A DNA stretch of 64,000 bases from a virus (taxonomy: Duplodnaviria > Caudoviricetes), in the IMG/VR virus record IMGVR_UViG_3300025030_000876, positions 676 through 64,675 of that record; one strand, 5' to 3'. The notes beneath the pieces are model-generated. The model had not been told where the DNA came from and ran no database searches. It saw only the letters and a program-made list of their open reading frames with translations. Below are positions 1 to 64,000 of the stretch, one piece after another. Each line of letters starts with the position of its first letter. Position 1 is the stretch's first letter. The position numbers and the translations under genes were made by a program.

Positions 1-2032
1 CCCCAGCCGGGATGGTAAAGTCGATAAACGTTCTGTCTGTCAGATAATAGGTATCGTAGGGTTCTTCTTCCTCTTCCTCTAATGACGCTGCAATATTGAT
101 TGTCCCTCCAGTTGCAAATTCCGCTCCACCGGTAGTAGCGCTACGGATAGTAGCAAACGATGAGGCATGGGTTGCTTCAATGTAGCCGTCAGTCGTGTTG
201 GCGTAGATAGTTTCAGAACCGCCAGTCTGTGTACTATTATTAACAACAACCGCACCCGAGATAGTAGCAAGATCATTACCAACAACATCCTCAGTACCAT
301 CAGTAGGCTGGGTATAGCTAATAGTAGGCACGTCAGCATCCATGACAGTAGCAGCAGTGCTATAAACCAGCGTATTACTATTTGCCCCACTCACATACGT
401 TAGAGCATTAGTCGGGCTATTAAGTGTCCATCCACCATTGCCGCCAGCACCAAACTTAACTACCTCGTCAAATACCAAAGTAACCTGAGTTCCAGCAGTA
501 TTAACCGTAGCAGATTGCAACGTAGGCGCAGCAGTATCAGGAGTGGCAGACGATACAGCCGTTGCCACAGAACTTCCAGAACTATTACGTGCAACCAAGC
601 AAGAGTTTACTTGAGTCCCGCCAGTAAATCCGCTGATAGCTGCATCTTTGGTAACACCAGAGTGCAATGTGCCGTTAGCCATAATCTCAGCCGCAGTATC
701 ATCACTGGGGTCTACGCTAGTATAAAGGTCATAAGCGCTAGCACCATTGGCATTAGTCCAAGTAGGTATAATAGTCCCACTCCCAGCAGTAATACTAAAT
801 GCAGTAGGCGCAGGAGGAATTAACTGTACAAGGAAGTTGCTACTTTGGGAACTAGTCCCGCCCAAAGAATCTTTGGCCGCCACAGTCCAGTTAGCGTTGC
901 TGCCCGCGGTTTGCGAAGTCACATCAGCATACAATGTGCTAAATTCAGTAGTCCCATCTGGGTATCTAGCGCCATCTTTGTAGACAAGATAAGTTATTGG
1001 AGTATTACCTTCAGGGTCAGTGGATGCTTCCCAATTTAACCTGAATCCAGTTCCACCGGCTAAATAGTTAGTCGCAGTAAACAATGCATAATTAGGAACA
1101 CTAGGCACTTGATTCTCAGCAGTGATGGTGTAAGCATCACTAACAACATTTCCAGCGTTCCCAGCCAAGTCCCTAGCAAAGTGTTTAATAGTCGCAGTTT
1201 CTGTAACACTAATCGCGCCAGAGTAAACTTGCGTAGTCCCAGCAACAGGATACACCGGAGTAGTTCCATCAGTTGTGTAGTAAATATCCACAACAGTTTC
1301 ATCCGCAGAAATCGTGACAGATTGAGTACCACCATAAGTCCCTGCTACCGGGCTTGCTGTAGTAACCGGCAACGTGAGGTCAATGCTCCAAGTGTACGAA
1401 GTAGCAGAAGTCTCTTGCTGCCAGTTACCACCAGAGTCTTTACCGATGACTTCAAGAATGTGCATACCGGCGGAAAGACTCGAAAGTTGGATATGAATAG
1501 AAACAGCAGTCTCGCTACCCCAAGCCCCAGCATCAATCCGGTACTTATAGGCCACAACGTCCGTCCCGCTTACAGTAACATCCGTAGATTGGGAATTAGT
1601 AATCGTTGCAGGAGTACCACTGAGAATCGCAACAACATTTGCAACTCCAATGTCGGCCACATCATAGGCATTTACAGTCGGGATTATACCTCTGACTTCG
1701 TCAGCAATTACTCCCCAGGGAGTATCAAACTTCGCAGCCATCCATACTTTGCCATTGGCGAGTACATATGCTGCGCCATAGTAAGTTGCTGAACCTGTAA
1801 AAGTCCATTCTTGGGTAGCATAGTCAAACCGGACAATACCACTTTGAACAGACGCAACCCAAGATACTTGGGTAAGAGTCTTAGCATCTGCGCCATTACC
1901 ACTAGCAAACGTAAAATCCGCAGCTACAGATGTTTTTACTGGAGTGAAGTTATTAGTAAACAACCTCAACTGAAGATTATCAGGAGGTAGCCTAGTAGCT
2001 TCACCTTCATTTACCAATACCCACTGTGCCAT
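1..2032 (-). CDS. Large multidomain virion fibre/adhesin (Ig/FN3-like, CHB_HEX_C-like and SwmB-like domains); 3' end runs off the window
   Basis: Not in the ORF track because there is no stop in the window. Hand translation from ATG 2032 gives at least 677 open codons: MAQWVLVNEGEATRLPPDNLQLRLFTNNFTP..., IYYTTDGTTP (CHB_HEX_C-like), FRLNWEASTDPEG...YLVYKDG (FN3-like), DTAAPTLQSATVNTAGTQVTLVFDE (SwmB-like). T/S/G/A-rich. Confidence 0.85.
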   Translation of the reverse strand, partial: MAQWVLVNEGEATRLPPDNLQLRLFTNNFTPVKTSVAADFTFASGNGADAKTLTQVSWVASVQSGIVRFDYATQEWTFTGSATYYGAAYVLANGKVWMAAKFDTPWGVIADEVRGIIPTVNAYDVADIGVANVVAILSGTPATITNSQSTDVTVSGTDVVAYKYRIDAGAWGSETAVSIHIQLSSLSAGMHILEVIGKDSGGNWQQETSATSYTWSIDLTLPVTTASPVAGTYGGTQSVTISADETVVDIYYTTDGTTPVYPVAGTTQVYSGAISVTETATIKHFARDLAGNAGNVVSDAYTITAENQVPSVPNYALFTATNYLAGGTGFRLNWEASTDPEGNTPITYLVYKDGARYPDGTTEFSTLYADVTSQTAGSNANWTVAAKDSLGGTSSQSSNFLVQLIPPAPTAFSITAGSGTIIPTWTNANGASAYDLYTSVDPSDDTAAEIMANGTLHSGVTKDAAISGFTGGTQVNSCLVARNSSGSSVATAVSSATPDTAAPTLQSATVNTAGTQVTLVFDEVVKFGAGGNGGWTLNSPTNALTYVSGANSNTLVYSTAATVMDADVPTISYTQPTDGTEDVVGNDLATISGAVVVNNSTQTGGSETIYANTTDGYIEATHASSFATIRSATTGGAEFATGGTINIAASLEEEEEEPYDTYYLTDRTFIDFTIPAG

Positions 2033-2091
2033 ATATACACCTAGTTGGAGTTAGTAATTAAAACAAATGCGCTTCATAGATGCCACAGTCT

Positions 2092-2120
2092 ATCGTAACA
2101 AACAAGAAGCGCAAAGTCAA
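2092..2120 (-). promoter_or_regulatory. sigma70-type promoter TTGACT-N17-TACGAT for the fibre gene
   Basis: Minus-strand -35 at 2115-2120 and -10 at 2092-2097, 17-bp spacer, TGn extension; lies in the intergenic gap. Confidence 0.6.
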
Positions 2121-2158
2121 TAGTAAGGTATTATGTTTTGAATAGTGCCACCATGCTG

Positions 2159-2935
2159 CTAAGAGATGCTCCATTTACTAGCTAAGTAATTATGAATTAG
2201 TGTTAATTCGTTTGTAGTAATGTTTCTATCATAAAACAATACTTCATATACCTTTGTATTTGTAATTGAAGTAGTTGCACCGCCAGGAGATGCAAGGTGA
2301 CTGCCTATGCCTAAATTACTACTGGTTAAGCTATAAGAAAAACTAACAGATTGTATCTCAGTGTTGTTTTTATAACCTTTAACATTACCACTTGCATACT
2401 TCTTTGCTAATGTCATTAAACTAGTTGTTGGGGCGGTAGTGCTTTTAGTAGTTTGCCCATATCCCCCAAACCAATGTTTATCACTATTATAACCTATAGC
2501 ACTATTCTGATTATTTGCCGCAGTCCCAGACAAAAAAGCAATTCCTTCGTAATTTGACGTATTTCGGGATAGCGATTCTACAACAGTGATAATTGTGTGC
2601 GGTTTATCTCCAGAGCCTATAAACACTCCAGAAGATGATACTAAATAATCAGTAGCAAATAAAAGCCCATTCACTCCGCCGACTATCTTCAACTGAGGTC
2701 TTAAATTGTCATCCGCGTTAGTTATATCAAATCCGTGGCCACTTCTATCTTGCCATACTTTAACTAAATCCGTATCATTTTCTGCTGCTACAGTCTTGCT
2801 GGAATCTTGCCACAGACTCCCAGCGTAGGAAGCATCGTACCATGCAATGATATTATCTACCTGAGTAGGTAGAAAATTCCCGGCAGCACTGCTTCCACCA
2901 ACTCCAATTCTCCTTCCTCTAGCACTAAGAGGCAT
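2159..2935 (-). CDS. Virion protein with concanavalin A/LamG-like lectin domain (receptor-binding candidate)
   Basis: AWYDAS...VWQDRSGHG...YEVLFYDRNIT...YLASKW pattern typical of phage LamG-like domains; position in the tail module. Confidence 0.65.
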   Translation of the reverse strand: MPLSARGRRIGVGGSSAAGNFLPTQVDNIIAWYDASYAGSLWQDSSKTVAAENDTDLVKVWQDRSGHGFDITNADDNLRPQLKIVGGVNGLLFATDYLVSSSGVFIGSGDKPHTIITVVESLSRNTSNYEGIAFLSGTAANNQNSAIGYNSDKHWFGGYGQTTKSTTAPTTSLMTLAKKYASGNVKGYKNNTEIQSVSFSYSLTSSNLGIGSHLASPGGATTSITNTKVYEVLFYDRNITTNELTLIHNYLASKWSIS

Positions 2936-3692
2936 GATGACCTCCGATAAACCAGATATTATTAATTCTTGTTGCTTCTACAATTATTCTGCCGGAAGAA
3001 GTAACATCAGTTAAATCCACAGACGCGCCTTCCACTGTTATCGAAGAAGGCACAGTGCCAGCCATAACAAGTAACAACGTAGCACTGGCAGCTTTGCCTA
3101 TTGATGGTGTATTGGAAAAAGTAATAGCTGTATCCACGCCGCTTTCTATTGTAACGACATGAATATTTCCCAGGGAGTAATCGCAAGTTGCAGTACCAGA
3201 AGCCCCAGCAACAGAATTCTCAGTTTCACTATAGCCTTTTAACTCAACCCCATACCCATAAGTTGTGAATAAATTAGACCTGATAGCAACAGGGTAAAAA
3301 GCATCTGACGTAGTGTTTCTATATCCAAGAACAACTCTAGCGACACCTTTGTACCCAGCAGCGGCTCCAGTAGTAATAGATGTTTTGGAAACAGTCAATA
3401 CAGAATTATTAGTCTCATTCAAATCCACATAAGCATATTCATTATCGCTCAGAGCAATATTCCCAGCTGCAATTTCATTTGCAATCGCATTCCCAGCAGC
3501 AGAGATAAAAATCAACCGCATTTTATCCGACCAAGTTAAAGTCCCACTTGCCCAGGTAATACTTCCGTCGCAGTGGAATAAGGTATTATGATGATAAGAC
3601 AATACCTTATCAATCGCTTGCAATGGGGCGTTCATTGCTGTTGCTCTAAACTTAGTGGTCCCATCTGCATAATCAGTTATAAAATTACTCAT
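2925..3692 (-). CDS. Tail fibre/baseplate-associated protein
   Basis: 255 aa, beta-rich, tail module synteny. Confidence 0.55.
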   Translation of the reverse strand: MSNFITDYADGTTKFRATAMNAPLQAIDKVLSYHHNTLFHCDGSITWASGTLTWSDKMRLIFISAAGNAIANEIAAGNIALSDNEYAYVDLNETNNSVLTVSKTSITTGAAAGYKGVARVVLGYRNTTSDAFYPVAIRSNLFTTYGYGVELKGYSETENSVAGASGTATCDYSLGNIHVVTIESGVDTAITFSNTPSIGKAASATLLLVMAGTVPSSITVEGASVDLTDVTSSGRIIVEATRINNIWFIGGHHAS

Positions 3693-3703
3693 CCTTTGCT
3701 CCT

Positions 3704-4777
3704 TTAAACCATTAATTCGCCACTAACGTCTAACAACGGAATAAGTGCGTAGCCATAAATTATATTACTTTTCCCAACAACCTCAATCCTAACCTTTGGG
3801 GAAACATCCCCAGGGTCAACATTACCTCGATAGTATGCTATGGTGTCATTACCATCAAATCCAGTAGTTAATGTTGTGATTGTTTTACCTGAGTCAAAAT
3901 AGCCATTCCCTTCTTCACAGAAAGCATATAATGTATAACTTCCTGTTATATTTTCCCCATACTGATCTTTGGCTAGAATTGCAATAGTCGCCGGATTACC
4001 GAGCCAAGCCAATGGGGTATCAATGTCTTTATCACAAGTAACCACTATGCTACTAATAACCGCCGCATACCATATTGCATTTATCATATCCGCCCTAACT
4101 TCTGTTGCGCTAGAAGTAAACAAAATATGACAAAGCTTAACATGGCTGGAAGGAACAGCTGGTAACGTTGGGTTGGAAGTTACTTCTGAACTACTAATAA
4201 CATCTACAAGCCCATCAATTCCAATAACAAGCAAGTCATATCTTACTTTCCCAGTAGCCGGAGCAGTGAATTCAATAACATCAATATCCCCGCCCATTAA
4301 GGTGTCATCACCCATTGTCATGTCACTATCAGCAAGCATAGTAACACCAGCAACAGAGTAAACAACACCATTAATACGGTAAGTTCCAGAAGCTATTGTT
4401 ACTTTCATCTCTCCCGGTATCGGGTAAACTTGAAGCCCAGTAACAATAGTATCAACAGAAGAAACTCCTGGTAATGCTTCAACTCCATTTGGGAATGTTG
4501 GGATATTCATACCATGACCAACAATCTCAAACAAAGTCCTATTACCACCCCTATGAGCAATCCTTACAGCATTACCAGGTTTTAAATACTGTGGCGTGCT
4601 TTCCCAATTCTCAGGATACCTTGCATACAAAGGCAAGTTAGACCCTTGGATTCTTACTTTGCACTTTCTCAGGTCTTCATAAACCTCATACACAATAGCA
4701 TCCCTAGTCTCTGACATACTAGATGCCACTCGTTGCATGTTCTTTCTAAGAAATCTTTTTTGCATTAGTGGATTCAT
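3704..4777 (-). CDS. Tail tip/baseplate protein (N-terminal OB-like segment)
   Basis: Start placed at ATG 4777, overlapping the upstream stop (TAATG); follows the tail tip gene. Confidence 0.55.
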   Translation of the reverse strand: MNPLMQKRFLRKNMQRVASSMSETRDAIVYEVYEDLRKCKVRIQGSNLPLYARYPENWESTPQYLKPGNAVRIAHRGGNRTLFEIVGHGMNIPTFPNGVEALPGVSSVDTIVTGLQVYPIPGEMKVTIASGTYRINGVVYSVAGVTMLADSDMTMGDDTLMGGDIDVIEFTAPATGKVRYDLLVIGIDGLVDVISSSEVTSNPTLPAVPSSHVKLCHILFTSSATEVRADMINAIWYAAVISSIVVTCDKDIDTPLAWLGNPATIAILAKDQYGENITGSYTLYAFCEEGNGYFDSGKTITTLTTGFDGNDTIAYYRGNVDPGDVSPKVRIEVVGKSNIIYGYALIPLLDVSGELMV

Positions 4778-7700
4778 TAAATTCTCCACCCTTCTATTTT
4801 GTCAATAACTTTAGGTTCTTTACCAAGCTCCCAAGTACGCTCAATCTCGCTAATAAATATTTTCATTACTTGCCCAGAGTAAGGGTGCGGGATTTGAATT
4901 GTATCCCCTTCTTCGTCTTGGAAATGTGCAATCTTCTCAAGTTGAACTCGCTTGCGTTGCAATTTCTTGAGCATGATAAGAAACTCAGCAAAAACTCTAC
5001 AATCCCCGACAGTATAACAAGCAAACCCTTCAACTTTCTCAGCAATGATTTTACCAATCTCAATCTGGAATTCTTCATCATTGGCTGTGTATTCTACTGA
5101 CCTTCTAGCATACCCAAGTGGTTGTGCCCAGATTTCATATTGGAAGTTGCACATACTGCCAAGAATTGTAAGCGCGATATAAAGCCCAGTACCTTCAATA
5201 TACCTACCCCAAGGATAAGTGAGTTTACCAGTCGCAGGGTCTACAATATCCCCAATCTTATTCCCAGCAAAGTAAGTAGCAATAGCAGCGGTTAACTGCG
5301 GAATCAAATTAGGCACATCAACAGTGACAGTACAAAACTTCTCAAAACTATCAACTTCGCTGATAGATTCATCAACTTCACCAGCAAGAAAGAAACCCAT
5401 CCCCGAAGCAGACTCAAGTACCTCCAACCTCGGATATCTACATCTCCTACTCCTATCCTCCGAGTAATAAACATCAAAATCCTTCTTCATTCCCCACCAG
5501 CCTGCAGTACCACTAAGCGAAGCTACTCTTTCTTCAGGAAACAATATCTCAATATCATCCTGTTCTTCCCCGGTAACAGTAACTCTATTAACCATATCCG
5601 AGTAACTATCATCCGGTGAATATCCAATCATTGCTTTCTTATCAGTATACGTATGATTCACTGAATTGTCTATTGCAATCTTTCTGGTAATAAACTTATC
5701 ATCAGTAGTCATTGTAGAGAAATGCCCATACCGATTACAGATAATAGGAATCATATCACTAAGTTTAGTATCCGCCCATTGAGCATCAATTAAGTTAGGC
5801 CCAGTGAAATTAATAGTAATATCCCCAGAAGCTATCCCGCCAAGATTCTCAACTAAATCAGCCAAAATAGCTTCAGGATATTGGCCCTGATAGCTCACAA
5901 CAACTTGTTCATCATCATCCCAGAAGGTTCTAATATCCTGCGCGGTAATAGATATTGTAGGATACTGGCTTATTCTGAAACTCAACGCAGTCTCAGTAAC
6001 ATAAAAAGTCCCTTGGGCAGCCCAATAATCAACCCCAGATACTTTTTCCCCTGCTTTAAATACTAACTTCCTTCCTTTCTTTACATATTTATTAAACAAC
6101 GAAAGCAAGTTAGATGGGTCAAACAAGTACCCATGAGATAACTTAAACTGAAGTTCATGAGGCGAACCATCCACGGCTACTTTACGTGAAATACTATCAA
6201 CTAAGTACTCTGTAACATCAAACTGAGGTTCAATACTATCCCAAGCAAGGTAATACTTTGTATTGTTGGATTTATCCTTTTGCCAAAAAGCCCATACTTT
6301 ATTATCTTCATCAATCCCAACCCAAGCATTAAAATCAGAAATACCATTAATCAATTTAGCAGAAGTACTAAATTCCCAATCGGTATCTTTTGCTCCTATT
6401 TTGTACATTGTTTGTTTGAATTTACCATCCCTAAGAAATGTAGTAATTCCAAGATAACTGTAAGATGCAGCAAAATACCGATCATTTGCTTGGTCATATA
6501 ATGCCCACCATAAATTATCTGTATTATTTGGTGTAATTCCCGGTATTTCATCATTACTTTTCCTATCAAACGTTTCTGTTAATGTATTAAAAATAACAAC
6601 ACCGTCAGAACTTGTACCTATTAGTATTTCATCAAGTTCCGGGACAAGAGTTAAAGAATTAAATCCATAATCATTAGCAGTCTTATATGGGGGGATAGCA
6701 AAATGAACATAACTAGATGCAACATCAATAATACACAATCCTTTTTGGGTATCATAACCACTAGAAGCGTAATAAGTAAAAATGCCATATATTTTATTAT
6801 TATGAAGTACAAAATCACCTAATGAGTTTCTAGGAAGCCCCCCATCAGGGTTAGCATTTAATCTAAAAGATTCTGCTCCCGCAGCCAAATCCCAACAACG
6901 TAAAGCAGCATCGCCTTCAATACCATCAATCTGACTAAACCAATATTCATTACCATAAATACGTCGCTGTAAAAGATTTGACCCAAAAACATCACTCATT
7001 GTATAAAAATCAGCAGAGACATTAAATGTATATTCTGGTCCAGTGTCATTTAAATCAAGATAACCAACAACGGAATAGCCACTTGTCCCTCCACTCATAC
7101 GACCATAAGCCATTATCCAAACATGGTTATTAACTTCGTCATATTCATGATATGCTTCAGCAAAAGCTCTGTTAGAGGGCCAACCAACGACATTTTGTGC
7201 AGTTTCTGTGGCTGTATGCGTTGTGAAATTAAAACTCCGCATAACATCAGTTTCAGCTTCCCATACACAGATATGTGGTAATGTACCAACAATTACTTTA
7301 TTTCCAACCATAGCCCGTTTGTAACACTCATCATATCTACTAGATACATATTGAATAACGGCAGGCACAGCCGGGGTTGTTATATAATTCCTAGTTTTAG
7401 TAATAGTCCATGTGGCAATGTCAATTTCAAAAATTCCTTGTAAATGGGTATACACATAACCAGATTCAGCCACCACAGCATATAATTTCTGGTTAACAGA
7501 ATCCAGCATAATATAGGAAACAAAATCATAACCACTATCACCACCCTGCTGTGGAGGCCAACCTGTGGTACTTTCGCCTATGAATAAAGCACCAGACTCT
7601 TCTGTAAAAGCAAGATACATTGAATCTGCATCAGTTTGAACAGCAGAAGGGTAATATCCGATTTTAGTGAAATCAGTATAATTTGTGACTTTAACCGTAG

Positions 7701-8478
7701 TTCCCCACGTAGCCCCGTTATCTGTTGATTTTGAATAGTAAATATTCCGTAATGGATTTAAATTTGTATCCAAACCATCAACAAAATAGAAAAACAATAA
7801 TAATTCACTTTCAGCAGCAGTCTCCAACAAAAAGAATGTAGACGCTCTATTATCTATTGTATTACTTGGTGATAATCCAAACGAAGAAATAATATCTACT
7901 ACAGAACTCCAAGAAGTAAAATTACTGGATGTTCTAACAAAAACATTCCAGGCAGGAGTGCCTGAAGTGTAGTTATTATAAACCATCGTATAAGTATCAT
8001 TTGCTAATCTAATTACAGTGATAGAATACTTAACATAAGAATTGCTTATAATTAGATAATCACTTATTGTGATTGCGCCAGATACATTAACCCCAAAGGC
8101 TCTTATGTCATAGTTAGCGCCATTCTTTCTAATATAACAAACCCCTATATCCCCATTAACCAACTCAACCAATGCAAAATCATCAATATCAGTATTGGTG
8201 ATTAGCGGGATATCTATAGTAAATTCAATCCTATCAACATCGGTATAAAACATATACAAATGATTAGTAGTTGAATCCGCATACTCTAGGTTAAACCCAA
8301 TTATTCTTCCAGAAGAATGTACCAAAAACTTTGGCTTCATTTCTTTCGTATCCGAAGTAAAAACATTACCAGTAAACGGAATATCCGCAACAGTCTTCAT
8401 CGAAAGCAGTTGCACAATCGGATGATGTTCAACTCCATCCTGGGCAGTTTGGAGTGCTGAATCAAGAGTAAGTGCCAT
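4777..8478 (-). CDS. Tail tip/central hub protein with Asp-box beta-propeller region
   Basis: 1233 aa, two genes after the tape measure; Asp-box-like STDNGATW and SSNFTSW; C-terminal NRVTVTG...EEGDTIQI hub-like region. Confidence 0.7.
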   Translation of the reverse strand: MALTLDSALQTAQDGVEHHPIVQLLSMKTVADIPFTGNVFTSDTKEMKPKFLVHSSGRIIGFNLEYADSTTNHLYMFYTDVDRIEFTIDIPLITNTDIDDFALVELVNGDIGVCYIRKNGANYDIRAFGVNVSGAITISDYLIISNSYVKYSITVIRLANDTYTMVYNNYTSGTPAWNVFVRTSSNFTSWSSVVDIISSFGLSPSNTIDNRASTFFLLETAAESELLLFFYFVDGLDTNLNPLRNIYYSKSTDNGATWGTTVKVTNYTDFTKIGYYPSAVQTDADSMYLAFTEESGALFIGESTTGWPPQQGGDSGYDFVSYIMLDSVNQKLYAVVAESGYVYTHLQGIFEIDIATWTITKTRNYITTPAVPAVIQYVSSRYDECYKRAMVGNKVIVGTLPHICVWEAETDVMRSFNFTTHTATETAQNVVGWPSNRAFAEAYHEYDEVNNHVWIMAYGRMSGGTSGYSVVGYLDLNDTGPEYTFNVSADFYTMSDVFGSNLLQRRIYGNEYWFSQIDGIEGDAALRCWDLAAGAESFRLNANPDGGLPRNSLGDFVLHNNKIYGIFTYYASSGYDTQKGLCIIDVASSYVHFAIPPYKTANDYGFNSLTLVPELDEILIGTSSDGVVIFNTLTETFDRKSNDEIPGITPNNTDNLWWALYDQANDRYFAASYSYLGITTFLRDGKFKQTMYKIGAKDTDWEFSTSAKLINGISDFNAWVGIDEDNKVWAFWQKDKSNNTKYYLAWDSIEPQFDVTEYLVDSISRKVAVDGSPHELQFKLSHGYLFDPSNLLSLFNKYVKKGRKLVFKAGEKVSGVDYWAAQGTFYVTETALSFRISQYPTISITAQDIRTFWDDDEQVVVSYQGQYPEAILADLVENLGGIASGDITINFTGPNLIDAQWADTKLSDMIPIICNRYGHFSTMTTDDKFITRKIAIDNSVNHTYTDKKAMIGYSPDDSYSDMVNRVTVTGEEQDDIEILFPEERVASLSGTAGWWGMKKDFDVYYSEDRSRRCRYPRLEVLESASGMGFFLAGEVDESISEVDSFEKFCTVTVDVPNLIPQLTAAIATYFAGNKIGDIVDPATGKLTYPWGRYIEGTGLYIALTILGSMCNFQYEIWAQPLGYARRSVEYTANDEEFQIEIGKIIAEKVEGFACYTVGDCRVFAEFLIMLKKLQRKRVQLEKIAHFQDEEGDTIQIPHPYSGQVMKIFISEIERTWELGKEPKVIDKIEGWRI

Positions 8479-8855
8479 TATGCAACCTCGCTTATGATGA
8501 CAAAATCAAGTTCCACATCTTTGCGGAAAGAGAATCCAGTAGAAACTAGTTTTGGGAGATATAGCTTTCCAGTAAGACTCCGTATTCTAATATTATACGT
8601 CTTCGATGACCCATCGGCGGGATTTAATACTACCGAAGCACTAGCTTGGTAAAGAGCATCCAGGGAGTTAAACAACGCTTCGGGCATTACATCCCAAGAG
8701 AGTGTTCTCTCAACTCCGGCGATGAAGTTGCCAAAATCAAAATAAGCAACTCCATCCATAGTCTCTACAACCGCATCCCGTTTCTCAGCAGTCAATACCC
8801 CACTAAGTTCTTCATTGGTTGTTATTGCAACCCCGCCGATAGTCATACTGGACAT
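8478..8855 (-). CDS. Distal tail protein-like
   Basis: 125 aa directly downstream of the tape measure. Confidence 0.5.
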   Translation of the reverse strand: MSSMTIGGVAITTNEELSGVLTAEKRDAVVETMDGVAYFDFGNFIAGVERTLSWDVMPEALFNSLDALYQASASVVLNPADGSSKTYNIRIRSLTGKLYLPKLVSTGFSFRKDVELDFVIISEVA

Positions 8856-11800
8856 TAACTGTGTCTCCTAACGTATTTTGCAACTGTGTGTTCTATTTCT
8901 TGGCGTAAACCACTAGCATAAGCTTCTGAAGCAGGGCCATTGATATTTACTGGAACACTAATACTATGCCCACCAGCACCACCAGGATTCACATACTCCG
9001 GATGATTTTCTGCAATCTGATAAGTCTTGCCACTATCTTGCCCAACTCCAAACACAGGCTCGGTAATCCAACCACCATTAGCATACGAGTAATCAAATCC
9101 AGCAAGTGCGTCACCAGGAACAGGGGCAGAGCCTTTCATCGGGTTTCCAGCTAACCCAAACCCACCATTAAACAAGCTAGCCCCAAAATCAAGTATAGAC
9201 CCACCAACACCACTAAAAGTACCCATCAACCCGCCAGCACCATTGGCAAATACATTATTAGCATTCCCGCCAGTGAGCAAATTCATCGCAGTATTAGCCA
9301 TTGCATCTGCCAGAATTCTATTAAGCGACTGAGCAAACGCTTTCCAGTAATCCGTAAATGAATCCATCTCCCCTTCAAGCGCATCAAAAAAGAAATCGCT
9401 GAAAGAGTCCTTCATTGCAGACGCAGTATCATTTGCAATAGAAACCCAAATGTCAAAGTACTCAGGAAGCTCAGCAGTGAATTTCAGCAACCCAAACTTA
9501 AACCCATTAAGAGGATTCTTTAGTTGCTTTAGCCTTTCCCCAATCCTGGCAATTGCTGACTCCTGCTCAGCAATCTGGGCAGCAAGATCAGCAGTGTCTT
9601 TGGAAGTAGGATTCAACCTACGTTCAATCTCATATCTCTCATACGCCAACGCAAGTTGCTGTTGCTGAATCAGTAGTTCTTCCTTCAACGCTGCTTTGTT
9701 CCCAATCTGGAAAAACTCTTTCTTAAACTCCAACGCAGCCAGTTTGGTTTGCAGCAATACTTCTTTCTTGGAAATCTCAAGAATCTCTGCTTCTCTGTCT
9801 CGTCTAGCAAGCAAGAAAGCAGAATATTTCTTCGCCCAAATTTCAAATTCATTACGCTTAGGACTCCCAACCACCCAAAGTTCCCTAACAACAACCATGA
9901 ACTTATCAAGGTCTTTCTGGGAATCAATAAGAGCCTTGTCAAATGCTTCAATACCTTCACTCAACATATCAGCATTAAATTGCTCAAAAGTATCTTTAAC
10001 TTTATCCAACTTCATTTTCTCAATATTATCAACAACACTCTGACCGAACTTATTCAGCAAAGCAGTCCATTCTTCAAATTGCTCTTTGGGCAATCCGAGT
10101 TTTAGTGCTTCATTGAGTTCATCACCCAAATCAGACATCTTAACAAACTGTTCATATACTTCCTTAGCCACCTCACTCATATTCTGCTTTGCTAAATCAT
10201 CATACAATCCACGCATCTTATCTCTAATGGAATCTATTTTAGTACCAAGTTTATCTGCCCCTTTTCCATCAGAACCATCAAAGCTAAACGTCCCAAAGAA
10301 CTCCATCATACTTTTCTTTATTTCTTCAGGGCTTAATCCTTTAATATCTTCAAATTTAAATACCTTAGCAAAGTAATCCCCAAGTTCTTTAACAGGATCA
10401 GTGAAATATTGAGTAAAATCTAAAGACTTACCAATAGCAGCAAAAGACCTCTTAACCGAGCCAGCAGCATGATCTGCGGCTTCATCTAAATCCATACCAT
10501 AAGCAATTGCCTGGGTAAGTTTTTTCATATACAACAAAGAACCGCCAGCACCCAACGCCGCAGTGCCAACAGCAATTATTGCCAACGCGCCTTTACTTAA
10601 CGCTGCTGCGGCCAACGGCCAAGCTTTAGCAAGACTATACCCAGCAGTAACAATCGTAGCAACACCCCTGCCAAGTGCCCCAATAGTCTTAATAATAGTC
10701 CAAGCACCGCTAAGTACAATCAACTTAGCCATTATCCAAAAAGTAGCCATCAATGCAGTACGAATCAACATCGTTGCAGTCGCTACTTTAAATAATGCAA
10801 CCGCCAAACTCTTTGCTTGGCCCTCCCCGGAAGAAAATGAAGCAAAGAAAGTATATGCTTTCTTAGCTAAATCAGCAAACAACCCAACAACATTACGAAT
10901 CAACTGCCAGGTTCTGTAGAAAGCATTATAGAACTTAACCCCAAGAGGAGCCAAAGTTCCGTCGGCTTGAAACAGTTGTTTGTTGAAATTCTTAAGTGTA
11001 TCCACCCAACCCTGGTAAATCCCACTAGCCCTAATCGCCATCATGGAGATTACCGATAACGAGTTCTTCGCAACTCCATACTGACCTTGAATTGTAGTCA
11101 ATGCCTCAACAATAGCATCTTTGAAATCAAACATTCTATCAGTGAGCTTGGACCACATCTCTGTAGTAGACCCACCTTCTTCTCGTATCTTTTTAAGTGT
11201 TGCATACAAGTCAGGGATAGCTTTTTTAATCATCAACATAAACTGGTCAGAGATTCTGGCCGAGCCATTAAATAAAGATTGAATCTCTTGACGAACCTGT
11301 TTAGTACTGCTACCGACAGTTGTAGCGATTTCACGAATTAACGCAAACGTATTGAGCGTTTTTGCAGCATCTTCGGGCTTAACCACTACACCAAACTGGG
11401 CAAGCTCCTTAAGCCCACTACCTATTTCATCCATCGTAACACCATAAGCTGGCGCCAGACGAATCATTTCTTGCATAGTACCAGCCATGATGCTTTTTAA
11501 TGCAGTAAACCGCTGCTCAAACCCGCCCATTCCATCAGACAACAACGCTAACATACCCGCAGTAGTGGCTACTGAGTTCTGATACTCATCAGCAAACTTA
11601 GCCCCGCCAGCAAAAGTCCTGCTAACATTACCAATTGCCATTTCAACTGCATTAATCGCTCTATAAGCAATCCAGAAACCAATAGCAACTCGACCAAACC
11701 TATCCATCCAGTTATTAGTCCACTGGTGGTTAGTTTTGATGTTGTTAGTAAGCCCATGAACACCAGTAGATAATCTGCCAATCCCTTCTTTGGCTTTGTT

Positions 11801-12745
11801 AATAGAAGTCCCATCAGCCAACTGCTTCTGGAATCTTCCCCACGCAGCGGCAGGGTTCTTCAAATCCGCAACAAACCTACCCCAGCCGCTTTGCAACGAT
11901 CTTTGCTGTGTTGCAAACAACTCATCCCCGGCAGCAACAGCACCCCGGTTACTTGCATTACGCGAAAATGACTGAAACCCAGAGCCATTCGCCGTAGCTC
12001 GGAGTCTAGCATCGCGCTGCTCTTGGACAGCCCTGAGTCTTTCAGCTTTCTGCTGTACTGCAAGCGAGGCTGCTTGCCTAACCGCTTCTTTTGCTCTTGC
12101 GTCTGCTTCTTTGCTAAACGCAGCAAACCTTGAATTACTATTTCTGATTGCTTGGGCAGTCCTAACCCTATCAGCAGCTTGTAGCCTAGCTTCGTTAACA
12201 AGAATAAGCTTCCTAGCAGCAAGCTCCCGATTCCAGGCAGCAAATCTATTACGCATATGCTCTACATTCTGTTGCCAACCATAATACTCGTATTTGTTGT
12301 ACGCAAGAACAGCACCTGAAGCAGCTTTCCATTCTTTAGTTAATTGAGTAACATTACCTTTACGATCTAACTTAGGCGTGCCATCTTTTTTCCTCAGTAC
12401 ATCTTGCTGGCCTTGAATAATAGCATTCTTAGGTCCATAAGGATTAACCTTCATCCCTGCTTTATAAAGCATCTTCAGTTGTTCAAGCTTAACCACAGTA
12501 GTCTGAAGTTCTTTATTAGTCCTAGCAGAGACTTCCCCAAGATTTCTGGCCCCTTTAACTAAATCCTGGTATACAGGCAATCCATTACGGAGCTTAGTCA
12601 TGAAAGCATTCTGCGCCCCGGTGTTTTTCTCAAGCTTAGTAGCCATTGCCCCAATCGCATTATTAGCCTCACGCAATTGGTCAATGGCCTGCTTCAATCC
12701 AGCAAGAGTAAATGTCGCCTTAATATCACCAAGGTTCAAACTCAT
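8855..12745 (-). CDS. Tape measure protein
   Basis: 1296 aa, Ala/Lys-rich helical, hydrophobic central segment, C-terminal ANGGWITEP...AENHPEYV motif; follows the tail chaperones. Confidence 0.9.
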   Translation of the reverse strand: MSLNLGDIKATFTLAGLKQAIDQLREANNAIGAMATKLEKNTGAQNAFMTKLRNGLPVYQDLVKGARNLGEVSARTNKELQTTVVKLEQLKMLYKAGMKVNPYGPKNAIIQGQQDVLRKKDGTPKLDRKGNVTQLTKEWKAASGAVLAYNKYEYYGWQQNVEHMRNRFAAWNRELAARKLILVNEARLQAADRVRTAQAIRNSNSRFAAFSKEADARAKEAVRQAASLAVQQKAERLRAVQEQRDARLRATANGSGFQSFSRNASNRGAVAAGDELFATQQRSLQSGWGRFVADLKNPAAAWGRFQKQLADGTSINKAKEGIGRLSTGVHGLTNNIKTNHQWTNNWMDRFGRVAIGFWIAYRAINAVEMAIGNVSRTFAGGAKFADEYQNSVATTAGMLALLSDGMGGFEQRFTALKSIMAGTMQEMIRLAPAYGVTMDEIGSGLKELAQFGVVVKPEDAAKTLNTFALIREIATTVGSSTKQVRQEIQSLFNGSARISDQFMLMIKKAIPDLYATLKKIREEGGSTTEMWSKLTDRMFDFKDAIVEALTTIQGQYGVAKNSLSVISMMAIRASGIYQGWVDTLKNFNKQLFQADGTLAPLGVKFYNAFYRTWQLIRNVVGLFADLAKKAYTFFASFSSGEGQAKSLAVALFKVATATMLIRTALMATFWIMAKLIVLSGAWTIIKTIGALGRGVATIVTAGYSLAKAWPLAAAALSKGALAIIAVGTAALGAGGSLLYMKKLTQAIAYGMDLDEAADHAAGSVKRSFAAIGKSLDFTQYFTDPVKELGDYFAKVFKFEDIKGLSPEEIKKSMMEFFGTFSFDGSDGKGADKLGTKIDSIRDKMRGLYDDLAKQNMSEVAKEVYEQFVKMSDLGDELNEALKLGLPKEQFEEWTALLNKFGQSVVDNIEKMKLDKVKDTFEQFNADMLSEGIEAFDKALIDSQKDLDKFMVVVRELWVVGSPKRNEFEIWAKKYSAFLLARRDREAEILEISKKEVLLQTKLAALEFKKEFFQIGNKAALKEELLIQQQQLALAYERYEIERRLNPTSKDTADLAAQIAEQESAIARIGERLKQLKNPLNGFKFGLLKFTAELPEYFDIWVSIANDTASAMKDSFSDFFFDALEGEMDSFTDYWKAFAQSLNRILADAMANTAMNLLTGGNANNVFANGAGGLMGTFSGVGGSILDFGASLFNGGFGLAGNPMKGSAPVPGDALAGFDYSYANGGWITEPVFGVGQDSGKTYQIAENHPEYVNPGGAGGHSISVPVNINGPASEAYASGLRQEIEHTVAKYVRRHS

Positions 12746-12748
12746 ATC

Positions 12749-13096
12749 TTAAATCCCCGCTCTAAGCGCCGCCCAAGTATCATCAATCTGCTTTTGATCT
12801 GTAACCTCTGAAACGACAAAATGAGGCTTAAGCATCTTATCTACATACTCATGTAGCTTCCGCCTATCCTCATCCTTACTAAAATGTACTTCATTTATTA
12901 GTCTTGCGAGTAAAGAGTACTTGGAGGCCCTTTGTCTAAGGGCCTCCTTATACACTATCTGCACTTTCTGTGGTGAGAAAGATAAAACCGATTGTTCGCT
13001 GTACTGGCTAAACTCATTTAAAATAGTATACATCATCATGAGTCTAGTGTCATCAGAAGTAGTTATTTGGCAGCGAACAAACTCTCCAACAAAAAA
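12749..13096 (-). CDS. Tail assembly chaperone GT extension (reached by -1 frameshift)
   Basis: The -1 frame from slippery T TTT TTG (13090-13096) is open into the 12749..13039 ORF. Confidence 0.75.
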   Translation of the reverse strand, partial: FFVGEFVRCQITTSDDTRLMMMYTILNEFSQYSEQSVLSFSPQKVQIVYKEALRQRASKYSLLARLINEVHFSKDEDRRKLHEYVDKMLKPHFVVSEVTDQKQIDDTWAALRAGI

Positions 13097-13326
13097 TCCA
13101 TGACACCTCGCATTTCAACGGAGCCGATTTTGAAATCATCAGCAACGCCATTACAAATCTCGGCCATCAATTCACGCATAACTTCCGGCCCTGCATTTTC
13201 ATCGACTTTGGAAAACTTCTCCATCGTCTCAGGAGCAATCTCACAAACCGTGAACTTCTTGCCATTGGAGAGAGTAATCTCTACTTCTTTAGACTTCAGA
13301 TAAGCGGAACCGTCAAACACTTTCAA
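13063..13326 (-). CDS. Tail assembly chaperone G
   Basis: 87 aa between the tail tube and tape measure, with a slippery site near its end. Confidence 0.8.
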   Translation of the reverse strand: MKVFDGSAYLKSKEVEITLSNGKKFTVCEIAPETMEKFSKVDENAGPEVMRELMAEICNGVADDFKIGSVEMRGVMDFLLESLFAAK

Positions 13327-13349
13327 GGTAGTATCCTTTCTATCCGTTA

Positions 13350-13898
13350 TTAGTTAGTAACACTCGAATCACCAAAGAAATACGTCACAACCTTAGCCGA
13401 CACACCAGTACTTGCCCAAGAAGCAGTAACCGTAGTCGGATAACCTTTAAACATAACTTTCAGCACCCGTTGGTTCTCAGCATCAAAACCAAGCTCGACG
13501 TTACTAACCGGGGCCGCAGTAGGTACATAAATCCAATCTTTAGCATCTGCCGAGACAGCGCCATTAACAAACTTCTTGAGAATCAACTGCTTGCCAGTAC
13601 CTTTCATCGAAGTACCAACTTTATTCAGGCCAGCGATAACGCTCGGAGTAGAACCCAGCGCCGTTTGCCCAAGAGCAAACGCCAGGGAACTAAGCCCAAC
13701 TTCCGCCAGTGCAGTCTCAACTTCTACGTTAGTGCCAGTGATAATACTATCTTCCGCAGCAGAACCAAACTGGTCACTTTTGAGATCAACGGTATCATCC
13801 GTGATTCTCAGCGTAACCCCACCGTTAGTTTTACCCAAATCAACTTCGGAGCCAGAAGCACCGAAGAATACTGCACAAGGTCCAAGTTCGAGAGCCAT
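13350..13898 (-). CDS. Major tail tube protein
   Basis: LGPCAVFFG...DLGKTNGGV...DQFG...LAE pattern of siphovirus tube proteins; synteny. Confidence 0.8.
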   Translation of the reverse strand: MALELGPCAVFFGASGSEVDLGKTNGGVTLRITDDTVDLKSDQFGSAAEDSIITGTNVEVETALAEVGLSSLAFALGQTALGSTPSVIAGLNKVGTSMKGTGKQLILKKFVNGAVSADAKDWIYVPTAAPVSNVELGFDAENQRVLKVMFKGYPTTVTASWASTGVSAKVVTYFFGDSSVTN

Positions 13899-13902
13899 TT
13901 AG

Positions 13903-14277
13903 CTACCTCCGTTCAACGAACATTGCCACGTTCGCCATAAATGTGAATTTGTCTTTTTCGTTACGACCAATAAATTGCGGCGTGAGATATGGGATGATGT
14001 TAAATACATACCCATATGTAAGAGTTATTCCATTACTGTAAACAAGTGCTTCGTAAGCTTCCCAACAGTTTGTATCTGCGCTTGTGTAGTCATTCCCGTA
14101 AGACATAATCTGAAGCACAGTTCGCATCATGTTGGTGTCGTTTTCAACCCCACCGAGACTAGAAACCACAATCCCCGTGAGTTTATCTTCTGGCATAATC
14201 CCCAGAAACAAATCTGTTCCAACAGTCTTTGTCGTATTATCACTCAGGTATTGAACTAAGTCTTTTATGAGTGTCAT
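13903..14277 (-). CDS. Tail terminator / minor capsid-family protein
   Basis: GTDLFLGIMPE...PQFIGRNEKDKFTFMAN pattern; precedes the tail tube. Confidence 0.65.
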   Translation of the reverse strand: MTLIKDLVQYLSDNTTKTVGTDLFLGIMPEDKLTGIVVSSLGGVENDTNMMRTVLQIMSYGNDYTSADTNCWEAYEALVYSNGITLTYGYVFNIIPYLTPQFIGRNEKDKFTFMANVAMFVERR

Positions 14278-14777
14278 AGATACTTCCTCAATACCTTAAC
14301 TGCAATGATATCCGCAGTTGCCATCTTCGCACTGATGTAATTTGCCCCAGCTAAAGGAGCACTGAATTTCCCAGTCCATTCGTGCATCAATGCTGCCACC
14401 GGAGAAGTATAAACAATAGTAATCTTTCCCCTAGTTGTTCCAAACTCTCCATCAGCATCACCAGTGTCCAAACCTCTTTTCCTTAGTGTACCAAAACTCT
14501 TTAAAACCCCTAACTCAGCCCTGCCTCTTTTACCATACTTAGCATAAGCCCCATTAGGATTTGGGAATGTAGTCATTCCAGCGGTATAACCAACTGGTAT
14601 AGACCCGATGTAAGCAACACCACTGTTTCTCAACTGCCCAGTATTCCAAGCAGGTCTAGGAGCTTTATCATGAGTCGCATCCAACAGTTCATTAGCTATC
14701 TCAACATCAGCATTAGACAACTGAGTAACCAGCCTGTCTAATTTAGCTATAACCGCTGCAAACTCATAATTAGCCAT
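14274..14777 (-). CDS. Neck/tail completion protein (HK97 gp10-like)
   Basis: TGQLRNSG...YTSPVAALMHE motif; start placed at MANYEF. Confidence 0.6.
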   Translation of the reverse strand: MANYEFAAVIAKLDRLVTQLSNADVEIANELLDATHDKAPRPAWNTGQLRNSGVAYIGSIPVGYTAGMTTFPNPNGAYAKYGKRGRAELGVLKSFGTLRKRGLDTGDADGEFGTTRGKITIVYTSPVAALMHEWTGKFSAPLAGANYISAKMATADIIAVKVLRKYL

Positions 14778-15066
14778 AAATAATTTCCCAATGGTGGAAT
14801 ACACCTTCTCCGTCGTAGCCTTTAAGCAACTTAGAGATAATATACTCCACCCCATCAATCAACAACCCATCACCTTCTTTAAACTCCAAACATTCAGTAG
14901 TAAAAATAACCCCAATTCCAATCACCACTGTCTGATTCTTTTTGATGCCATACTTTGTATCAAGCTCAATCAAACAATCAAACTCATCTTCAGTTGATGC
15001 GGAGATAGTCCCAAACGCATCTTTAGTATACTTAACCAACGTAGCTTTGTGCGGCTGATTAAACAT
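14770..15066 (-). CDS. Head closure/stopper protein
   Basis: 98 aa, DAFG...GDGLLIDGVEYII; synteny. Confidence 0.55.
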   Translation of the reverse strand: MFNQPHKATLVKYTKDAFGTISASTEDEFDCLIELDTKYGIKKNQTVVIGIGVIFTTECLEFKEGDGLLIDGVEYIISKLLKGYDGEGVFHHWEIIYG

Positions 15067-15368
15067 TAGATATCTCCATTAAACTTAGCATCTTCAGTCA
15101 CAAAAACATCATCAACTGCAAGATTACTTGACTTTGCAACATAATTACAAATCTCTTGCCTTATACTCTTCGGGTCAATCCATTCTTCATACCTGCCAAT
15201 CTTATAACGGATTTTCCCTCGGTATTTGCGGAGGACCATTCTAAGTACCTCTGCACAAACCAAGTTAATATCCACTACGCCAACTTTATTGATGGCGTAG
15301 TGGATATCCGTATCAGAAATGACAGATGCCGGGAGTTGTAATTCACTCCGAATATCAGCAACGTCCAC
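15066..15368 (-). CDS. Head-tail adaptor
   Basis: 100 aa right after the capsid gene; ISDTDI motif. Confidence 0.55.
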   Translation of the reverse strand: MDVADIRSELQLPASVISDTDIHYAINKVGVVDINLVCAEVLRMVLRKYRGKIRYKIGRYEEWIDPKSIRQEICNYVAKSSNLAVDDVFVTEDAKFNGDI

Positions 15369-15378
15369 GTTAAACCTC

Positions 15379-16308
15379 TTAGGTCAGAGGAGCATCCTGG
15401 AACACACCAAGGTCAGCAGCAACTTTCTTCATTTGGTGGTAATAATGAACCTCAACACAAGTAGCCGAAGCAGGTTCTTTGTCAAAGTTACGCACACCAT
15501 AACCGCTCTGGCCGTAACCACTCCAACCGAAGTTGTAACCAGCACTCGGCTCTTCCAGCGACGGGGAGCCAGTACAATGCAGCAGAAGGAAGTCATCGCC
15601 AGCAATGTACTTCTGGGAAGCAGTAGCCCCAAACGCAGCAGAGTCATACACTGCGCTCATAACGATGATACGGTCAACTTCAAGAATACTAGCAAGGAGT
15701 TCCTTGTTAATATTCGCAGCCGAGGTATACTTCACCTGGTCTTTGACTTCTGCATGACGCTTCAGAACATCATAAACCTTCTCACTCATAACCGCAGTGT
15801 TACCAGTCATGCCAGTAAGGATACGCATACTGCGTTTGTAACCATCAATATCCAGCAGCGGGGTACTATTAGCCGCATCCCACTTGGTCGAAGGCGCATT
15901 AGGGTCAGAACCCCAAACAGTAGTTTTCATGAAACGACTAACAAAATCCACCTCATCAAAAATAGCAATCTTCTGAGTAACACGCCGAGTAGCAGACTTC
16001 AGAGGATTCAGCGGAGAAGGGTCGTTCTTGATATATTCCCAAGGAACGTCTTCATGGTAAGAGATATCTTCGCACTCATAGGTATCAAACCCGCGAGCAT
16101 GACCACCACCAGCAGATTCAGTACCAGGCTTACGTTTAGCAGCCTCATTTTTCATCCAGTAGCTTTTGTCATAGGTAGGAAATTCCCCAGCAAGAGTAAC
16201 AACCGGGCAAGCAGGGAAAATCTTGCTCGCCTGAAAGTTAGCCGGGTCTTGGATATACTTCACTCCAACCTTAGTCAGAGTATCGGTTACTTGCGCTTGC
16301 ATGGGCAT
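15379..16308 (-). CDS. Major capsid protein (HK97 fold, lambda gpE-like)
   Basis: 309 aa, strong codon bias, KWDAANSTPLLDI and PSAGYNF motifs; follows the protease and decoration genes. Confidence 0.85.
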   Translation of the reverse strand: MPMQAQVTDTLTKVGVKYIQDPANFQASKIFPACPVVTLAGEFPTYDKSYWMKNEAAKRKPGTESAGGGHARGFDTYECEDISYHEDVPWEYIKNDPSPLNPLKSATRRVTQKIAIFDEVDFVSRFMKTTVWGSDPNAPSTKWDAANSTPLLDIDGYKRSMRILTGMTGNTAVMSEKVYDVLKRHAEVKDQVKYTSAANINKELLASILEVDRIIVMSAVYDSAAFGATASQKYIAGDDFLLLHCTGSPSLEEPSAGYNFGWSGYGQSGYGVRNFDKEPASATCVEVHYYHQMKKVAADLGVFQDAPLT

Positions 16309-16324
16309 GGTCTAATTACCTCCG

Positions 16325-16657
16325 TTAGATGATCTTGCAATCAATGAGTTCGCCGGGATTTCCTGCACCAAGAGCAAGAGCACCAGCAAGATGAATGTTA
16401 GTAGAATCCCCAACATCAGCAGTACCGATCGAAGAAGGAATCAGAACAGCACCTTTGGCGATAGTAACCTGGGCCTTCACCAGAGCCATACCACAAATCT
16501 GAACCTGGCCCAGAGTCTCAGTAGCCCCAGTCGGCTCGTACAACACGCCCATAGGTTTCACAGTAGCCGAAACCGTGCCAAAAGAACTAATGAACAGTCC
16601 ACGGCCAGTAGAAGCCGGAACAGTCATCGAAATAAGCACCTTACCTTGATCTGCCAT
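16325..16657 (-). CDS. Capsid decoration/cement protein
   Basis: 110 aa, Gly/Ala-rich, between scaffold and major capsid protein. Confidence 0.65.
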   Translation of the reverse strand: MADQGKVLISMTVPASTGRGLFISSFGTVSATVKPMGVLYEPTGATETLGQVQICGMALVKAQVTIAKGAVLIPSSIGTADVGDSTNIHLAGALALGAGNPGELIDCKII

Positions 16658-16659
16658 TG

Positions 16660-17130
16660 TTATTTACCTCCGAGTTTCTTAAAGAGTTCAGGAAATTCCG
16701 CAGCAGCTTTATCCGTAGCTTCTTCTACATCTTCGAGATTATCCCGTTTGGAAATAAGAGCAACAGCGGCGTCGATAGTAGTAGGAGCCGCTGCATCTTC
16801 TTTCTTACCGTCAACTTCGCCAGTTTCAATAGTCAGTTTACTAGCAAGTTCTTTAACCTTAGCTGCCGAAGCATCAAGGGTCGCAACCACAACACCAAAC
16901 GCTTTCTCATCAAGCGCCATACCAAGAGCAACCAACTCCGCATTCTCTTCGTTCTTCGAGGCTTTCAACGCACCAATAACCGCTTCTTTCTTCTTCTCCG
17001 CAGCAATCTCATCTTCCCGCTTAGCAAGTTTCGCCAGAGCATCAGCAGCATCAGTCTGGGCTTTAACCAACTGCGCCTGGAGCTCTGCGAACTGCTCAGC
17101 ACTAATAGTAGCGCCTTTCTCTTCAGCCAT
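16660..17130 (-). CDS. Nested in-frame scaffold protein (lambda Nu3-like)
   Basis: Internal GGAGG at 17141-17145 ahead of ATG 17130 (MAEEKG...). Confidence 0.65.
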   Translation of the reverse strand: MAEEKGATISAEQFAELQAQLVKAQTDAADALAKLAKREDEIAAEKKKEAVIGALKASKNEENAELVALGMALDEKAFGVVVATLDASAAKVKELASKLTIETGEVDGKKEDAAAPTTIDAAVALISKRDNLEDVEEATDKAAAEFPELFKKLGGK

Positions 17131-17988
17131 TTGTTTTTTACCTCCGTCTTGTAGTTTCTTGGATTCAATCAACCCAAGGAGAATATCCGTTGCTACTTCG
17201 ATGCCACCAACAGCATCAACCAAGCCAATTTGTTTTGCTTGCTCTCCGATAAAAACTTTCCCATCAGCCATCTTCAAAGCATCAGAGACTTCGATACTTC
17301 TATTCGCAGCCACATCATTAACAAACAAGGTGTAATAAGCATCTACCTTTTCTTGTAAGTAGGCTTTGCTATCTTCCGTAAGAGGTTCGTTAGAGTTACC
17401 ATAAGCTTTGTACTTACCAGCAAAGACATGAGTAACTTTAACTCCAACTTGCTCTTCCGCTTTAGACCAGTCCTCGTGGCTCATGATAACACCAATCGAG
17501 CCAACTTGTGCGGTGTCATAAGCTACTATCTTCGACGCTGCACAACCAATCCAGTAAGCCGCTGAGGCCATTGTTCCATTTGCATAACTAACAATCGGCT
17601 TCTGTTTGTTTGCATCAGCAATAAAACTTGCAAGTTCCTTAGTCCCAGCAACCGTTCCGCCAGGAGAGTCTACATCTAATATAATACCATCAACACTAGA
17701 ATCCTCAAGTGCATTTTTAACGTCATTAGCAATATCAACCGTAGTCCTTGCACCACTCAGAGCCGCAAGTCCATAGTTTTTCTTCTTGATAGTTCCTTGC
17801 ACCGGAATCACTGCAAGGTTATGGTGTTGAGGATGCCTTGCAAACTTGGGTTCATCCTCTTGCCCAAGTACTACATTCCGGCCCGCCATGTGGTCAGCAA
17901 CAATACTTTTAATAACCTCCAACGATTCAGGAACAATCGCCCAAGGTTGAGACTCAATAAACTTAACTATCGCCCTATCTTTAATCAT
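16660..17988 (-). CDS. S49 (SppA-type) prohead protease fused to scaffold
   Basis: LDVDSPGG, MASAAYWIG, VGSIGV motifs; C-terminal coiled coil. Confidence 0.9.
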   Translation of the reverse strand: MIKDRAIVKFIESQPWAIVPESLEVIKSIVADHMAGRNVVLGQEDEPKFARHPQHHNLAVIPVQGTIKKKNYGLAALSGARTTVDIANDVKNALEDSSVDGIILDVDSPGGTVAGTKELASFIADANKQKPIVSYANGTMASAAYWIGCAASKIVAYDTAQVGSIGVIMSHEDWSKAEEQVGVKVTHVFAGKYKAYGNSNEPLTEDSKAYLQEKVDAYYTLFVNDVAANRSIEVSDALKMADGKVFIGEQAKQIGLVDAVGGIEVATDILLGLIESKKLQDGGKKQMAEEKGATISAEQFAELQAQLVKAQTDAADALAKLAKREDEIAAEKKKEAVIGALKASKNEENAELVALGMALDEKAFGVVVATLDASAAKVKELASKLTIETGEVDGKKEDAAAPTTIDAAVALISKRDNLEDVEEATDKAAAEFPELFKKLGGK

Positions 17989-19294
17989 CAGCTTTGCCTC
18001 CAGTATCTTCCTTCATTGGTTTCTTCTTCATTTCATCTTCTGTAGGTTCTGCTTTAGGCGTCTCTACAGCAGCGAGTCTGGTAGTTGCCAGGTCTTTCTG
18101 AGGCAACGAAGCTCTGTCTCTCAAATAACTCTCAAGGTTGTCATCAGGCTGGATGATGTTGAACTTCAGCAATCTACCAAGGAACGAAGCCAGAGAATCC
18201 AGGTCCGGTTTATCAATCCCAACAGGAACAACCCTAGGTTGTTTTTTGAGTCCATTAAGTTGCTGCATCGCAGGCGCACCAGCGAACTGAGTATTAACCA
18301 CATCCGCAGTCATTAGTGCAAACCCAGCAAATGCTTTGTAGAACAAGTTACTCTGTTCTTTCCCAAGTGCAAAAGACCCAGAGGAATTAATAACCCCAAG
18401 GATAAGAAACTGGCTCAACATACTAAGCGCCATGTTTGCACTGTAACGATCAATAACCTTATTCAAATCAAACTGCCTTTGTCCCGGCGAACCAAGCAAT
18501 TCTACTTCCCACCCAGGAGGCAACACAAGACCTTCCTGAGAGTTATTCTTGATGTTTCTAACTACTTTCCAAGCCCAAACACCGCGCTTGTTCAAACTAC
18601 CATCAACATCAGTAATCTCTTCCCCTTCAGGGGCTTTTAGCACTGGCAAGCCAGTAAGGTCACGCTCAACGCCTATGGCTTCAATCCGTTCAATGTTAGT
18701 CTTATAATACCAATCCCGATAAGCATTTCTAAACAAGCTCTTCCCTTTAGGATTAGCCTGAGTGCTCATGATCGTAAACAACAGACATTTGTACGCTGGA
18801 ATCTCAGCGATTTCCCCAGAAGAAACCATCTGGTCAAAAGACGCTACATCCCCACGGTTATCAAAGTTCCATTGCTGGATAGTACTCTGAGGCCGATAAC
18901 GAAGTCTATCCCAGACATACTTACCATCAGTATCTTCTTTATAAACCACTTCCATCAGAGAGTGGCCATAGGTGAAGTAAGTAAGAATGTCAACAAGAAC
19001 CTTAGTCCACCCAACATTCTTAAACGAACGCTCTAGTATCTTATCATCATCATCTTCAAACTTCCAAGTAATTGATTGGAAGATTTCCGTAAGGGCAAGT
19101 AAAACCGCCCCACAAATAGCATCATTCGACGCCATAGATTTAAAGACGGTTATGTACTTATCCCCAGAGAGCCGCATCTCTGCTTCTTCGTCAATGAGAC
19201 ACTCGAAAGTGCCTTTAACCGACTGAAGCGCCCTAGGCCCAATGGTCTTAGTATCAACAACCGGCTTATCTTTAAACCAGTTAAAGTTTAGCAA
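17981..19294 (-). CDS. Portal protein (DUF935-like)
   Basis: YGHSLMEVVY, NPKGKSLFRNAY, ERDLTGLP, GSFALG motifs; downstream of TerL. Confidence 0.85.
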   Translation of the reverse strand: MLNFNWFKDKPVVDTKTIGPRALQSVKGTFECLIDEEAEMRLSGDKYITVFKSMASNDAICGAVLLALTEIFQSITWKFEDDDDKILERSFKNVGWTKVLVDILTYFTYGHSLMEVVYKEDTDGKYVWDRLRYRPQSTIQQWNFDNRGDVASFDQMVSSGEIAEIPAYKCLLFTIMSTQANPKGKSLFRNAYRDWYYKTNIERIEAIGVERDLTGLPVLKAPEGEEITDVDGSLNKRGVWAWKVVRNIKNNSQEGLVLPPGWEVELLGSPGQRQFDLNKVIDRYSANMALSMLSQFLILGVINSSGSFALGKEQSNLFYKAFAGFALMTADVVNTQFAGAPAMQQLNGLKKQPRVVPVGIDKPDLDSLASFLGRLLKFNIIQPDDNLESYLRDRASLPQKDLATTRLAAVETPKAEPTEDEMKKKPMKEDTGGKADD

Positions 19295-20699
19295 AGCTAG
19301 ACTCCTTTACGAGCTTGTCATTTATATCCATGTAACCAGATAAGTCTAAAGCATCATCAATAAATCTATCAAAGTTAAAATGCCGGTAAGTACTAAGCAT
19401 CAAACTATCAGAGAAGTCAGGAGAAAAGCCAAGTCTCCCGCGTAGATAAGGCTTATCTACTATCTGCATTGGAACCTTATCTTGAATCTCACAAATCTCA
19501 GGCAACTCCATCACAAACCGATCATGGTCTGATAGCGCCAATTCCCCGAAGTTCTCGCTAAGCTCTTTAAACAGCTCTGCTCTAAGATTCTTGTAAGCTT
19601 CAGGGTTATTTGCCCTAGCATTCATTATAACCTTGAAGGTTCTAACTCCACCTTTACGCTTTAGTTGATCATAGACCCCAACGCCTAACCCAGTGTAATC
19701 CACATACAACTCGCGCACTTTGTTATTCAAACAAAGAGTATGCGTCTTGCTTACTAAGTCAACTGTGTCCGAGTGCTTGATACGCAATGGTTCAAATATA
19801 TAACATCCTTGCCGCATAGTCAATACAGAGTAGTCCCCATGCCCAGCACCGCAGTCGAGGCCAGCTACTTTGACGCCTGTTATTAGTTCTTTATTAAACT
19901 GATGCCAACGTTCGATTGCGGCATTGATCGCATCAATAGAAAACAGCGTGGTACTGCTGCCAATCGGGAATTCCCCAAGTACTTTGGTTCTGTAGAAGTC
20001 ACTATCTTCGCCATAAATCTCTTTATCCATCGCCATTTGTGCTTGGCTGTTGAAGGGAGAATTAAGGGAAGAGAAAGTAAGCCCTGTCCACTTTGCTTTG
20101 TTCTTGTGAAAAGCGTCATAGAAAAACCCAGTGTTACGCGTTGGGTTTCCAGTTAGTAGCGCAAAAGTATTCTTCTGAAGCATTGAACCTGAAATACCTG
20201 CAAACACCGAGTCAGGTATGCCAGAGGCTTCGTCGCAGATAAACAGCAAATGAGGTGCATGGAAACCGGCTAGCACATCGCCAAGTTTATCTTGATTGTC
20301 CCTGGGAATAGTACGCGCAACAATATACCAATCCCGATAACCTTCAATGTAAATCTTATCTTTGATGACTTTTATGGATTCCCGCAGTTTATCATACTTA
20401 ATCCTACGTATCCACGTATGCATCTCAGCAAACAGCAAGTCTTCCAACTGATGGCCGGTAGGGGCAGTACAAACAATCTTAGACTCTGGCCTAGTGGTTT
20501 GAAACCACAAAGCAACAGTCGCATCAAATGCCGTCTTACCAGTACCGGTCCCCGACTTGATTGCCACAAAGTTCTTATCAAGTAACGTATGCGAGGCATC
20601 ATTTTGGTAAAACGTGACATCTGCCCCTAGAATCTCTTTCATCCAGAGCTTATAATTTTGCTGGTAACGATCAATATAAACCTGAGAATCCGATACCAT
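19281..20699 (-). CDS. terL: Terminase large subunit
   Basis: Walker A SGTGTGKT, Walker B FICDEASG, coupling GNPT, nuclease GLDCG and SPDFSD. Confidence 0.95.
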   Translation of the reverse strand: MVSDSQVYIDRYQQNYKLWMKEILGADVTFYQNDASHTLLDKNFVAIKSGTGTGKTAFDATVALWFQTTRPESKIVCTAPTGHQLEDLLFAEMHTWIRRIKYDKLRESIKVIKDKIYIEGYRDWYIVARTIPRDNQDKLGDVLAGFHAPHLLFICDEASGIPDSVFAGISGSMLQKNTFALLTGNPTRNTGFFYDAFHKNKAKWTGLTFSSLNSPFNSQAQMAMDKEIYGEDSDFYRTKVLGEFPIGSSTTLFSIDAINAAIERWHQFNKELITGVKVAGLDCGAGHGDYSVLTMRQGCYIFEPLRIKHSDTVDLVSKTHTLCLNNKVRELYVDYTGLGVGVYDQLKRKGGVRTFKVIMNARANNPEAYKNLRAELFKELSENFGELALSDHDRFVMELPEICEIQDKVPMQIVDKPYLRGRLGFSPDFSDSLMLSTYRHFNFDRFIDDALDLSGYMDINDKLVKESSFAKL

Positions 20700-20704
20700 A
20701 AATC

Positions 20705-20974
20705 CTACTTTCTAAGTTTCGCCATAACTGCATCAATCGCCAACTCGATAACATCTGCTGCAACCTGAATCCCTTCATCAGCGAGCCGTGCAGTTACAAT
20801 CATCCGAATCTCTTTACGATTTTCGCGAGTGGTGTTATTAGCTTGGTTTTCAAGCACAACTATTGCTGCTTGTTTCGCGGCTTCAAGAACTATCGGGCCG
20901 AATTTAATAACAAGAAGCTTTGCTAGTTTCCAGATGTTCCCCCAGACTGCGGTTGCAATTATTTCTTTCCACAT
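20705..20974 (-). CDS. Small membrane-associated protein (holin/antiholin-like)
   Basis: Hydrophobic N-terminus; lysis cluster. Confidence 0.35.
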   Translation of the reverse strand: MWKEIIATAVWGNIWKLAKLLVIKFGPIVLEAAKQAAIVVLENQANNTTRENRKEIRMIVTARLADEGIQVAADVIELAIDAVMAKLRK

Positions 20975-20988
20975 AGTTATTTCCTTAG

Positions 20989-21183
20989 TTAAATTGTTTC
21001 TGCCGGCTTGTATCTGATAAGAACAAATGCAAAAGAGATGTTAATAAACTTCGCCACCCAGCTACCATCCATAAACGCAGCAATTATAGATTCTCCTGTT
21101 GCATTAGGATACACAGTGTAAAGAATTACCAAAAAGCCATACACACTAGAACCGATATCTTTCCAATTAAGACCCATAATCAC
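20989..21183 (-). CDS. Putative holin (2 TM)
   Basis: 64 aa with two hydrophobic segments; near the endolysin. Confidence 0.4.
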   Translation of the reverse strand: MIMGLNWKDIGSSVYGFLVILYTVYPNATGESIIAAFMDGSWVAKFINISFAFVLIRYKPAETI

Positions 21184-22043
21184 ACCTCTCTAAAGATGAC
21201 GTTCTTGAGTTGATAATTCTCTACTTGTAACTCCAACCAACCTATCTTCGCTGGGCCGTACATGTGAATTTCGCTGTAAACTGGTTTCTTCGTCCCTGGG
21301 TCTGCGTAGGTCTTTTGAAAACTAGCAGTTGAGCAATACCACCTAGCCTCGGCTGGAATGTAAGTAGCCGCTTGATTAGTATGCATTCGTTTAACTTGCT
21401 TGAGTTTAGTCCCGTTATCCGTAAGCACAACATCATTCTCTATCGTCGGCTTAGTGATTATCGCATGATGAATATGACTCATCCCGTTGTAGATACAATC
21501 ACTTGGGGCACAACCAAGCAGCCGCTGTTTTAACCAAGCCTTTTGATTAGCTTCCCTTTGTATCGGGTCTTTTGCACCCCTAGGCAACTGCCCACTCCCA
21601 TGATGAAAGAAAAACTTGAGCCGAACCTTTCCTTTCTCATCCTTGATAATCAGTTTATATGCAAGGCACCCATAAGGCACCCCAAGTCTTTCAGCAATCT
21701 CAGCGCCAAAATCCGCTGTATTTAGTAACCTATACTCGTGATTCCCAAACCCCCAAGCCCAAATCTTATCTTTAATCGTCTCAAACAACTCAACTATTGC
21801 CTTCACTTGTTTCTGCGGAGTCCCTATCTCCTTATCCGTTATTTCTGATTTGTAGAACTTATTATCAGGTAAAGTACAATCAATAGAATCCCCAGTATTA
21901 ACAAGGAAATAGTCTTCATCCTTCCTCACAGTTTCAACCATCTCTTTGATTGCGTGCTTCTTGCAATTAATACTTCCCAGATGCAAATCTGCAACATGCG
22001 CTAGTTTGAACGTAGATGGTGCTGTTACAGTTATTAACTCCAT
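21180..22043 (-). CDS. Calcineurin-like metallophosphoesterase
   Basis: DLHLG, GDSID, GNHE, HHG and SHIH motifs. Confidence 0.85.
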   Translation of the reverse strand: MELITVTAPSTFKLAHVADLHLGSINCKKHAIKEMVETVRKDEDYFLVNTGDSIDCTLPDNKFYKSEITDKEIGTPQKQVKAIVELFETIKDKIWAWGFGNHEYRLLNTADFGAEIAERLGVPYGCLAYKLIIKDEKGKVRLKFFFHHGSGQLPRGAKDPIQREANQKAWLKQRLLGCAPSDCIYNGMSHIHHAIITKPTIENDVVLTDNGTKLKQVKRMHTNQAATYIPAEARWYCSTASFQKTYADPGTKKPVYSEIHMYGPAKIGWLELQVENYQLKNVIFREV

Positions 22044-22324
22044 CCTTTATTCTCCCATTTGTAAGCTGTGCAAAGCTTGCAATTCTTGCCCTCGGTATTT
22101 ATTAATGGCCGCCCACAAGTATAACAACGATTTTGTTCTTCGAGTCTCTTTTGCTTGTACTTTTTAACCGATTGACTATGCTTTAATTTGTGTATTGGAC
22201 AAAGCCCACCCGGAGTTGACACAGGTTCCATGCATTCCAAACATAACCCAAGCGCTATTTTCTTTGCGCGTTTATTACTCGCATCCTTTCTCCACCTTGC
22301 TCTTTGTTCCTCTTTATCTATCAT
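22034..22324 (-). CDS. Double zinc-finger basic protein
   Basis: CLEC..CPIH and CYTC..CKLC. Confidence 0.6.
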   Translation of the reverse strand: MIDKEEQRARWRKDASNKRAKKIALGLCLECMEPVSTPGGLCPIHKLKHSQSVKKYKQKRLEEQNRCYTCGRPLINTEGKNCKLCTAYKWENKGWS

Positions 22325-22737
22325 TTCATCCTAACCATTGCCGCTTGATTAATCCAAAGCACAACTTTCCTAACCGCAACTTTCTCATCAAGAGGACTAA
22401 CAACACCTTCAGCCCCAAGAGTTTCAACAGCCATATCCTTAACAAGCAGCACAAGCTCCTTAATAGCGATCTCGCTCTGCGGAGTCATGCCCTCAAAACT
22501 AATATTCTCAATCACGAACTTATCAATCCCGGCAACCGTGATAATCTCACTCTTATCAATGGTATGCAATGCAGTTAAACTAATAGCATAAACCACAGGA
22601 ATCAACTCAGGATTGTTGTCCAACACCAATCCAGCAGCAACTCTTGAAGACGCCGCAATAACAGGTTCGTATTTAGTAACTTTAGCACAGCCACTAGCCA
22701 AGGCCAACATCATCGCTACAACCAGAATCTTTTTCAT
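22321..22737 (-). CDS. Lipoprotein (spanin-like candidate)
   Basis: Lipobox MKKILVVAMMLALASG/C; lysis cluster. Confidence 0.6.
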   Translation of the reverse strand: MKKILVVAMMLALASGCAKVTKYEPVIAASSRVAAGLVLDNNPELIPVVYAISLTALHTIDKSEIITVAGIDKFVIENISFEGMTPQSEIAIKELVLLVKDMAVETLGAEGVVSPLDEKVAVRKVVLWINQAAMVRMK

Positions 22738-22746
22738 TTTGTTCTC

Positions 22747-22989
22747 CTATTTAATTGTTAACTTCCTATTCGGGTGTTTCGCTTGATGACATTCAAAACA
22801 AAGAGCGACTAAATCACTCAGTCGCTCATGTCTAAATCTTTCATAAGTTTTATGATGCACATGAATGGCAGTCCTGCAAAAGCACTCTTCGCAGAGACTC
22901 TTACACCGTTTCATGACAGCTTCTCTCTTCTGCTGCCATGTTTTGGTTTTGTAGTACGCCGAGAAAGACCTGCTGAATCTCTTAGACAT
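22747..22989 (-). CDS. Small HNH endonuclease (terminase-associated type)
   Basis: CEEC...HVHH...LCFECH; start placed at MSKRF. Confidence 0.7.
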   Translation of the reverse strand: MSKRFSRSFSAYYKTKTWQQKREAVMKRCKSLCEECFCRTAIHVHHKTYERFRHERLSDLVALCFECHQAKHPNRKLTIK

Positions 22990-23440
22990 ACTCACCCAGA
23001 TCGTTGTCTCTGCACCAGTTAGTAACATCAAACGACGGGCAAGCTTTTGCAACTTTAGGAAGCTGATAATGGCCTTTGATTTGCTTTATATTAGGGTATC
23101 TGCTAGTAAGTTCCAAGCACAACCACCTGAGCATTTTGAACTGTGCTTGAGTGAAGTTGTTCTCTGCTTGGCCCTTGGAACCTTTCCCACCAACAAGACA
23201 AATCCCAATGCCAGTAGCATTGAAATCCGCTGCGTGTGCTCCGGTTTCTTCTACTACATCACCATCCTTGTCTAAGTCTCGTCCAAGTTCCAATTTCCCG
23301 TCCCGCCGAATAACATAGGCGTAGCCAATATCTTTCCAACCTCTTTCTTTTATATGCCACCAACGGATCTCATCAACTCCAATATCCTGAGTTGCTTTAG
23401 TATCCGCACAGTGGATTACTATAAGAGTTTTAGTTGCCAT
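22982..23440 (-). CDS. Endolysin, N-acetylmuramoyl-L-alanine amidase (T7 lysozyme type)
   Basis: VIHCADT, GWKDIGY, GAHA, GICLVGG, GH...KACPSFD. Confidence 0.92.
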   Translation of the reverse strand: MATKTLIVIHCADTKATQDIGVDEIRWWHIKERGWKDIGYAYVIRRDGKLELGRDLDKDGDVVEETGAHAADFNATGIGICLVGGKGSKGQAENNFTQAQFKMLRWLCLELTSRYPNIKQIKGHYQLPKVAKACPSFDVTNWCRDNDLGEYV

Positions 23441-23442
23441 CC

Positions 23443-23667
23443 TTAATCTCCCTTTTTAACCCTCCCCTTAAACCACAAAGGAGGAAACCATTTATTCGGC
23501 TTGTGACTATCATCTGGCACAAACGACTCCATTTTATCACACTTGCCACAAGACTTAGGCAACCACAAGAAATGCGGAAAAGGAATCTTAAGTATCCTAG
23601 TCCTTCGCATCGCTATATATCCACCATCTTTTAGATATCTTTTAACCGCGTATATAACACACCGCAT
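23443..23667 (-). CDS. Hypothetical protein
   Basis: 74 aa ORF with RBS in the late operon. Confidence 0.5.
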   Translation of the reverse strand: MRCVIYAVKRYLKDGGYIAMRRTRILKIPFPHFLWLPKSCGKCDKMESFVPDDSHKPNKWFPPLWFKGRVKKGD

Positions 23668-23677
23668 GATATCCTCT

Positions 23678-24301
23678 CTAGTGTCTCAATCGTACACCCT
23701 CTAATTGCTCTTCTTCCTCATACTCCGCTTCAACCGCTTTCGGCGCTTCTATCTGAGGAACTTCAACCGCGTCAATAGTCTTAGTTGCCTGTGCCGCCAA
23801 CCATTGCCCGAAGCTTACTTTGACTTCTGAGTTAACATTCGACGTTCCATTATTCATCAAGTTCGTCGATAGCAGTACATCCTTCGACGCCTTGTAATCC
23901 CCTTTATCAACTGCCTCTTTAACATTCTCCGCAGCCTTTACAACGGTGCTCATCAATATCTCTTTCGCCCTACCCACAGTATCCTTAAGAGTCTCTTCCA
24001 TCCTAGCTTGAATCTTGGGATTCTTAAGTACTTTCCCGTAATACCCAGCACTCGTAGGCTTACACCCAGTAACCGTACTACTAGCCTCCCTAACGGTCAA
24101 CCCAACAGAGTGCAAGTCCGCGATCAGCTTATGCCTCATTGTAACATCACTATTCGGCCGCATCATATACACCTTCCCCACTCCCTTTACGGTTGCAGTT
24201 CGGGTAACGGAGTTGTACTCAGCAAGATGCTCACCGTAGACTGCTTTGGCGAATTCATCTGCTGGGTCTCTTGGTCTTCCTCTACCTTTACGTCGGGACA
24301 T
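23678..24301 (-). CDS. Putative terminase small subunit
   Basis: Basic N-terminus with GRGRPR AT-hook, HTH-like segment ending LKNPKI, helical oligomerisation region; head of the packaging operon. Confidence 0.55.
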   Translation of the reverse strand: MSRRKGRGRPRDPADEFAKAVYGEHLAEYNSVTRTATVKGVGKVYMMRPNSDVTMRHKLIADLHSVGLTVREASSTVTGCKPTSAGYYGKVLKNPKIQARMEETLKDTVGRAKEILMSTVVKAAENVKEAVDKGDYKASKDVLLSTNLMNNGTSNVNSEVKVSFGQWLAAQATKTIDAVEVPQIEAPKAVEAEYEEEEQLEGVRLRH

Positions 24302-24325
24302 AACACCTTCACCTTTTCTCTATAA

Positions 24326-24616
24326 TCAACTTTCATCACACTCACTCACAGGACAGATTGTGTATTTCAACTCATATTCTTCTGAGATAACTCCTGTTAC
24401 TATAAACGCCGGGTCAATATCTAATTGCATCAAATCTGCAAAGAACGCTTCAAGGAACATCAATGTATGCAGCAGCCACATCAGCCAACTTAGCTTAGTC
24501 ATCACCCAAAGTTCTTCTTGCTCATCCCATCTGTAGTACACCGGAAGCTTGTAGTAACTGCCGCTATGCGTATATTCATTAAACACCGCTTCCGCTGGGC
24601 TTATATAACCGAGCAT
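24326..24616 (-). CDS. Hypothetical protein, first gene of the late operon
   Basis: 96 aa with GGAG RBS. Confidence 0.55.
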   Translation of the reverse strand: MLGYISPAEAVFNEYTHSGSYYKLPVYYRWDEQEELWVMTKLSWLMWLLHTLMFLEAFFADLMQLDIDPAFIVTGVISEEYELKYTICPVSECDES

Positions 24617-24646
24617 TTTAATCTCCGCCGTAAGATGTTATATGCT

Positions 24647-24675
24647 ATCTTAACCCTGGACCTCTTTATTATCAA
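24647..24675 (-). promoter_or_regulatory. Leftward promoter TTGATA-N17-TAAGAT (packaging/structural operon)
   Basis: -35 at 24670-24675, -10 at 24647-24652, 17-bp spacer. Confidence 0.55.
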
Positions 24676-25024
24676 GTGCATTTGTTTACAAAGTGTTGAT
24701 TTGTTGGGTAAGTATGTAAGTGTTCACTTAACCGGAACAGGTCTGCCCTATAAAATCCAGGTAACGACTTGAGCGAGTTAGTGCAAATCTCCCTTGGAAC
24801 CTTCTTTTACTCCTGGTAGTTTCTGCTAATTCATTACTTAGTAAGTGTGGATTTTGGAAAGAGCATTGCGTGTATCGGTTACGCCGCATCCAGGTCCGAC
24901 CTCCTACAATATTGGAACCTTATATGGTAGAGATTAGAACATAAGAGGGATAACATATATGATGTGGAGTTGTACCATGGGGCAAATTATTTTCACTGGC
25001 AGAGAAAAAAGTATTGAAAATAAC

Positions 25025-25053
25025 TGGACAAAGTACTTGACAAGGTATAAAAT
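25025..25053 (+). promoter_or_regulatory. Rightward early promoter TGGACA-N17-TAAAAT
   Basis: A-rich UP-like region upstream, 17-bp spacer, precedes the first early gene. Confidence 0.55.
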
Positions 25054-25094
25054 TAAATCAAAAACAGCAGAGTAAGACAACCTGGGAGGCTGAC

Positions 25095-25277
25095 ATGGGA
25101 ATCAGACAAGAAACGGAAAAGCGGATGCACAGTGTTTATATCCTACGGGTCAAGGGGTATCCTAAAGCTACGATAGTTGTTAGCAATGAAGATTATGATG
25201 AAGGTATGGATATGTTAATTGCAAGGTATCCGGGGAAGGATATCACAAGCGAATTTAGCATCCTGAGGACGTTTTAA
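25095..25277 (+). CDS. Early hypothetical protein
   Basis: GGGAGG RBS, 60 aa. Confidence 0.6.
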   Translation: MGIRQETEKRMHSVYILRVKGYPKATIVVSNEDYDEGMDMLIARYPGKDITSEFSILRTF

Positions 25278-25335
25278 CCGCTGTTAGACTCCCTTGTAAA
25301 GGGGAGTTTATAGAACGGTTACAACAGGAGGATAT

Positions 25336-25503
25336 ATGGACGCATATGAAGCACACCAAGCCGGTATATTGGAAGCTAAAAAGACTATCAAAAACACATT
25401 TAAGTCTGATTTGATAGACCTTGCTAATGTAAGGCCAGACAGTGACCCGCGGATTATGTATGCATTCTTGAAAAGACTTGAATTGAAACTAAACAAGATT
25501 TAA
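25336..25503 (+). CDS. Early hypothetical protein (55 aa, MDAYEAHQ...)
   Basis: AGGAGG RBS; below the ORF-track cutoff. Confidence 0.6.
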   Translation: MDAYEAHQAGILEAKKTIKNTFKSDLIDLANVRPDSDPRIMYAFLKRLELKLNKI

Positions 25504-25559
25504 CCGGGCAATTAAGCCCACAACAGGCCAATAAAGGCCATATCAAGGGAGGTAGCAAA

Positions 25560-26066
25560 ATGAAACAGATCATTGTGAAACGGGAGATCAACGAGGTAGA
25601 ACACCAAGCGGCGGTTAATGGCACGCCGGAAAACTGGCAGGAGCTGGTTGCACTCGTTGAAAGCAGTGAGGACTATCAGCAACCTGCGTTCACCCTTTTC
25701 CTCTCTGCGTTTGAGGCAAAGGTGAAGGGACAGATTTTCGAAAACAGTAAGGACGGCATTGAAACTGATACCGTGGAGTTTGAGGATACGCTGGCAGGTA
25801 TCACCGAAGGACGCGCCACGATGAAAGCGCGTCAAGAGCGGCTGGAGGTTTTCAGGACGGAAGCCGTTGCACAGCTTGCGGAACTGGCGGGAGACATTGA
25901 CAACATCATGAACAATGCTACGTTGATGGGGGAACTTTCGGCCAAGGTTAAAGCCCTGACCGTGCAGATTGCCGACCTGGCGAAGGCCCGCGAGGAAAGA
26001 GGGGAGAAAATGGCGGAGACTCGCAAAACGAAAGCCGCTGCAAAGGACAAGTACAATAAAAAGTAA
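25560..26066 (+). CDS. Early helical protein with acidic N-half and basic tail
   Basis: GGGAGGT RBS, 168 aa, GC-richer codons. Confidence 0.75.
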   Translation: MKQIIVKREINEVEHQAAVNGTPENWQELVALVESSEDYQQPAFTLFLSAFEAKVKGQIFENSKDGIETDTVEFEDTLAGITEGRATMKARQERLEVFRTEAVAQLAELAGDIDNIMNNATLMGELSAKVKALTVQIADLAKAREERGEKMAETRKTKAAAKDKYNKK

Positions 26067-26142
26067 TTTGACCGCTGTTAGGGTAGCAGGTTACGGCCTG
26101 CTACCTTATAGAACGGCCAAACAACTAACAGGAGGCTACAAC

Positions 26143-26262
26143 ATGAAAACGGCTATATTCGGAACACTGGGGTTTTTGTTGTTCACGGCGTATATGATCG
26201 GCCTGGAGCTGGCAGCAAGGTTACAGGCGCAATATTTACTATTGGATGCGCTCACAAAGTAA
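26143..26262 (+). CDS. Small membrane peptide (39 aa)
   Basis: AGGAGG RBS, one TM segment. Confidence 0.5.
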   Translation: MKTAIFGTLGFLLFTAYMIGLELAARLQAQYLLLDALTK

Positions 26263-26280
26263 AACCTACCTTGCAAGGCA

Positions 26281-26312
26281 AAAATCCCCTAGGTTAATTC
26301 CTAGGGGATTTT
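26281..26312 (+). terminator. Intrinsic terminator
   Basis: AAAATCCCCTAGG-ttaatt-CCTAGGGGATTTT. Confidence 0.75.
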
Positions 26313-26706
26313 GGCGTTTTAAGGGAGGAAAACAAGGGAAATTAGTAATGGTAAGTAAGCGGCTGGAAAGGGCCATAGAGGGCCTTAAAATCCCTCCGGG
26401 AATAGCAGAAGCCACAAACGGATTTTAAACCCAACCGGAGCCACGCCAGACGCCAGAAACACGGGTTTTAGCGCGTAGGGATTTTCCACCGGGAGCAAGG
26501 GCAAAGTAAGTGAAGATTTACTTAGCCGGAACATATCTACCCTATGGAGGAAGTCATGGGAATCAACGGCAGTGAGTATTGGAGAATAAGCTACTATCGC
26601 CAGATAGCAAAACAACTGATGTTTGGGGTTATTGAGATTGCAGGGTATGGCGGTCTTTTGTTGATTGCGGCAAAGATGTTTAACACCTAACAATGGAGGA
26701 AAGAAA

Positions 26707-26886
26707 ATGGAATCAACATTCGCAGCTATTGAAGAAATCAAAGAAAAGTATACCAACGGGCTTATTAGTAAATCAGAGTGTATTAATACTCTGATCGATT
26801 TACTCTTGTCAGATCGAGAGTCTATTAAATACGACCTGGAGAAAGAAGCAGCTAGACTCTCTGAGGAAATCAAAATGCTTTCGTAA
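26707..26886 (+). CDS. Hypothetical protein
   Basis: GGAGG RBS, MESTFAAIEE... Confidence 0.55.
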   Translation: MESTFAAIEEIKEKYTNGLISKSECINTLIDLLLSDRESIKYDLEKEAARLSEEIKMLS

Positions 26887-27001
26887 TCCCTCCTCACAGG
26901 GTACAAGGGATTCTTTCTTTTGTACCTTGTCGGGAGAAGATTACATTTAACCCCTGTCGGGTGTTAGTTTCATCTATTGCCGGGAGAGGGATTAAGTAAA
27001 T

Positions 27002-27161
27002 TAAGTGAATCCATGTAAGTCCACAATTCGAGATAGCTTTCTAAAAGTAAGTGTTTTGTAAGTAAGTAAGTATAAAAAAAAAAATTAAGTGAATACTTAC
27101 TTACTCAAAACCAAACCTTTAGAAAGCCAGTTCAAAATGTGGACTTAGTTGGGCTCACTTA
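27002..27161. repeat. Long imperfect palindrome centred on an A11 tract
   Basis: Arms TAAGTGA, TAAGTCCACA, GCTTTCTAAA and AGTAAGTAAGTA mirrored about ~27082. Confidence 0.9.
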
Positions 27162-27190
27162 CTTAGCAAAACTAACGAAAGGAGTTAAAA

Positions 27191-27665
27191 GTGCGGGTTA
27201 AAATGATAGTAAGAAACAAAACGGGTGATAGGTTGGCGGAAAAGGAAGTTCAGGCGTATATGCCGGAAAATTATGGAGCAAAAGTAAAAGGTATTAGGGA
27301 GATTTTAGAGGTGTTGGTGGCGGTGAAGGAATTAGGTGGGATAGTTGAGTTGAGATTAATGGAGGATTGGGAAGATGCAGAGAATAGAGGTTAAACAAAC
27401 AGCAGGTAAGACAAAAAGAGAAGAACAAGAGGAGGTTATAGGGAGTAGGTGGTTTGAAACAATAGGGGAGGTTGCAGAATTTCTAATTAGCAAGAACTCT
27501 TGCTTCTGTCGGGAGAGTAGAACGAATAATGCGATTTTTACAAGTAGCAATAGCAGGAAAAGGTTTGAGGTTATAGATACACCGGGCAGGTTGATTAGTG
27601 CGGCGATTAAGGCTAGGAAAACGCAGACTGGGAGGAAGATAGAGGAGTTTATTGATAGAGGTTAA
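27191..27665 (+). CDS. Two small hypothetical proteins (27191..27394, 27375..27665)
   Basis: RBS-led ORFs; very G/A-rich sequence. Confidence 0.55.
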
Positions 27666-27740
27666 CGCTTGCTGGGGATAATAAGTTTAGGCTTGTTGTC
27701 TCTGTCGGGGAGTTAAACCAATAACAAAGGAGAATAAATC

Positions 27741-27998
27741 ATGACACCTTCAGAATTAAAAGCAAAAGTGGAAGCAACAAACACAGATAGTTATTTCTTT
27801 ACACGTAAAACCATGAAGTTCTTTGGGGATACAATGAAGAACTACGGGGTAAAAGAAGCAATTATCAACACCTACTCCGAAGACAACGTAGAAGTATGGG
27901 AGTTGTATAGAAAGAAACCTGTTAAACACGGGTTAATTTCTAGTGCTTATTTTCGCAAAGAAGATTTCTCACAAGCATTTGCAAAAAGAGAATACTAG
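27741..27998 (+). CDS. Conserved phage early protein (FFTRKTMKFFGDT motif)
   Basis: AAGGAG RBS; motif recurrent in phage small proteins. Confidence 0.65.
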   Translation: MTPSELKAKVEATNTDSYFFTRKTMKFFGDTMKNYGVKEAIINTYSEDNVEVWELYRKKPVKHGLISSAYFRKEDFSQAFAKREY

Positions 27999-28006
27999 GA
28001 GGTTAT

Positions 28007-28750
28007 ATGTATCTACAAATAACAACCAGATGTAATATGAAATGCCCACATTGTTGTTACTCCTGCAGACCGGGAGCAGGTAAACACATGGAGTATGCAA
28101 TAGCAATTGATGCAATTAATTTTGCATTAGATCACACAGAATGTATTACTATTGGAGGTGGCGAACCAACACTCCATCCAAAATTCTTTGATATCTTAAG
28201 AACATGCCTGGATTCTTTTGATTATGTATGGATGGCAACTAACGGCAGTAACATAAAAGCAATGAGAAGACTAGCAAATATCATAGACGGAAATGATTAC
28301 GAGTCCTTTGATATTGAAAATTATTGCACATGTAGTAAACAAGTAGAACGGGAAAACTGTGATTGTTATCCAGAGGATACAATCCACCAAGAGGATAAAT
28401 TATCTGTCGCGCTCTCACAAGACTGGGCACATGATGATATTGACCAATGGGTAGTAGATTACTGGACTCGTAGAAGCAAACACCAGTATTCTCATTTTGA
28501 AATTCGCAATGTATTTGCGTCATCCGCTGGAGCAACATCTCAAGGCAGAGCAAAGAAAACAGGGAGTGGTACTGGAGATCATTGCCCATGTGATAGTATT
28601 ATCATAAAACCTTCTGGTAAACTTAAGCTTTGTGGTTGTACTAACTCACCAACTATCGGGGATATCTGGCAAGGGATACTTCCTAAGTGGCAGAAGTTTA
28701 TGGAGTTGGATAGATACAGGGATTGTGAATGCTGGAATAAAAGCAAGTAG
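28007..28750 (+). CDS. Radical SAM protein with C-terminal Cys cluster
   Basis: CNMKCPHC, GGGEPTLHP, ATNG; SPASM/twitch-like CPC...GKLKLCGC...CEC. Confidence 0.9.
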   Translation: MYLQITTRCNMKCPHCCYSCRPGAGKHMEYAIAIDAINFALDHTECITIGGGEPTLHPKFFDILRTCLDSFDYVWMATNGSNIKAMRRLANIIDGNDYESFDIENYCTCSKQVERENCDCYPEDTIHQEDKLSVALSQDWAHDDIDQWVVDYWTRRSKHQYSHFEIRNVFASSAGATSQGRAKKTGSGTGDHCPCDSIIIKPSGKLKLCGCTNSPTIGDIWQGILPKWQKFMELDRYRDCECWNKSK

Positions 28751-28845
28751 GTTTAACAACCCTTTCTTGAAGAGTAGAGCTTATGTTCTACTCTTCTGTC
28801 GGGAGGTTGTTACAACAGAAGTTAACCCTAGCAACAGGAGAAAGT

Positions 28846-31800
28846 ATGGAGACTAACTATTACTGCATACAATGCAAAGACAAGCGTACTGGCAAGATTG
28901 GGGATTTTGTGCATAATGGGGATTTCTATTCTGTATCTCCGGTGTTTGATTCACTGATGGATTTATTCGCTTGGGCAAAAGAGAACAATAAGAAGTTGGA
29001 GATGAATTTATCCTAACAGCAGAAGTAATCAACAGACTTGGAGTTGCTAACAAATAAGGAGAACTCTTATGACTTCCCACGAAGTAGTAACAGCACTAGC
29101 AAAGCAAATGTTCTTAGAAGGCTATGAAATTATCGGAGCATCCCAACATCCAACAGGGTTGATTGTTAGTTTCAATAACCCTGAGAACAACAGAAGGTGT
29201 TTACACGTTGCGAATGATGGAGAAGTTAAAGAAGTAATAGCGGATTACATAGACTTCGGAGGTTAAAATGCAAAAGAAAACTTTTGTCATACTTGAATGT
29301 TCCAACAACCCTAAACTCTGGTTGTCGCAGGATGGTAAAGAACTTGTAAGCATCATTCTCTCTCACTCTTGCGAAGAATGTAATTCTCCTGTCGAGATTG
29401 AAGTTACTTTAAATGACATGGATAAACTCAACGAACTTATTTGGAAAACTAAAGAAGAGTTAAAGTTTTTAAAATATGCTAAACCTATAACGGAGGATTA
29501 AATGAAAGACTACCTAACTCTCGGAAACTCCCCAATCAACGAAGATTGTGTGCAAGTTAACTCCCATGCAGTTTATCTTCCAGCGATGAAGGCAGAATGT
29601 CAGTTGTTTAAGAAACAACTAGAAAGAATGTTCCCGGATATCCCAGACAACACTTGCTTCAGAATCAAATCCTTCTCCCATGATTTCGGGGAGTATTTGG
29701 AAGTTTGTATTATCTATGACACCGACGACGAAAACTCTTGTGATTTTGCTTATGAAGTAGAAGGGAATTTGCCGGAGTATTGGGATGCTGAAGCACGAAA
29801 AGAACTTTATTCTTATCTGTGAGGAGACACAAAATGCCAAGATACACAATCATCAAACGTAGACCCGGTGGGGAAGTATTCAATGTACCGGCATTTGACA
29901 CAGAAGATTTATGGAAACATATAAAAGCTGTTGTGGAAATAACTCCAGAGTATGAAATCATTGCAGTTATTAACTTAGGAGAATAACTATGATAACCCCA
30001 GAAGATTTCGCAAAGCTCCTTGAATGGAAATCGCAAAAACCCTCACGTAACTTCACTGTCGAGGTAGGAGTAGAACCAAGCAATAAACCTCCATACAAGA
30101 TTTGGGTTTATGATTACGAAATGGTGTATGGAGATTTTCTTTACTCCCCTGTTGGGGAAATAAATCTCGAAGCGAGTAAATACCAATACGATCTAGAGCA
30201 ACTGGAGAAACTCAGAAAACAATACGAAGGAGGGAATAACTAATGAGAACTTTTGAATCGCCAAGTGGGCTTAAGTGTGTTGTTTGTAATACCTCTAAAG
30301 AAGTCCCTTGTATTCTTGTCGGAATTGATGGGACGCTTGATGGTAATAACGAAGAAGCCACAGTATTGCATGTAGATTGCATAAATCTGCGTTTAAGCTA
30401 TAACAGAAAAATTATTTATCAAATTATTGGAGGTTAACTAATGAGCGATATAATTCTTTGCAAAGACGGAGTAACTCGGGAACTCTTTTGTGAGTGCGAC
30501 GAAGGACACAAATGGAAACCTTGGATGGTAGATGATGGGAAAATCCATTGTTTGCCTGATTCATTGAAACCTGATGATTATGACAATGGTCGATGCTCTG
30601 TTTGCGGTTATTACAAATGGTACATTATTGAGGAGAATTAATTATGTTAGACAAATGGACTTCAAAAGACTTAATTGTTTTTCGTAATGGGTTAGGAGAT
30701 ATGTTGGCTGGGAATATCGAATATAAATTTTGCGGTATTTGTGGGAACTTGCAAGAATACTGCATAACTTGCTGTGATGATGCTTATGATTTAGTGGCAG
30801 AATTATCTGCCTATTGGCCAGATAATGAATCAGGAAGTGGAAATTTCCCTATATTGGGTTATTATACATGCGAAAATCACTGGGTAGGAGAACAATTAGA
30901 TAAACGCACAAAACTAATGAAGTTCATGGTAGTTGAGATTAACAAAGAACTTGAAGCCAGAAAGGAGAATTAATCATGACAACACAATCAATCACCCTCC
31001 GAGGATTTACTTTTGAGGTAGAATTCTCTTACACCAAACCTTACTATGGAGCAAGAGAACCAGGCACCGGGCTTGCTCTTGAGCCTGATGCACCGGAGTC
31101 TATTGAAATCAACTCAATCATCCTTGTCGAAGCAGGAGCTAACTTGGTTGATCTTTATGACCTCTGGCCGAAGTACGAAGATCTTGCGGATTCTATCGCA
31201 GAAGCTTTGTTGCAATCCAGAAAAGAAGCCTCAGATGATTATGCTTATGAATGTTGGAGAGATAAACAACTAGAGAAAGGAGAATAGTCATGGCTTGCGC
31301 TAAATCTAAAAAAGAAAAATCCCACGCGGAGCATTTTTGCTATAATTGTAAACACTACGACAACAAGTATAAAACTTATGAGGAAATCTGTGAAGAGTGC
31401 ATAATCAATGTCGGCGAAGCAGAAACGAAATGCAACTGGGAACCGGAGGAAGGAAATAACAAATGAAAACTCCCAAAGATGCAAAAGTAGGGGATAAGTT
31501 TATTATTACGCATAACGTCCCAACTTGGGGATTACTTAATGCAAAAGGTGAAATAGCTGCATTAAGCACGCTTGAAAGACGCGTGCACCAATTTGTTATT
31601 ACAAAAAGACCCTGGTTGGAATTGGTACATCCCTTTTCGTTATCTTAAACCTTATGAGGAGAACTAGCCATGACCCGCGAATTTACATTCTCTGTTGCAA
31701 TGCTCGACGGAAGCTACAACGTATCTGCCAAAGAAGAAACTAATATCTACTCCCGTAAAACCCTTGTCGATGAAATCGGCCAGACTGCTGTAACTATGCT

Positions 31801-34457
31801 TCAAGAACTCCTTGGGGATGTAGAGAGTAATTGTGGAAGTATTACTATCATCGTGGAGGATTGAACATGGCGAGGGTATATGTAAAAACACAGGTCTACT
31901 CTGGGGCTATTGTAGGATTAACTAAAGCTGGCGTGATGAAAGATGCCAGAGAAAAAACCTTTGAGCATAGTGATTACATCTGTGTAGGTGTAACTAAATT
32001 CCTCTTTTCCGAAGGCCCAGGGTTTTATGAAATAATCGAGCATACTACAGAAGATTACTTCATCGAAGTAGAAGATGGTTATGTAATTATCCATTGTGCC
32101 ATCAAAGCTCTGTGCAAACGCACAACCATAATTAACTTCCTTAAAATCTTGGATAAAATCCCTGAGAAGTTTTGCTTAAGAAAGGAGTAATCCTATGGTC
32201 GGCATCAACCGCCACAAAGTCCTACCTTATCTCCGTTCCACAAAAGGTAGAATTTTTCACGTGACATTTACCAAAAAAGATGGTACACTACGGGAGATGA
32301 CTTGCTTGATAAAACCTCCCAAACCTAACCCTAAACGCCCAGCTCCGGCGAAGTTGGATAATCCTTATGTACTTGTATGGGATATTCAGAAATACAAAGA
32401 GTTTCTAAAAGAAGGAGTAGAAAACCCCAAAGCATCTGATGGAGCTTATCGGCTTGTTAACTTAGATACCATTATTAAGTTTAAGATTCATGGTATCGAA
32501 TTTATCGTGGAGGATTAAATGCAAATCACAATTAACACCAATGACATTCTTGGCGACGAAACTACTCTTAGAGAAGAAATAATCGACCGAGTTGTTAGCT
32601 CTATTACTTTGTGGATGCAGAAGGAATTTACTACCAAAATCTCTCAAAGCATTGAAACGCAATTGCAATCTATCATCGGGGATAAAGTTGCCGAAATTGT
32701 AGCAATGCAAGTGGACACAGAGATTACAGAAGTGGATAGATATGGCAAGACGTTGGCTACAACTACCATCCGTAACAACATTGCAAACAAACTAGAAACT
32801 CTTTGTCAATTTAAACAAACAACATATTCCTCGGAGCAAAATCCATTCACAAAGATTGTAATAAAAACAGTAGAGGAAGAAATGACGAAATTTAAGAAAG
32901 ATTATATGTCTTTGGTAAACGCCAAACTTGTGCAAGAATGTCTAGATGAAGCAACCAAGAAACTCAAAGCGGCTTGTGGGATTAAATAACTGACGTTTGC
33001 AACTTTTATTTAGGAGGTTTCTTATGCGTAAACATCATCTCTGGGAAAATGCAAAAAGGGTATTTAGGTTTCCGTCAACAGAAACTAAACCCCAACGCGA
33101 AGTTTATAAATACCCTATCCGCAGATGGGAACCTAGTTCACGTTGTAGGCACTACCCTGGGGTGTTGTTTGTGCAACAAGGACCGATGTAAAGGAGAACA
33201 TCATGTGGAAATGTTATAAATGCGGAATAACTTTTGAAAGACTCCAGATTTGTTGGGGAACTTGTTGCGGCGAGAAGGTGGATGTTATTGATTATTTTTG
33301 CCCAAATTGCTCTAATAACGAACCAATATTTACAGGAACTCCAAAGGAATTAGAAGAATATTGGAAAACAGAATGGGATAACGAAGGAGAATATAAGGAG
33401 TCTACTAATGACTAAACCAACTGGCGGGCCAGCTTATCCAATTCCCATTATCAGCCAAAACAACAGCACAGGAGAAACAACTATCTGGCAAACAGAAGGC
33501 GGAATGACCCTACGAGATTATTTCGCAGCAATGGCGCTTCAGGGATTCTTTAGTAGCGGTAATTTGAGACAGCACGATGGTACGCTGCATACTTACGAAT
33601 CACTGACGGCAGAATGTTATTACGCCGCCGATGCTATGTTGGCAGAAAGAGAGAAGTAATGAAAAAGCTAATTGTCGTAGTTGCATTACTTTTAACCGCT
33701 TGTGATAATTCACCTAAATGGGAAGTAAATCAAAAACTTCGTAGAGAGATTTTCAATGAATGTTTAAATAATCTCCCAGCGGGGCCTAATGCTACAATGT
33801 ACAATGACTGGGCTGAAGTTGTTAGTGAATGTGGGCAACAAGCTTATTATATGTCTTTAACGCCGGGAGGGAAATAACTATGAAACTAGGACTCCAAGAC
33901 ACGGCATGGGAATACATAGGTGCAAAGCTCGCGCAAGAAGATTCAATCGCTCAAGTAAAGTTCTTCAAAGCATTTGTTGCAGAAATGCAAACCTGGGGAA
34001 CAAGTTACCAAATGCAAATGCAACTAGCGTATGTTAATGGAGAGTTAAGCGAAGAAGAAAAAGAAGTGTTATCAATGTTGGGATACCAAGGAGAATAATT
34101 ATGATAAACTTACTGGCAGAAACTATCGAAGATATTAAATCCAGTGGTCGAACTCCAGAGGAAATAATCTTTATCGGTTCAGAAATCAGCGGGCATCAAT
34201 GTACTTGGGAAGAATTTAAAACATTAGCAAACAGAAATTATGACAACGGCTATGGCTCTGCTGAAGTTGCAATGGATTTAATTATTGTATTCTCTGATGG
34301 TTGCAAACTACACCGTGGGGAGTACGATGGTTCTGAATGGTGGGAGATACAAAAGCCGTTTAAACGGCCAGAAGTGCAACATACAATTAAATCATTGTTT
34401 ATCACGGATTATAGGAGTTCTTTAGCGGAATGCAATGACGACACTTTAGGAGACTAA
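28846..34457 (+). CDS. Array of about 20 small tightly packed early hypothetical genes
   Basis: Successive RBS-led ORFs of 55-160 aa in the ORF track (e.g. 29502, 29989, 30644, 30976, 32519, 34101). Confidence 0.7.
32195..32518 (+). CDS. WYL-like/SH3-barrel phage protein (DUF2693-like)
   Basis: FHVTFTKKDGTLREM...VWD...YR motif. Confidence 0.6.
   Translation: MVGINRHKVLPYLRSTKGRIFHVTFTKKDGTLREMTCLIKPPKPNPKRPAPAKLDNPYVLVWDIQKYKEFLKEGVENPKASDGAYRLVNLDTIIKFKIHGIEFIVED
33408..33659 (+). CDS. Conserved phage protein (GMTLRDYFAA family)
   Basis: GGPAYP...GMTLRDYFAAMALQG...ADAMLAER. Confidence 0.75.
   Translation: MTKPTGGPAYPIPIISQNNSTGETTIWQTEGGMTLRDYFAAMALQGFFSSGNLRQHDGTLHTYESLTAECYYAADAMLAEREK
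33659..33877 (+). CDS. Small lipoprotein
   Basis: Lipobox MKKLIVVVALLLTA/C. Confidence 0.6.
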   Translation: MKKLIVVVALLLTACDNSPKWEVNQKLRREIFNECLNNLPAGPNATMYNDWAEVVSECGQQAYYMSLTPGGK

Positions 34458-34459
34458 CC

Positions 34460-34951
34460 ATGCTCCCAAAATCCACCAAACGTCTACGAAGAATAACAGC
34501 AATCTTGTTGTTAACCTCTGGTATCATTTGGGCATCCAGTTCATTGTACCTATGCACTCAATTTACAGAATCGCCCAAAGCTCATGACAACAGAGATAAG
34601 CTCCTGGAAGTAATCTTCGGGCCAGAGTTTTCCTCTGAAGCCCCGATACTTTCAACCAACGTAGCAATAACAGCATATTCTGCTTCTGTGGAAGAATGTG
34701 ATTCAGAACCTTGGTACACCGCAAGTGGTAGTTTGTCGAGAATAGGAGTACTAGCAGTTAGTCGAGACTTACTCTCAGAAGTTGGTTTAACTTACGGCCA
34801 AGTAGTAATACTCGAAAACATAGGAGTGTTTAGGATTCAAGATACCATGAACCCCAGATTCTCCCACAGAGTAGATATCCTAATGGGTAATCCCACTGCG
34901 GCGAAGTTATGGGGAAGAAAGAAGGTAAACTTATTTGGATTGGAGGAATGA
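34460..34951 (+). CDS. Membrane-anchored 3D-domain (peptidoglycan lytic-like) protein
   Basis: N-terminal TM; ITAYS...TASG...AVSRD...QDTM...VDI (three conserved Asp). Confidence 0.8.
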   Translation: MLPKSTKRLRRITAILLLTSGIIWASSSLYLCTQFTESPKAHDNRDKLLEVIFGPEFSSEAPILSTNVAITAYSASVEECDSEPWYTASGSLSRIGVLAVSRDLLSEVGLTYGQVVILENIGVFRIQDTMNPRFSHRVDILMGNPTAAKLWGRKKVNLFGLEE

Positions 34952-34952
34952 G

Positions 34953-37900
34953 ATGAGATGCCCAAACTGTTACCAAGAGCCAGTAGTATGTCAATCGTGC
35001 GTAACACAATTAAATCATGCAAATCGACAAGGTACGCTAGAACTCCTAAGATTACGCAAAGAGTTAGACGCTCTCGCTAAAGAACTCTTAACACCAGAAG
35101 TATTCACCAGCTTAATAGACTGGCTCAGAGAATCTCCAATTCGCCCAGCTGGAGCTGCATTCACAGCAGGGATAACCAGACAGATTGCGTATGCGTTAGA
35201 AGCTAGTATATTGCCAGAAATTAAATCCCTACGGGCCAAGTTTGTCAATAAGGAAACCAACTAATGAGGCCGCTTATGAAGCTAGTATTCAGCATAGACA
35301 CTCTACTCAACGGATGGTTTTTCCTAACCCTTATCCTCGGAGGTTGTTTGATCTTTACCCTAGACTCCGGGATGCTGAAAGCAATACTTGGGTGTTACTT
35401 AGCGGTTATGGTGTTATCACTTATTGCTTAGGAGACTCTTGCTATGCACCGCCTGCCACCTATTGAAGTAAAACCAGTACAAAGTTATGACTTTATCCAA
35501 CAACAAACAATCAGAGGATTACTACTCCGTGATGAAGCGTTTATGATTGCAAGGGCAGTTCTCGAACAAGCAATAGAAGACCTAGATTTGCCGCTAAAAA
35601 ACAAAAACTGCTCCTGTCGGTGGTTTATTTCTAACGAAATGCGACCATATAGTTACATTTGGCTTTGTCAACACTTAAAAGTTAATCCAGAGAGACTTAG
35701 GAAGAAGTATTTTGGGAAGATTTATAAGGAGTTTGTTTAACTTTAAACTCCCGCCAACGAGAGAAGGAGCACTAAATGTACTGGGTCATTATTATCATTC
35801 TTGTTCTATATTTGATAGTTGCCCGCATAGACCTGGGGACAAATATCACTGAGTATGAAAATCATAGAGTCGTAAAAGGCGGCGGATTCTTTGGCGGTAA
35901 TTCCCTCGAATGTGATGAACACCAGCGTAAGCCCATGAGCACGGACATCTACTATGCTGCCTTATGGCCTCTCAGACTTGTAAGGTATTTTATTTGTTCA
36001 ACTCTTTGGATGGCGTGCTCGCTGTTCTTTGCTACTGACTCAAAATTTGCTAAATGGTTGGAAAAATTCGTATAACCTCGCCAACGCAAGAAGTAATCCG
36101 CAAAATCAGAGGCGCCCTCCCACCCGGCGAAGGAGATAAGCCATGAACCAACAACGAGATAAGTTTCTAACAGAAGCAATGGGAATTAAATCGAGTGGTA
36201 ATTACAAAGTAGGCATTACATACCCATTCCCTGCCGGCAGTATTGCATTTCGAGGGACTTTAGAAGATTGTGAAAGCTACACCAATAGACATAAAAATAA
36301 AGGATATGCTGGAGACATTGCTTTTATTGAGCCCGTAAATGTTAGAATTATTAACTTCTCCACTTGGCCCAGCTTCGGGAAACTATGGGAGTGGGCAATT
36401 AATCAAAAATGGTGGCAGAAATTCGCGCAAGAGAAATTGGATAAAATGTATTATGTAAACGATGAAGATGTGTTTCCTCAGGAACTTATCAACCCAGATA
36501 ACTTCGCCAACGCAGTTTATGATTTCTTAAAGGAAAAATAACTATGCCTGAGTACAAATTGCATTGTCGCTACTGTAAAGAACTATCACTACGGGAGGAA
36601 TGGAAAGACGATGGCGATGGCATGTGCTCTGAAGGGTGCTGTGATAGGCTTATTTGTCCGAAATGTGGAGCAAGCTGTCTATTTGAGTGTGGTGATTAGT
36701 CGCTCATCTCGACAGAAGGAAAAATAACTATGGACGGCTACACTCAAACTCCCCATAAAAAGAAACGAGGCAATGCCAAGAAACCATTTACTGTCGAATG
36801 GAAATCCATCCGCCCAATATTCCCCAGTTGGGGAGAATGGAGAACATGGAAGAGATATGCAACAGAAGAACAAAGAGATGAAGCATTAGAAACACTCCAA
36901 ACCAAAGACCAGAAGTATTTTGAATACAGAAAAGGAGAATAATATGACTGATGCAGAAAAGTATCAATTTATTCTCAACAACGATATAGAGCTTTTCAGC
37001 AACAGCACAACATACACGGATGTCCATGGAAATAAATACAAGCCTAAATACACAGTCGCAATTAATAACACAGGGTATTGCGGCTATGATTTAGACGAAG
37101 CTATTGAATTAGCTTATGCCTCAGCACCAAAATGCCCAATCTGTAACAACATCCTCGAAGAAAGTTGTATGGGCACATGGACTTGTCCCATTCATTGGTA
37201 TGATTTTGAGTAAAGGAGCCTAACAATGTCTCTCGGTTGCAACAAACTCATAAAAGTAACCGACCCTAGAGGGTTATCTTTTCGCCAAATCACAACAACT
37301 TGTGGCTCTGTCGGGTTTTATGGGCTGATAAATCTTTGTGAAGAATGTAGAGAGGAGGAAAAAGACAATGAGCATACAATTTATTGAATGCCCAAATTGC
37401 GGCTGTACCTCCCATACAGGTAATCATGATGAAGGATATGAAAAAACTGGAAACGAATTTGTAAGCAACACAGAAATATTTAAATGGCGTGTGCTTTACG
37501 GTTGTATTTCTTGTGGCCATGTTTGGGTTAACTACTGATTTATTATTTATTTCTAGGAGATTATATTATGAAAGCCTTGACTGTTGATATTGTGAATCGC
37601 GAAACATCCCTTAACTCCCTCCCCAATTCCCACCTATTTGTCCTCTACACCGAGGACACCCGCACGTAATTCCAATTTCTTTGGCATTACTGTACCCTTT
37701 ATTTTCTATGTTTATCTTTTGGTTTCTAACCAAGGAGCTTCTTTGTGCATAAATTATCCCAGAGAGAGATAAAACGTCGCGAACAATCAACAAGATTGCT
37801 CATAAGTAAAGAATGCAATGTCTACCTATCTGCGGATATCCGTGGAAATTTAAGACCTTCTGTAGACAAAGCTAATATCCTTGTTGTCAACGACAAACGG

Positions 37901-38023
37901 GAACACAGTGTTCTTTGCGAATACATCCAGCATAACTTCTACCCCCGTAGACTTACTGTGCCCGAGTTAGAAACTGTGCGCCTTGTAGTAAAAGATTTCA
38001 CGGGTAGTTTTAGAAACACTTAG
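34953..38023 (+). CDS. Further small hypothetical genes (e.g. 35444, 35776, 36143, 36730, 37745)
   Basis: RBS-led ORFs, several with CxxC zinc ribbons. Confidence 0.6.
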
Positions 38024-38072
38024 TAGAAATTTCCGTCCAAACTTGAAGCAACTATTTTAATGATTTTGTATA

Positions 38073-38101
38073 TTGACTTTAGGCCGGTCAGATGCGACAA
38101 T
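38073..38101 (+). promoter_or_regulatory. Promoter TTGACT-N17-GACAAT
   Basis: 17-bp spacer, TGn extension. Confidence 0.55.
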
Positions 38102-38161
38102 AGCCTTACAGTCAAAACAGGCCACCGGCCTAATTCCCAAACCCTCGAAAGGAGTTTACTT

Positions 38162-38569
38162 GTGCAGAAAGTAACTAAAGAAGTTGGAACTCGTGAAGAA
38201 GTCCTTGGTACTCTTGTTTTCTCGGTATGTGATAATCTCTCGGAAGCTATTAGTGTCTATGGCGAAGGTAGTGTTCTCAATCTCTTCAATCGTTCCATCC
38301 AGCAGGACATGGAGCGCGTTGCTAGAGAGAACTTCAAAAAGGATGGCGCTACCCAGGAAAGCGTTCAGGCTCTTGTTGATAACTACCGTCCGGGCGCTCG
38401 TACTGCAAAGCCCACCATGAAGAACTTCCAGGAACTTATTACTCAGTTTGTCGAAGCTGACCAAGTTGAGATGGTTCTGGAAGCTCACCGTATCTACAAG
38501 AACGAAGACCTTGAGGCCGCTTATAACTTCCTGATGGAGAAAAAAGGCCAAGGGGCGCTGAACGGGTAA
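38162..38569 (+). CDS. Probably highly expressed hypothetical protein
   Basis: AAAGGAG RBS then GTG 38162; codon bias like the capsid gene. Confidence 0.7.
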   Translation: MQKVTKEVGTREEVLGTLVFSVCDNLSEAISVYGEGSVLNLFNRSIQQDMERVARENFKKDGATQESVQALVDNYRPGARTAKPTMKNFQELITQFVEADQVEMVLEAHRIYKNEDLEAAYNFLMEKKGQGALNG

Positions 38570-38578
38570 TAAAGAAAT

Positions 38579-38880
38579 ATAGTCTTTAGTCGTGCATCGA
38601 CTGAAAGGATGAATTAACATCGTATCAATCGCCAAATGCGAAGATGGACTATCAAATTCAAGAGAAGTAGGAGTTAGGGGAAGCGTGGAGTAATTTACAG
38701 AAACCTGCTAGCGCGTCCGGAGGATATAAGACCCGAAGCTCCTCGGGCTAGAGTTAACCCGCTCTTGAATATTAAATCCAGTTAGCTCTCCGGCCTTGGC
38801 TTTTAGCCTTTATGGCACACAAACTTAGCAACTGGTCAGTTAGAGGTACTGCAAAACCTCCGAGTAGGTGAGAAGCCTAC
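38579..38880 (+). ncRNA. Candidate cluster of structured non-coding RNAs
   Basis: Several consecutive closed stems in an ORF-free gap of ~370 nt. Confidence 0.4.
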
Positions 38881-38947
38881 ATTTTAAATCTACTAAATCT
38901 AAGTGCATTAACACTTACTTTGGAGCACTAACTATGGAGACTTTCTG

Positions 38948-39749
38948 ATGGCTACCCGATGGGGTTTAACTGCTGGAGCATACAAAAAGTGGTGTTTTAT
39001 CTTCGATAAACCCCTGCCGGTGGTTATTACAACAAACAGTCCTATCAGTGACGCGAGTTATGTTAGGGATGTTATAAGATACGCGAATATGAATAATCTA
39101 AAAGGCGCGAATTGGTTTAATAATGTTAAAGTTTCCGCCGCAGAAGATGGAACCTTGGTTATCTCTCACCGCAATGGAGGCATGGAAGTCTACCCGAAAC
39201 TTAACATTTTTGAATTCATTCGTACAATCCAAGATAACGAATACAAAGACGGAGATAGGTTTATTGTCCTAGACGGTCACCTTGCCGCGAAACAAGTTTG
39301 TGAGAACCTTCAACTTAGCATCATTCATCTTGGGAATGATGTAGTAGAAATTAGGAGATAGCTATGTTTGGGCTCTTGAACTCTGTGTTGAATTTAGGCA
39401 AAAATGTAGTGGATATTGCAGTTGCCCCAGTAGAAGTTGCTGTAGATATTGTAAACGCTGGAGTGAAGCCTGTTGCTGACGCCGCGAAAGATATAGTGAA
39501 AGATATTAAAGAAAGCACGAAATAATGGACTACTCAGATATCTTCACTCGGCCTATCGAGGAAATAACGGATGATGAGATAATTCAGCGCGCTAGGGAGT
39601 TGCGAGAAAAGGGCCGATACCCAGTAATTGTTAAAACTCCAGTAGATAAAAAACCCAAGGCTAAAAAGAAAACGAAAGCTGAGGAACAATTAGAGGGTTT
39701 ATTTAATCAAGCACAAAAATTAGCCGAGGCTAAGAAACAGGATGGGTGA
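38948..39749 (+). CDS. Three hypothetical proteins (38948..39361, 39364..39525, 39525..39749)
   Basis: Coupled ORFs; 39364..39525 is a 53-aa amphipathic peptide. Confidence 0.65.
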
Positions 39750-40395
39750 ATGCACAGTAGATAATTGTAAAAATTATTCCTATGCTCTTGGGTATTGTAA
39801 ACGCCACTGGAGGCAATTCCATATTTATGGTAAAATCTTACCTGCAGCAAAACGTGATCCTAATGAAATTAAGTCAGATGGAGATATTGCCTATATATTT
39901 TTATACAACTATAAGGGTATAAAAATAGCAGAAGCAATAATTGACAACTCCGATGTGGATTTAATTAAAAATATAAAATGGTCTTGTGATAGCAAAAATT
40001 ATGTGCGTAATGACAGGCTGGGGAGTCTACACCGTTATTTGCTAAAGCCAGCAAGAGGAGAAAAAGTAGATCATATAAATTGTTGTCCACTAGATAATAG
40101 AAGAAGCAATTTAAGAATTTGTACCACTAAGGAAAATTCATGGAACCAAAGAGGAAGAAGTATAAGTGGATACAAAGGCGTATACAAAAATGGAGATGTG
40201 TTTCAAGTATCAATATGTAAAGATGGAAAAGTATACAATTTAGGAAGATTCAAATGTAAGAAAGCCGCGGCATACGCATACAACCAAGCAGCTATTAAGT
40301 ATTTCGGTGAATTTGCGTTACTGAATGTTATTGAGTACAACCAAGAGGCTAGTTATGTTAAATTTGAGCGCGTCACAAATAACGACCTTTTATGA
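39742..40395 (+). CDS. HNH-AP2 homing endonuclease
   Basis: DHINCCPLDNRRSNLR; AP2 SGYKGV...AAYAYNQAAIKYFGEFALLN. Confidence 0.9.
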   Translation: MGECTVDNCKNYSYALGYCKRHWRQFHIYGKILPAAKRDPNEIKSDGDIAYIFLYNYKGIKIAEAIIDNSDVDLIKNIKWSCDSKNYVRNDRLGSLHRYLLKPARGEKVDHINCCPLDNRRSNLRICTTKENSWNQRGRSISGYKGVYKNGDVFQVSICKDGKVYNLGRFKCKKAAAYAYNQAAIKYFGEFALLNVIEYNQEASYVKFERVTNNDLL

Positions 40396-41176
40396 ATGCA
40401 ATAGGCGTTGGTATTATACCTATATCAACCGTAAAACAAAAAACTCTACAGGTGCAATGGACAAAGGTTCTTGTTTTCACTTTTGTCACGAACTGCATTA
40501 CAAGGACAAAATAGGTCTACGGGAAATCCCGGAAGCAATTAAAGAAAGAAAACCAGAGTATGAATCTGTAATGCCCGAAGTATTCCCAGCGTTTATCCGC
40601 TACACCGGGGACCAAGGTGGTTATGAAATCATTGAACTTAATGGTGAACCTGCTATCGAAGTAAACTTCCAACTCCAGATTGCAGACGACATCACTATCC
40701 GAGGGATGATTGACAGAATTCAACAACAAGGGGTTAGGAAGTACATAACCGACCTCAAAGTAACAAGCAGTTATCTCAATGACAACTTCTTCAGTAAATT
40801 TGAAATGTCTATCCAGGCAATGCTTTATTCCCTTGTTGGGAGAGAATACTTTGATAGACTAGATGGATTCCTGATTGACGCAGTACAAATTGGCAAAAAG
40901 TACGATAACAAGATTCAGTTCTTTCCTTTGCTCCCGACCATTGAGCAATTTGTTAGTGAGCTTCACAGGATTGGCAAAAGCATTATTGCTAACCTTGATA
41001 ACAAAGATTTCTTCATCCACAATTACTCCAGTTGCATCAACCGCTACGGCCACCGTTGTAACTTCTTTGAAGTCTGCCGCGCTAAGAATGAAATGCAAGA
41101 AGTTATACTTAATAGCTCTGAGTTCGTAGATTACAAAAGCCCTTATGACAAACCAAAGGAGATTGAAGATGTTTAG
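40355..41176 (+). CDS. PD-(D/E)XK (RecB/Cas4-like) exonuclease with Cys cluster
   Basis: LSASQI..C, GMIDR, TDLK, QAMLY, C..C..C. Confidence 0.85.
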   Translation: MLNLSASQITTFYECNRRWYYTYINRKTKNSTGAMDKGSCFHFCHELHYKDKIGLREIPEAIKERKPEYESVMPEVFPAFIRYTGDQGGYEIIELNGEPAIEVNFQLQIADDITIRGMIDRIQQQGVRKYITDLKVTSSYLNDNFFSKFEMSIQAMLYSLVGREYFDRLDGFLIDAVQIGKKYDNKIQFFPLLPTIEQFVSELHRIGKSIIANLDNKDFFIHNYSSCINRYGHRCNFFEVCRAKNEMQEVILNSSEFVDYKSPYDKPKEIEDV

Positions 41177-42076
41177 TCATGTGTTTATGTTCGACCTAGG
41201 GCAAGAGGTTTACCACAAGGCTTCTGGAATGGTAGGGGTTATTGAAAGTTGTGCGGCTAAGCTAGATGCTAATTGGTACGATATTACTGGCTTTGCTGCA
41301 TGGGTTATTGAGAGTGACTTGGAGCCCACCAATGAATCCTAAACCAAAACCTTTGTTTGAAGTAAACTCAATGGTAAAATGCCCAATCGGGCTTAGTATC
41401 GTTAACTTTATTCTTGCCAACGACGAAGGGTATCTATACCACACAGACTGCGGTTGGTGGCATGAAGAGGAACTTAGGAGCCTTAGCGATGCTAATGCAA
41501 ATTAAACGCCTAACCGAAACCAAAACCTGTGGAAGCTCCCGGTTGATTCTGGAGTTAGTTGACCCTCACTTGGCTCCTGAGTTTAGCCCGAAGCACTCGC
41601 TAAAACCAGGGAATGTAATCCGAGTAGAAGTTATTTCCCACGAGGAAGCTTATGAAATTCGAGATAACTGAAAACCAAGGTCTTGCTCTCCGAGAACTCC
41701 AAGAAGAAGAATCAGCAGCTTCGCTAACTCTCAAAGTAGCAATGTCACACCACAGTTCTTTAATGCGTCAGATTGCTACAACTACTGAACTCGTCTGGAG
41801 CGAGATAGTAGACACCCATGAACTCGACATCACAACCCACGACTATCAACTTATCGAAGAAGCTGGGAAGTTCTTTGTAATTTCCTCTAAACCGGAGAAA
41901 GCATAATGAACATCAACAAAAACCTCGCTGATGCTATCTTTTGGCTTTGTGTTACTATCTCTGTCGGCTTTATGAGTGCTTGCACTGTTCGTATTGTCGA
42001 AGCCGACCTTGCCAGAGAGCATCCGGTGATTGTTACTAACCCAACTAAAGTCCTTTGGTCTAAGGAGGTGAAGTAA

Positions 42077-42823
42077 GTGGCACAAACAGAAAACATGGAG
42101 ACGAAAGCACTAAGGGTTTTGATTTACGGTCCGGCGGGCACTAAGAAAACAACCCTTGCAGGAACATTCCCTAACCCGCATTTCGTTGACCTTGATGGCG
42201 GGATGATGGTTCTTAAAGGCAAGAAAGGAGTTAATTACGTAACCATCAATGGACGCCCAACTACCGACCCAGACTTTATCTCACTTGTCGGGCAGAAGTT
42301 CTCTAACCAAGACGCATTTACCAAAGCCCAAGAATTGATTGAGAAATGGGCTAATAAACTAACCAAAGAAGAAACCCTTGTCATCGACAGCCTTAGTTTT
42401 CTTAGCAATTATACTATGGATTATGTCCTCACAACTGCGAAGGTAAAACAAGCTAGGATTCAGGATTTTGGGGCAGCTAGAGCTTTGATTGAAGCAACCC
42501 TGGAAGCTACTAAAGGCTGTGAGTGCAACGTGGTTATGATCGCTCATGAGACCTTTGAAAAGGATGACGAGCAAGGATATATGAGCTTCATGCCCAACAC
42601 AGTAACCAAGAACCTTGCCACACAAATCCCGAATTACTTTGACGAAGTTTGGCGCAGTTTCGCCGAACAAGGGAAAGGAGAAGCTAGGGGAAAAACTATC
42701 TTCGGTATCGACACAGTGCCAACTAGACGTACTGTGGGCAAATCCAGAATCAATCTTCCTGCAAGGATTGAGGAACCAACTTACGAACTCATTATGAAGC
42801 TCAAAGGTACTGGAGATAAATAA
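42077..42823 (+). CDS. Sak4-like AAA_24 ATPase (recombinase)
   Basis: LIYGPAGTKKT, LVIDSL, IAHE, FDEV, KSR. Confidence 0.85.
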   Translation: MAQTENMETKALRVLIYGPAGTKKTTLAGTFPNPHFVDLDGGMMVLKGKKGVNYVTINGRPTTDPDFISLVGQKFSNQDAFTKAQELIEKWANKLTKEETLVIDSLSFLSNYTMDYVLTTAKVKQARIQDFGAARALIEATLEATKGCECNVVMIAHETFEKDDEQGYMSFMPNTVTKNLATQIPNYFDEVWRSFAEQGKGEARGKTIFGIDTVPTRRTVGKSRINLPARIEEPTYELIMKLKGTGDK

Positions 42824-43410
42824 TGCCAAAGTACGAACCTCATTCTCCAGTGAAATTAAAACGGCTTTCATGGCTTGTGTGTCGTTACTGCGGATTGGTT
42901 TATCTAAGAAATGAACTTACCAAACAAGCAATAAAGAAAGGCCATGAGGTAGACTAATGCTCTGGGCGCAATCAATCGTAGTAATCTTCATACTCCTTGG
43001 ACTTTGGGAGGCTTTAAAATCCACTCCCAAAAACGTAGTCTACTGGTTTCTGCTGGTTGCACTATTGTATTTCGCAGGAACGTTTAACCAACTTGTCCCG
43101 TATGTTACGGGATTGTTCTAAAGGAGTTAAAATGTCATACTCACTGATCGCACCATGTTATGATTGTACCAAGAAAGATAAATGCAACGACAGGCATTTT
43201 ATTCAAGGTGGAATTAATGGTATCCACGATGTGTGGCCCCAAGAAAAAGGACATCTAGGTTCTGGCATCGTTACAATTAGTTGCCAGAATTATATCCAAG
43301 TAACCTCAGGAGGTGCATAGACGAAATCAATACTACATTATGTTATTGGCAAAAGCGAACAAGACATAACCTCTTACCTAATTACACTCAACGAAAAAGG
43401 AGCAAAACAA

Positions 43411-43788
43411 ATGGCCGTAATTTCTCTCCCCAAATCCCTGAACGATGTTGTTGTCAACGATTTCTCTGCTGTTCCGCCCGCAACCTATGAACTCGAAATC
43501 GTCAAAGTAAAACATCAGGTTTCCCAAGCTGGCAATCCCATGCTGGTTGTCCAGTACAAAATCATCAATGATGATGAATATACCGGTAAGATGGTTTTTG
43601 AGAATGTTTCCCTTGTGCCCGAAGCACTCTTTACCCTTAAAGCTATCTCGATGGCTACTGGTTTGGAGATTGATTCCGATTTCGACACCGATGACCTTAT
43701 CGGGGAAGTTGTTACTGCGGTTCTTGACGTTGAAACTTACAATGGCAAGGATAAGAATGTGATCAAAAGATATGAATTCAAAGAGTAA
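43411..43788 (+). CDS. DUF669-type single-stranded DNA-binding protein
   Basis: VPPATY...SQAGNPML...ETYNGKDKNVIK; near Sak4. Confidence 0.8.
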   Translation: MAVISLPKSLNDVVVNDFSAVPPATYELEIVKVKHQVSQAGNPMLVVQYKIINDDEYTGKMVFENVSLVPEALFTLKAISMATGLEIDSDFDTDDLIGEVVTAVLDVETYNGKDKNVIKRYEFKE

Positions 43789-43861
43789 TTTGTAGTTCTT
43801 GCCCTCACCGGAGGCTAGGGCGTAAAATCCCTAGCTTCTATTGAGTATAAGAGTTGCAATC

Positions 43862-43946
43862 GCCGGGGCAACTAGTAAAATAGTTCCCTTCCTCCTGCTG
43901 TTTGCTAGTGGGTTTCCTCCCTCCTAGCCCAGCCCCGGCTATTTTT
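43862..43946 (+). ncRNA. Candidate sRNA with two CCUCCU loops
   Basis: GCCGGGGC/GCCCCGGC closing stem, two inner hairpins, U-tract. Confidence 0.5.
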
Positions 43947-44281
43947 ACCAAAGGATTTTTATGTTATCTATCCGAAGATTATCTGATAAAGCTTACGGGA
44001 TTAACACTTACGAACTTAGGATAAACTCCCAATTAATTTGCACATTTAACCACCGTTATGAAGATGGATTGGCTGCGTGTTTGTTGCGGGCGTCTGAAGC
44101 AGTAACTAAAGCCAGGCAAGCTGAGTTAGAAGTATTCCTCCAACACCTTTGCGAAAGGACTAAAGATGTTTAAGTTTGTAGATGTCATGCGTGTTATCAT
44201 CCTCCCCGGCGAAATCACTCCCGAACGCGAAGCAGTAATCAAGATGTTCATTTCTTACGACGAGAGGAAAGGGAAGAAGAA

Positions 44282-44839
44282 ATGACGACACATGAAACCT
44301 ATCTGGCGTTGTTGCGGACATATAGTTCTTTTGATAATCGCGGTGCAGTGATGGTTGTAACAGAAGATAACACAATCTCAGTAATCAGCAGTCATTACCA
44401 CAACCCTTATCCTTTTGACCTTGAACAAGACCTTATCCCTACTGCAATCGCAACCGCTGCAAAATGGTCTGGGAAATGCAAAAATGCAACGCTCTACACC
44501 ACCGAATACCCTATCCGGCAAGAATCCAAGATGATTATTGCTTCCGGGATTTCAATGGTAGTCTTGGATCACAAAAGAATCCCTGCTGTTGTTGATGGGC
44601 TTGATTTGCTTTATCGCGCTGAAATTCCTGTTATTCGGTTTGTTGATGGCAAACTTGAAACTTACATGCGTTGTATTAAATGCAGCAATCCTAACTTCTA
44701 CCAAGGCCACGTATACTATTGCCAAGATTGTTTCTCCAACAAAGGCCCGTTTTGTATCTTTGGTAGCGATTGTTCATCTGCCGGTCAGTGCCAAGATTAC
44801 ACGAATTTTATTTCTATGACTAGAAGGGAGACTTGCTGA
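44282..44839 (+). CDS. dCMP/cytidine deaminase-fold protein lacking Zn ligands, plus C-terminal Cys-rich finger
   Basis: GAVMV...AIATAA...NATLYTTEYP...MIIASGISMVV scaffold; HAE and PCxxC absent. Confidence 0.6.
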   Translation: MTTHETYLALLRTYSSFDNRGAVMVVTEDNTISVISSHYHNPYPFDLEQDLIPTAIATAAKWSGKCKNATLYTTEYPIRQESKMIIASGISMVVLDHKRIPAVVDGLDLLYRAEIPVIRFVDGKLETYMRCIKCSNPNFYQGHVYYCQDCFSNKGPFCIFGSDCSSAGQCQDYTNFISMTRRETC

Positions 44840-45788
44840 TGTTTATTGACAGGCCTAAAACTATATTTGTCTGTGGCTTATGCGGCAGTACTAACATTGG
44901 TAGGCCAATGAATAATGATCGAGTAGATATCGAATGTATGGATTGTGGTCATCGCAAAATGAAATCTGTTGATGGCAGTGGTATTGCTGATTGGCATTTT
45001 ATCAATAAGCCAAGAAGAGTGGAGTTTTGATATGAAACAAGCACCGATTCAGATGTATAAAGTTGTTGATAAGATGACTCACTTTCGTAACGAGCAGATG
45101 CTAGACGCAGTAGAGGCTCTTGAAGGTAAACCTGTCAGTCGTAGCGAAGTAATGGAATTTGGTAAACTCTATGCTTATGACAACGATGAGCTTCATTTTG
45201 TGTGGAAGGGCAAGCTTGCTATTATCTTTCTGCCACCTAGCATTGATGATTTGTCAATGCTGAATATGGAAGCTATTTTAGTTTATGCCGATGATAAAGT
45301 GGTGAAGCCAGTTTAGGGAGGATAAGATTAATATGAATATGAATTCCGCGTATATAACCAAGCACCAAGGAATAATTACAAGGCTCTGCTACAGTCGTGC
45401 TTTGCCACCTAACATTGCTATTCAAAGCAATATTGAAACCTATATTGAACCTGTATTGGAAGAAATGATATACAAACTATCTGTATATCTAGCTGCGAAA
45501 CAACACAAGAAAACAGATACAAAAACTATAGAAGAAGTAATAGATATCATAAAAATTCCTTCCTCTTGGTGGCAGCATTTTAAACGGGAATACGCACCTG
45601 AATGGTTCACAAATAGATGGCCGGTTAAAGTCTACGAACATCCTTTGAGAGTGTTACGTAAAACCACAACCATCACAGAGATAACAAATATATGCCCACA
45701 TACTTTGGTAGATAAAGAACGAACTCATTTTGAGTTTTTGTTATTTAGCAAAGATAGTGAATATCCAGGGGTTAGGAGGCCTAAGTGA
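44833..45788 (+). CDS. Three hypothetical proteins (Zn ribbon 44833; 45032; 45333)
   Basis: Coupled ORFs. Confidence 0.55.
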
Positions 45789-47821
45789 AAATCTCTTGTT
45801 GTATGATAGTTAAGGATGAAGAAAAGAATATCAAACGTGCGTTAACTTCTATTTCAGGTAAGGTGGATGAAATCATTGTTATTGACACAGGAAGCACAGA
45901 TAAGACAACGAGAGAAATTATTGCTTTTATGAAACATTATGGCCGCGAAAATATCATTGTCAATGATTTTGTTTGGATTGATGACTTTGCAGCGGCAAGG
46001 AATTACTCCAAGCGGTTTGCAACTGGCGATTTCATCTTCTTCATGGACGCAGATGAAGAGTTTATTGGTGAAATGCCAGAACTAACCAAACAAGCATTCT
46101 ACACCATAACCATACAAAACCATACAGACGCCGGAGTTCCTATGACTTCTGTCCCTGTGCGCTTCGCGCCTAACATTCCAGAAGTATCTTTCAAAGGCAG
46201 AGTTCATGAGCAGTTTGCATCAACAATCCCGCTTGAAGTAATATCTATCAATGATTGTTACTTGAATCATTATGGATATCTTGGAGAAGCTAGAGAAGCC
46301 AAAGACAAACGCACTCGCAACGTAACCTTGCTCGAAGCCGAACTTACTGAGAATCCAACTCCGGATTTGTGTTATTACCTTGGCCAGGAATACTACGGCC
46401 TCGGTAAATTCCAAGAAGCTCTGGAACTCTCAGACAAAGGAATTGCATTAATCTCTGAAGATAAATCCTACGCTGCAACTTTGTATAACCTCCAGGTTGT
46501 TTGTCTCATTGAACTTGGTTGCAGAAGTGAACTCACTGCTTTTGCTGACCACTACGCTGATGAATACGAACACCCTGAAACCTATCTCGCTCTTGCTTCT
46601 TACTTTGCTTCTGTAGCCGACGAAGGCAGAATGCTTCGGTGTGCATTCAACTGCCTCAAGTTCCACAACGCTGGAGTTCTACCAGTTCGCTACGCAGAAT
46701 CCTCCATCAAACTCATGCCTTACAAAATCCTCGGAGAATACTATGAATCCAGAGACAAGTTGCTATCACTGTATTTCTACGAGTATCTGCTGGGGGCAGG
46801 ATGCACCGAAGTCGAACTCTATACAAAACTCCATTCCCTCCTCCCAAAAACCTACCGAACAACCCCTAAGTGGGAATACTACGCAACAAAATGTTACGAG
46901 CTGACGAATCATCCTGGGTACTTCAAGAGCATTGCAAATGCTTACCTTAACACCACTGACTCGGAAAAACACGAAGAAGCCATGAAGATGATTGACCAAG
47001 TAGCGAATCCTCTTGAGAGAATCCAGATTAGGGACAATTTGGAATCTAATGGCAAGCAACATCTTGCAGTTATGCTTACTAGGCCAATGCAATATACTAT
47101 ACCAACTCTGGCCTCAACAAAAGCTTCTATTAGCATTATCATCCCAACAATGCTAAAAGCCTCAGCAGATTATTTTGAGTATAACTTGAAACTCCTTGAA
47201 GAATGCCCTTTGGTAGATGAAGTTATCATCATCAACAACAGTAATGAAATATTCCCATACTATTGCTCTAAAGCAATCATTTATGAGCTTGGTAAAAACA
47301 TCGGAGTAAACCCAGCTTGGAATCTTGGGATGCAAGGAGCAAAGGGTGATTATTATCTGCTACTAAATGATGACTGTTTAATCAACGAGCAAGTTCTTTG
47401 GGATTGTGTTTCTGCCCATAAGTGGATTGAAGACGCTGGAGTTATTGGATGTTTTACTAAGCACGAATCTCTTGAGCAATATATAAGTAAGACAGCACTA
47501 TATACTCAGACCACTGCTATCGAATACAACTTTGAAGAACACAAAGCATTTTCTCTTGGGTGGTTTATTTTTGGAAAGACTTCTGATTGGGTTCCTATTC
47601 CAGAAGAACTTGTTTATTTTTATGGCGACGATTTCATACATCACAAACAACTTGTAGCGGGAAGAACGAATCTGGTTATCACTTCTAATTACATTTCACA
47701 CGCTGTTAGCACGACTGTAAACGCGCTTGATTTGTACCGCAAAGGCTTATTGCAATCAGAAGGAACTATCTACCAAAGAATCCTGGAGGAAGAGAATGGT
47801 AATTTTATTCACAGTGCTTAA
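45785..47821 (+). CDS. Double GT2 glycosyltransferase with central TPR-like repeats
   Basis: GT2 #1: MIVKDEE, DTGSTD, FAAARN, DADE, VHE, HYGY. GT2 #2: IIIPT, NPAWNLG, LLNDD, GDD. Confidence 0.9.
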   Translation: MKISCCMIVKDEEKNIKRALTSISGKVDEIIVIDTGSTDKTTREIIAFMKHYGRENIIVNDFVWIDDFAAARNYSKRFATGDFIFFMDADEEFIGEMPELTKQAFYTITIQNHTDAGVPMTSVPVRFAPNIPEVSFKGRVHEQFASTIPLEVISINDCYLNHYGYLGEAREAKDKRTRNVTLLEAELTENPTPDLCYYLGQEYYGLGKFQEALELSDKGIALISEDKSYAATLYNLQVVCLIELGCRSELTAFADHYADEYEHPETYLALASYFASVADEGRMLRCAFNCLKFHNAGVLPVRYAESSIKLMPYKILGEYYESRDKLLSLYFYEYLLGAGCTEVELYTKLHSLLPKTYRTTPKWEYYATKCYELTNHPGYFKSIANAYLNTTDSEKHEEAMKMIDQVANPLERIQIRDNLESNGKQHLAVMLTRPMQYTIPTLASTKASISIIIPTMLKASADYFEYNLKLLEECPLVDEVIIINNSNEIFPYYCSKAIIYELGKNIGVNPAWNLGMQGAKGDYYLLLNDDCLINEQVLWDCVSAHKWIEDAGVIGCFTKHESLEQYISKTALYTQTTAIEYNFEEHKAFSLGWFIFGKTSDWVPIPEELVYFYGDDFIHHKQLVAGRTNLVITSNYISHAVSTTVNALDLYRKGLLQSEGTIYQRILEEENGNFIHSA

Positions 47822-48062
47822 GTCTGCTTTATTAGTTTTTGGTATTATTATAGCAGCCACTTTTCTTCACATGGGTATGGTGATAAGTTGCATGTCTCCA
47901 AACGATTATAGAGATTTGCAGAAAGCGTCCAGAACAACTGCGGGTTGGCTTAACTTTTGGGACAACTATAGAGGACGTATAACGCCAACGGTTAAGACTA
48001 TAATTTTTGTATTGTACGCTGGCCTCGTTGCATTTAGTATAATCCAATGGAGTGCAAAATGA
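47796..48062 (+). CDS. Small membrane protein (2 TM)
   Basis: Hydrophobic ORF between the glycosyltransferase and methyltransferase. Confidence 0.5.
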   Translation: MVILFTVLKSALLVFGIIIAATFLHMGMVISCMSPNDYRDLQKASRTTAGWLNFWDNYRGRITPTVKTIIFVLYAGLVAFSIIQWSAK

Positions 48063-48652
48063 ATTCAACCAGAACTGATATCATAAATCACTACATCTCC
48101 AAACACAACTACTCCCGGTATCTCGAAATAGGTATCGACAACGGAGCCAACTTCGCAGCAATTAATTGCCATCACAAAGTCGGAGTAGACCCAGAACCGT
48201 CTTGTAAAGCAACTTGGCCGACAACATCTAACCAATTCTTTCGGGCAAACAAAGAATATTTTGATTGTATTTTCATCGACGGCCTACACCATGCAGACCA
48301 AGTAGTAGAGGATGTCCAAAATGCTCTACAAGTGCTTACTATGCAAGGAACCATAATCATCCACGATTGTTTACCTACTTCTGAGCTTCACCAACTTACT
48401 CCTCGGCAATCAATCACCTGGACCGGTGATGTCTGGAAAGCATGGGTACGTCTCCGGCAACTTAATTGTATCCAGCAGTTTGTAATCGATACCGATTGGG
48501 GATGTGGGATTATCCAGTTTGGAGTCCAGCAGAAGCTATTGGTCCCCGATGCTAAACTCACTTGGGATAACTTCTGCAAACACAAACAAGAATGGATGAA
48601 TATCGTTACTATTGACCAATGGAAACTATCGGAGGCGAATAATGCTAGTTGA
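48059..48652 (+). CDS. Class I SAM-dependent methyltransferase (Methyltransf_24-like)
   Basis: YLEIG, GVDP, IFIDGLH, IIHDC, WTGDVWK. Confidence 0.88.
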   Translation: MNSTRTDIINHYISKHNYSRYLEIGIDNGANFAAINCHHKVGVDPEPSCKATWPTTSNQFFRANKEYFDCIFIDGLHHADQVVEDVQNALQVLTMQGTIIIHDCLPTSELHQLTPRQSITWTGDVWKAWVRLRQLNCIQQFVIDTDWGCGIIQFGVQQKLLVPDAKLTWDNFCKHKQEWMNIVTIDQWKLSEANNAS

Positions 48653-49052
48653 TGATTTCGCAGACCTAGTAGATAAAGCTATAGCTTTAAACAAAGCAAA
48701 CCGAAAATGCGGACCTAGTAGTGCAATGTTTTCACCAATAGCTTATGCTAAACAGATGTGTACTGTCAAATTAGATATTGGGCGGGCAGTGGGTAAATCA
48801 ACTTATATCGCAGATCATGCAACAGCCAAGGATATCATTATAGTGCCAACGCTAAGACATAAATCCATGATGTATCTTTATTATAAAGATAAAAATGTAG
48901 TGGCGTATACTGAAATCCTAGGTTATCGTACAAGCAAGCCACCATATGTCAATATTTATGTAGATGAAATTGCTGGTATTGATTTGGATTTTATTTATAA
49001 CACATTTGTTGACTCAACGATTGCACAAACCTTTATCATCTTGGGAGCTTAA
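48642..49052 (+). CDS. Small stand-alone P-loop NTPase
   Basis: GRAVGKST and IYVDE in only 136 aa. Confidence 0.6.
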   Translation: MLVDDFADLVDKAIALNKANRKCGPSSAMFSPIAYAKQMCTVKLDIGRAVGKSTYIADHATAKDIIIVPTLRHKSMMYLYYKDKNVVAYTEILGYRTSKPPYVNIYVDEIAGIDLDFIYNTFVDSTIAQTFIILGA

Positions 49053-49054
49053 TA

Positions 49055-50137
49055 ATGGCAAAGCCTAAGAAAAGAGAATTCCTGCAACTGGCTTTTACTT
49101 ATAATCCTGCTAAACACAACATCACCAATTGGCTAGTATCCGAGAAACTTGATGGGTGCAGAGCATTTTGGGATGGCAGGGTCTCCAGAGGTATGCTTTG
49201 CTCCGAAGTACCTTGGGCGAATACTCTCAAAGATAAAAAAGAGTTTACGGCAACGGGCTTATGGAGTCGTTATGGGAAACCCATTTTCGCCCCTGAATGG
49301 TTTCTAAACCAACTCCCGGTAGGAATTCCACTTGACGGAGAACTCTTCGCCGGGAGGGGTAAACACCAGACGCTTAGAAGTGCCACGTCGAAGCATATTC
49401 CTATCGATAGCGAATGGCAGAAAGTTAAGTATTGCATCTTCGATTCGCCTAATTTGTGTGATGTTCTTTATAATTCTACAATTAACATTACTAACTTCCA
49501 GAAAACTATCTCAGGAATGCAAGAGTTTTTTATCGCTAATAATGAACCTCCTGCGCATCATGGGTGTAAGACTTATGCTCAAGTTTACCAGTATCTCCAA
49601 GACACTTGGATTTACCAACCAAACATGGAACTTGTACTGCAAACCCCAATGCACATGATTGATGATATTGATACCATGCTGGCTGAGATTGTATCATCTG
49701 GCGGGGAAGGCCTAATTTGCAGAGACCCTTATGCTTCTTATGTCCCTTGGCGTGCTCATTCAATGGTAAAACTTAAGCCTTCGTTGGATTCAGAAGCAGT
49801 TGTAGTGGGATACATCACAGGGCGTGAAACAGATAAAGGCTCTAAACTCCTTGGCCTCATGGGAGCAATGATTGTTGAATGGAGAGGCAAAAGATTTGAG
49901 CTTAGTGGCTTTACGGGTGAAGAAAGAACTCTGCATATATGCGAAGGCCCTTCCAGATATAACAAAGCAGTTGCATTCGATTGGGCAGCCGAAAATCCAG
50001 AAACTCGATGTCCTGGTTGGATTGAAGCAAAGCATTTCCCTAAAGGCTCTAAAGTGACCTTCTGCTACAGGGAACTCACAGATAAAGGGATTCCTAAGGA
50101 GGCGCGTTTCCTACGTCCTCGCGGAGACTTCGAGTAA
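49055..50137 (+). CDS. ATP-dependent DNA ligase
   Basis: SEKLDG, LDGEL, FD, EGL, KLK, plus OB domain. Confidence 0.92.
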   Translation: MAKPKKREFLQLAFTYNPAKHNITNWLVSEKLDGCRAFWDGRVSRGMLCSEVPWANTLKDKKEFTATGLWSRYGKPIFAPEWFLNQLPVGIPLDGELFAGRGKHQTLRSATSKHIPIDSEWQKVKYCIFDSPNLCDVLYNSTINITNFQKTISGMQEFFIANNEPPAHHGCKTYAQVYQYLQDTWIYQPNMELVLQTPMHMIDDIDTMLAEIVSSGGEGLICRDPYASYVPWRAHSMVKLKPSLDSEAVVVGYITGRETDKGSKLLGLMGAMIVEWRGKRFELSGFTGEERTLHICEGPSRYNKAVAFDWAAENPETRCPGWIEAKHFPKGSKVTFCYRELTDKGIPKEARFLRPRGDFE

Positions 50138-51081
50138 TGGTAAAAAACAAACTAAACCCATCTGCCCCGGTAGCAATCCTAGTTGGAACCCCAACCGCAG
50201 AGGATGATGTTAAGCGCAAACTTCTTAGCTGCAAAGCAGGGCAAAAGTTCCAATCATTCTTGAGTGCTAATGGGATTTTGCCAGATGATTGTAGTTACTT
50301 GTCGCTTGTATCCGAACGCCACCCTACTTTGGATAGAATCCGCCCAGATGAACTACTTTGCTGGCAGGAACTAACTCGTAGAGACATAGTTAAAATCAAT
50401 CCCAATATTGTGTTGGCTGTTGGCGAACTTCCATTTAAGTTCCTAACTGGCCTTAGTGACCATTACTCCTATAGAGGTTATATTTGTAAACCACTTATGG
50501 GAGATTTCAAAGTTCTTTGCATTTGGGATTATAGCAACTTCTTCTCTAATCCAGAATGGAATCCATTAACTCACTGGGATGCAGCAAAAGTAAAAGAGCA
50601 TATGCATACCAAAGACCCAATGTATAATAAAGTAGAAGTAATAGTCACCCATAATCTGCAATTAATTATGGACGAGTTTCTTAGCGAAGAGTACATAAAT
50701 AATCCAGACAGCATGTTATCTTTCGACATTGAGTGTAATAAGCAAGAATTAACTTGTATTGGATTCGCTAAAGAGACAAATAAGGCTTATGTAATTCCGT
50801 TGAACAAAATGCATTCCGGTGAATATGCCAGAGCAATTAGGGTTATTAATGCTGTGCTTAAATCACCAGTCAAGAAGGTAGCCCAGAATGGGTCGTTTGA
50901 TATAACATATCTTGCATACTACAACAATATCCAAGTTAATAATTTCGCATTCGATACTATGCTAGCGATGCACTCAATGTATTCAAATCTCCCGAAAGGA
51001 CTTGGTGTTCTTGGGTCTGTGTTTACTAATTGCGAACCCTGGAAAATGAACAAAGGTGATGACTCAGATGATTTTAAGTAG
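50137..51081 (+). CDS. polA: Family A DNA polymerase, N-fragment (degenerate UDG-like domain plus ExoI/ExoII)
   Basis: UDG4-like fold (INPNIVLAVG...YRG); SFDIE; QNGSFD; FDTMLA. Confidence 0.85.
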   Translation: MVKNKLNPSAPVAILVGTPTAEDDVKRKLLSCKAGQKFQSFLSANGILPDDCSYLSLVSERHPTLDRIRPDELLCWQELTRRDIVKINPNIVLAVGELPFKFLTGLSDHYSYRGYICKPLMGDFKVLCIWDYSNFFSNPEWNPLTHWDAAKVKEHMHTKDPMYNKVEVIVTHNLQLIMDEFLSEEYINNPDSMLSFDIECNKQELTCIGFAKETNKAYVIPLNKMHSGEYARAIRVINAVLKSPVKKVAQNGSFDITYLAYYNNIQVNNFAFDTMLAMHSMYSNLPKGLGVLGSVFTNCEPWKMNKGDDSDDFK

Positions 51082-51089
51082 GAGTTTTT

Positions 51090-51701
51090 ATGGCTAAATG
51101 CTCAGTGGAAAATTGTGAATCAAATATACTAGCTAAACAATTATGTAGCAAGCATTATCAGCAAAAATATATTTATGGTGGTATTCGACGAACTAAATTT
51201 GACCCAAACGAAATTTTGGAATACGATAGTCATGCTGAGATAAAGCTCTATGATGCTAAAGGCAACCATATAGCATCGACGTTAATTGATTTAGATGATT
51301 CTCAAAGAGCCAGAAAATATAAATGGTATTTAAGCGGTGGATATGTGAAGACCCAGGATGGTCTAACCCTAGCTGATTATATTATGAGAAAACCTAGGGA
51401 AATGTATATTGACCATGCGAACAGGAATACATTAGATAACAGAAAATCAAATCTGCGAATATGTACTGCTGGGCAAAATAACTGTAATAAGCCCAATTGT
51501 GGTAATAGACAATCTAAATACAAAGGTGTTCACTATAATGGATATTCCTGGTGTGCATTTATTTACAAAGGAAAGTCTTATTATATAGGTAGTTATAATT
51601 CTGAAATTGAAGCAGCAAGAGCTTATGATATTAAAGCTATAGAATTACATGGCGAATTTGCTTATTTGAATTTCCCGGAGGACTATGATGGCAAAGATTG
51701 A
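51090..51701 (+). CDS. HNH-AP2 homing endonuclease inside polA
   Basis: DHANRNTLDNRKSNLR; SKYKGV...AARAYDIKAIELHGEFAYLN. Confidence 0.9.
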   Translation: MAKCSVENCESNILAKQLCSKHYQQKYIYGGIRRTKFDPNEILEYDSHAEIKLYDAKGNHIASTLIDLDDSQRARKYKWYLSGGYVKTQDGLTLADYIMRKPREMYIDHANRNTLDNRKSNLRICTAGQNNCNKPNCGNRQSKYKGVHYNGYSWCAFIYKGKSYYIGSYNSEIEAARAYDIKAIELHGEFAYLNFPEDYDGKD

Positions 51702-53052
51702 TTTTTCAGCACAAAGTAATGCAAACTTTGACTGGGAGGCATTTTACCGATACAATGGCCGCGATGCTGCTAATACTCTTGCTATTGCATTAGTAGAAAA
51801 GGATTTGTTGAAAGTCCGAGGAACTGAAGCAACCTTTGCCCAAGAAATGGCATTGACTTATCCTTTGATTACTGCTGAATGTATTGGAATCAAAGTAGAC
51901 CCAGCAAAGATTGAAGAGTTGTCAGAGCAAATTAGTGAAATTATTCGTAAATGGAAATTATATATTCAAACTCTTGTTGGCTACGATATTAATCCCAACT
52001 CATCCCAGCAACTACAAGAGTATCTTTATGATAGACTCAAATATCCCAAGCGAGTAAAGAAAGGTAAAATTACTGTTGATGTTGATGCTTTGATTAGCTT
52101 GATTCCATATAACCCAGTGCTAATTAAGCCTATTGCAATTTATCGCAAACTAATAAAGGAGTATTCTTTCTACAAAGTAAAAGTTGGTGAAGACGGGCGC
52201 GTTAGAACAACACTCAAACCAGCAGGCACAGAAACAGGACGATTAGCATCTAGTAAGAGTATTACTGGAACTGGCACGAACTTGCAGAATCAACCTAAGA
52301 TTGTACGACAGATTTATATCCCCGATGAGGGAAATATATTCCTCCAAGTTGATTACGGTAAGGCCGAGAGTTGGTTGGTGGCATACATGGCCCAAGACCA
52401 AAAGATGCTTGATGCATTACGTGGGCCAGATTTTCACAGTACAAACGCTTCTAACTTCCTAGGCCGCCCAGTTACTAAAGCAGATTATGCTGACAGACAA
52501 ATCGGCAAAAAGGTAAGCCACGCAAGAAACTACCGAATGACAGCTTTCTTGCTTCAAAAGGTGATGCTACGGGAGGGATTCAATCTATCTAAGTCAGATT
52601 GCCAAGATTTGTTAGACAAATATGACAGAAGCTACCCAAACATCAAGAATGTATACCACAAATGGGTAGAAGAGCAATTACGTAGAGATATGACAATAGC
52701 TAATGCTTTTGGGAGAAAGATAACATATTTTGGTTTCTGGAACGATGCGTTACTTAATGCCGCTACTGCGTTTTATCCACAATCAACAGTCGGTGATATG
52801 ACCAACAAAGCATTGATTAATCTATATGAACAATTTAGAAATAGGCCAGTGTGGGTTAATCTGCAAGTACATGACTCTATTCTACTCCAAATGCCAAAAG
52901 CATACTTAACTTGGGATTTGATTGATGAGATTAGAGGATGTATGGCTGTTCCATTAACAGTACGTGGCGAAACATTTACTATCGGAGTAGATTTTGAGGC
53001 AGGGTATGATTGGTATCACTTAGACGATCTAAGCAAACATCTGCCTGCTTAA
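51685..53052 (+). CDS. polA: Family A DNA polymerase, C-fragment (ExoIII plus polymerase domain)
   Basis: YNGRDA; TETGRLASS..NLQN; motif A DYGKAE; motif B RQIGKKVSHARNY; motif C VHDS; own GGAGG RBS. Confidence 0.92.
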   Translation: MMAKIDFSAQSNANFDWEAFYRYNGRDAANTLAIALVEKDLLKVRGTEATFAQEMALTYPLITAECIGIKVDPAKIEELSEQISEIIRKWKLYIQTLVGYDINPNSSQQLQEYLYDRLKYPKRVKKGKITVDVDALISLIPYNPVLIKPIAIYRKLIKEYSFYKVKVGEDGRVRTTLKPAGTETGRLASSKSITGTGTNLQNQPKIVRQIYIPDEGNIFLQVDYGKAESWLVAYMAQDQKMLDALRGPDFHSTNASNFLGRPVTKADYADRQIGKKVSHARNYRMTAFLLQKVMLREGFNLSKSDCQDLLDKYDRSYPNIKNVYHKWVEEQLRRDMTIANAFGRKITYFGFWNDALLNAATAFYPQSTVGDMTNKALINLYEQFRNRPVWVNLQVHDSILLQMPKAYLTWDLIDEIRGCMAVPLTVRGETFTIGVDFEAGYDWYHLDDLSKHLPA

Positions 53053-53092
53053 TGTTGTTTAAATAATTCTGTCAACCTAAGTATTTTCTGTC

Positions 53093-53121
53093 TTGATAAC
53101 TACGGGTTTAATTGGTATAAT
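53093..53121 (+). promoter_or_regulatory. Promoter TTGATA-N17-TATAAT (extended -10)
   Basis: Near-consensus, in an intergenic gap. Confidence 0.75.
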
Positions 53122-53148
53122 TAACTATACTTCACAAGGAGAACTGCT

Positions 53149-53799
53149 TTGATTATCGGAGTAAGCGGACGTATAGGCTCAGGCAAGACTGAGTTTGCTA
53201 GGTTGGCAGAGAGTGAGTTCAACGCAACAGTGGTTAACTTTGCGGGAGAACTAAAGAAAGAAGTAGATGGTTATTTGCATCAATGGCAGATAGCTCATAG
53301 CGATGCTTCTCTTTGGGGGCATCAAGATCATAAAGCCGAAAGAAACATCAGAATTCCTATGTCTTGTGTGACTCTGGAAATGCAAAAACATGGATTCAAG
53401 TCTTATGGAGTTAGTGAAACATCGGACCTTATTCAATTAACCTCTGGCCGCGAACTTCTCCAATTCTGGGCTGAATGGAAACGCGCAATCAACTCCAACT
53501 ACTGGGTCCACAAACTCTTTGCTGAAATAGAAGACTCTGATTTTGTGGTTATTGATGACGTTCGCTACACCAACGAAGCGGATATGATTCGGATATGTGA
53601 TGGTTATGTCCTTAGAGTCAACCGTATTCCTGCATTTAGTAACTCTACCCATATTGGTGAAGTCCAACTTGATAACTACCCAGGTTTTTGTATGACCATC
53701 ACCAATGATTCTTCCCTTGAATCCTACCACAAACTCTGCCGCGAGGTACTTACCCATTATCGGAGGTCTTACTTGGATGCAAAAAGAGGACACTTTTAA
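53149..53799 (+). CDS. Deoxynucleoside monophosphate kinase
   Basis: IIGVSGRIGSGKT, FAGELK, RELLQ, DDVRYTNE. Confidence 0.85.
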   Translation: MIIGVSGRIGSGKTEFARLAESEFNATVVNFAGELKKEVDGYLHQWQIAHSDASLWGHQDHKAERNIRIPMSCVTLEMQKHGFKSYGVSETSDLIQLTSGRELLQFWAEWKRAINSNYWVHKLFAEIEDSDFVVIDDVRYTNEADMIRICDGYVLRVNRIPAFSNSTHIGEVQLDNYPGFCMTITNDSSLESYHKLCREVLTHYRRSYLDAKRGHF

Positions 53800-54106
53800 A
53801 CTATTTTTATTGCAAAATGGCTTCGACCCAGAAGGCTTGATGCAGATAATCAAACTCCATCCATCATTACTCGATGTTTATGAGTTTGATGAATTAGCGC
53901 CATTGTGCCTACTAAGTTCAAAGCTGTTAAAAAAGAAGCATTGCTATATCTATCTCCCTGAGTTCCTTTACGATATCGTAGCCAAAGGAAACCCAGAAGC
54001 AATAAACCGTGTGTTGGAGCAACTTATCTTCAAAGAATTCTCCGGCCCGGCAGTTGATGTTATCGACTCTCATTTGGATGTTGCCAAAAACCTCTTAGGC
54101 AAATAA
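53777..54106 (+). CDS. Hypothetical protein
   Basis: GGAGG RBS, MQKEDTFK... Confidence 0.55.
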   Translation: MQKEDTFKLFLLQNGFDPEGLMQIIKLHPSLLDVYEFDELAPLCLLSSKLLKKKHCYIYLPEFLYDIVAKGNPEAINRVLEQLIFKEFSGPAVDVIDSHLDVAKNLLGK

Positions 54107-54107
54107 C

Positions 54108-55283
54108 ATGATTATTGATGAGTATTTGAAATTCACTTCCTGTAACTCTGCCCCAAAGAGTTTTCATACTTGGTCGATTCTCAGTATGATCTCCGCGGCA
54201 GTAGGAAAAAAGCTTTGGGTTAAATGTAATTACTTCAACGCTTATCCAAATATGTATATGGTTCTTGTTAGCTTGCCTGGAGTTGGAAAGAAATCAACCT
54301 CCATCAGTCTAGCTTATGAAACCCTAAAGCAAGCAGAACTTGAAACTAAGTTCTCTTTTGATTCACTAACTCCGCAAGCCTTGATGATTGCTCTCCATGA
54401 TGCTTATGGCGTCGAGGATATGGGTGGCGGAAAACTACATAGTAGCTCACCACTAACCGTCATCGCTGATGAACTTGTATCTTTGCTCTCTAGTGGTCCA
54501 TCAATGGTCGAATTCCTAACCAACGTCTTTAGTGTCAACAAATACGAATACAAAACTAAAAACATGGGGGAATGTATTATCAAAAACCCATGTTTAAATA
54601 TCGCTACTTGTGCAACAACGGATACTTTCAGCGCCAGAATTATCCGAGAAGGTATTGCCGGTGGATTTATGTCTCGTGCGATAATTGTCTACGATGACAA
54701 CGTAAAACCAGTTTCTCCTTTTTGTATGCCCTCTGAAGAACAGGAAATCTCAAGGCTTCGGATGGTAGAACGATTTCGGGAAATGAGCAAGCTCTATGGC
54801 GAAGTTACCTGGACTCCAAAAGCCGTTCAACATTTTGAACAATGGTTCGGAGAAGAAATGGTCGTAGGTGCAGCAAAAGCAGTTAACAAAGAATTCTCCA
54901 GCAGAAAGGACTTGCATGTAATCAAAACATCAATGTTAGTTGCAGCTAGTGAACTCAGAAGAGTTATCAATGAGGATGATTTTAACTACGCGGTGCATCT
55001 CTTAAAACAAGTTGAGCATAATATGAAGTTTCTGTATATTGGCGCAGGAGCTAACAAATTTGCTGATTTGTACATTAAGATCCTCGCGGCAATCCACGAA
55101 GTAGGAGATTGTGAATATTCTCAACTCCTTCAGTATTTTATGAAAGACATCGAGCAATCAGACTTCGACAACCAGATAAAAACACTTGAGACTGTAGGGT
55201 ATATTAAACGATTCATTGCAGACAAAAAGGAAACTATTATGATAACTAACAAAGGAAAGGAGATGTTTTCACGTTATGTCTAA
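54108..55283 (+). CDS. DUF3987-type AAA+ ATPase (putative replicative helicase)
   Basis: YPNMYMVLV..PGVGKKST, VIADEL, GGFMSR, C-terminal winged-helix-like tail. Confidence 0.75.
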   Translation: MIIDEYLKFTSCNSAPKSFHTWSILSMISAAVGKKLWVKCNYFNAYPNMYMVLVSLPGVGKKSTSISLAYETLKQAELETKFSFDSLTPQALMIALHDAYGVEDMGGGKLHSSSPLTVIADELVSLLSSGPSMVEFLTNVFSVNKYEYKTKNMGECIIKNPCLNIATCATTDTFSARIIREGIAGGFMSRAIIVYDDNVKPVSPFCMPSEEQEISRLRMVERFREMSKLYGEVTWTPKAVQHFEQWFGEEMVVGAAKAVNKEFSSRKDLHVIKTSMLVAASELRRVINEDDFNYAVHLLKQVEHNMKFLYIGAGANKFADLYIKILAAIHEVGDCEYSQLLQYFMKDIEQSDFDNQIKTLETVGYIKRFIADKKETIMITNKGKEMFSRYV

Positions 55284-56074
55284 ATATATAGATACATTCC
55301 AAGTAAGGATTAAACTAGCGGATCATGCTATAGCGGATGTAGATAAACTTAAATCTGCATTTAGTAAAACTGAACAAGCCTTTAAAGAGTTGCAACAAGC
55401 TATGGCTGAATTTGATGAAATAGCTCAACGCTTTAACTACTATAACCCTATCGAAACCGAGGTGGTAGATGGCGAAGATAAATAGTATCCAAATCGAATT
55501 ATCCACAGGGCGCAAGATAACCTTGAGTAAAACAGAAGCTAGAGAGTTGAAACTTAAACTTGATGAATTGTTTGGAGTTACTTATTATCCAACTTGGTAT
55601 CCTAATTATCCAATAGTAACTTATACCACAGATAATATAAAATTTGTCAGTTCCACAGCCTCAGATACCATTGATTTGAATAAAATTAAAACGGGCATTG
55701 AGGATTCAATTAACAAAGGACTTACTAAATGAGCATCCTATATCTAAACGACGTTGAGCCATGTTTCTGTTGTTCCAAACCCACTAAACGCGTAAACACC
55801 GAACTTGAACTCCCAAGTTGTTCTCTTTCTTGCGACGTTAAACTCTTCGAGGAGCCTATTGATGAAACTGGTAATTAAATGGCTAGAAGATTCCCATGAT
55901 TGTGAAACTTGCGGATATTCGTATTCCTATGGGGCTAAAGTAACTTTAGACGATGTAGTTATCCTAGATGACTTCGAGAAAGCTCATTGTTACGGTGGCT
56001 CGGATGTAACTCCTGAAGATATCCTTAAAGCTCTTTGCAAACATCTCAATATTGAAATCCGGGAGATTTATTAA
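55276..56074 (+). CDS. Several small hypothetical proteins
   Basis: Coupled ORFs 55276, 55469, 55862. Confidence 0.55.
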
Positions 56075-59000
56075 TGAAGTTAACTGACCGTGCTGAAACA
56101 GTTGCTAAGCTCCGAATCTTTGCAAAAGATGCTACTGGCAACTGTATCGAAGATTTCGATGGAATGTGCCATAGGGTTGCAAAGCATCTTGCAAATTCCG
56201 AAGAAGAAGAAAAAGACTTATTCTGGGTGATGAATAATCTTTTGTTTTTGCCTAATAGTCCTTGCTTGGTAAATGCAGGAGCTAAAGGACGTAAGAATCA
56301 ACTCAGTGCTTGCTTTGTTTTAAGCGTAGAAGATTCTATCGAAGACATCTATGACACCATCAAAGAAACCGCATTGATTCACAAAACCGGCGGAGGTACG
56401 GGTTTCAATTTTAGTAAAATCCGCCCGAAAGATTCCAACGTAGCCTCAACTGGTGGCGTTGCTTCTGGCCCGGTTAGTTTCATGAAAGTCTTTGATGCTT
56501 CCACGGATGGCATCAAGCAAGGCGGAGTTCGTAGGGGTGCGAATATGGGAGTTCTCCGTGTTGACCATCCTGATATCCTAGACTTTGTTAATTGTAAACG
56601 CGGGAAGAATGCACTACAGAACTTTAACATCTCAGTAGCAATCACTGATGAATTCATGGAAGCTAAGCTCAAAGGTAATGAGTTTACTTTGGTTAATCCC
56701 AAAACCAAAGAGAAGACTTCTATCAGTGCTAAGACCATCTGGGATGCGATAGTAGATAACGCTTGGAATTCAGCAGACCCAGGTGTACTGTTTATCGACC
56801 GAATCAACGAGCACAATCCCCTGACCGGAGTTAGTAGTATAATCGAAGCTACTAATCCTTGTGTTTCTGGAGATACCTTAGTATTAACTGATAATGGATA
56901 CATTCGCATTGATGAGCTTGTTGGTAAACCAGTTAATATTTGGAATGGTTATAGATTTTCTAAAGTTACTCCGCAGATAACAGGAACAAACCAGAAGATG
57001 GTAACTGTGGAGCTAAGCGATGGTAACAAACTCACATGCACAGAATATCATAAATTCATTGCTTGGAAAGGAACTGTCGCAGCCAAGGATTTGCAAATTG
57101 GGGATAAATTAATCAAATGGAATTATCCGGTAATTGAGGGCAATACTACGCTGCCAAGGTCTTATGCTTACACTACGGGTTTCTTTTGTGGAGATGGTTC
57201 GCAAGAAACTACTAGAGACAGGAATTCTATCTGGCTTTATGGAGACAAAATAGCTTTGTTGGACCATTTGGAATACGCTACGTACAATGAATGCGCAAAT
57301 GACCGGTTGTTTGTTAAGATGCGTCCTAGCGTGTTTGATAAACAATTTGTACCAGACACTAATTATTCAATACAAACCAGGTTAGATTATCTGGCTGGGC
57401 TAATTGATTCTGATGGTACTCTCAACGACAAAGGAGGAAGTATAGCTCTTTGGTCTAATGATAATACCTTCATTACCAAAGTAAAATACATGCTCCATAC
57501 TCTTGGCATTAATTGTTCAGTATCTATCGGCACTTCTGGTGGAAGTAAATCAATGCCTAATGGCAAAGGAGGGCATAAAGAATATAATACTCAGGATTGT
57601 TTTCGGCTGGTAATAAGTGCTTACAATGTGATGAAGTTACGTGAATTAGGCTTGGCTACAAATAGAGTGGCTGTAGATGCCAAACCTAATAGAAGCTCGG
57701 CCAGAGCAATATATGTAAAATCTGTCGAAACTTCTGGTATCGCTGATGTTGTTTATTGTTTTACTGAGCCATTTAATCATACTGGTGTGTTTAATGGTAT
57801 GATGACAGGGCAGTGCGGAGAACAACCATTAGCGCCTGGAGAAGCATGCGGGCTTGGAAGCATCAATCTAGCAGAAGTTATCAAAGACTACGGCATCGAC
57901 TACGACAAACTAAAAAAGATAACTCGTATTGGCGTTTTGCTTCTCAATCGCATGATGACTAAGAGCGAATACCCTAACAAGAAGATAGCTGAACGCGTTA
58001 ACGCTTCTCGTAAAATCGGCCTCGGCGTAATGGGTTTCGCTGACATGCTTATCAAGATGCGTATCCCGTATACTTCCCAAGACGCTCAAGAAGTTGCAGG
58101 GAACATTGCTCAGTGCATCTTGGATACTTGTGTTAAAGCAACCCACGAGCTAGGAACCAAAGAAGGCGTGTTTCCTTTGTTCAAATCAGAATACAAAATG
58201 CCGGGACATATTAAGGAATCTCTCAAGAGACTGAAGATTAAGCCTAGCGATTACAAACCGGCAAATAGCACACTTACAACCATCGCGCCAACAGGAACGC
58301 TTAGCATCATTGCTAATTGCTCCAGCGGGATTGAACCTATTTTTCATTTTGAACAAACAGAACGTAGAGTTGATATGGAGATTGTCCATACCCATCCTTT
58401 GTATGCAGCCTATAAAGAAAAGTTCCCTAAATGTGACATGCCACATTACTTTCAAGAACTTGCCGATATCGACGTAGATACACATGTCTATATCCAAGCA
58501 ACATTCCAGAAGTATATTTGCAGCGGGGTTAGTAAAACAGCAAATCTTCCTCATGACGCAACAAAACAAGACGTTGAGAAAGTCTACCGTGAAGCGTTTA
58601 TTCTTGGCTGTAAAGGAGTGACCGTCTACCGTGATGGTTGCTTGGAGAATCAAGTAATCTCAGGGAAGGATTCTAAAGGCTTTACCATTGCAACAGAAAT
58701 CCTACCAGAACCTAGGCCCGAAGCACTTAGCGGTATCACCTATGAAATCAAGACTGGCTTTGGGCCGATGTTGGTAACGGTGAATTATAAAGATGGGAAG
58801 CCATTTGAAGTCATCTGCCAACTAGGTAAAAGCGGCGCGAGTGAAGCAGCTAAGGCAGAAGCGATTAGTAGGCTTTGTAGTATACTACTGCGTTGTAATG
58901 TACCTCCAAAAGTCATTGTGGAACAACTTGAAGGGATTGTTGGCAGCGAAAGCATCCATACCAAATACGGACTTGTTACTTCCATCCCTGATGCTCTTAG

Positions 59001-59157
59001 TAAAATCATGATTAATCATGTGCTTACTAAGGAAGAATATAACCCGACCATTCCAACCATGATAAAATGCCCAGACTGCGGAAAGTTCAATACCATGATT
59101 AAAGAAGGTAGTTGCTCCACTTGCCAGAACTGTGGCTTCAAGTCATGTGGAGGCTAA
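56074..59157 (+). CDS. nrdJ: Class II (B12-dependent) ribonucleotide reductase with intein and TSCPD/Zn-ribbon C-terminus
   Basis: PNSP, LSACFV, GGGTG, RRGANM, NP[intein]CGEQPL, TIAPTGT, SKTAN, YRDG; no nrdB or nrdG nearby. Confidence 0.93.
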   Translation: MKLTDRAETVAKLRIFAKDATGNCIEDFDGMCHRVAKHLANSEEEEKDLFWVMNNLLFLPNSPCLVNAGAKGRKNQLSACFVLSVEDSIEDIYDTIKETALIHKTGGGTGFNFSKIRPKDSNVASTGGVASGPVSFMKVFDASTDGIKQGGVRRGANMGVLRVDHPDILDFVNCKRGKNALQNFNISVAITDEFMEAKLKGNEFTLVNPKTKEKTSISAKTIWDAIVDNAWNSADPGVLFIDRINEHNPLTGVSSIIEATNPCVSGDTLVLTDNGYIRIDELVGKPVNIWNGYRFSKVTPQITGTNQKMVTVELSDGNKLTCTEYHKFIAWKGTVAAKDLQIGDKLIKWNYPVIEGNTTLPRSYAYTTGFFCGDGSQETTRDRNSIWLYGDKIALLDHLEYATYNECANDRLFVKMRPSVFDKQFVPDTNYSIQTRLDYLAGLIDSDGTLNDKGGSIALWSNDNTFITKVKYMLHTLGINCSVSIGTSGGSKSMPNGKGGHKEYNTQDCFRLVISAYNVMKLRELGLATNRVAVDAKPNRSSARAIYVKSVETSGIADVVYCFTEPFNHTGVFNGMMTGQCGEQPLAPGEACGLGSINLAEVIKDYGIDYDKLKKITRIGVLLLNRMMTKSEYPNKKIAERVNASRKIGLGVMGFADMLIKMRIPYTSQDAQEVAGNIAQCILDTCVKATHELGTKEGVFPLFKSEYKMPGHIKESLKRLKIKPSDYKPANSTLTTIAPTGTLSIIANCSSGIEPIFHFEQTERRVDMEIVHTHPLYAAYKEKFPKCDMPHYFQELADIDVDTHVYIQATFQKYICSGVSKTANLPHDATKQDVEKVYREAFILGCKGVTVYRDGCLENQVISGKDSKGFTIATEILPEPRPEALSGITYEIKTGFGPMLVTVNYKDGKPFEVICQLGKSGASEAAKAEAISRLCSILLRCNVPPKVIVEQLEGIVGSESIHTKYGLVTSIPDALSKIMINHVLTKEEYNPTIPTMIKCPDCGKFNTMIKEGSCSTCQNCGFKSCGG
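56860..57813 (+). mobile_element. Intein (318 aa) with LAGLIDADG endonuclease
   Basis: Begins CVSGDT, has TEYH block B, GFFCGDG and LAGLIDSDG, ends MMTGQ before extein C. Confidence 0.92.
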
Positions 59158-59530
59158 ATGGCTCTTACTAACCACAACTGCAGCCCATGTATCATCAACA
59201 CCAAGAAAAAGTGTGCATCTTGTGTTCTTGCGAGAAAACAATATGAAACACCATGTATTGCAACTGAAAGTATGTTAGTAAAATTCCTTCGTCATCATCG
59301 TTACGAAGATTATCTATCAACCGAGGAACATTTTTAAAGGAGCATCTAGTGACCAACAAAGAACTGGCCGTATCAATCATCAACGAAATCTCAACTGACA
59401 TCAACAGCCGGACTGGTTTCGGAGTCGTATGGCGTCAAATCTCCGTAACCCGCAAGAAAGAAATAATCGACGCTTGGGAACATCGTATCATCAGACTTCT
59501 GGAAGCAGAAGAGAAAGGGAAGATAAAGAA

Positions 59531-60109
59531 ATGAGTGTGAAGACATTGTGGCTTGACTGCGAAACAACAGGTTTAGTGCCATATAAGCATGGTATTATTC
59601 AACTAGGTGGGATGATAGAAATTGGCGGAGAGGTAGTAGAAACCTTCAATTTCAGAATGCAGCCTTGCCCTACTGCAATCATCGACGACAAGGCTATGCA
59701 AGTAAACAAGATAACTCCAGAGGAACTTAGGACTTATCCATCGTCAAACAGCCAATATTGTGCATTTATTAATGTCCTTGACAAGTACATTAATAAATTC
59801 AACAAAGAAGACAAATTCATTCTCGCTGGTTACAACGTTCAATTTGATGATGGTTTTGTAAACCACTGGTTTAAACGCAATGGAAATAACTACTGGTACT
59901 CCTATGTCAACAGTGCGAAACTTGATGTAATGTCTTCCGTAGCAACTTGGCGTAGAGCAACCAATACCAAAACCCCTAACAACAAACTAAGCACAATCGC
60001 TGAATGGTTTGGTATCGGCGGAAACTTCCATGATGCTCTAGACGACATCAAAGCAACCAGAGAACTTGAGTTGAAAATCCAAGAAGTAATGTGCGGTATC
60101 AGAAACTAA
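59531..60109 (+). CDS. DEDDh 3'-5' exonuclease (DnaQ-like)
   Basis: DCETTG, GYNVQFD, HDALDD. Confidence 0.9.
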   Translation: MSVKTLWLDCETTGLVPYKHGIIQLGGMIEIGGEVVETFNFRMQPCPTAIIDDKAMQVNKITPEELRTYPSSNSQYCAFINVLDKYINKFNKEDKFILAGYNVQFDDGFVNHWFKRNGNNYWYSYVNSAKLDVMSSVATWRRATNTKTPNNKLSTIAEWFGIGGNFHDALDDIKATRELELKIQEVMCGIRN

Positions 60110-60132
60110 GCAATAACTATTGCAGATAAACC

Positions 60133-60162
60133 AAAGCCCCTAGCTTTAACTCTAGGGGCTTT
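60133..60162. terminator. Bidirectional intrinsic terminator
   Basis: AAAGCCCCTAG...CTAGGGGCTTT between convergent operons. Confidence 0.85.
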
Positions 60163-60168
60163 ATTTAT

Positions 60169-60708
60169 TCAATCTGGGGCATATCTTCCATAAACCTGAT
60201 ATTTCTTTGGATATTCCTGTAAGTACCTATTAACATCCTCTGGAGATGGATGCTCCAAATCATACTTTGTATCTGCATACTTTAAATACTTTGCTTGATC
60301 GCTGCAAATCTCAGGCCCGCCAGGAAGTTGCAACCAAGGTAATTTAAACCTCAACCCCAATATCTGTAACGGGTCATAGATTCTCTTATACCAAGGTTGT
60401 TTAATTGCTTCTGAAAGTTTATTCTTAATAACCAACTTAACTGCTGGACTCCAACATCTACTTGTCCAAAGTTTAAGCCTGTGCTTCTTAAGATAATCCT
60501 CCAATGAAGTCTCTTTTAACATCCAATCCTGAGTAACCAATACTCCAGGCCGCACTAACCACATTAGATGATTATAACTCCCATTAGTAACATCCTTAAT
60601 CCTAGCGCTCACAAGACTCTCCATGTTATCACTAAGCATTAGCAGCGGATAATCACTTAACGGGATATTTCTTATCTCTTCTTTTGTCATATACTGTGTT
60701 GGAGACAT
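60169..60708 (-). CDS. Permuted papain-like (YiiX/YebB-type NlpC/P60) protein
   Basis: His first (YNH), then YD, then ICSD and PSPED. Confidence 0.6.
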   Translation of the reverse strand: MSPTQYMTKEEIRNIPLSDYPLLMLSDNMESLVSARIKDVTNGSYNHLMWLVRPGVLVTQDWMLKETSLEDYLKKHRLKLWTSRCWSPAVKLVIKNKLSEAIKQPWYKRIYDPLQILGLRFKLPWLQLPGGPEICSDQAKYLKYADTKYDLEHPSPEDVNRYLQEYPKKYQVYGRYAPD

Positions 60709-60717
60709 TATCTTCTC

Positions 60718-60945
60718 CTATCTCAGTACAACATTACTGACGAATTTAATAAACCCAATTTTATCTGCGATATAAAACGCAGATGCGCCAATAGCTGCCC
60801 ACTTAATAGCCCCCATGTTATCTGCTAATATTTTAACTTGGTCCTTAACTGTCTTAATATCACCAGCCATAGCTTTAGTCACTACCTCTAAGGAAGTGAT
60901 TCTATGTTCTTTGTCCCTAAGACAATCCAAATCCCCACAAGTCAT
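60718..60945 (-). CDS. Small coiled-coil protein with C-terminal TM (holin/XhlA-like)
   Basis: EHRITSLE coiled coil then a hydrophobic segment. Confidence 0.5.
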   Translation of the reverse strand: MTCGDLDCLRDKEHRITSLEVVTKAMAGDIKTVKDQVKILADNMGAIKWAAIGASAFYIADKIGFIKFVSNVVLR

Positions 60946-60956
60946 TGCTAAACCCC

Positions 60957-61358
60957 CTATGCAATCTTAACTGGAAAGAAGTAATAAGTATTCTTTGCAC
61001 CAGAGGCCAAGGTAAGTTCAAATGCCAGAGTCATGCTAGCACCTTTGTACCCAATTCCTGGGTATTTAAATTTGCACAAAACATAATCCGTAGAAGTCTG
61101 GATGGTGTAATCCTCATCCACCACATAAGAAGAAATATCAACCACAGCAGTTAAGTCAGACGTAGGGATTATTTCCCCTACATAAGCCTTAACCACTGCA
61201 GATTGAATATTATCCCCTTGCGGCAGAGTACCATCATTCCCGGCAGAAGTAGCTTGGGGAAACAGAAACTTATACGGTCCCCAGTTATCCATTCCTGCTC
61301 TAAGTTCAATGCTCGCCCCAAGAAAATCCATCATACTGCTCCTTATGCGTATTCCCAT
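60957..61358 (-). CDS. Virion fibre adaptor-like protein
   Basis: 133 aa, beta-rich, downstream of the fibre genes. Confidence 0.45.
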   Translation of the reverse strand: MGIRIRSSMMDFLGASIELRAGMDNWGPYKFLFPQATSAGNDGTLPQGDNIQSAVVKAYVGEIIPTSDLTAVVDISSYVVDEDYTIQTSTDYVLCKFKYPGIGYKGASMTLAFELTLASGAKNTYYFFPVKIA

Positions 61359-61819
61359 TTGATAGTAGCGGTATCAGCGGAAGTATTAGCCGCGCCAGCA
61401 TTAACTACCCGCTTAAACCAAATCCGATAACCTTGACCTGCAGGAATATCAGGCACAGACATTCTGCTGGAGGTGTTATAAGTAGCAAATACAATCGCGG
61501 CAGGAGCGGTAGATTCATTAGCCACAGACAAAGAACTCTCAAGTGCATTAGGCCCGAGGTCAAGCCGAGTATCCGCGCTTGAAGTATCAGGGTCCAGGTA
61601 AACAGTTACCGAAGTAGCCGCTGCATCCCCTGAATTGTACAAATCCAACGCCCGGTACTCAGTATCCCCTGCAGCAGATTCCACTGCACTCACATCATCA
61701 AACAAGTTATTCAACGGAGTAGAACTCAAAGCCACTGAACTTCTAACTCCTCCCAACGAAGCATTTGCATTGCTGTTGCTCGCCCCACCAGTGTATCTCA
61801 GTTCCAACGTCGCTGCCAT
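61343..61819 (-). CDS. Virion structural protein
   Basis: SLGG...NNLFDDVS...GDTEYR...IWFKR motif common in phage tail regions. Confidence 0.55.
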   Translation of the reverse strand: MAATLELRYTGGASNSNANASLGGVRSSVALSSTPLNNLFDDVSAVESAAGDTEYRALDLYNSGDAAATSVTVYLDPDTSSADTRLDLGPNALESSLSVANESTAPAAIVFATYNTSSRMSVPDIPAGQGYRIWFKRVVNAGAANTSADTATIKWEYA

Positions 61820-61830
61820 ATCTTATCTCC

Positions 61831-64000
61831 TTACTTGGTTTTTGCCAGAATCACAAATGTTCTGGTTTTGGTGTTAAACAACATGGTATGGGTTTTTGTA
61901 GTGAAAGTCTCTAAAGGACTAACTGCAATAACTGTAGAAATAACCGCCCAAGCTGACTGCGCTTCTTCTTTGCTGAGAATCTTCCAGTTACTATCTTTAC
62001 TTACTGTTTTAAATATCTTCCAAGAAGTAGACGCTGACAGATTACTTAGTGCAAAAACCTTCCATTCAGAATCTTCATTCCCAGAAGCAAACAATTTCCA
62101 AGCACTTGCTTTCTCTATCCCTACTTGGATTTTCCAAGAAGTATCTATTGCTTCAAGTCCTGCGACAAATATCACCCAAGCAGAATCTTGGGTTTGTTCT
62201 TTGTAAATCTTCCACTCAGCAGATTCGCTTAACTCTGCAAACAATTTCCAAGCAGAGTCTTTGGTGTTTTCTTTAAACAACTTCCAACTAGAAACTTTAT
62301 TCAGATTCTTAAACAGTTTCCAACTGGTTTGTTTGCTGACTGGTTTGAAAACTCGCCAACTAGCAATCTTGCTCAACCCAGTTGCAATCTTCCAAGCAGT
62401 ATTTACTGCAACCGTGCTTCCAACAAGTACTTGCCAATTGGTGTTAATACTTGGATTTTTAAATAATTTCCAGGTTGTTTGTTTTGCTATACCGAGTTTA
62501 ACTTTCCACGTGGCTTGTCTATTTGTGCTTTTAAATAACTTCCAGACGGTGTTTTTAGTCAATCCCTTGCGGAGTTTCCATGCTGTATCCTTAGTAATAG
62601 CCTTAAATAATTTCCAACTGACATTGTGTGCAAAAACCTTAACCATTTTCCATGCAACAGATTGTTCATTATAGGCTGGGATAGCAAGCTTCCCGCCGGT
62701 TGCATATCCGCCTATAAATGTAACTGGTGGGTTTATTATACCAAGCGGTGCTTCTGCAAACTCAATCTGTGTGATATAGCCATCCATTTTTGTCGTGAGT
62801 TGCACAGCCGTGGCAGGGCCAGTGAAGTTGGCAATTCTGTTGCCCATGTAAAAGGCAACAAAACTTGCCCCATCTCGGACAAAAGTGAATTCTATGGGTT
62901 TAATTTCTGCATTGAAATTAAAGGTAGTCGTAGTGACAACCCCGTTCTTATTAAATTTGAGATAGGGTGAAGAACTGCCAAATTCAAAAGCATATGTATT
63001 GACTCCATCTGTAATGCCTGCCATGAAGCCGCTCGCCTGACCAAGCATGGCCGTAACCTGCACAGCCAGCATTCCCTCAGTGAACTCATCTTCCAGCGTC
63101 AGCGTCTGTGCTATAGTACATTCGATTGCATGTCCCCAATTGAAGGGCCAGGTTGCCGAAGCAAGCCCAACATCGCGGTGCATCTGTGCATCATAAGGCC
63201 AGACGTTATCCCAGCCATTGGCTAAAACCGGCTCGGTGAAGTTGCGGGTTGGAGCCAATGACCTTCCATCATAGGCAAGGTGCGCCTCCCCATCCTTAAT
63301 GGCAAGATTGGACGGAACCCCAATGATGATACTGTCCCATGCACCAATACCCGGAGCAAGAAGAACACGGCGTCTCTGTTCGATTGCCGGATTGAATGGG
63401 TCGGCCCCCCAGAACATGGTCGCACAGTTCATCCACCCCACAGGAGCAGCCCCTCCTATCAGGTCGTTTGCAAACCAGTAATAGAGGCTGCGCGTTGAAT
63501 CATAAATCATCTGCCAGTTTTCGCCGCCATGGGTGTAAACGACGTTAACTAGATCAGGCGTCCACGGGCCAACGGGATTAGGGCATGTGGCCTGTGCGTA
63601 GCCGAAATCATTATCGGCATTCACAGCCCCAAAAATGGCATGATATAACGAATCGCTTGAATCGTACCAAACACACCCAATCTGTGAGGCCAAACAGTTC
63701 GGGGCTTCATCCTCAATAATCCCCAGCGGGATTGTAATGTCGCTATTATAATTTCCATATGGGCCATTGGGAAAAGTGGCCGGGTAGCCGTAATAGGTCG
63801 GGTGATGGTATGGCCCCTCAACTGCATCAGCAATGGCTATTCGCCCCTCGTATTTTTCAAACCCCGTGTACTCAGTTACATGCCTGTCTGAAGTGTTGTA
63901 ATACATGTAGTAGCGAGCGCCGAATTTGAACACATAGCAACTCCCGGCATTGCCGATTGGGGAACCATCCGCCATAAGGACACCGGATGCTCGAAGACTC
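61831..64000 (-). CDS. Fibre protein: glycoside hydrolase-like five-bladed propeller plus Trp/Lys 12-aa repeat tail; 5' end off the window
   Basis: Frame stays open to 64000; YYMYY/GPW/GAWD propeller blades; 20 Trp-anchored repeats. Confidence 0.8.
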   Translation of the reverse strand, partial: SLRASGVLMADGSPIGNAGSCYVFKFGARYYMYYNTSDRHVTEYTGFEKYEGRIAIADAVEGPYHHPTYYGYPATFPNGPYGNYNSDITIPLGIIEDEAPNCLASQIGCVWYDSSDSLYHAIFGAVNADNDFGYAQATCPNPVGPWTPDLVNVVYTHGGENWQMIYDSTRSLYYWFANDLIGGAAPVGWMNCATMFWGADPFNPAIEQRRRVLLAPGIGAWDSIIIGVPSNLAIKDGEAHLAYDGRSLAPTRNFTEPVLANGWDNVWPYDAQMHRDVGLASATWPFNWGHAIECTIAQTLTLEDEFTEGMLAVQVTAMLGQASGFMAGITDGVNTYAFEFGSSSPYLKFNKNGVVTTTTFNFNAEIKPIEFTFVRDGASFVAFYMGNRIANFTGPATAVQLTTKMDGYITQIEFAEAPLGIINPPVTFIGGYATGGKLAIPAYNEQSVAWKMVKVFAHNVSWKLFKAITKDTAWKLRKGLTKNTVWKLFKSTNRQATWKVKLGIAKQTTWKLFKNPSINTNWQVLVGSTVAVNTAWKIATGLSKIASWRVFKPVSKQTSWKLFKNLNKVSSWKLFKENTKDSAWKLFAELSESAEWKIYKEQTQDSAWVIFVAGLEAIDTSWKIQVGIEKASAWKLFASGNEDSEWKVFALSNLSASTSWKIFKTVSKDSNWKILSKEEAQSAWAVISTVIAVSPLETFTTKTHTMLFNTKTRTFVILAKTK

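Follow-up and report, generated by a model that had tools for sequence, protein, structure and literature searches.

A phage family A DNA polymerase encoded in two genes, with divided proofreading motifs and an apparently mobile HNH endonuclease gene in the gap

The window analysed here, a 64,000-nt stretch of DNA from a groundwater phage, encodes a family A DNA polymerase (PolA) in two genes separated by a free-standing endonuclease gene, all on the plus strand. The N-subunit gene (50137–51081; 314 aa), recognised from its ORF, Pfam and PHROG matches and alignments, ends in a TAG at 51079–51081. This stop is overlapped by an AGGAG (51080–51084), the putative ribosome-binding site of the HNH_3 and AP2-like endonuclease gene (51090–51701; 203 aa), which begins after a spacing of 8 nt (51082–51089). 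The C-subunit gene (51685–53052; 455 aa; ORF, Pfam, PDB and PHROG evidence) shares its first 17 nt with the HNH 3' end, and a GGAGG within that 3' end (51677–51681) reads as its ribosome-binding site. The GGAGG lies 3 nt before the ATG at 51685 and 6 nt before a second ATG at 51688, at which the database gene call for the C subunit (P0001, 454 aa) begins. The three ORFs and the internal GGAGG, reported in a first-pass annotation, were confirmed from the ORFs and the sequence. By coordinate arithmetic the N and C fragments share one reading frame, which is not that of the HNH gene. The N subunit carries a tail of 11 residues beyond a conserved WK, and the C subunit a tail of ~13 aa. The region 49500–53500 was matched with 0 differences and no joints by a 30.6 kb contig of another assembler, which does not count as independent data because it is possibly from the same sample.

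In Pfam, the N fragment matched UDG over residues 6–138 (26.1 bits; cutoff 24.3) and DNA_pol_A_exo1 over residues 177–278, which correspond to profile positions 4–109 of 173 only, and the C fragment matched DNA_pol_A over residues 75–444 (E 1.9e-46). The phrog_17 polymerase profile is covered consecutively by the N fragment (489–786) and the C fragment (798–1238). The PDB matches of the C fragment are Bst, Taq and Klenow, with C-fragment residues 19–405 matching Klenow chain positions 170–567. A family A polymerase and the motifs ExoI (DxE), ExoII (Nx2-3[FY]D) and ExoIII (Yx3D) are all present, with the proofreading motifs lying on two separate polypeptides, as the first-pass annotation had it. 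ExoI (D197-I-E199; 50725–50733) and ExoII (N251-G-S-F-D255; 50887–50901) lie on the N subunit, where D197/E199 and N251/D255 are invariant in a 27-sequence alignment. ExoIII (Y23-N-G-R-D27; 51751–51765) lies on the C subunit; Y23, G25 and D27 are invariant, the first and last across 17 sequences, and we take Y23/D27, by alignment offset, to be Y497/D501 in Klenow numbering. Also invariant in 17 sequences are D223/Y224/E228, K275/Y283 and H396/D397, the residues of polymerase motifs A, B and C. The break falls in the loop between the conserved WK and ExoIII, and the length of this loop is variable in unsplit homologues. The UDG-like domain (50152–50550), which matches the Thermus UDG 1ui0 in the PDB (E 0.0013), is degenerate: in the alignment columns the family-4 GEAPG motif reads GTPT and the HP motif is lost, so that the domain is probably not catalytic.

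Splicing of RNA or protein, or translational recoding, could in principle rebuild a single-chain polymerase from these fragments. Their shared reading frame fits this, as do the introns in related phage polA genes (SPO1 and T7-like phages) cited in PMC10580990. However, a scan of 49800–53300 against Rfam 15, a check proposed in the first-pass annotation, gave no intron family at E ≤ 10 but four chance-level matches to unrelated families, in agreement with the claim made there that no intron is present. Once the HNH ORF and the conserved polymerase coding sequence are set aside, stretches of only 44 nt and 22 nt remain, too little for an intron core. An intron-encoded endonuclease of the SPO1 polA type was rejected on the same evidence, Rfam giving no group I or group II core. 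The polymerase frame between the fragments contains 15 stops of all three kinds, and because of these stops and the different frame of the HNH gene an intein is excluded, again as first proposed; split-intein halves would need much longer tails than the 11 and ~13 aa present, and Pfam found no intein domain in the three ORFs. Furthermore, in the cultured phage Kuura and in 64 of 67 measured loci of a large split clade described below, the halves are 180–1924 nt apart with other genes between them. Reconstitution of a single chain is therefore extremely unlikely.

A decaying polA pseudogene in a phage that uses another polymerase would account for the interruption itself but for nothing further, and we give it a negligible probability. 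Both ORFs are intact, with Shine-Dalgarno sites and all catalytic residues, and the same split has been kept across relatives only 41–54% identical, which points to purifying selection. Moreover, a query of the record with the C fragment returned one match, and no second polymerase was found.

Complex modelling of the N and C subunits gave ipSAE values of 0.91, 0.91 and 0.92, and the best of three controls gave 0.00; the mark set for ipSAE is attained by 58 of 80 solved complexes, as against 2 of 110 mismatched pairs, counts that carry over only roughly, since the present models were built from our own alignments. Between runs, at least 86% of contacts agree, and the pLDDT of the partner is at least 87. 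In the modelled interface, N residues 193–199, 206–221, 248–261 and 270–303 meet C residues 17–66, so that the ExoIII helix of the C subunit is placed inside the ExoI/II fold of the N subunit, and both tails fall outside the confident part. This pass may reflect memory, because the fold has many solved single-chain PolA structures. Together with the conservation of all catalytic residues, the model makes a heterodimer, as suggested in the first-pass annotation, the most likely state, the association itself being predicted. The same annotation alternatively had proofreading handed to a separate DEDDh exonuclease; in the rival reading weighed here, the exonuclease of the split polymerase would be dead. 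An RNase_T-family gene is indeed present (59429–60109; Pfam E 1e-22). However, homologues occur in the records of three of five relatives, namely G001, which is split, and G002 and G004, which are unsplit at this site, so the gene is not a specific replacement for proofreading. In addition, none of the ExoI–ExoIII catalytic residues varies among the members, whether split or unsplit, and we regard the handover as very unlikely.

The HNH ORF matches HNH_3 in Pfam (27.7 bits; cutoff 24.8) and the HNH endonuclease family phrog_99 in PHROG (E 7e-32). Its AP2 match (23.1 bits, E 9e-5) is under the Pfam cutoff of 33.3, and that of its paralogue is weaker still. The gene has a GC of 0.337 and a GC3 of 0.25, compared with a GC3 of 0.34–0.37 for the flanking polymerase genes. 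The paralogue, a second HNH_3/AP2-like gene on the plus strand (39742–40395; 217 aa) identified by genome search, Pfam and GC (0.341), is 42% identical to the copy in the PolA gap and lies just upstream of, and overlapping, a PD-(D/E)XK nuclease gene. Such copies occupy three different loci in two phages, with two in the window and one in G001 beside the RNase_T gene; none was found in the records of five other relatives. In L098 and L099, HNH copies lie ~1.1 kb upstream of an unsplit PolA. This sporadic occurrence at differing loci among related genomes is a feature of free-standing homing endonucleases, and the HNH gene in the PolA gap looks mobile.

According to the first-pass annotation, it was this gene that fractured polA. 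The relatives speak against such a role: if the endonuclease had caused the split, relatives without it would be intact at the site, but in G001 and L101 the split falls at the same codons as in the window, with no HNH gene in either gap, an outcome that the first-pass annotation had itself named as refuting. In G001/L002 the N gene encodes 332 aa, and the C gene follows after 159 nt that contain a 55-aa ORF; in L101, four small ORFs lie in the 1007 nt between an N gene of 330 aa and a C gene of 494 aa. Searches of these gaps for an HNH remnant gave no BLASTP match at E ≤ 100, and tblastn gave no HNH match in L101. The tails of the window and G001 are alike in length, at 11 aa past WK, and the C-side tails are alike too, at 12 aa ahead of the [ND]F[DN]W motif when counted from the second Met. 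An AU test did not reject a single origin of the split in the window and the G001 clade (p = 0.152). In the best tree the G001 clade groups with the unsplit P0002/P0003 (SH-aLRT 85), apart from the window, whose lineage is represented by one genome, and the split in the window may have arisen independently. Within the window's own clade, 15 of 20 rows of the 101-row tree described below are unsplit, as are 15 of 17 assessable metagenome loci. With close relatives mostly unsplit, it is still plausible that polA was split within this clade, possibly by endonuclease insertion. No relative above 54% identity was found, and what the locus looked like immediately before the HNH gene arrived is for that reason not visible.

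The same loop is broken in a second, large PolA clade that is distinct from the window's and mostly lacks any HNH gene, which likewise tells against the HNH gene as the cause of fracture. Among 150 proteins (149 non-self matches plus P0123), 79 have at most 400 aa, and 76 of these end 6–17 residues past WK, without ExoIII; the matching C-type polymerases begin 21–26 aa ahead of ExoIII. Such C genes are encoded in 564 IMG/VR stretches. At 77 of the 80 loci kept, an N gene lies upstream on the same strand, and the remaining three have <260 nt of upstream sequence. The arrangement is also found in the cultured Caulobacter phage Kuura, where Kuura_029 is followed by two small ORFs and then Kuura_026. 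In the 101-row tree, strongly supported branches require at least two changes of state, and the minimum for the tree as a whole is three, which suggests that the split arose in at least two origins. Gap size ranges from -55 to 1924 nt at the 67 measured loci. The ORFs next to the C gene include BLAST clusters of 16, 13 and 11 loci, of which one representative each matches DUF7768, KTSC and DUF1937, respectively. HNH_3 genes occupy the gap at three loci (3 of the 58 having an adjacent gap ORF). As the gap usually holds other cargo, the split does not require an endonuclease, and the HNH gene was probably not the cause of the break, because the same split is common in phages without this endonuclease.

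An insertion of the HNH-AP2 gene into an intact polA, in the manner of Aeh1 nrdA/mobE, with later loss or co-conversion in the HNH-free relatives, is nevertheless a reading that several observations would fit. Besides the mostly unsplit state of close relatives, the HNH ORF nearly exactly fills the gap and carries the ribosome-binding site of the downstream gene; both tails appear native around GK.W, as would result from duplication of a short segment upon insertion; and homing is described as co-converting flanking DNA (PMC2988022). The HNH_3 genes in the same gap at three loci of the unrelated split clade, moreover, indicate that endonucleases do target this place. Against it stand the same-codon splits of G001 and L101 with their unrelated small gap ORFs and no detectable HNH remnant, as well as the other cargo usual in the gaps of the large clade, whereas the low GC3 and the copies at other loci fit a later arrival equally well. 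We therefore consider insertion as the cause rather unlikely.

In our preferred reading, which has moderate confidence, the replicase of the phage is a PolA of two subunits that together form its proofreading site, and the gap between their genes is a landing site that is here taken by a mobile HNH_3/AP2-like gene. The N and C subunits would be translated separately from their own Shine-Dalgarno sites and then re-associate. The C subunit would contribute the ExoIII helix together with thumb, palm and fingers, and its ExoIII helix would pack into the ExoI/II fold of the N subunit to form a composite 3'-5' site with presumed exonuclease activity. On this reading, the loop between WK and ExoIII is a place where polymerases of this family have split naturally more than once, and the split state would predate, and be independent of, the present HNH gene, an order of events that we infer. 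The gap would be a place where small cargo genes and homing endonucleases settle, and the endonuclease presumably cuts HNH-less alleles in co-infecting related phages and is copied in by repair. More tentatively, the locus might belong to a large class of heterodimeric UDG-like/PolA phage replicases broken in the ExoII–ExoIII loop, with the gap as a standing hot spot of integration and the homing of endonucleases residing there, this one included, spreading the split sideways; homing of the split into unsplit alleles would explain the interleaving of split and unsplit members on the polymerase tree. Accessory genes of the hot spot so conceived are DUF7768, KTSC, DUF1937 and nucleoside deoxyribosyltransferase-like genes. 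Our literature searches found no description of a heterodimeric UDG-like/PolA class with composite proofreading.

The locus points to a natural fission point inside a family A proofreading domain that evolution has repeatedly tolerated. It offers a test case for a catalytic site built from two chains and a guide for the engineering of split polymerases. N halves that stand alone are prone to mis-annotation (Kuura_029 bears the label hypothetical protein), and surveys that call ~500-aa polymerases exonuclease-less may consequently be wrong.

Several known systems resemble the locus in part. The PolA of the T7-like cyanophage S-SBP1 shows an exo/pol gene fission (Czernecki et al. 2023, NAR, PMC10201439) and likewise places a family A phage polymerase on two adjacent genes, with modelled re-association and loose new termini (PMC10201439). 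By that paper's description, exo is split from pol in S-SBP1 by a frameshift, with overlapping genes and no insert (PMC10201439), whereas in the window the break lies inside the exonuclease domain, an inserted gene lies between the halves and the N subunit has a UDG-like domain. The LUZ24-like Pseudomonas phages are similar in having PolA functions on separate genes with others, including an endonuclease, between them (PMC3890496); gp25 is described as the DNA polymerase exonuclease subunit and gp34 as DNA polymerase part II (PMC3890496). LUZ24 gp25 (169 aa) holds ExoI, ExoII and ExoIII in one protein and has no UDG-like domain, so its exonuclease site is not composite. A fission at the exo-pol boundary, of the S-SBP1/LUZ24 type, does not describe the window, in which ExoIII sits on the polymerase subunit. 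The order of half, endonuclease gene and half is also found where a free-standing endonuclease accompanies a fractured gene that carries split inteins (Dassa et al. 2009, PMC2677866); there, split-intein halves ligate the exteins (PMC2677866), but the window has no intein sequence. The OM43 phages MEP401 and MEP402 are a related case, the mechanism of which is left open by the authors in PMC10580990.

Aeh1 nrdA/mobE also has a free-standing HNH gene between the halves of an essential gene, one of nucleotide metabolism or replication (PMC3045599, PMC2988022), no splicing, a two-polypeptide active site and short terminal tails (Crona et al. 2010, PMC3045599; PMC2988022). For Aeh1 the split is attributed to the insertion, and the insertion-derived tails are reported as essential (PMC3045599, PMC2988022), whereas the window shares its split with HNH-free relatives and its tails resemble native loop sequence. 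In T4-related phages, gene 43 may have been split before a seg endonuclease entered it (PMC2988022), and the halves of the split gp43 of Aeromonas phages 25 and 44RR co-purify and are active (PMC2988022, PMC2677866). Those cases concern a family B rather than a family A polymerase, a GIY-YIG rather than an HNH endonuclease, and another break position. The question raised by T4-like gp43, whether an endonuclease broke an essential gene or entered a broken one, is posed clearly at the present locus, and hundreds of metagenomic loci are available to decide between endonuclease first and split first.

The window represents nearly the whole of a 64,675-base IMG/VR record from a groundwater metagenome assembly, which CheckV classified as complete. 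The polymerase locus sits within a replication module, in which genes for a glycosyltransferase, a methyltransferase and an ATP-dependent DNA ligase (49055–50137) precede it, and genes for a dNMP kinase, a DUF3987 protein, a ribonucleotide reductase with a LAGLIDADG intein and an RNase_T-family exonuclease (59429–60109) follow it. All elements of the locus listed in the first-pass annotation (open reading frames, motifs and GGAGG site) are present, and its anatomy is real. Fragment 1 (50137–51081, 314 aa) contains a UDG-like domain and matches the first 109 of the 173 positions of the Pfam PolA exonuclease profile. Starting 8 nt past the stop of fragment 1 and ending at 51701 is the HNH_3 gene, whose match to AP2 is sub-threshold, and fragment 2 (51685–53052, 455 aa) begins within the 3' end of the HNH gene with a GGAGG site ahead. 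ExoI (D197/E199) and ExoII (N251/D255) lie on fragment 1 and are invariant in an alignment of 27 homologues, while Y23/D27 of fragment 2, invariant among 17 homologues, correspond to Klenow's ExoIII pair. Both fragments match one PHROG polymerase profile, in stretches that adjoin each other.

A 30.6 kb contig from a second assembler, possibly of the same sample, had zero differences at the polymerase locus. Contigs of two runs over 49500–53500 showed no joints and no HNH-less form; the second sample yielded pieces of 156–238 nt, none of them bridging, which are thus silent on variants. Between 49000 and 53400, predicted promoters (13, against 12.1 expected from shuffling) and terminators (5, against 3.1) were not above expectation. 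No matches to GenBank phages were obtained with 49000–54000 by blastn, and fragment 2 as a single-protein query retrieved no relatives from viral contigs.

Within the limits of computation, RNA or protein splicing at the polymerase locus is excluded, which upholds the earlier claim that neither an intron nor an intein is involved. Rfam in permissive mode detected no intron, and Pfam no intein domain, at the locus. In alignment with unsplit homologues, the conserved polymerase sequence extends to a conserved WK pair (51040–51045) and resumes at approximately 51724, leaving only 44 nt and 22 nt outside both the polymerase and the HNH reading frame. Between the fragments, the polymerase frame contains 15 stops of all three kinds.

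The nearest relatives of the window polymerase share 45–54% identity with it, and most are single proteins of 750–790 aa with the same UDG-exo-pol order. The segment between WK and ExoIII, which ranges from about 8 to 25 residues across 85 unsplit homologues, is a permissive loop, and mapping against these homologues placed the break within it: fragment 1 ends 11 residues past WK, and fragment 2 starts about 13 residues ahead of the [ND]F[DN]W motif, itself located before ExoIII. In G001, the complete genome of a related phage (63.7 kb; loci L002/L009), the same two genes break at the window's positions, and a Cys-rich ORF of 55 aa (L002 5841–6008) exactly fills the 159-nt gap and overlaps the upstream stop and the downstream start. 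This ORF had no PHROG matches; that it is an HNH remnant is unsupported, as BLASTP against the HNH protein gave no alignment. L101, a locus from another phage of the G001 clade, has a 1007-nt gap with four small ORFs (L101 3493–4474), one of which gave a weak, below-cutoff match to a Lar-like zinc ribbon (E 9e-4).

The first-pass annotation had proposed that the HNH gene fractured the polymerase. This is not supported, since G001 and L101 are split at the same place with gaps that lack an HNH gene. A narrower possibility, that an endonuclease drove the split within the window's own lineage, is plausible but less likely in view of these same two HNH-free gaps and of the G001 gap ORF, which bears no similarity to the HNH protein. 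Most likely, the HNH gene is mobile and has come to occupy a gap that was already there and that arose more than once.

The split is widespread. With fragment 1 as query, 2533 matches were obtained among 1.84 billion cluster representatives. Among 150 proteins examined, 79 were at most 400 aa long, and 76 of these short proteins end 6–17 residues past WK, without the ExoIII motif. Their partner polymerases measure 490–550 aa and start 21–26 residues ahead of ExoIII. At least 564 stretches in IMG/VR encode such C-type polymerases; among the 80 loci retained for analysis, the N-terminal gene was upstream on the same strand at 77, and the upstream sequence of the other three was too short to judge. 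The cultured Caulobacter phage Kuura (L015) has the split layout from Kuura_026 to Kuura_029: the UDG-like/ExoI-II polymerase half is Kuura_029, which carries the annotation hypothetical protein and is separated by two small ORFs from the annotated DNA polymerase Kuura_026. The Kuura paper, in the text available, says nothing about the structure of the polymerase. In a tree of 101 polymerase parts, the large clade that includes Kuura stands apart from the clade of the window; well-supported branches require at least two split origins, with a minimum of three over the whole tree. The best tree did not join the window with the G001 group; a single split origin for them was not rejected (AU test p = 0.152). 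In the cultured Vibrio phage vB_VspS_VS-ABTNL-3 (L016, record 24872–28006), PolA is split elsewhere, inside the polymerase domain, by the 184-aa ORF PVS_28.

In the large clade, the two genes overlap at one extreme and lie 1924 nt apart at the other (67 measured loci), with 318 nt the commonest gap, and the ORF adjoining the polymerase gene belongs to unrelated groups. Comparison of one representative of each group with Pfam identified DUF7768-like (16 loci), KTSC-like (13 loci), DUF1937-like (11 loci) and HNH_3 (3 loci) ORFs, with a nucleoside deoxyribosyltransferase and singletons among the others. Because unrelated ORFs occupy it at different loci, the space between the polymerase genes is a variable cargo slot, of which an HNH endonuclease is one of several possible occupants. 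Small genes of the DUF7768, KTSC and DUF1937 types recur directly upstream of the polymerase gene among L017–L096, often overlapping its start codon.

In its different loci, patchy presence and low GC3, the HNH gene itself bears the signs of an endonuclease gene that is free-standing and mobile, not of one fixed within the polymerase locus. Its G001 homologue lies 6 kb from the polymerase gap, beside the RNase_T gene, and no HNH-AP2 homologue was found in the records of five other relatives. A second HNH_3/AP2-like copy in the window (39742–40395) is 42% identical to the one in the polymerase gap, and GC3 is markedly lower in the HNH genes than in their neighbours. The first 70 nt or so of a PD-(D/E)XK nuclease gene (40325–41176) overlap this second copy, an arrangement also seen at the polymerase locus. 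In two metagenome loci (L098 1972–2445 and L099 1568–2041), an unsplit polymerase gene is preceded, at a distance of about 1.1 kb, by an HNH-AP2 homologue with 37% identity. Members of this endonuclease family occupy several positions within the replication module. The window's ribonucleotide reductase (56074–59157; barrel and TSCPD domains) contains, in frame, a LAGLIDADG-type intein, recognized by Pfam LAGLIDADG_3, Hom_end and Intein_splicing. Together with the HNH_3/AP2-like genes, this gives the phage at least three endonuclease-type mobile elements.

Some relatives' polymerase genes are interrupted at motif B (SHA|NYG), after the equivalent of fragment 2 residue 280. The inserts are in-frame in G001 (L002 6835–7248, about 140 aa, starting with C and ending N|S) and L007 (5302–6192, about 297 aa), and frame-changing in L008 (5383–6292, about 910 nt); L115 has two (3661–4500 and 4834–5739). 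The inserts resemble inteins, the in-frame ones by their end residues, but none gave a Pfam intein match.

The catalytic residues of both active sites are kept in all split and unsplit members, and the split is kept across relatives at only 41–54% identity, from which we conclude that both halves are under selection. The best reading, as first proposed, is a heterodimeric PolA with a composite proofreading site that would assemble in trans. Complex prediction supports association of the two fragments, with a score of 0.91 against 0.00 for the best of three controls; 58 of 80 solved complexes attain that mark, as do 2 of 110 mismatched pairs. The fragments are two pieces of a fold often solved as a single chain, so the pass indicates likeness and does not count as independent evidence that they bind. 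The model runs had at least 86% of contacts in common, and partner pLDDT was at least 87. In the model, residues 17–66 of fragment 2 lie against fragment 1 in its ExoI and ExoII regions, and both new tails fall outside the confident interface. The alternative that proofreading was handed to the RNase_T exonuclease is not supported: that gene also occurs in two relatives, G002 and G004, in which the polymerase is not split at this position. The UDG-like domain (50152–50550) is probably structural and not a glycosylase: the family-4 GEAPG motif reads GTPT and the HP motif is lost, while basal proteins of the same clade (P0014, P0018 and P0019) keep both. A structural role has likewise been proposed for the UDG domain of N4-like UDG-PolAs.

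No description of a polymerase split between ExoII and ExoIII was found in the literature searched, mostly main texts from outside the subscription journals. Czernecki et al. 2023, in the text available, describe UDG-PolA fusions together with what they report as the first exo/pol gene fission in PolAs, from T7-like cyanophages (PMC10201439). LUZ24-like phages have a separate exonuclease subunit, gp25, which in LUZ24 carries all three Exo motifs, so that the break lies at the domain boundary. In OM43 phages, according to the accessible part of the report, a small unknown ORF lies between the polymerase halves (PMC10580990). The nearest analogues with an endonuclease between gene halves are nrdA/mobE of Aeh1 and gp43 of phages 25 and 44RR; for gp43, the consulted portion of a review raises endonuclease invasion of an already split gene (PMC2988022). 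What sets the present locus apart is that the break falls within the exonuclease domain, that it recurs, and that the gap behaves as a cargo slot.
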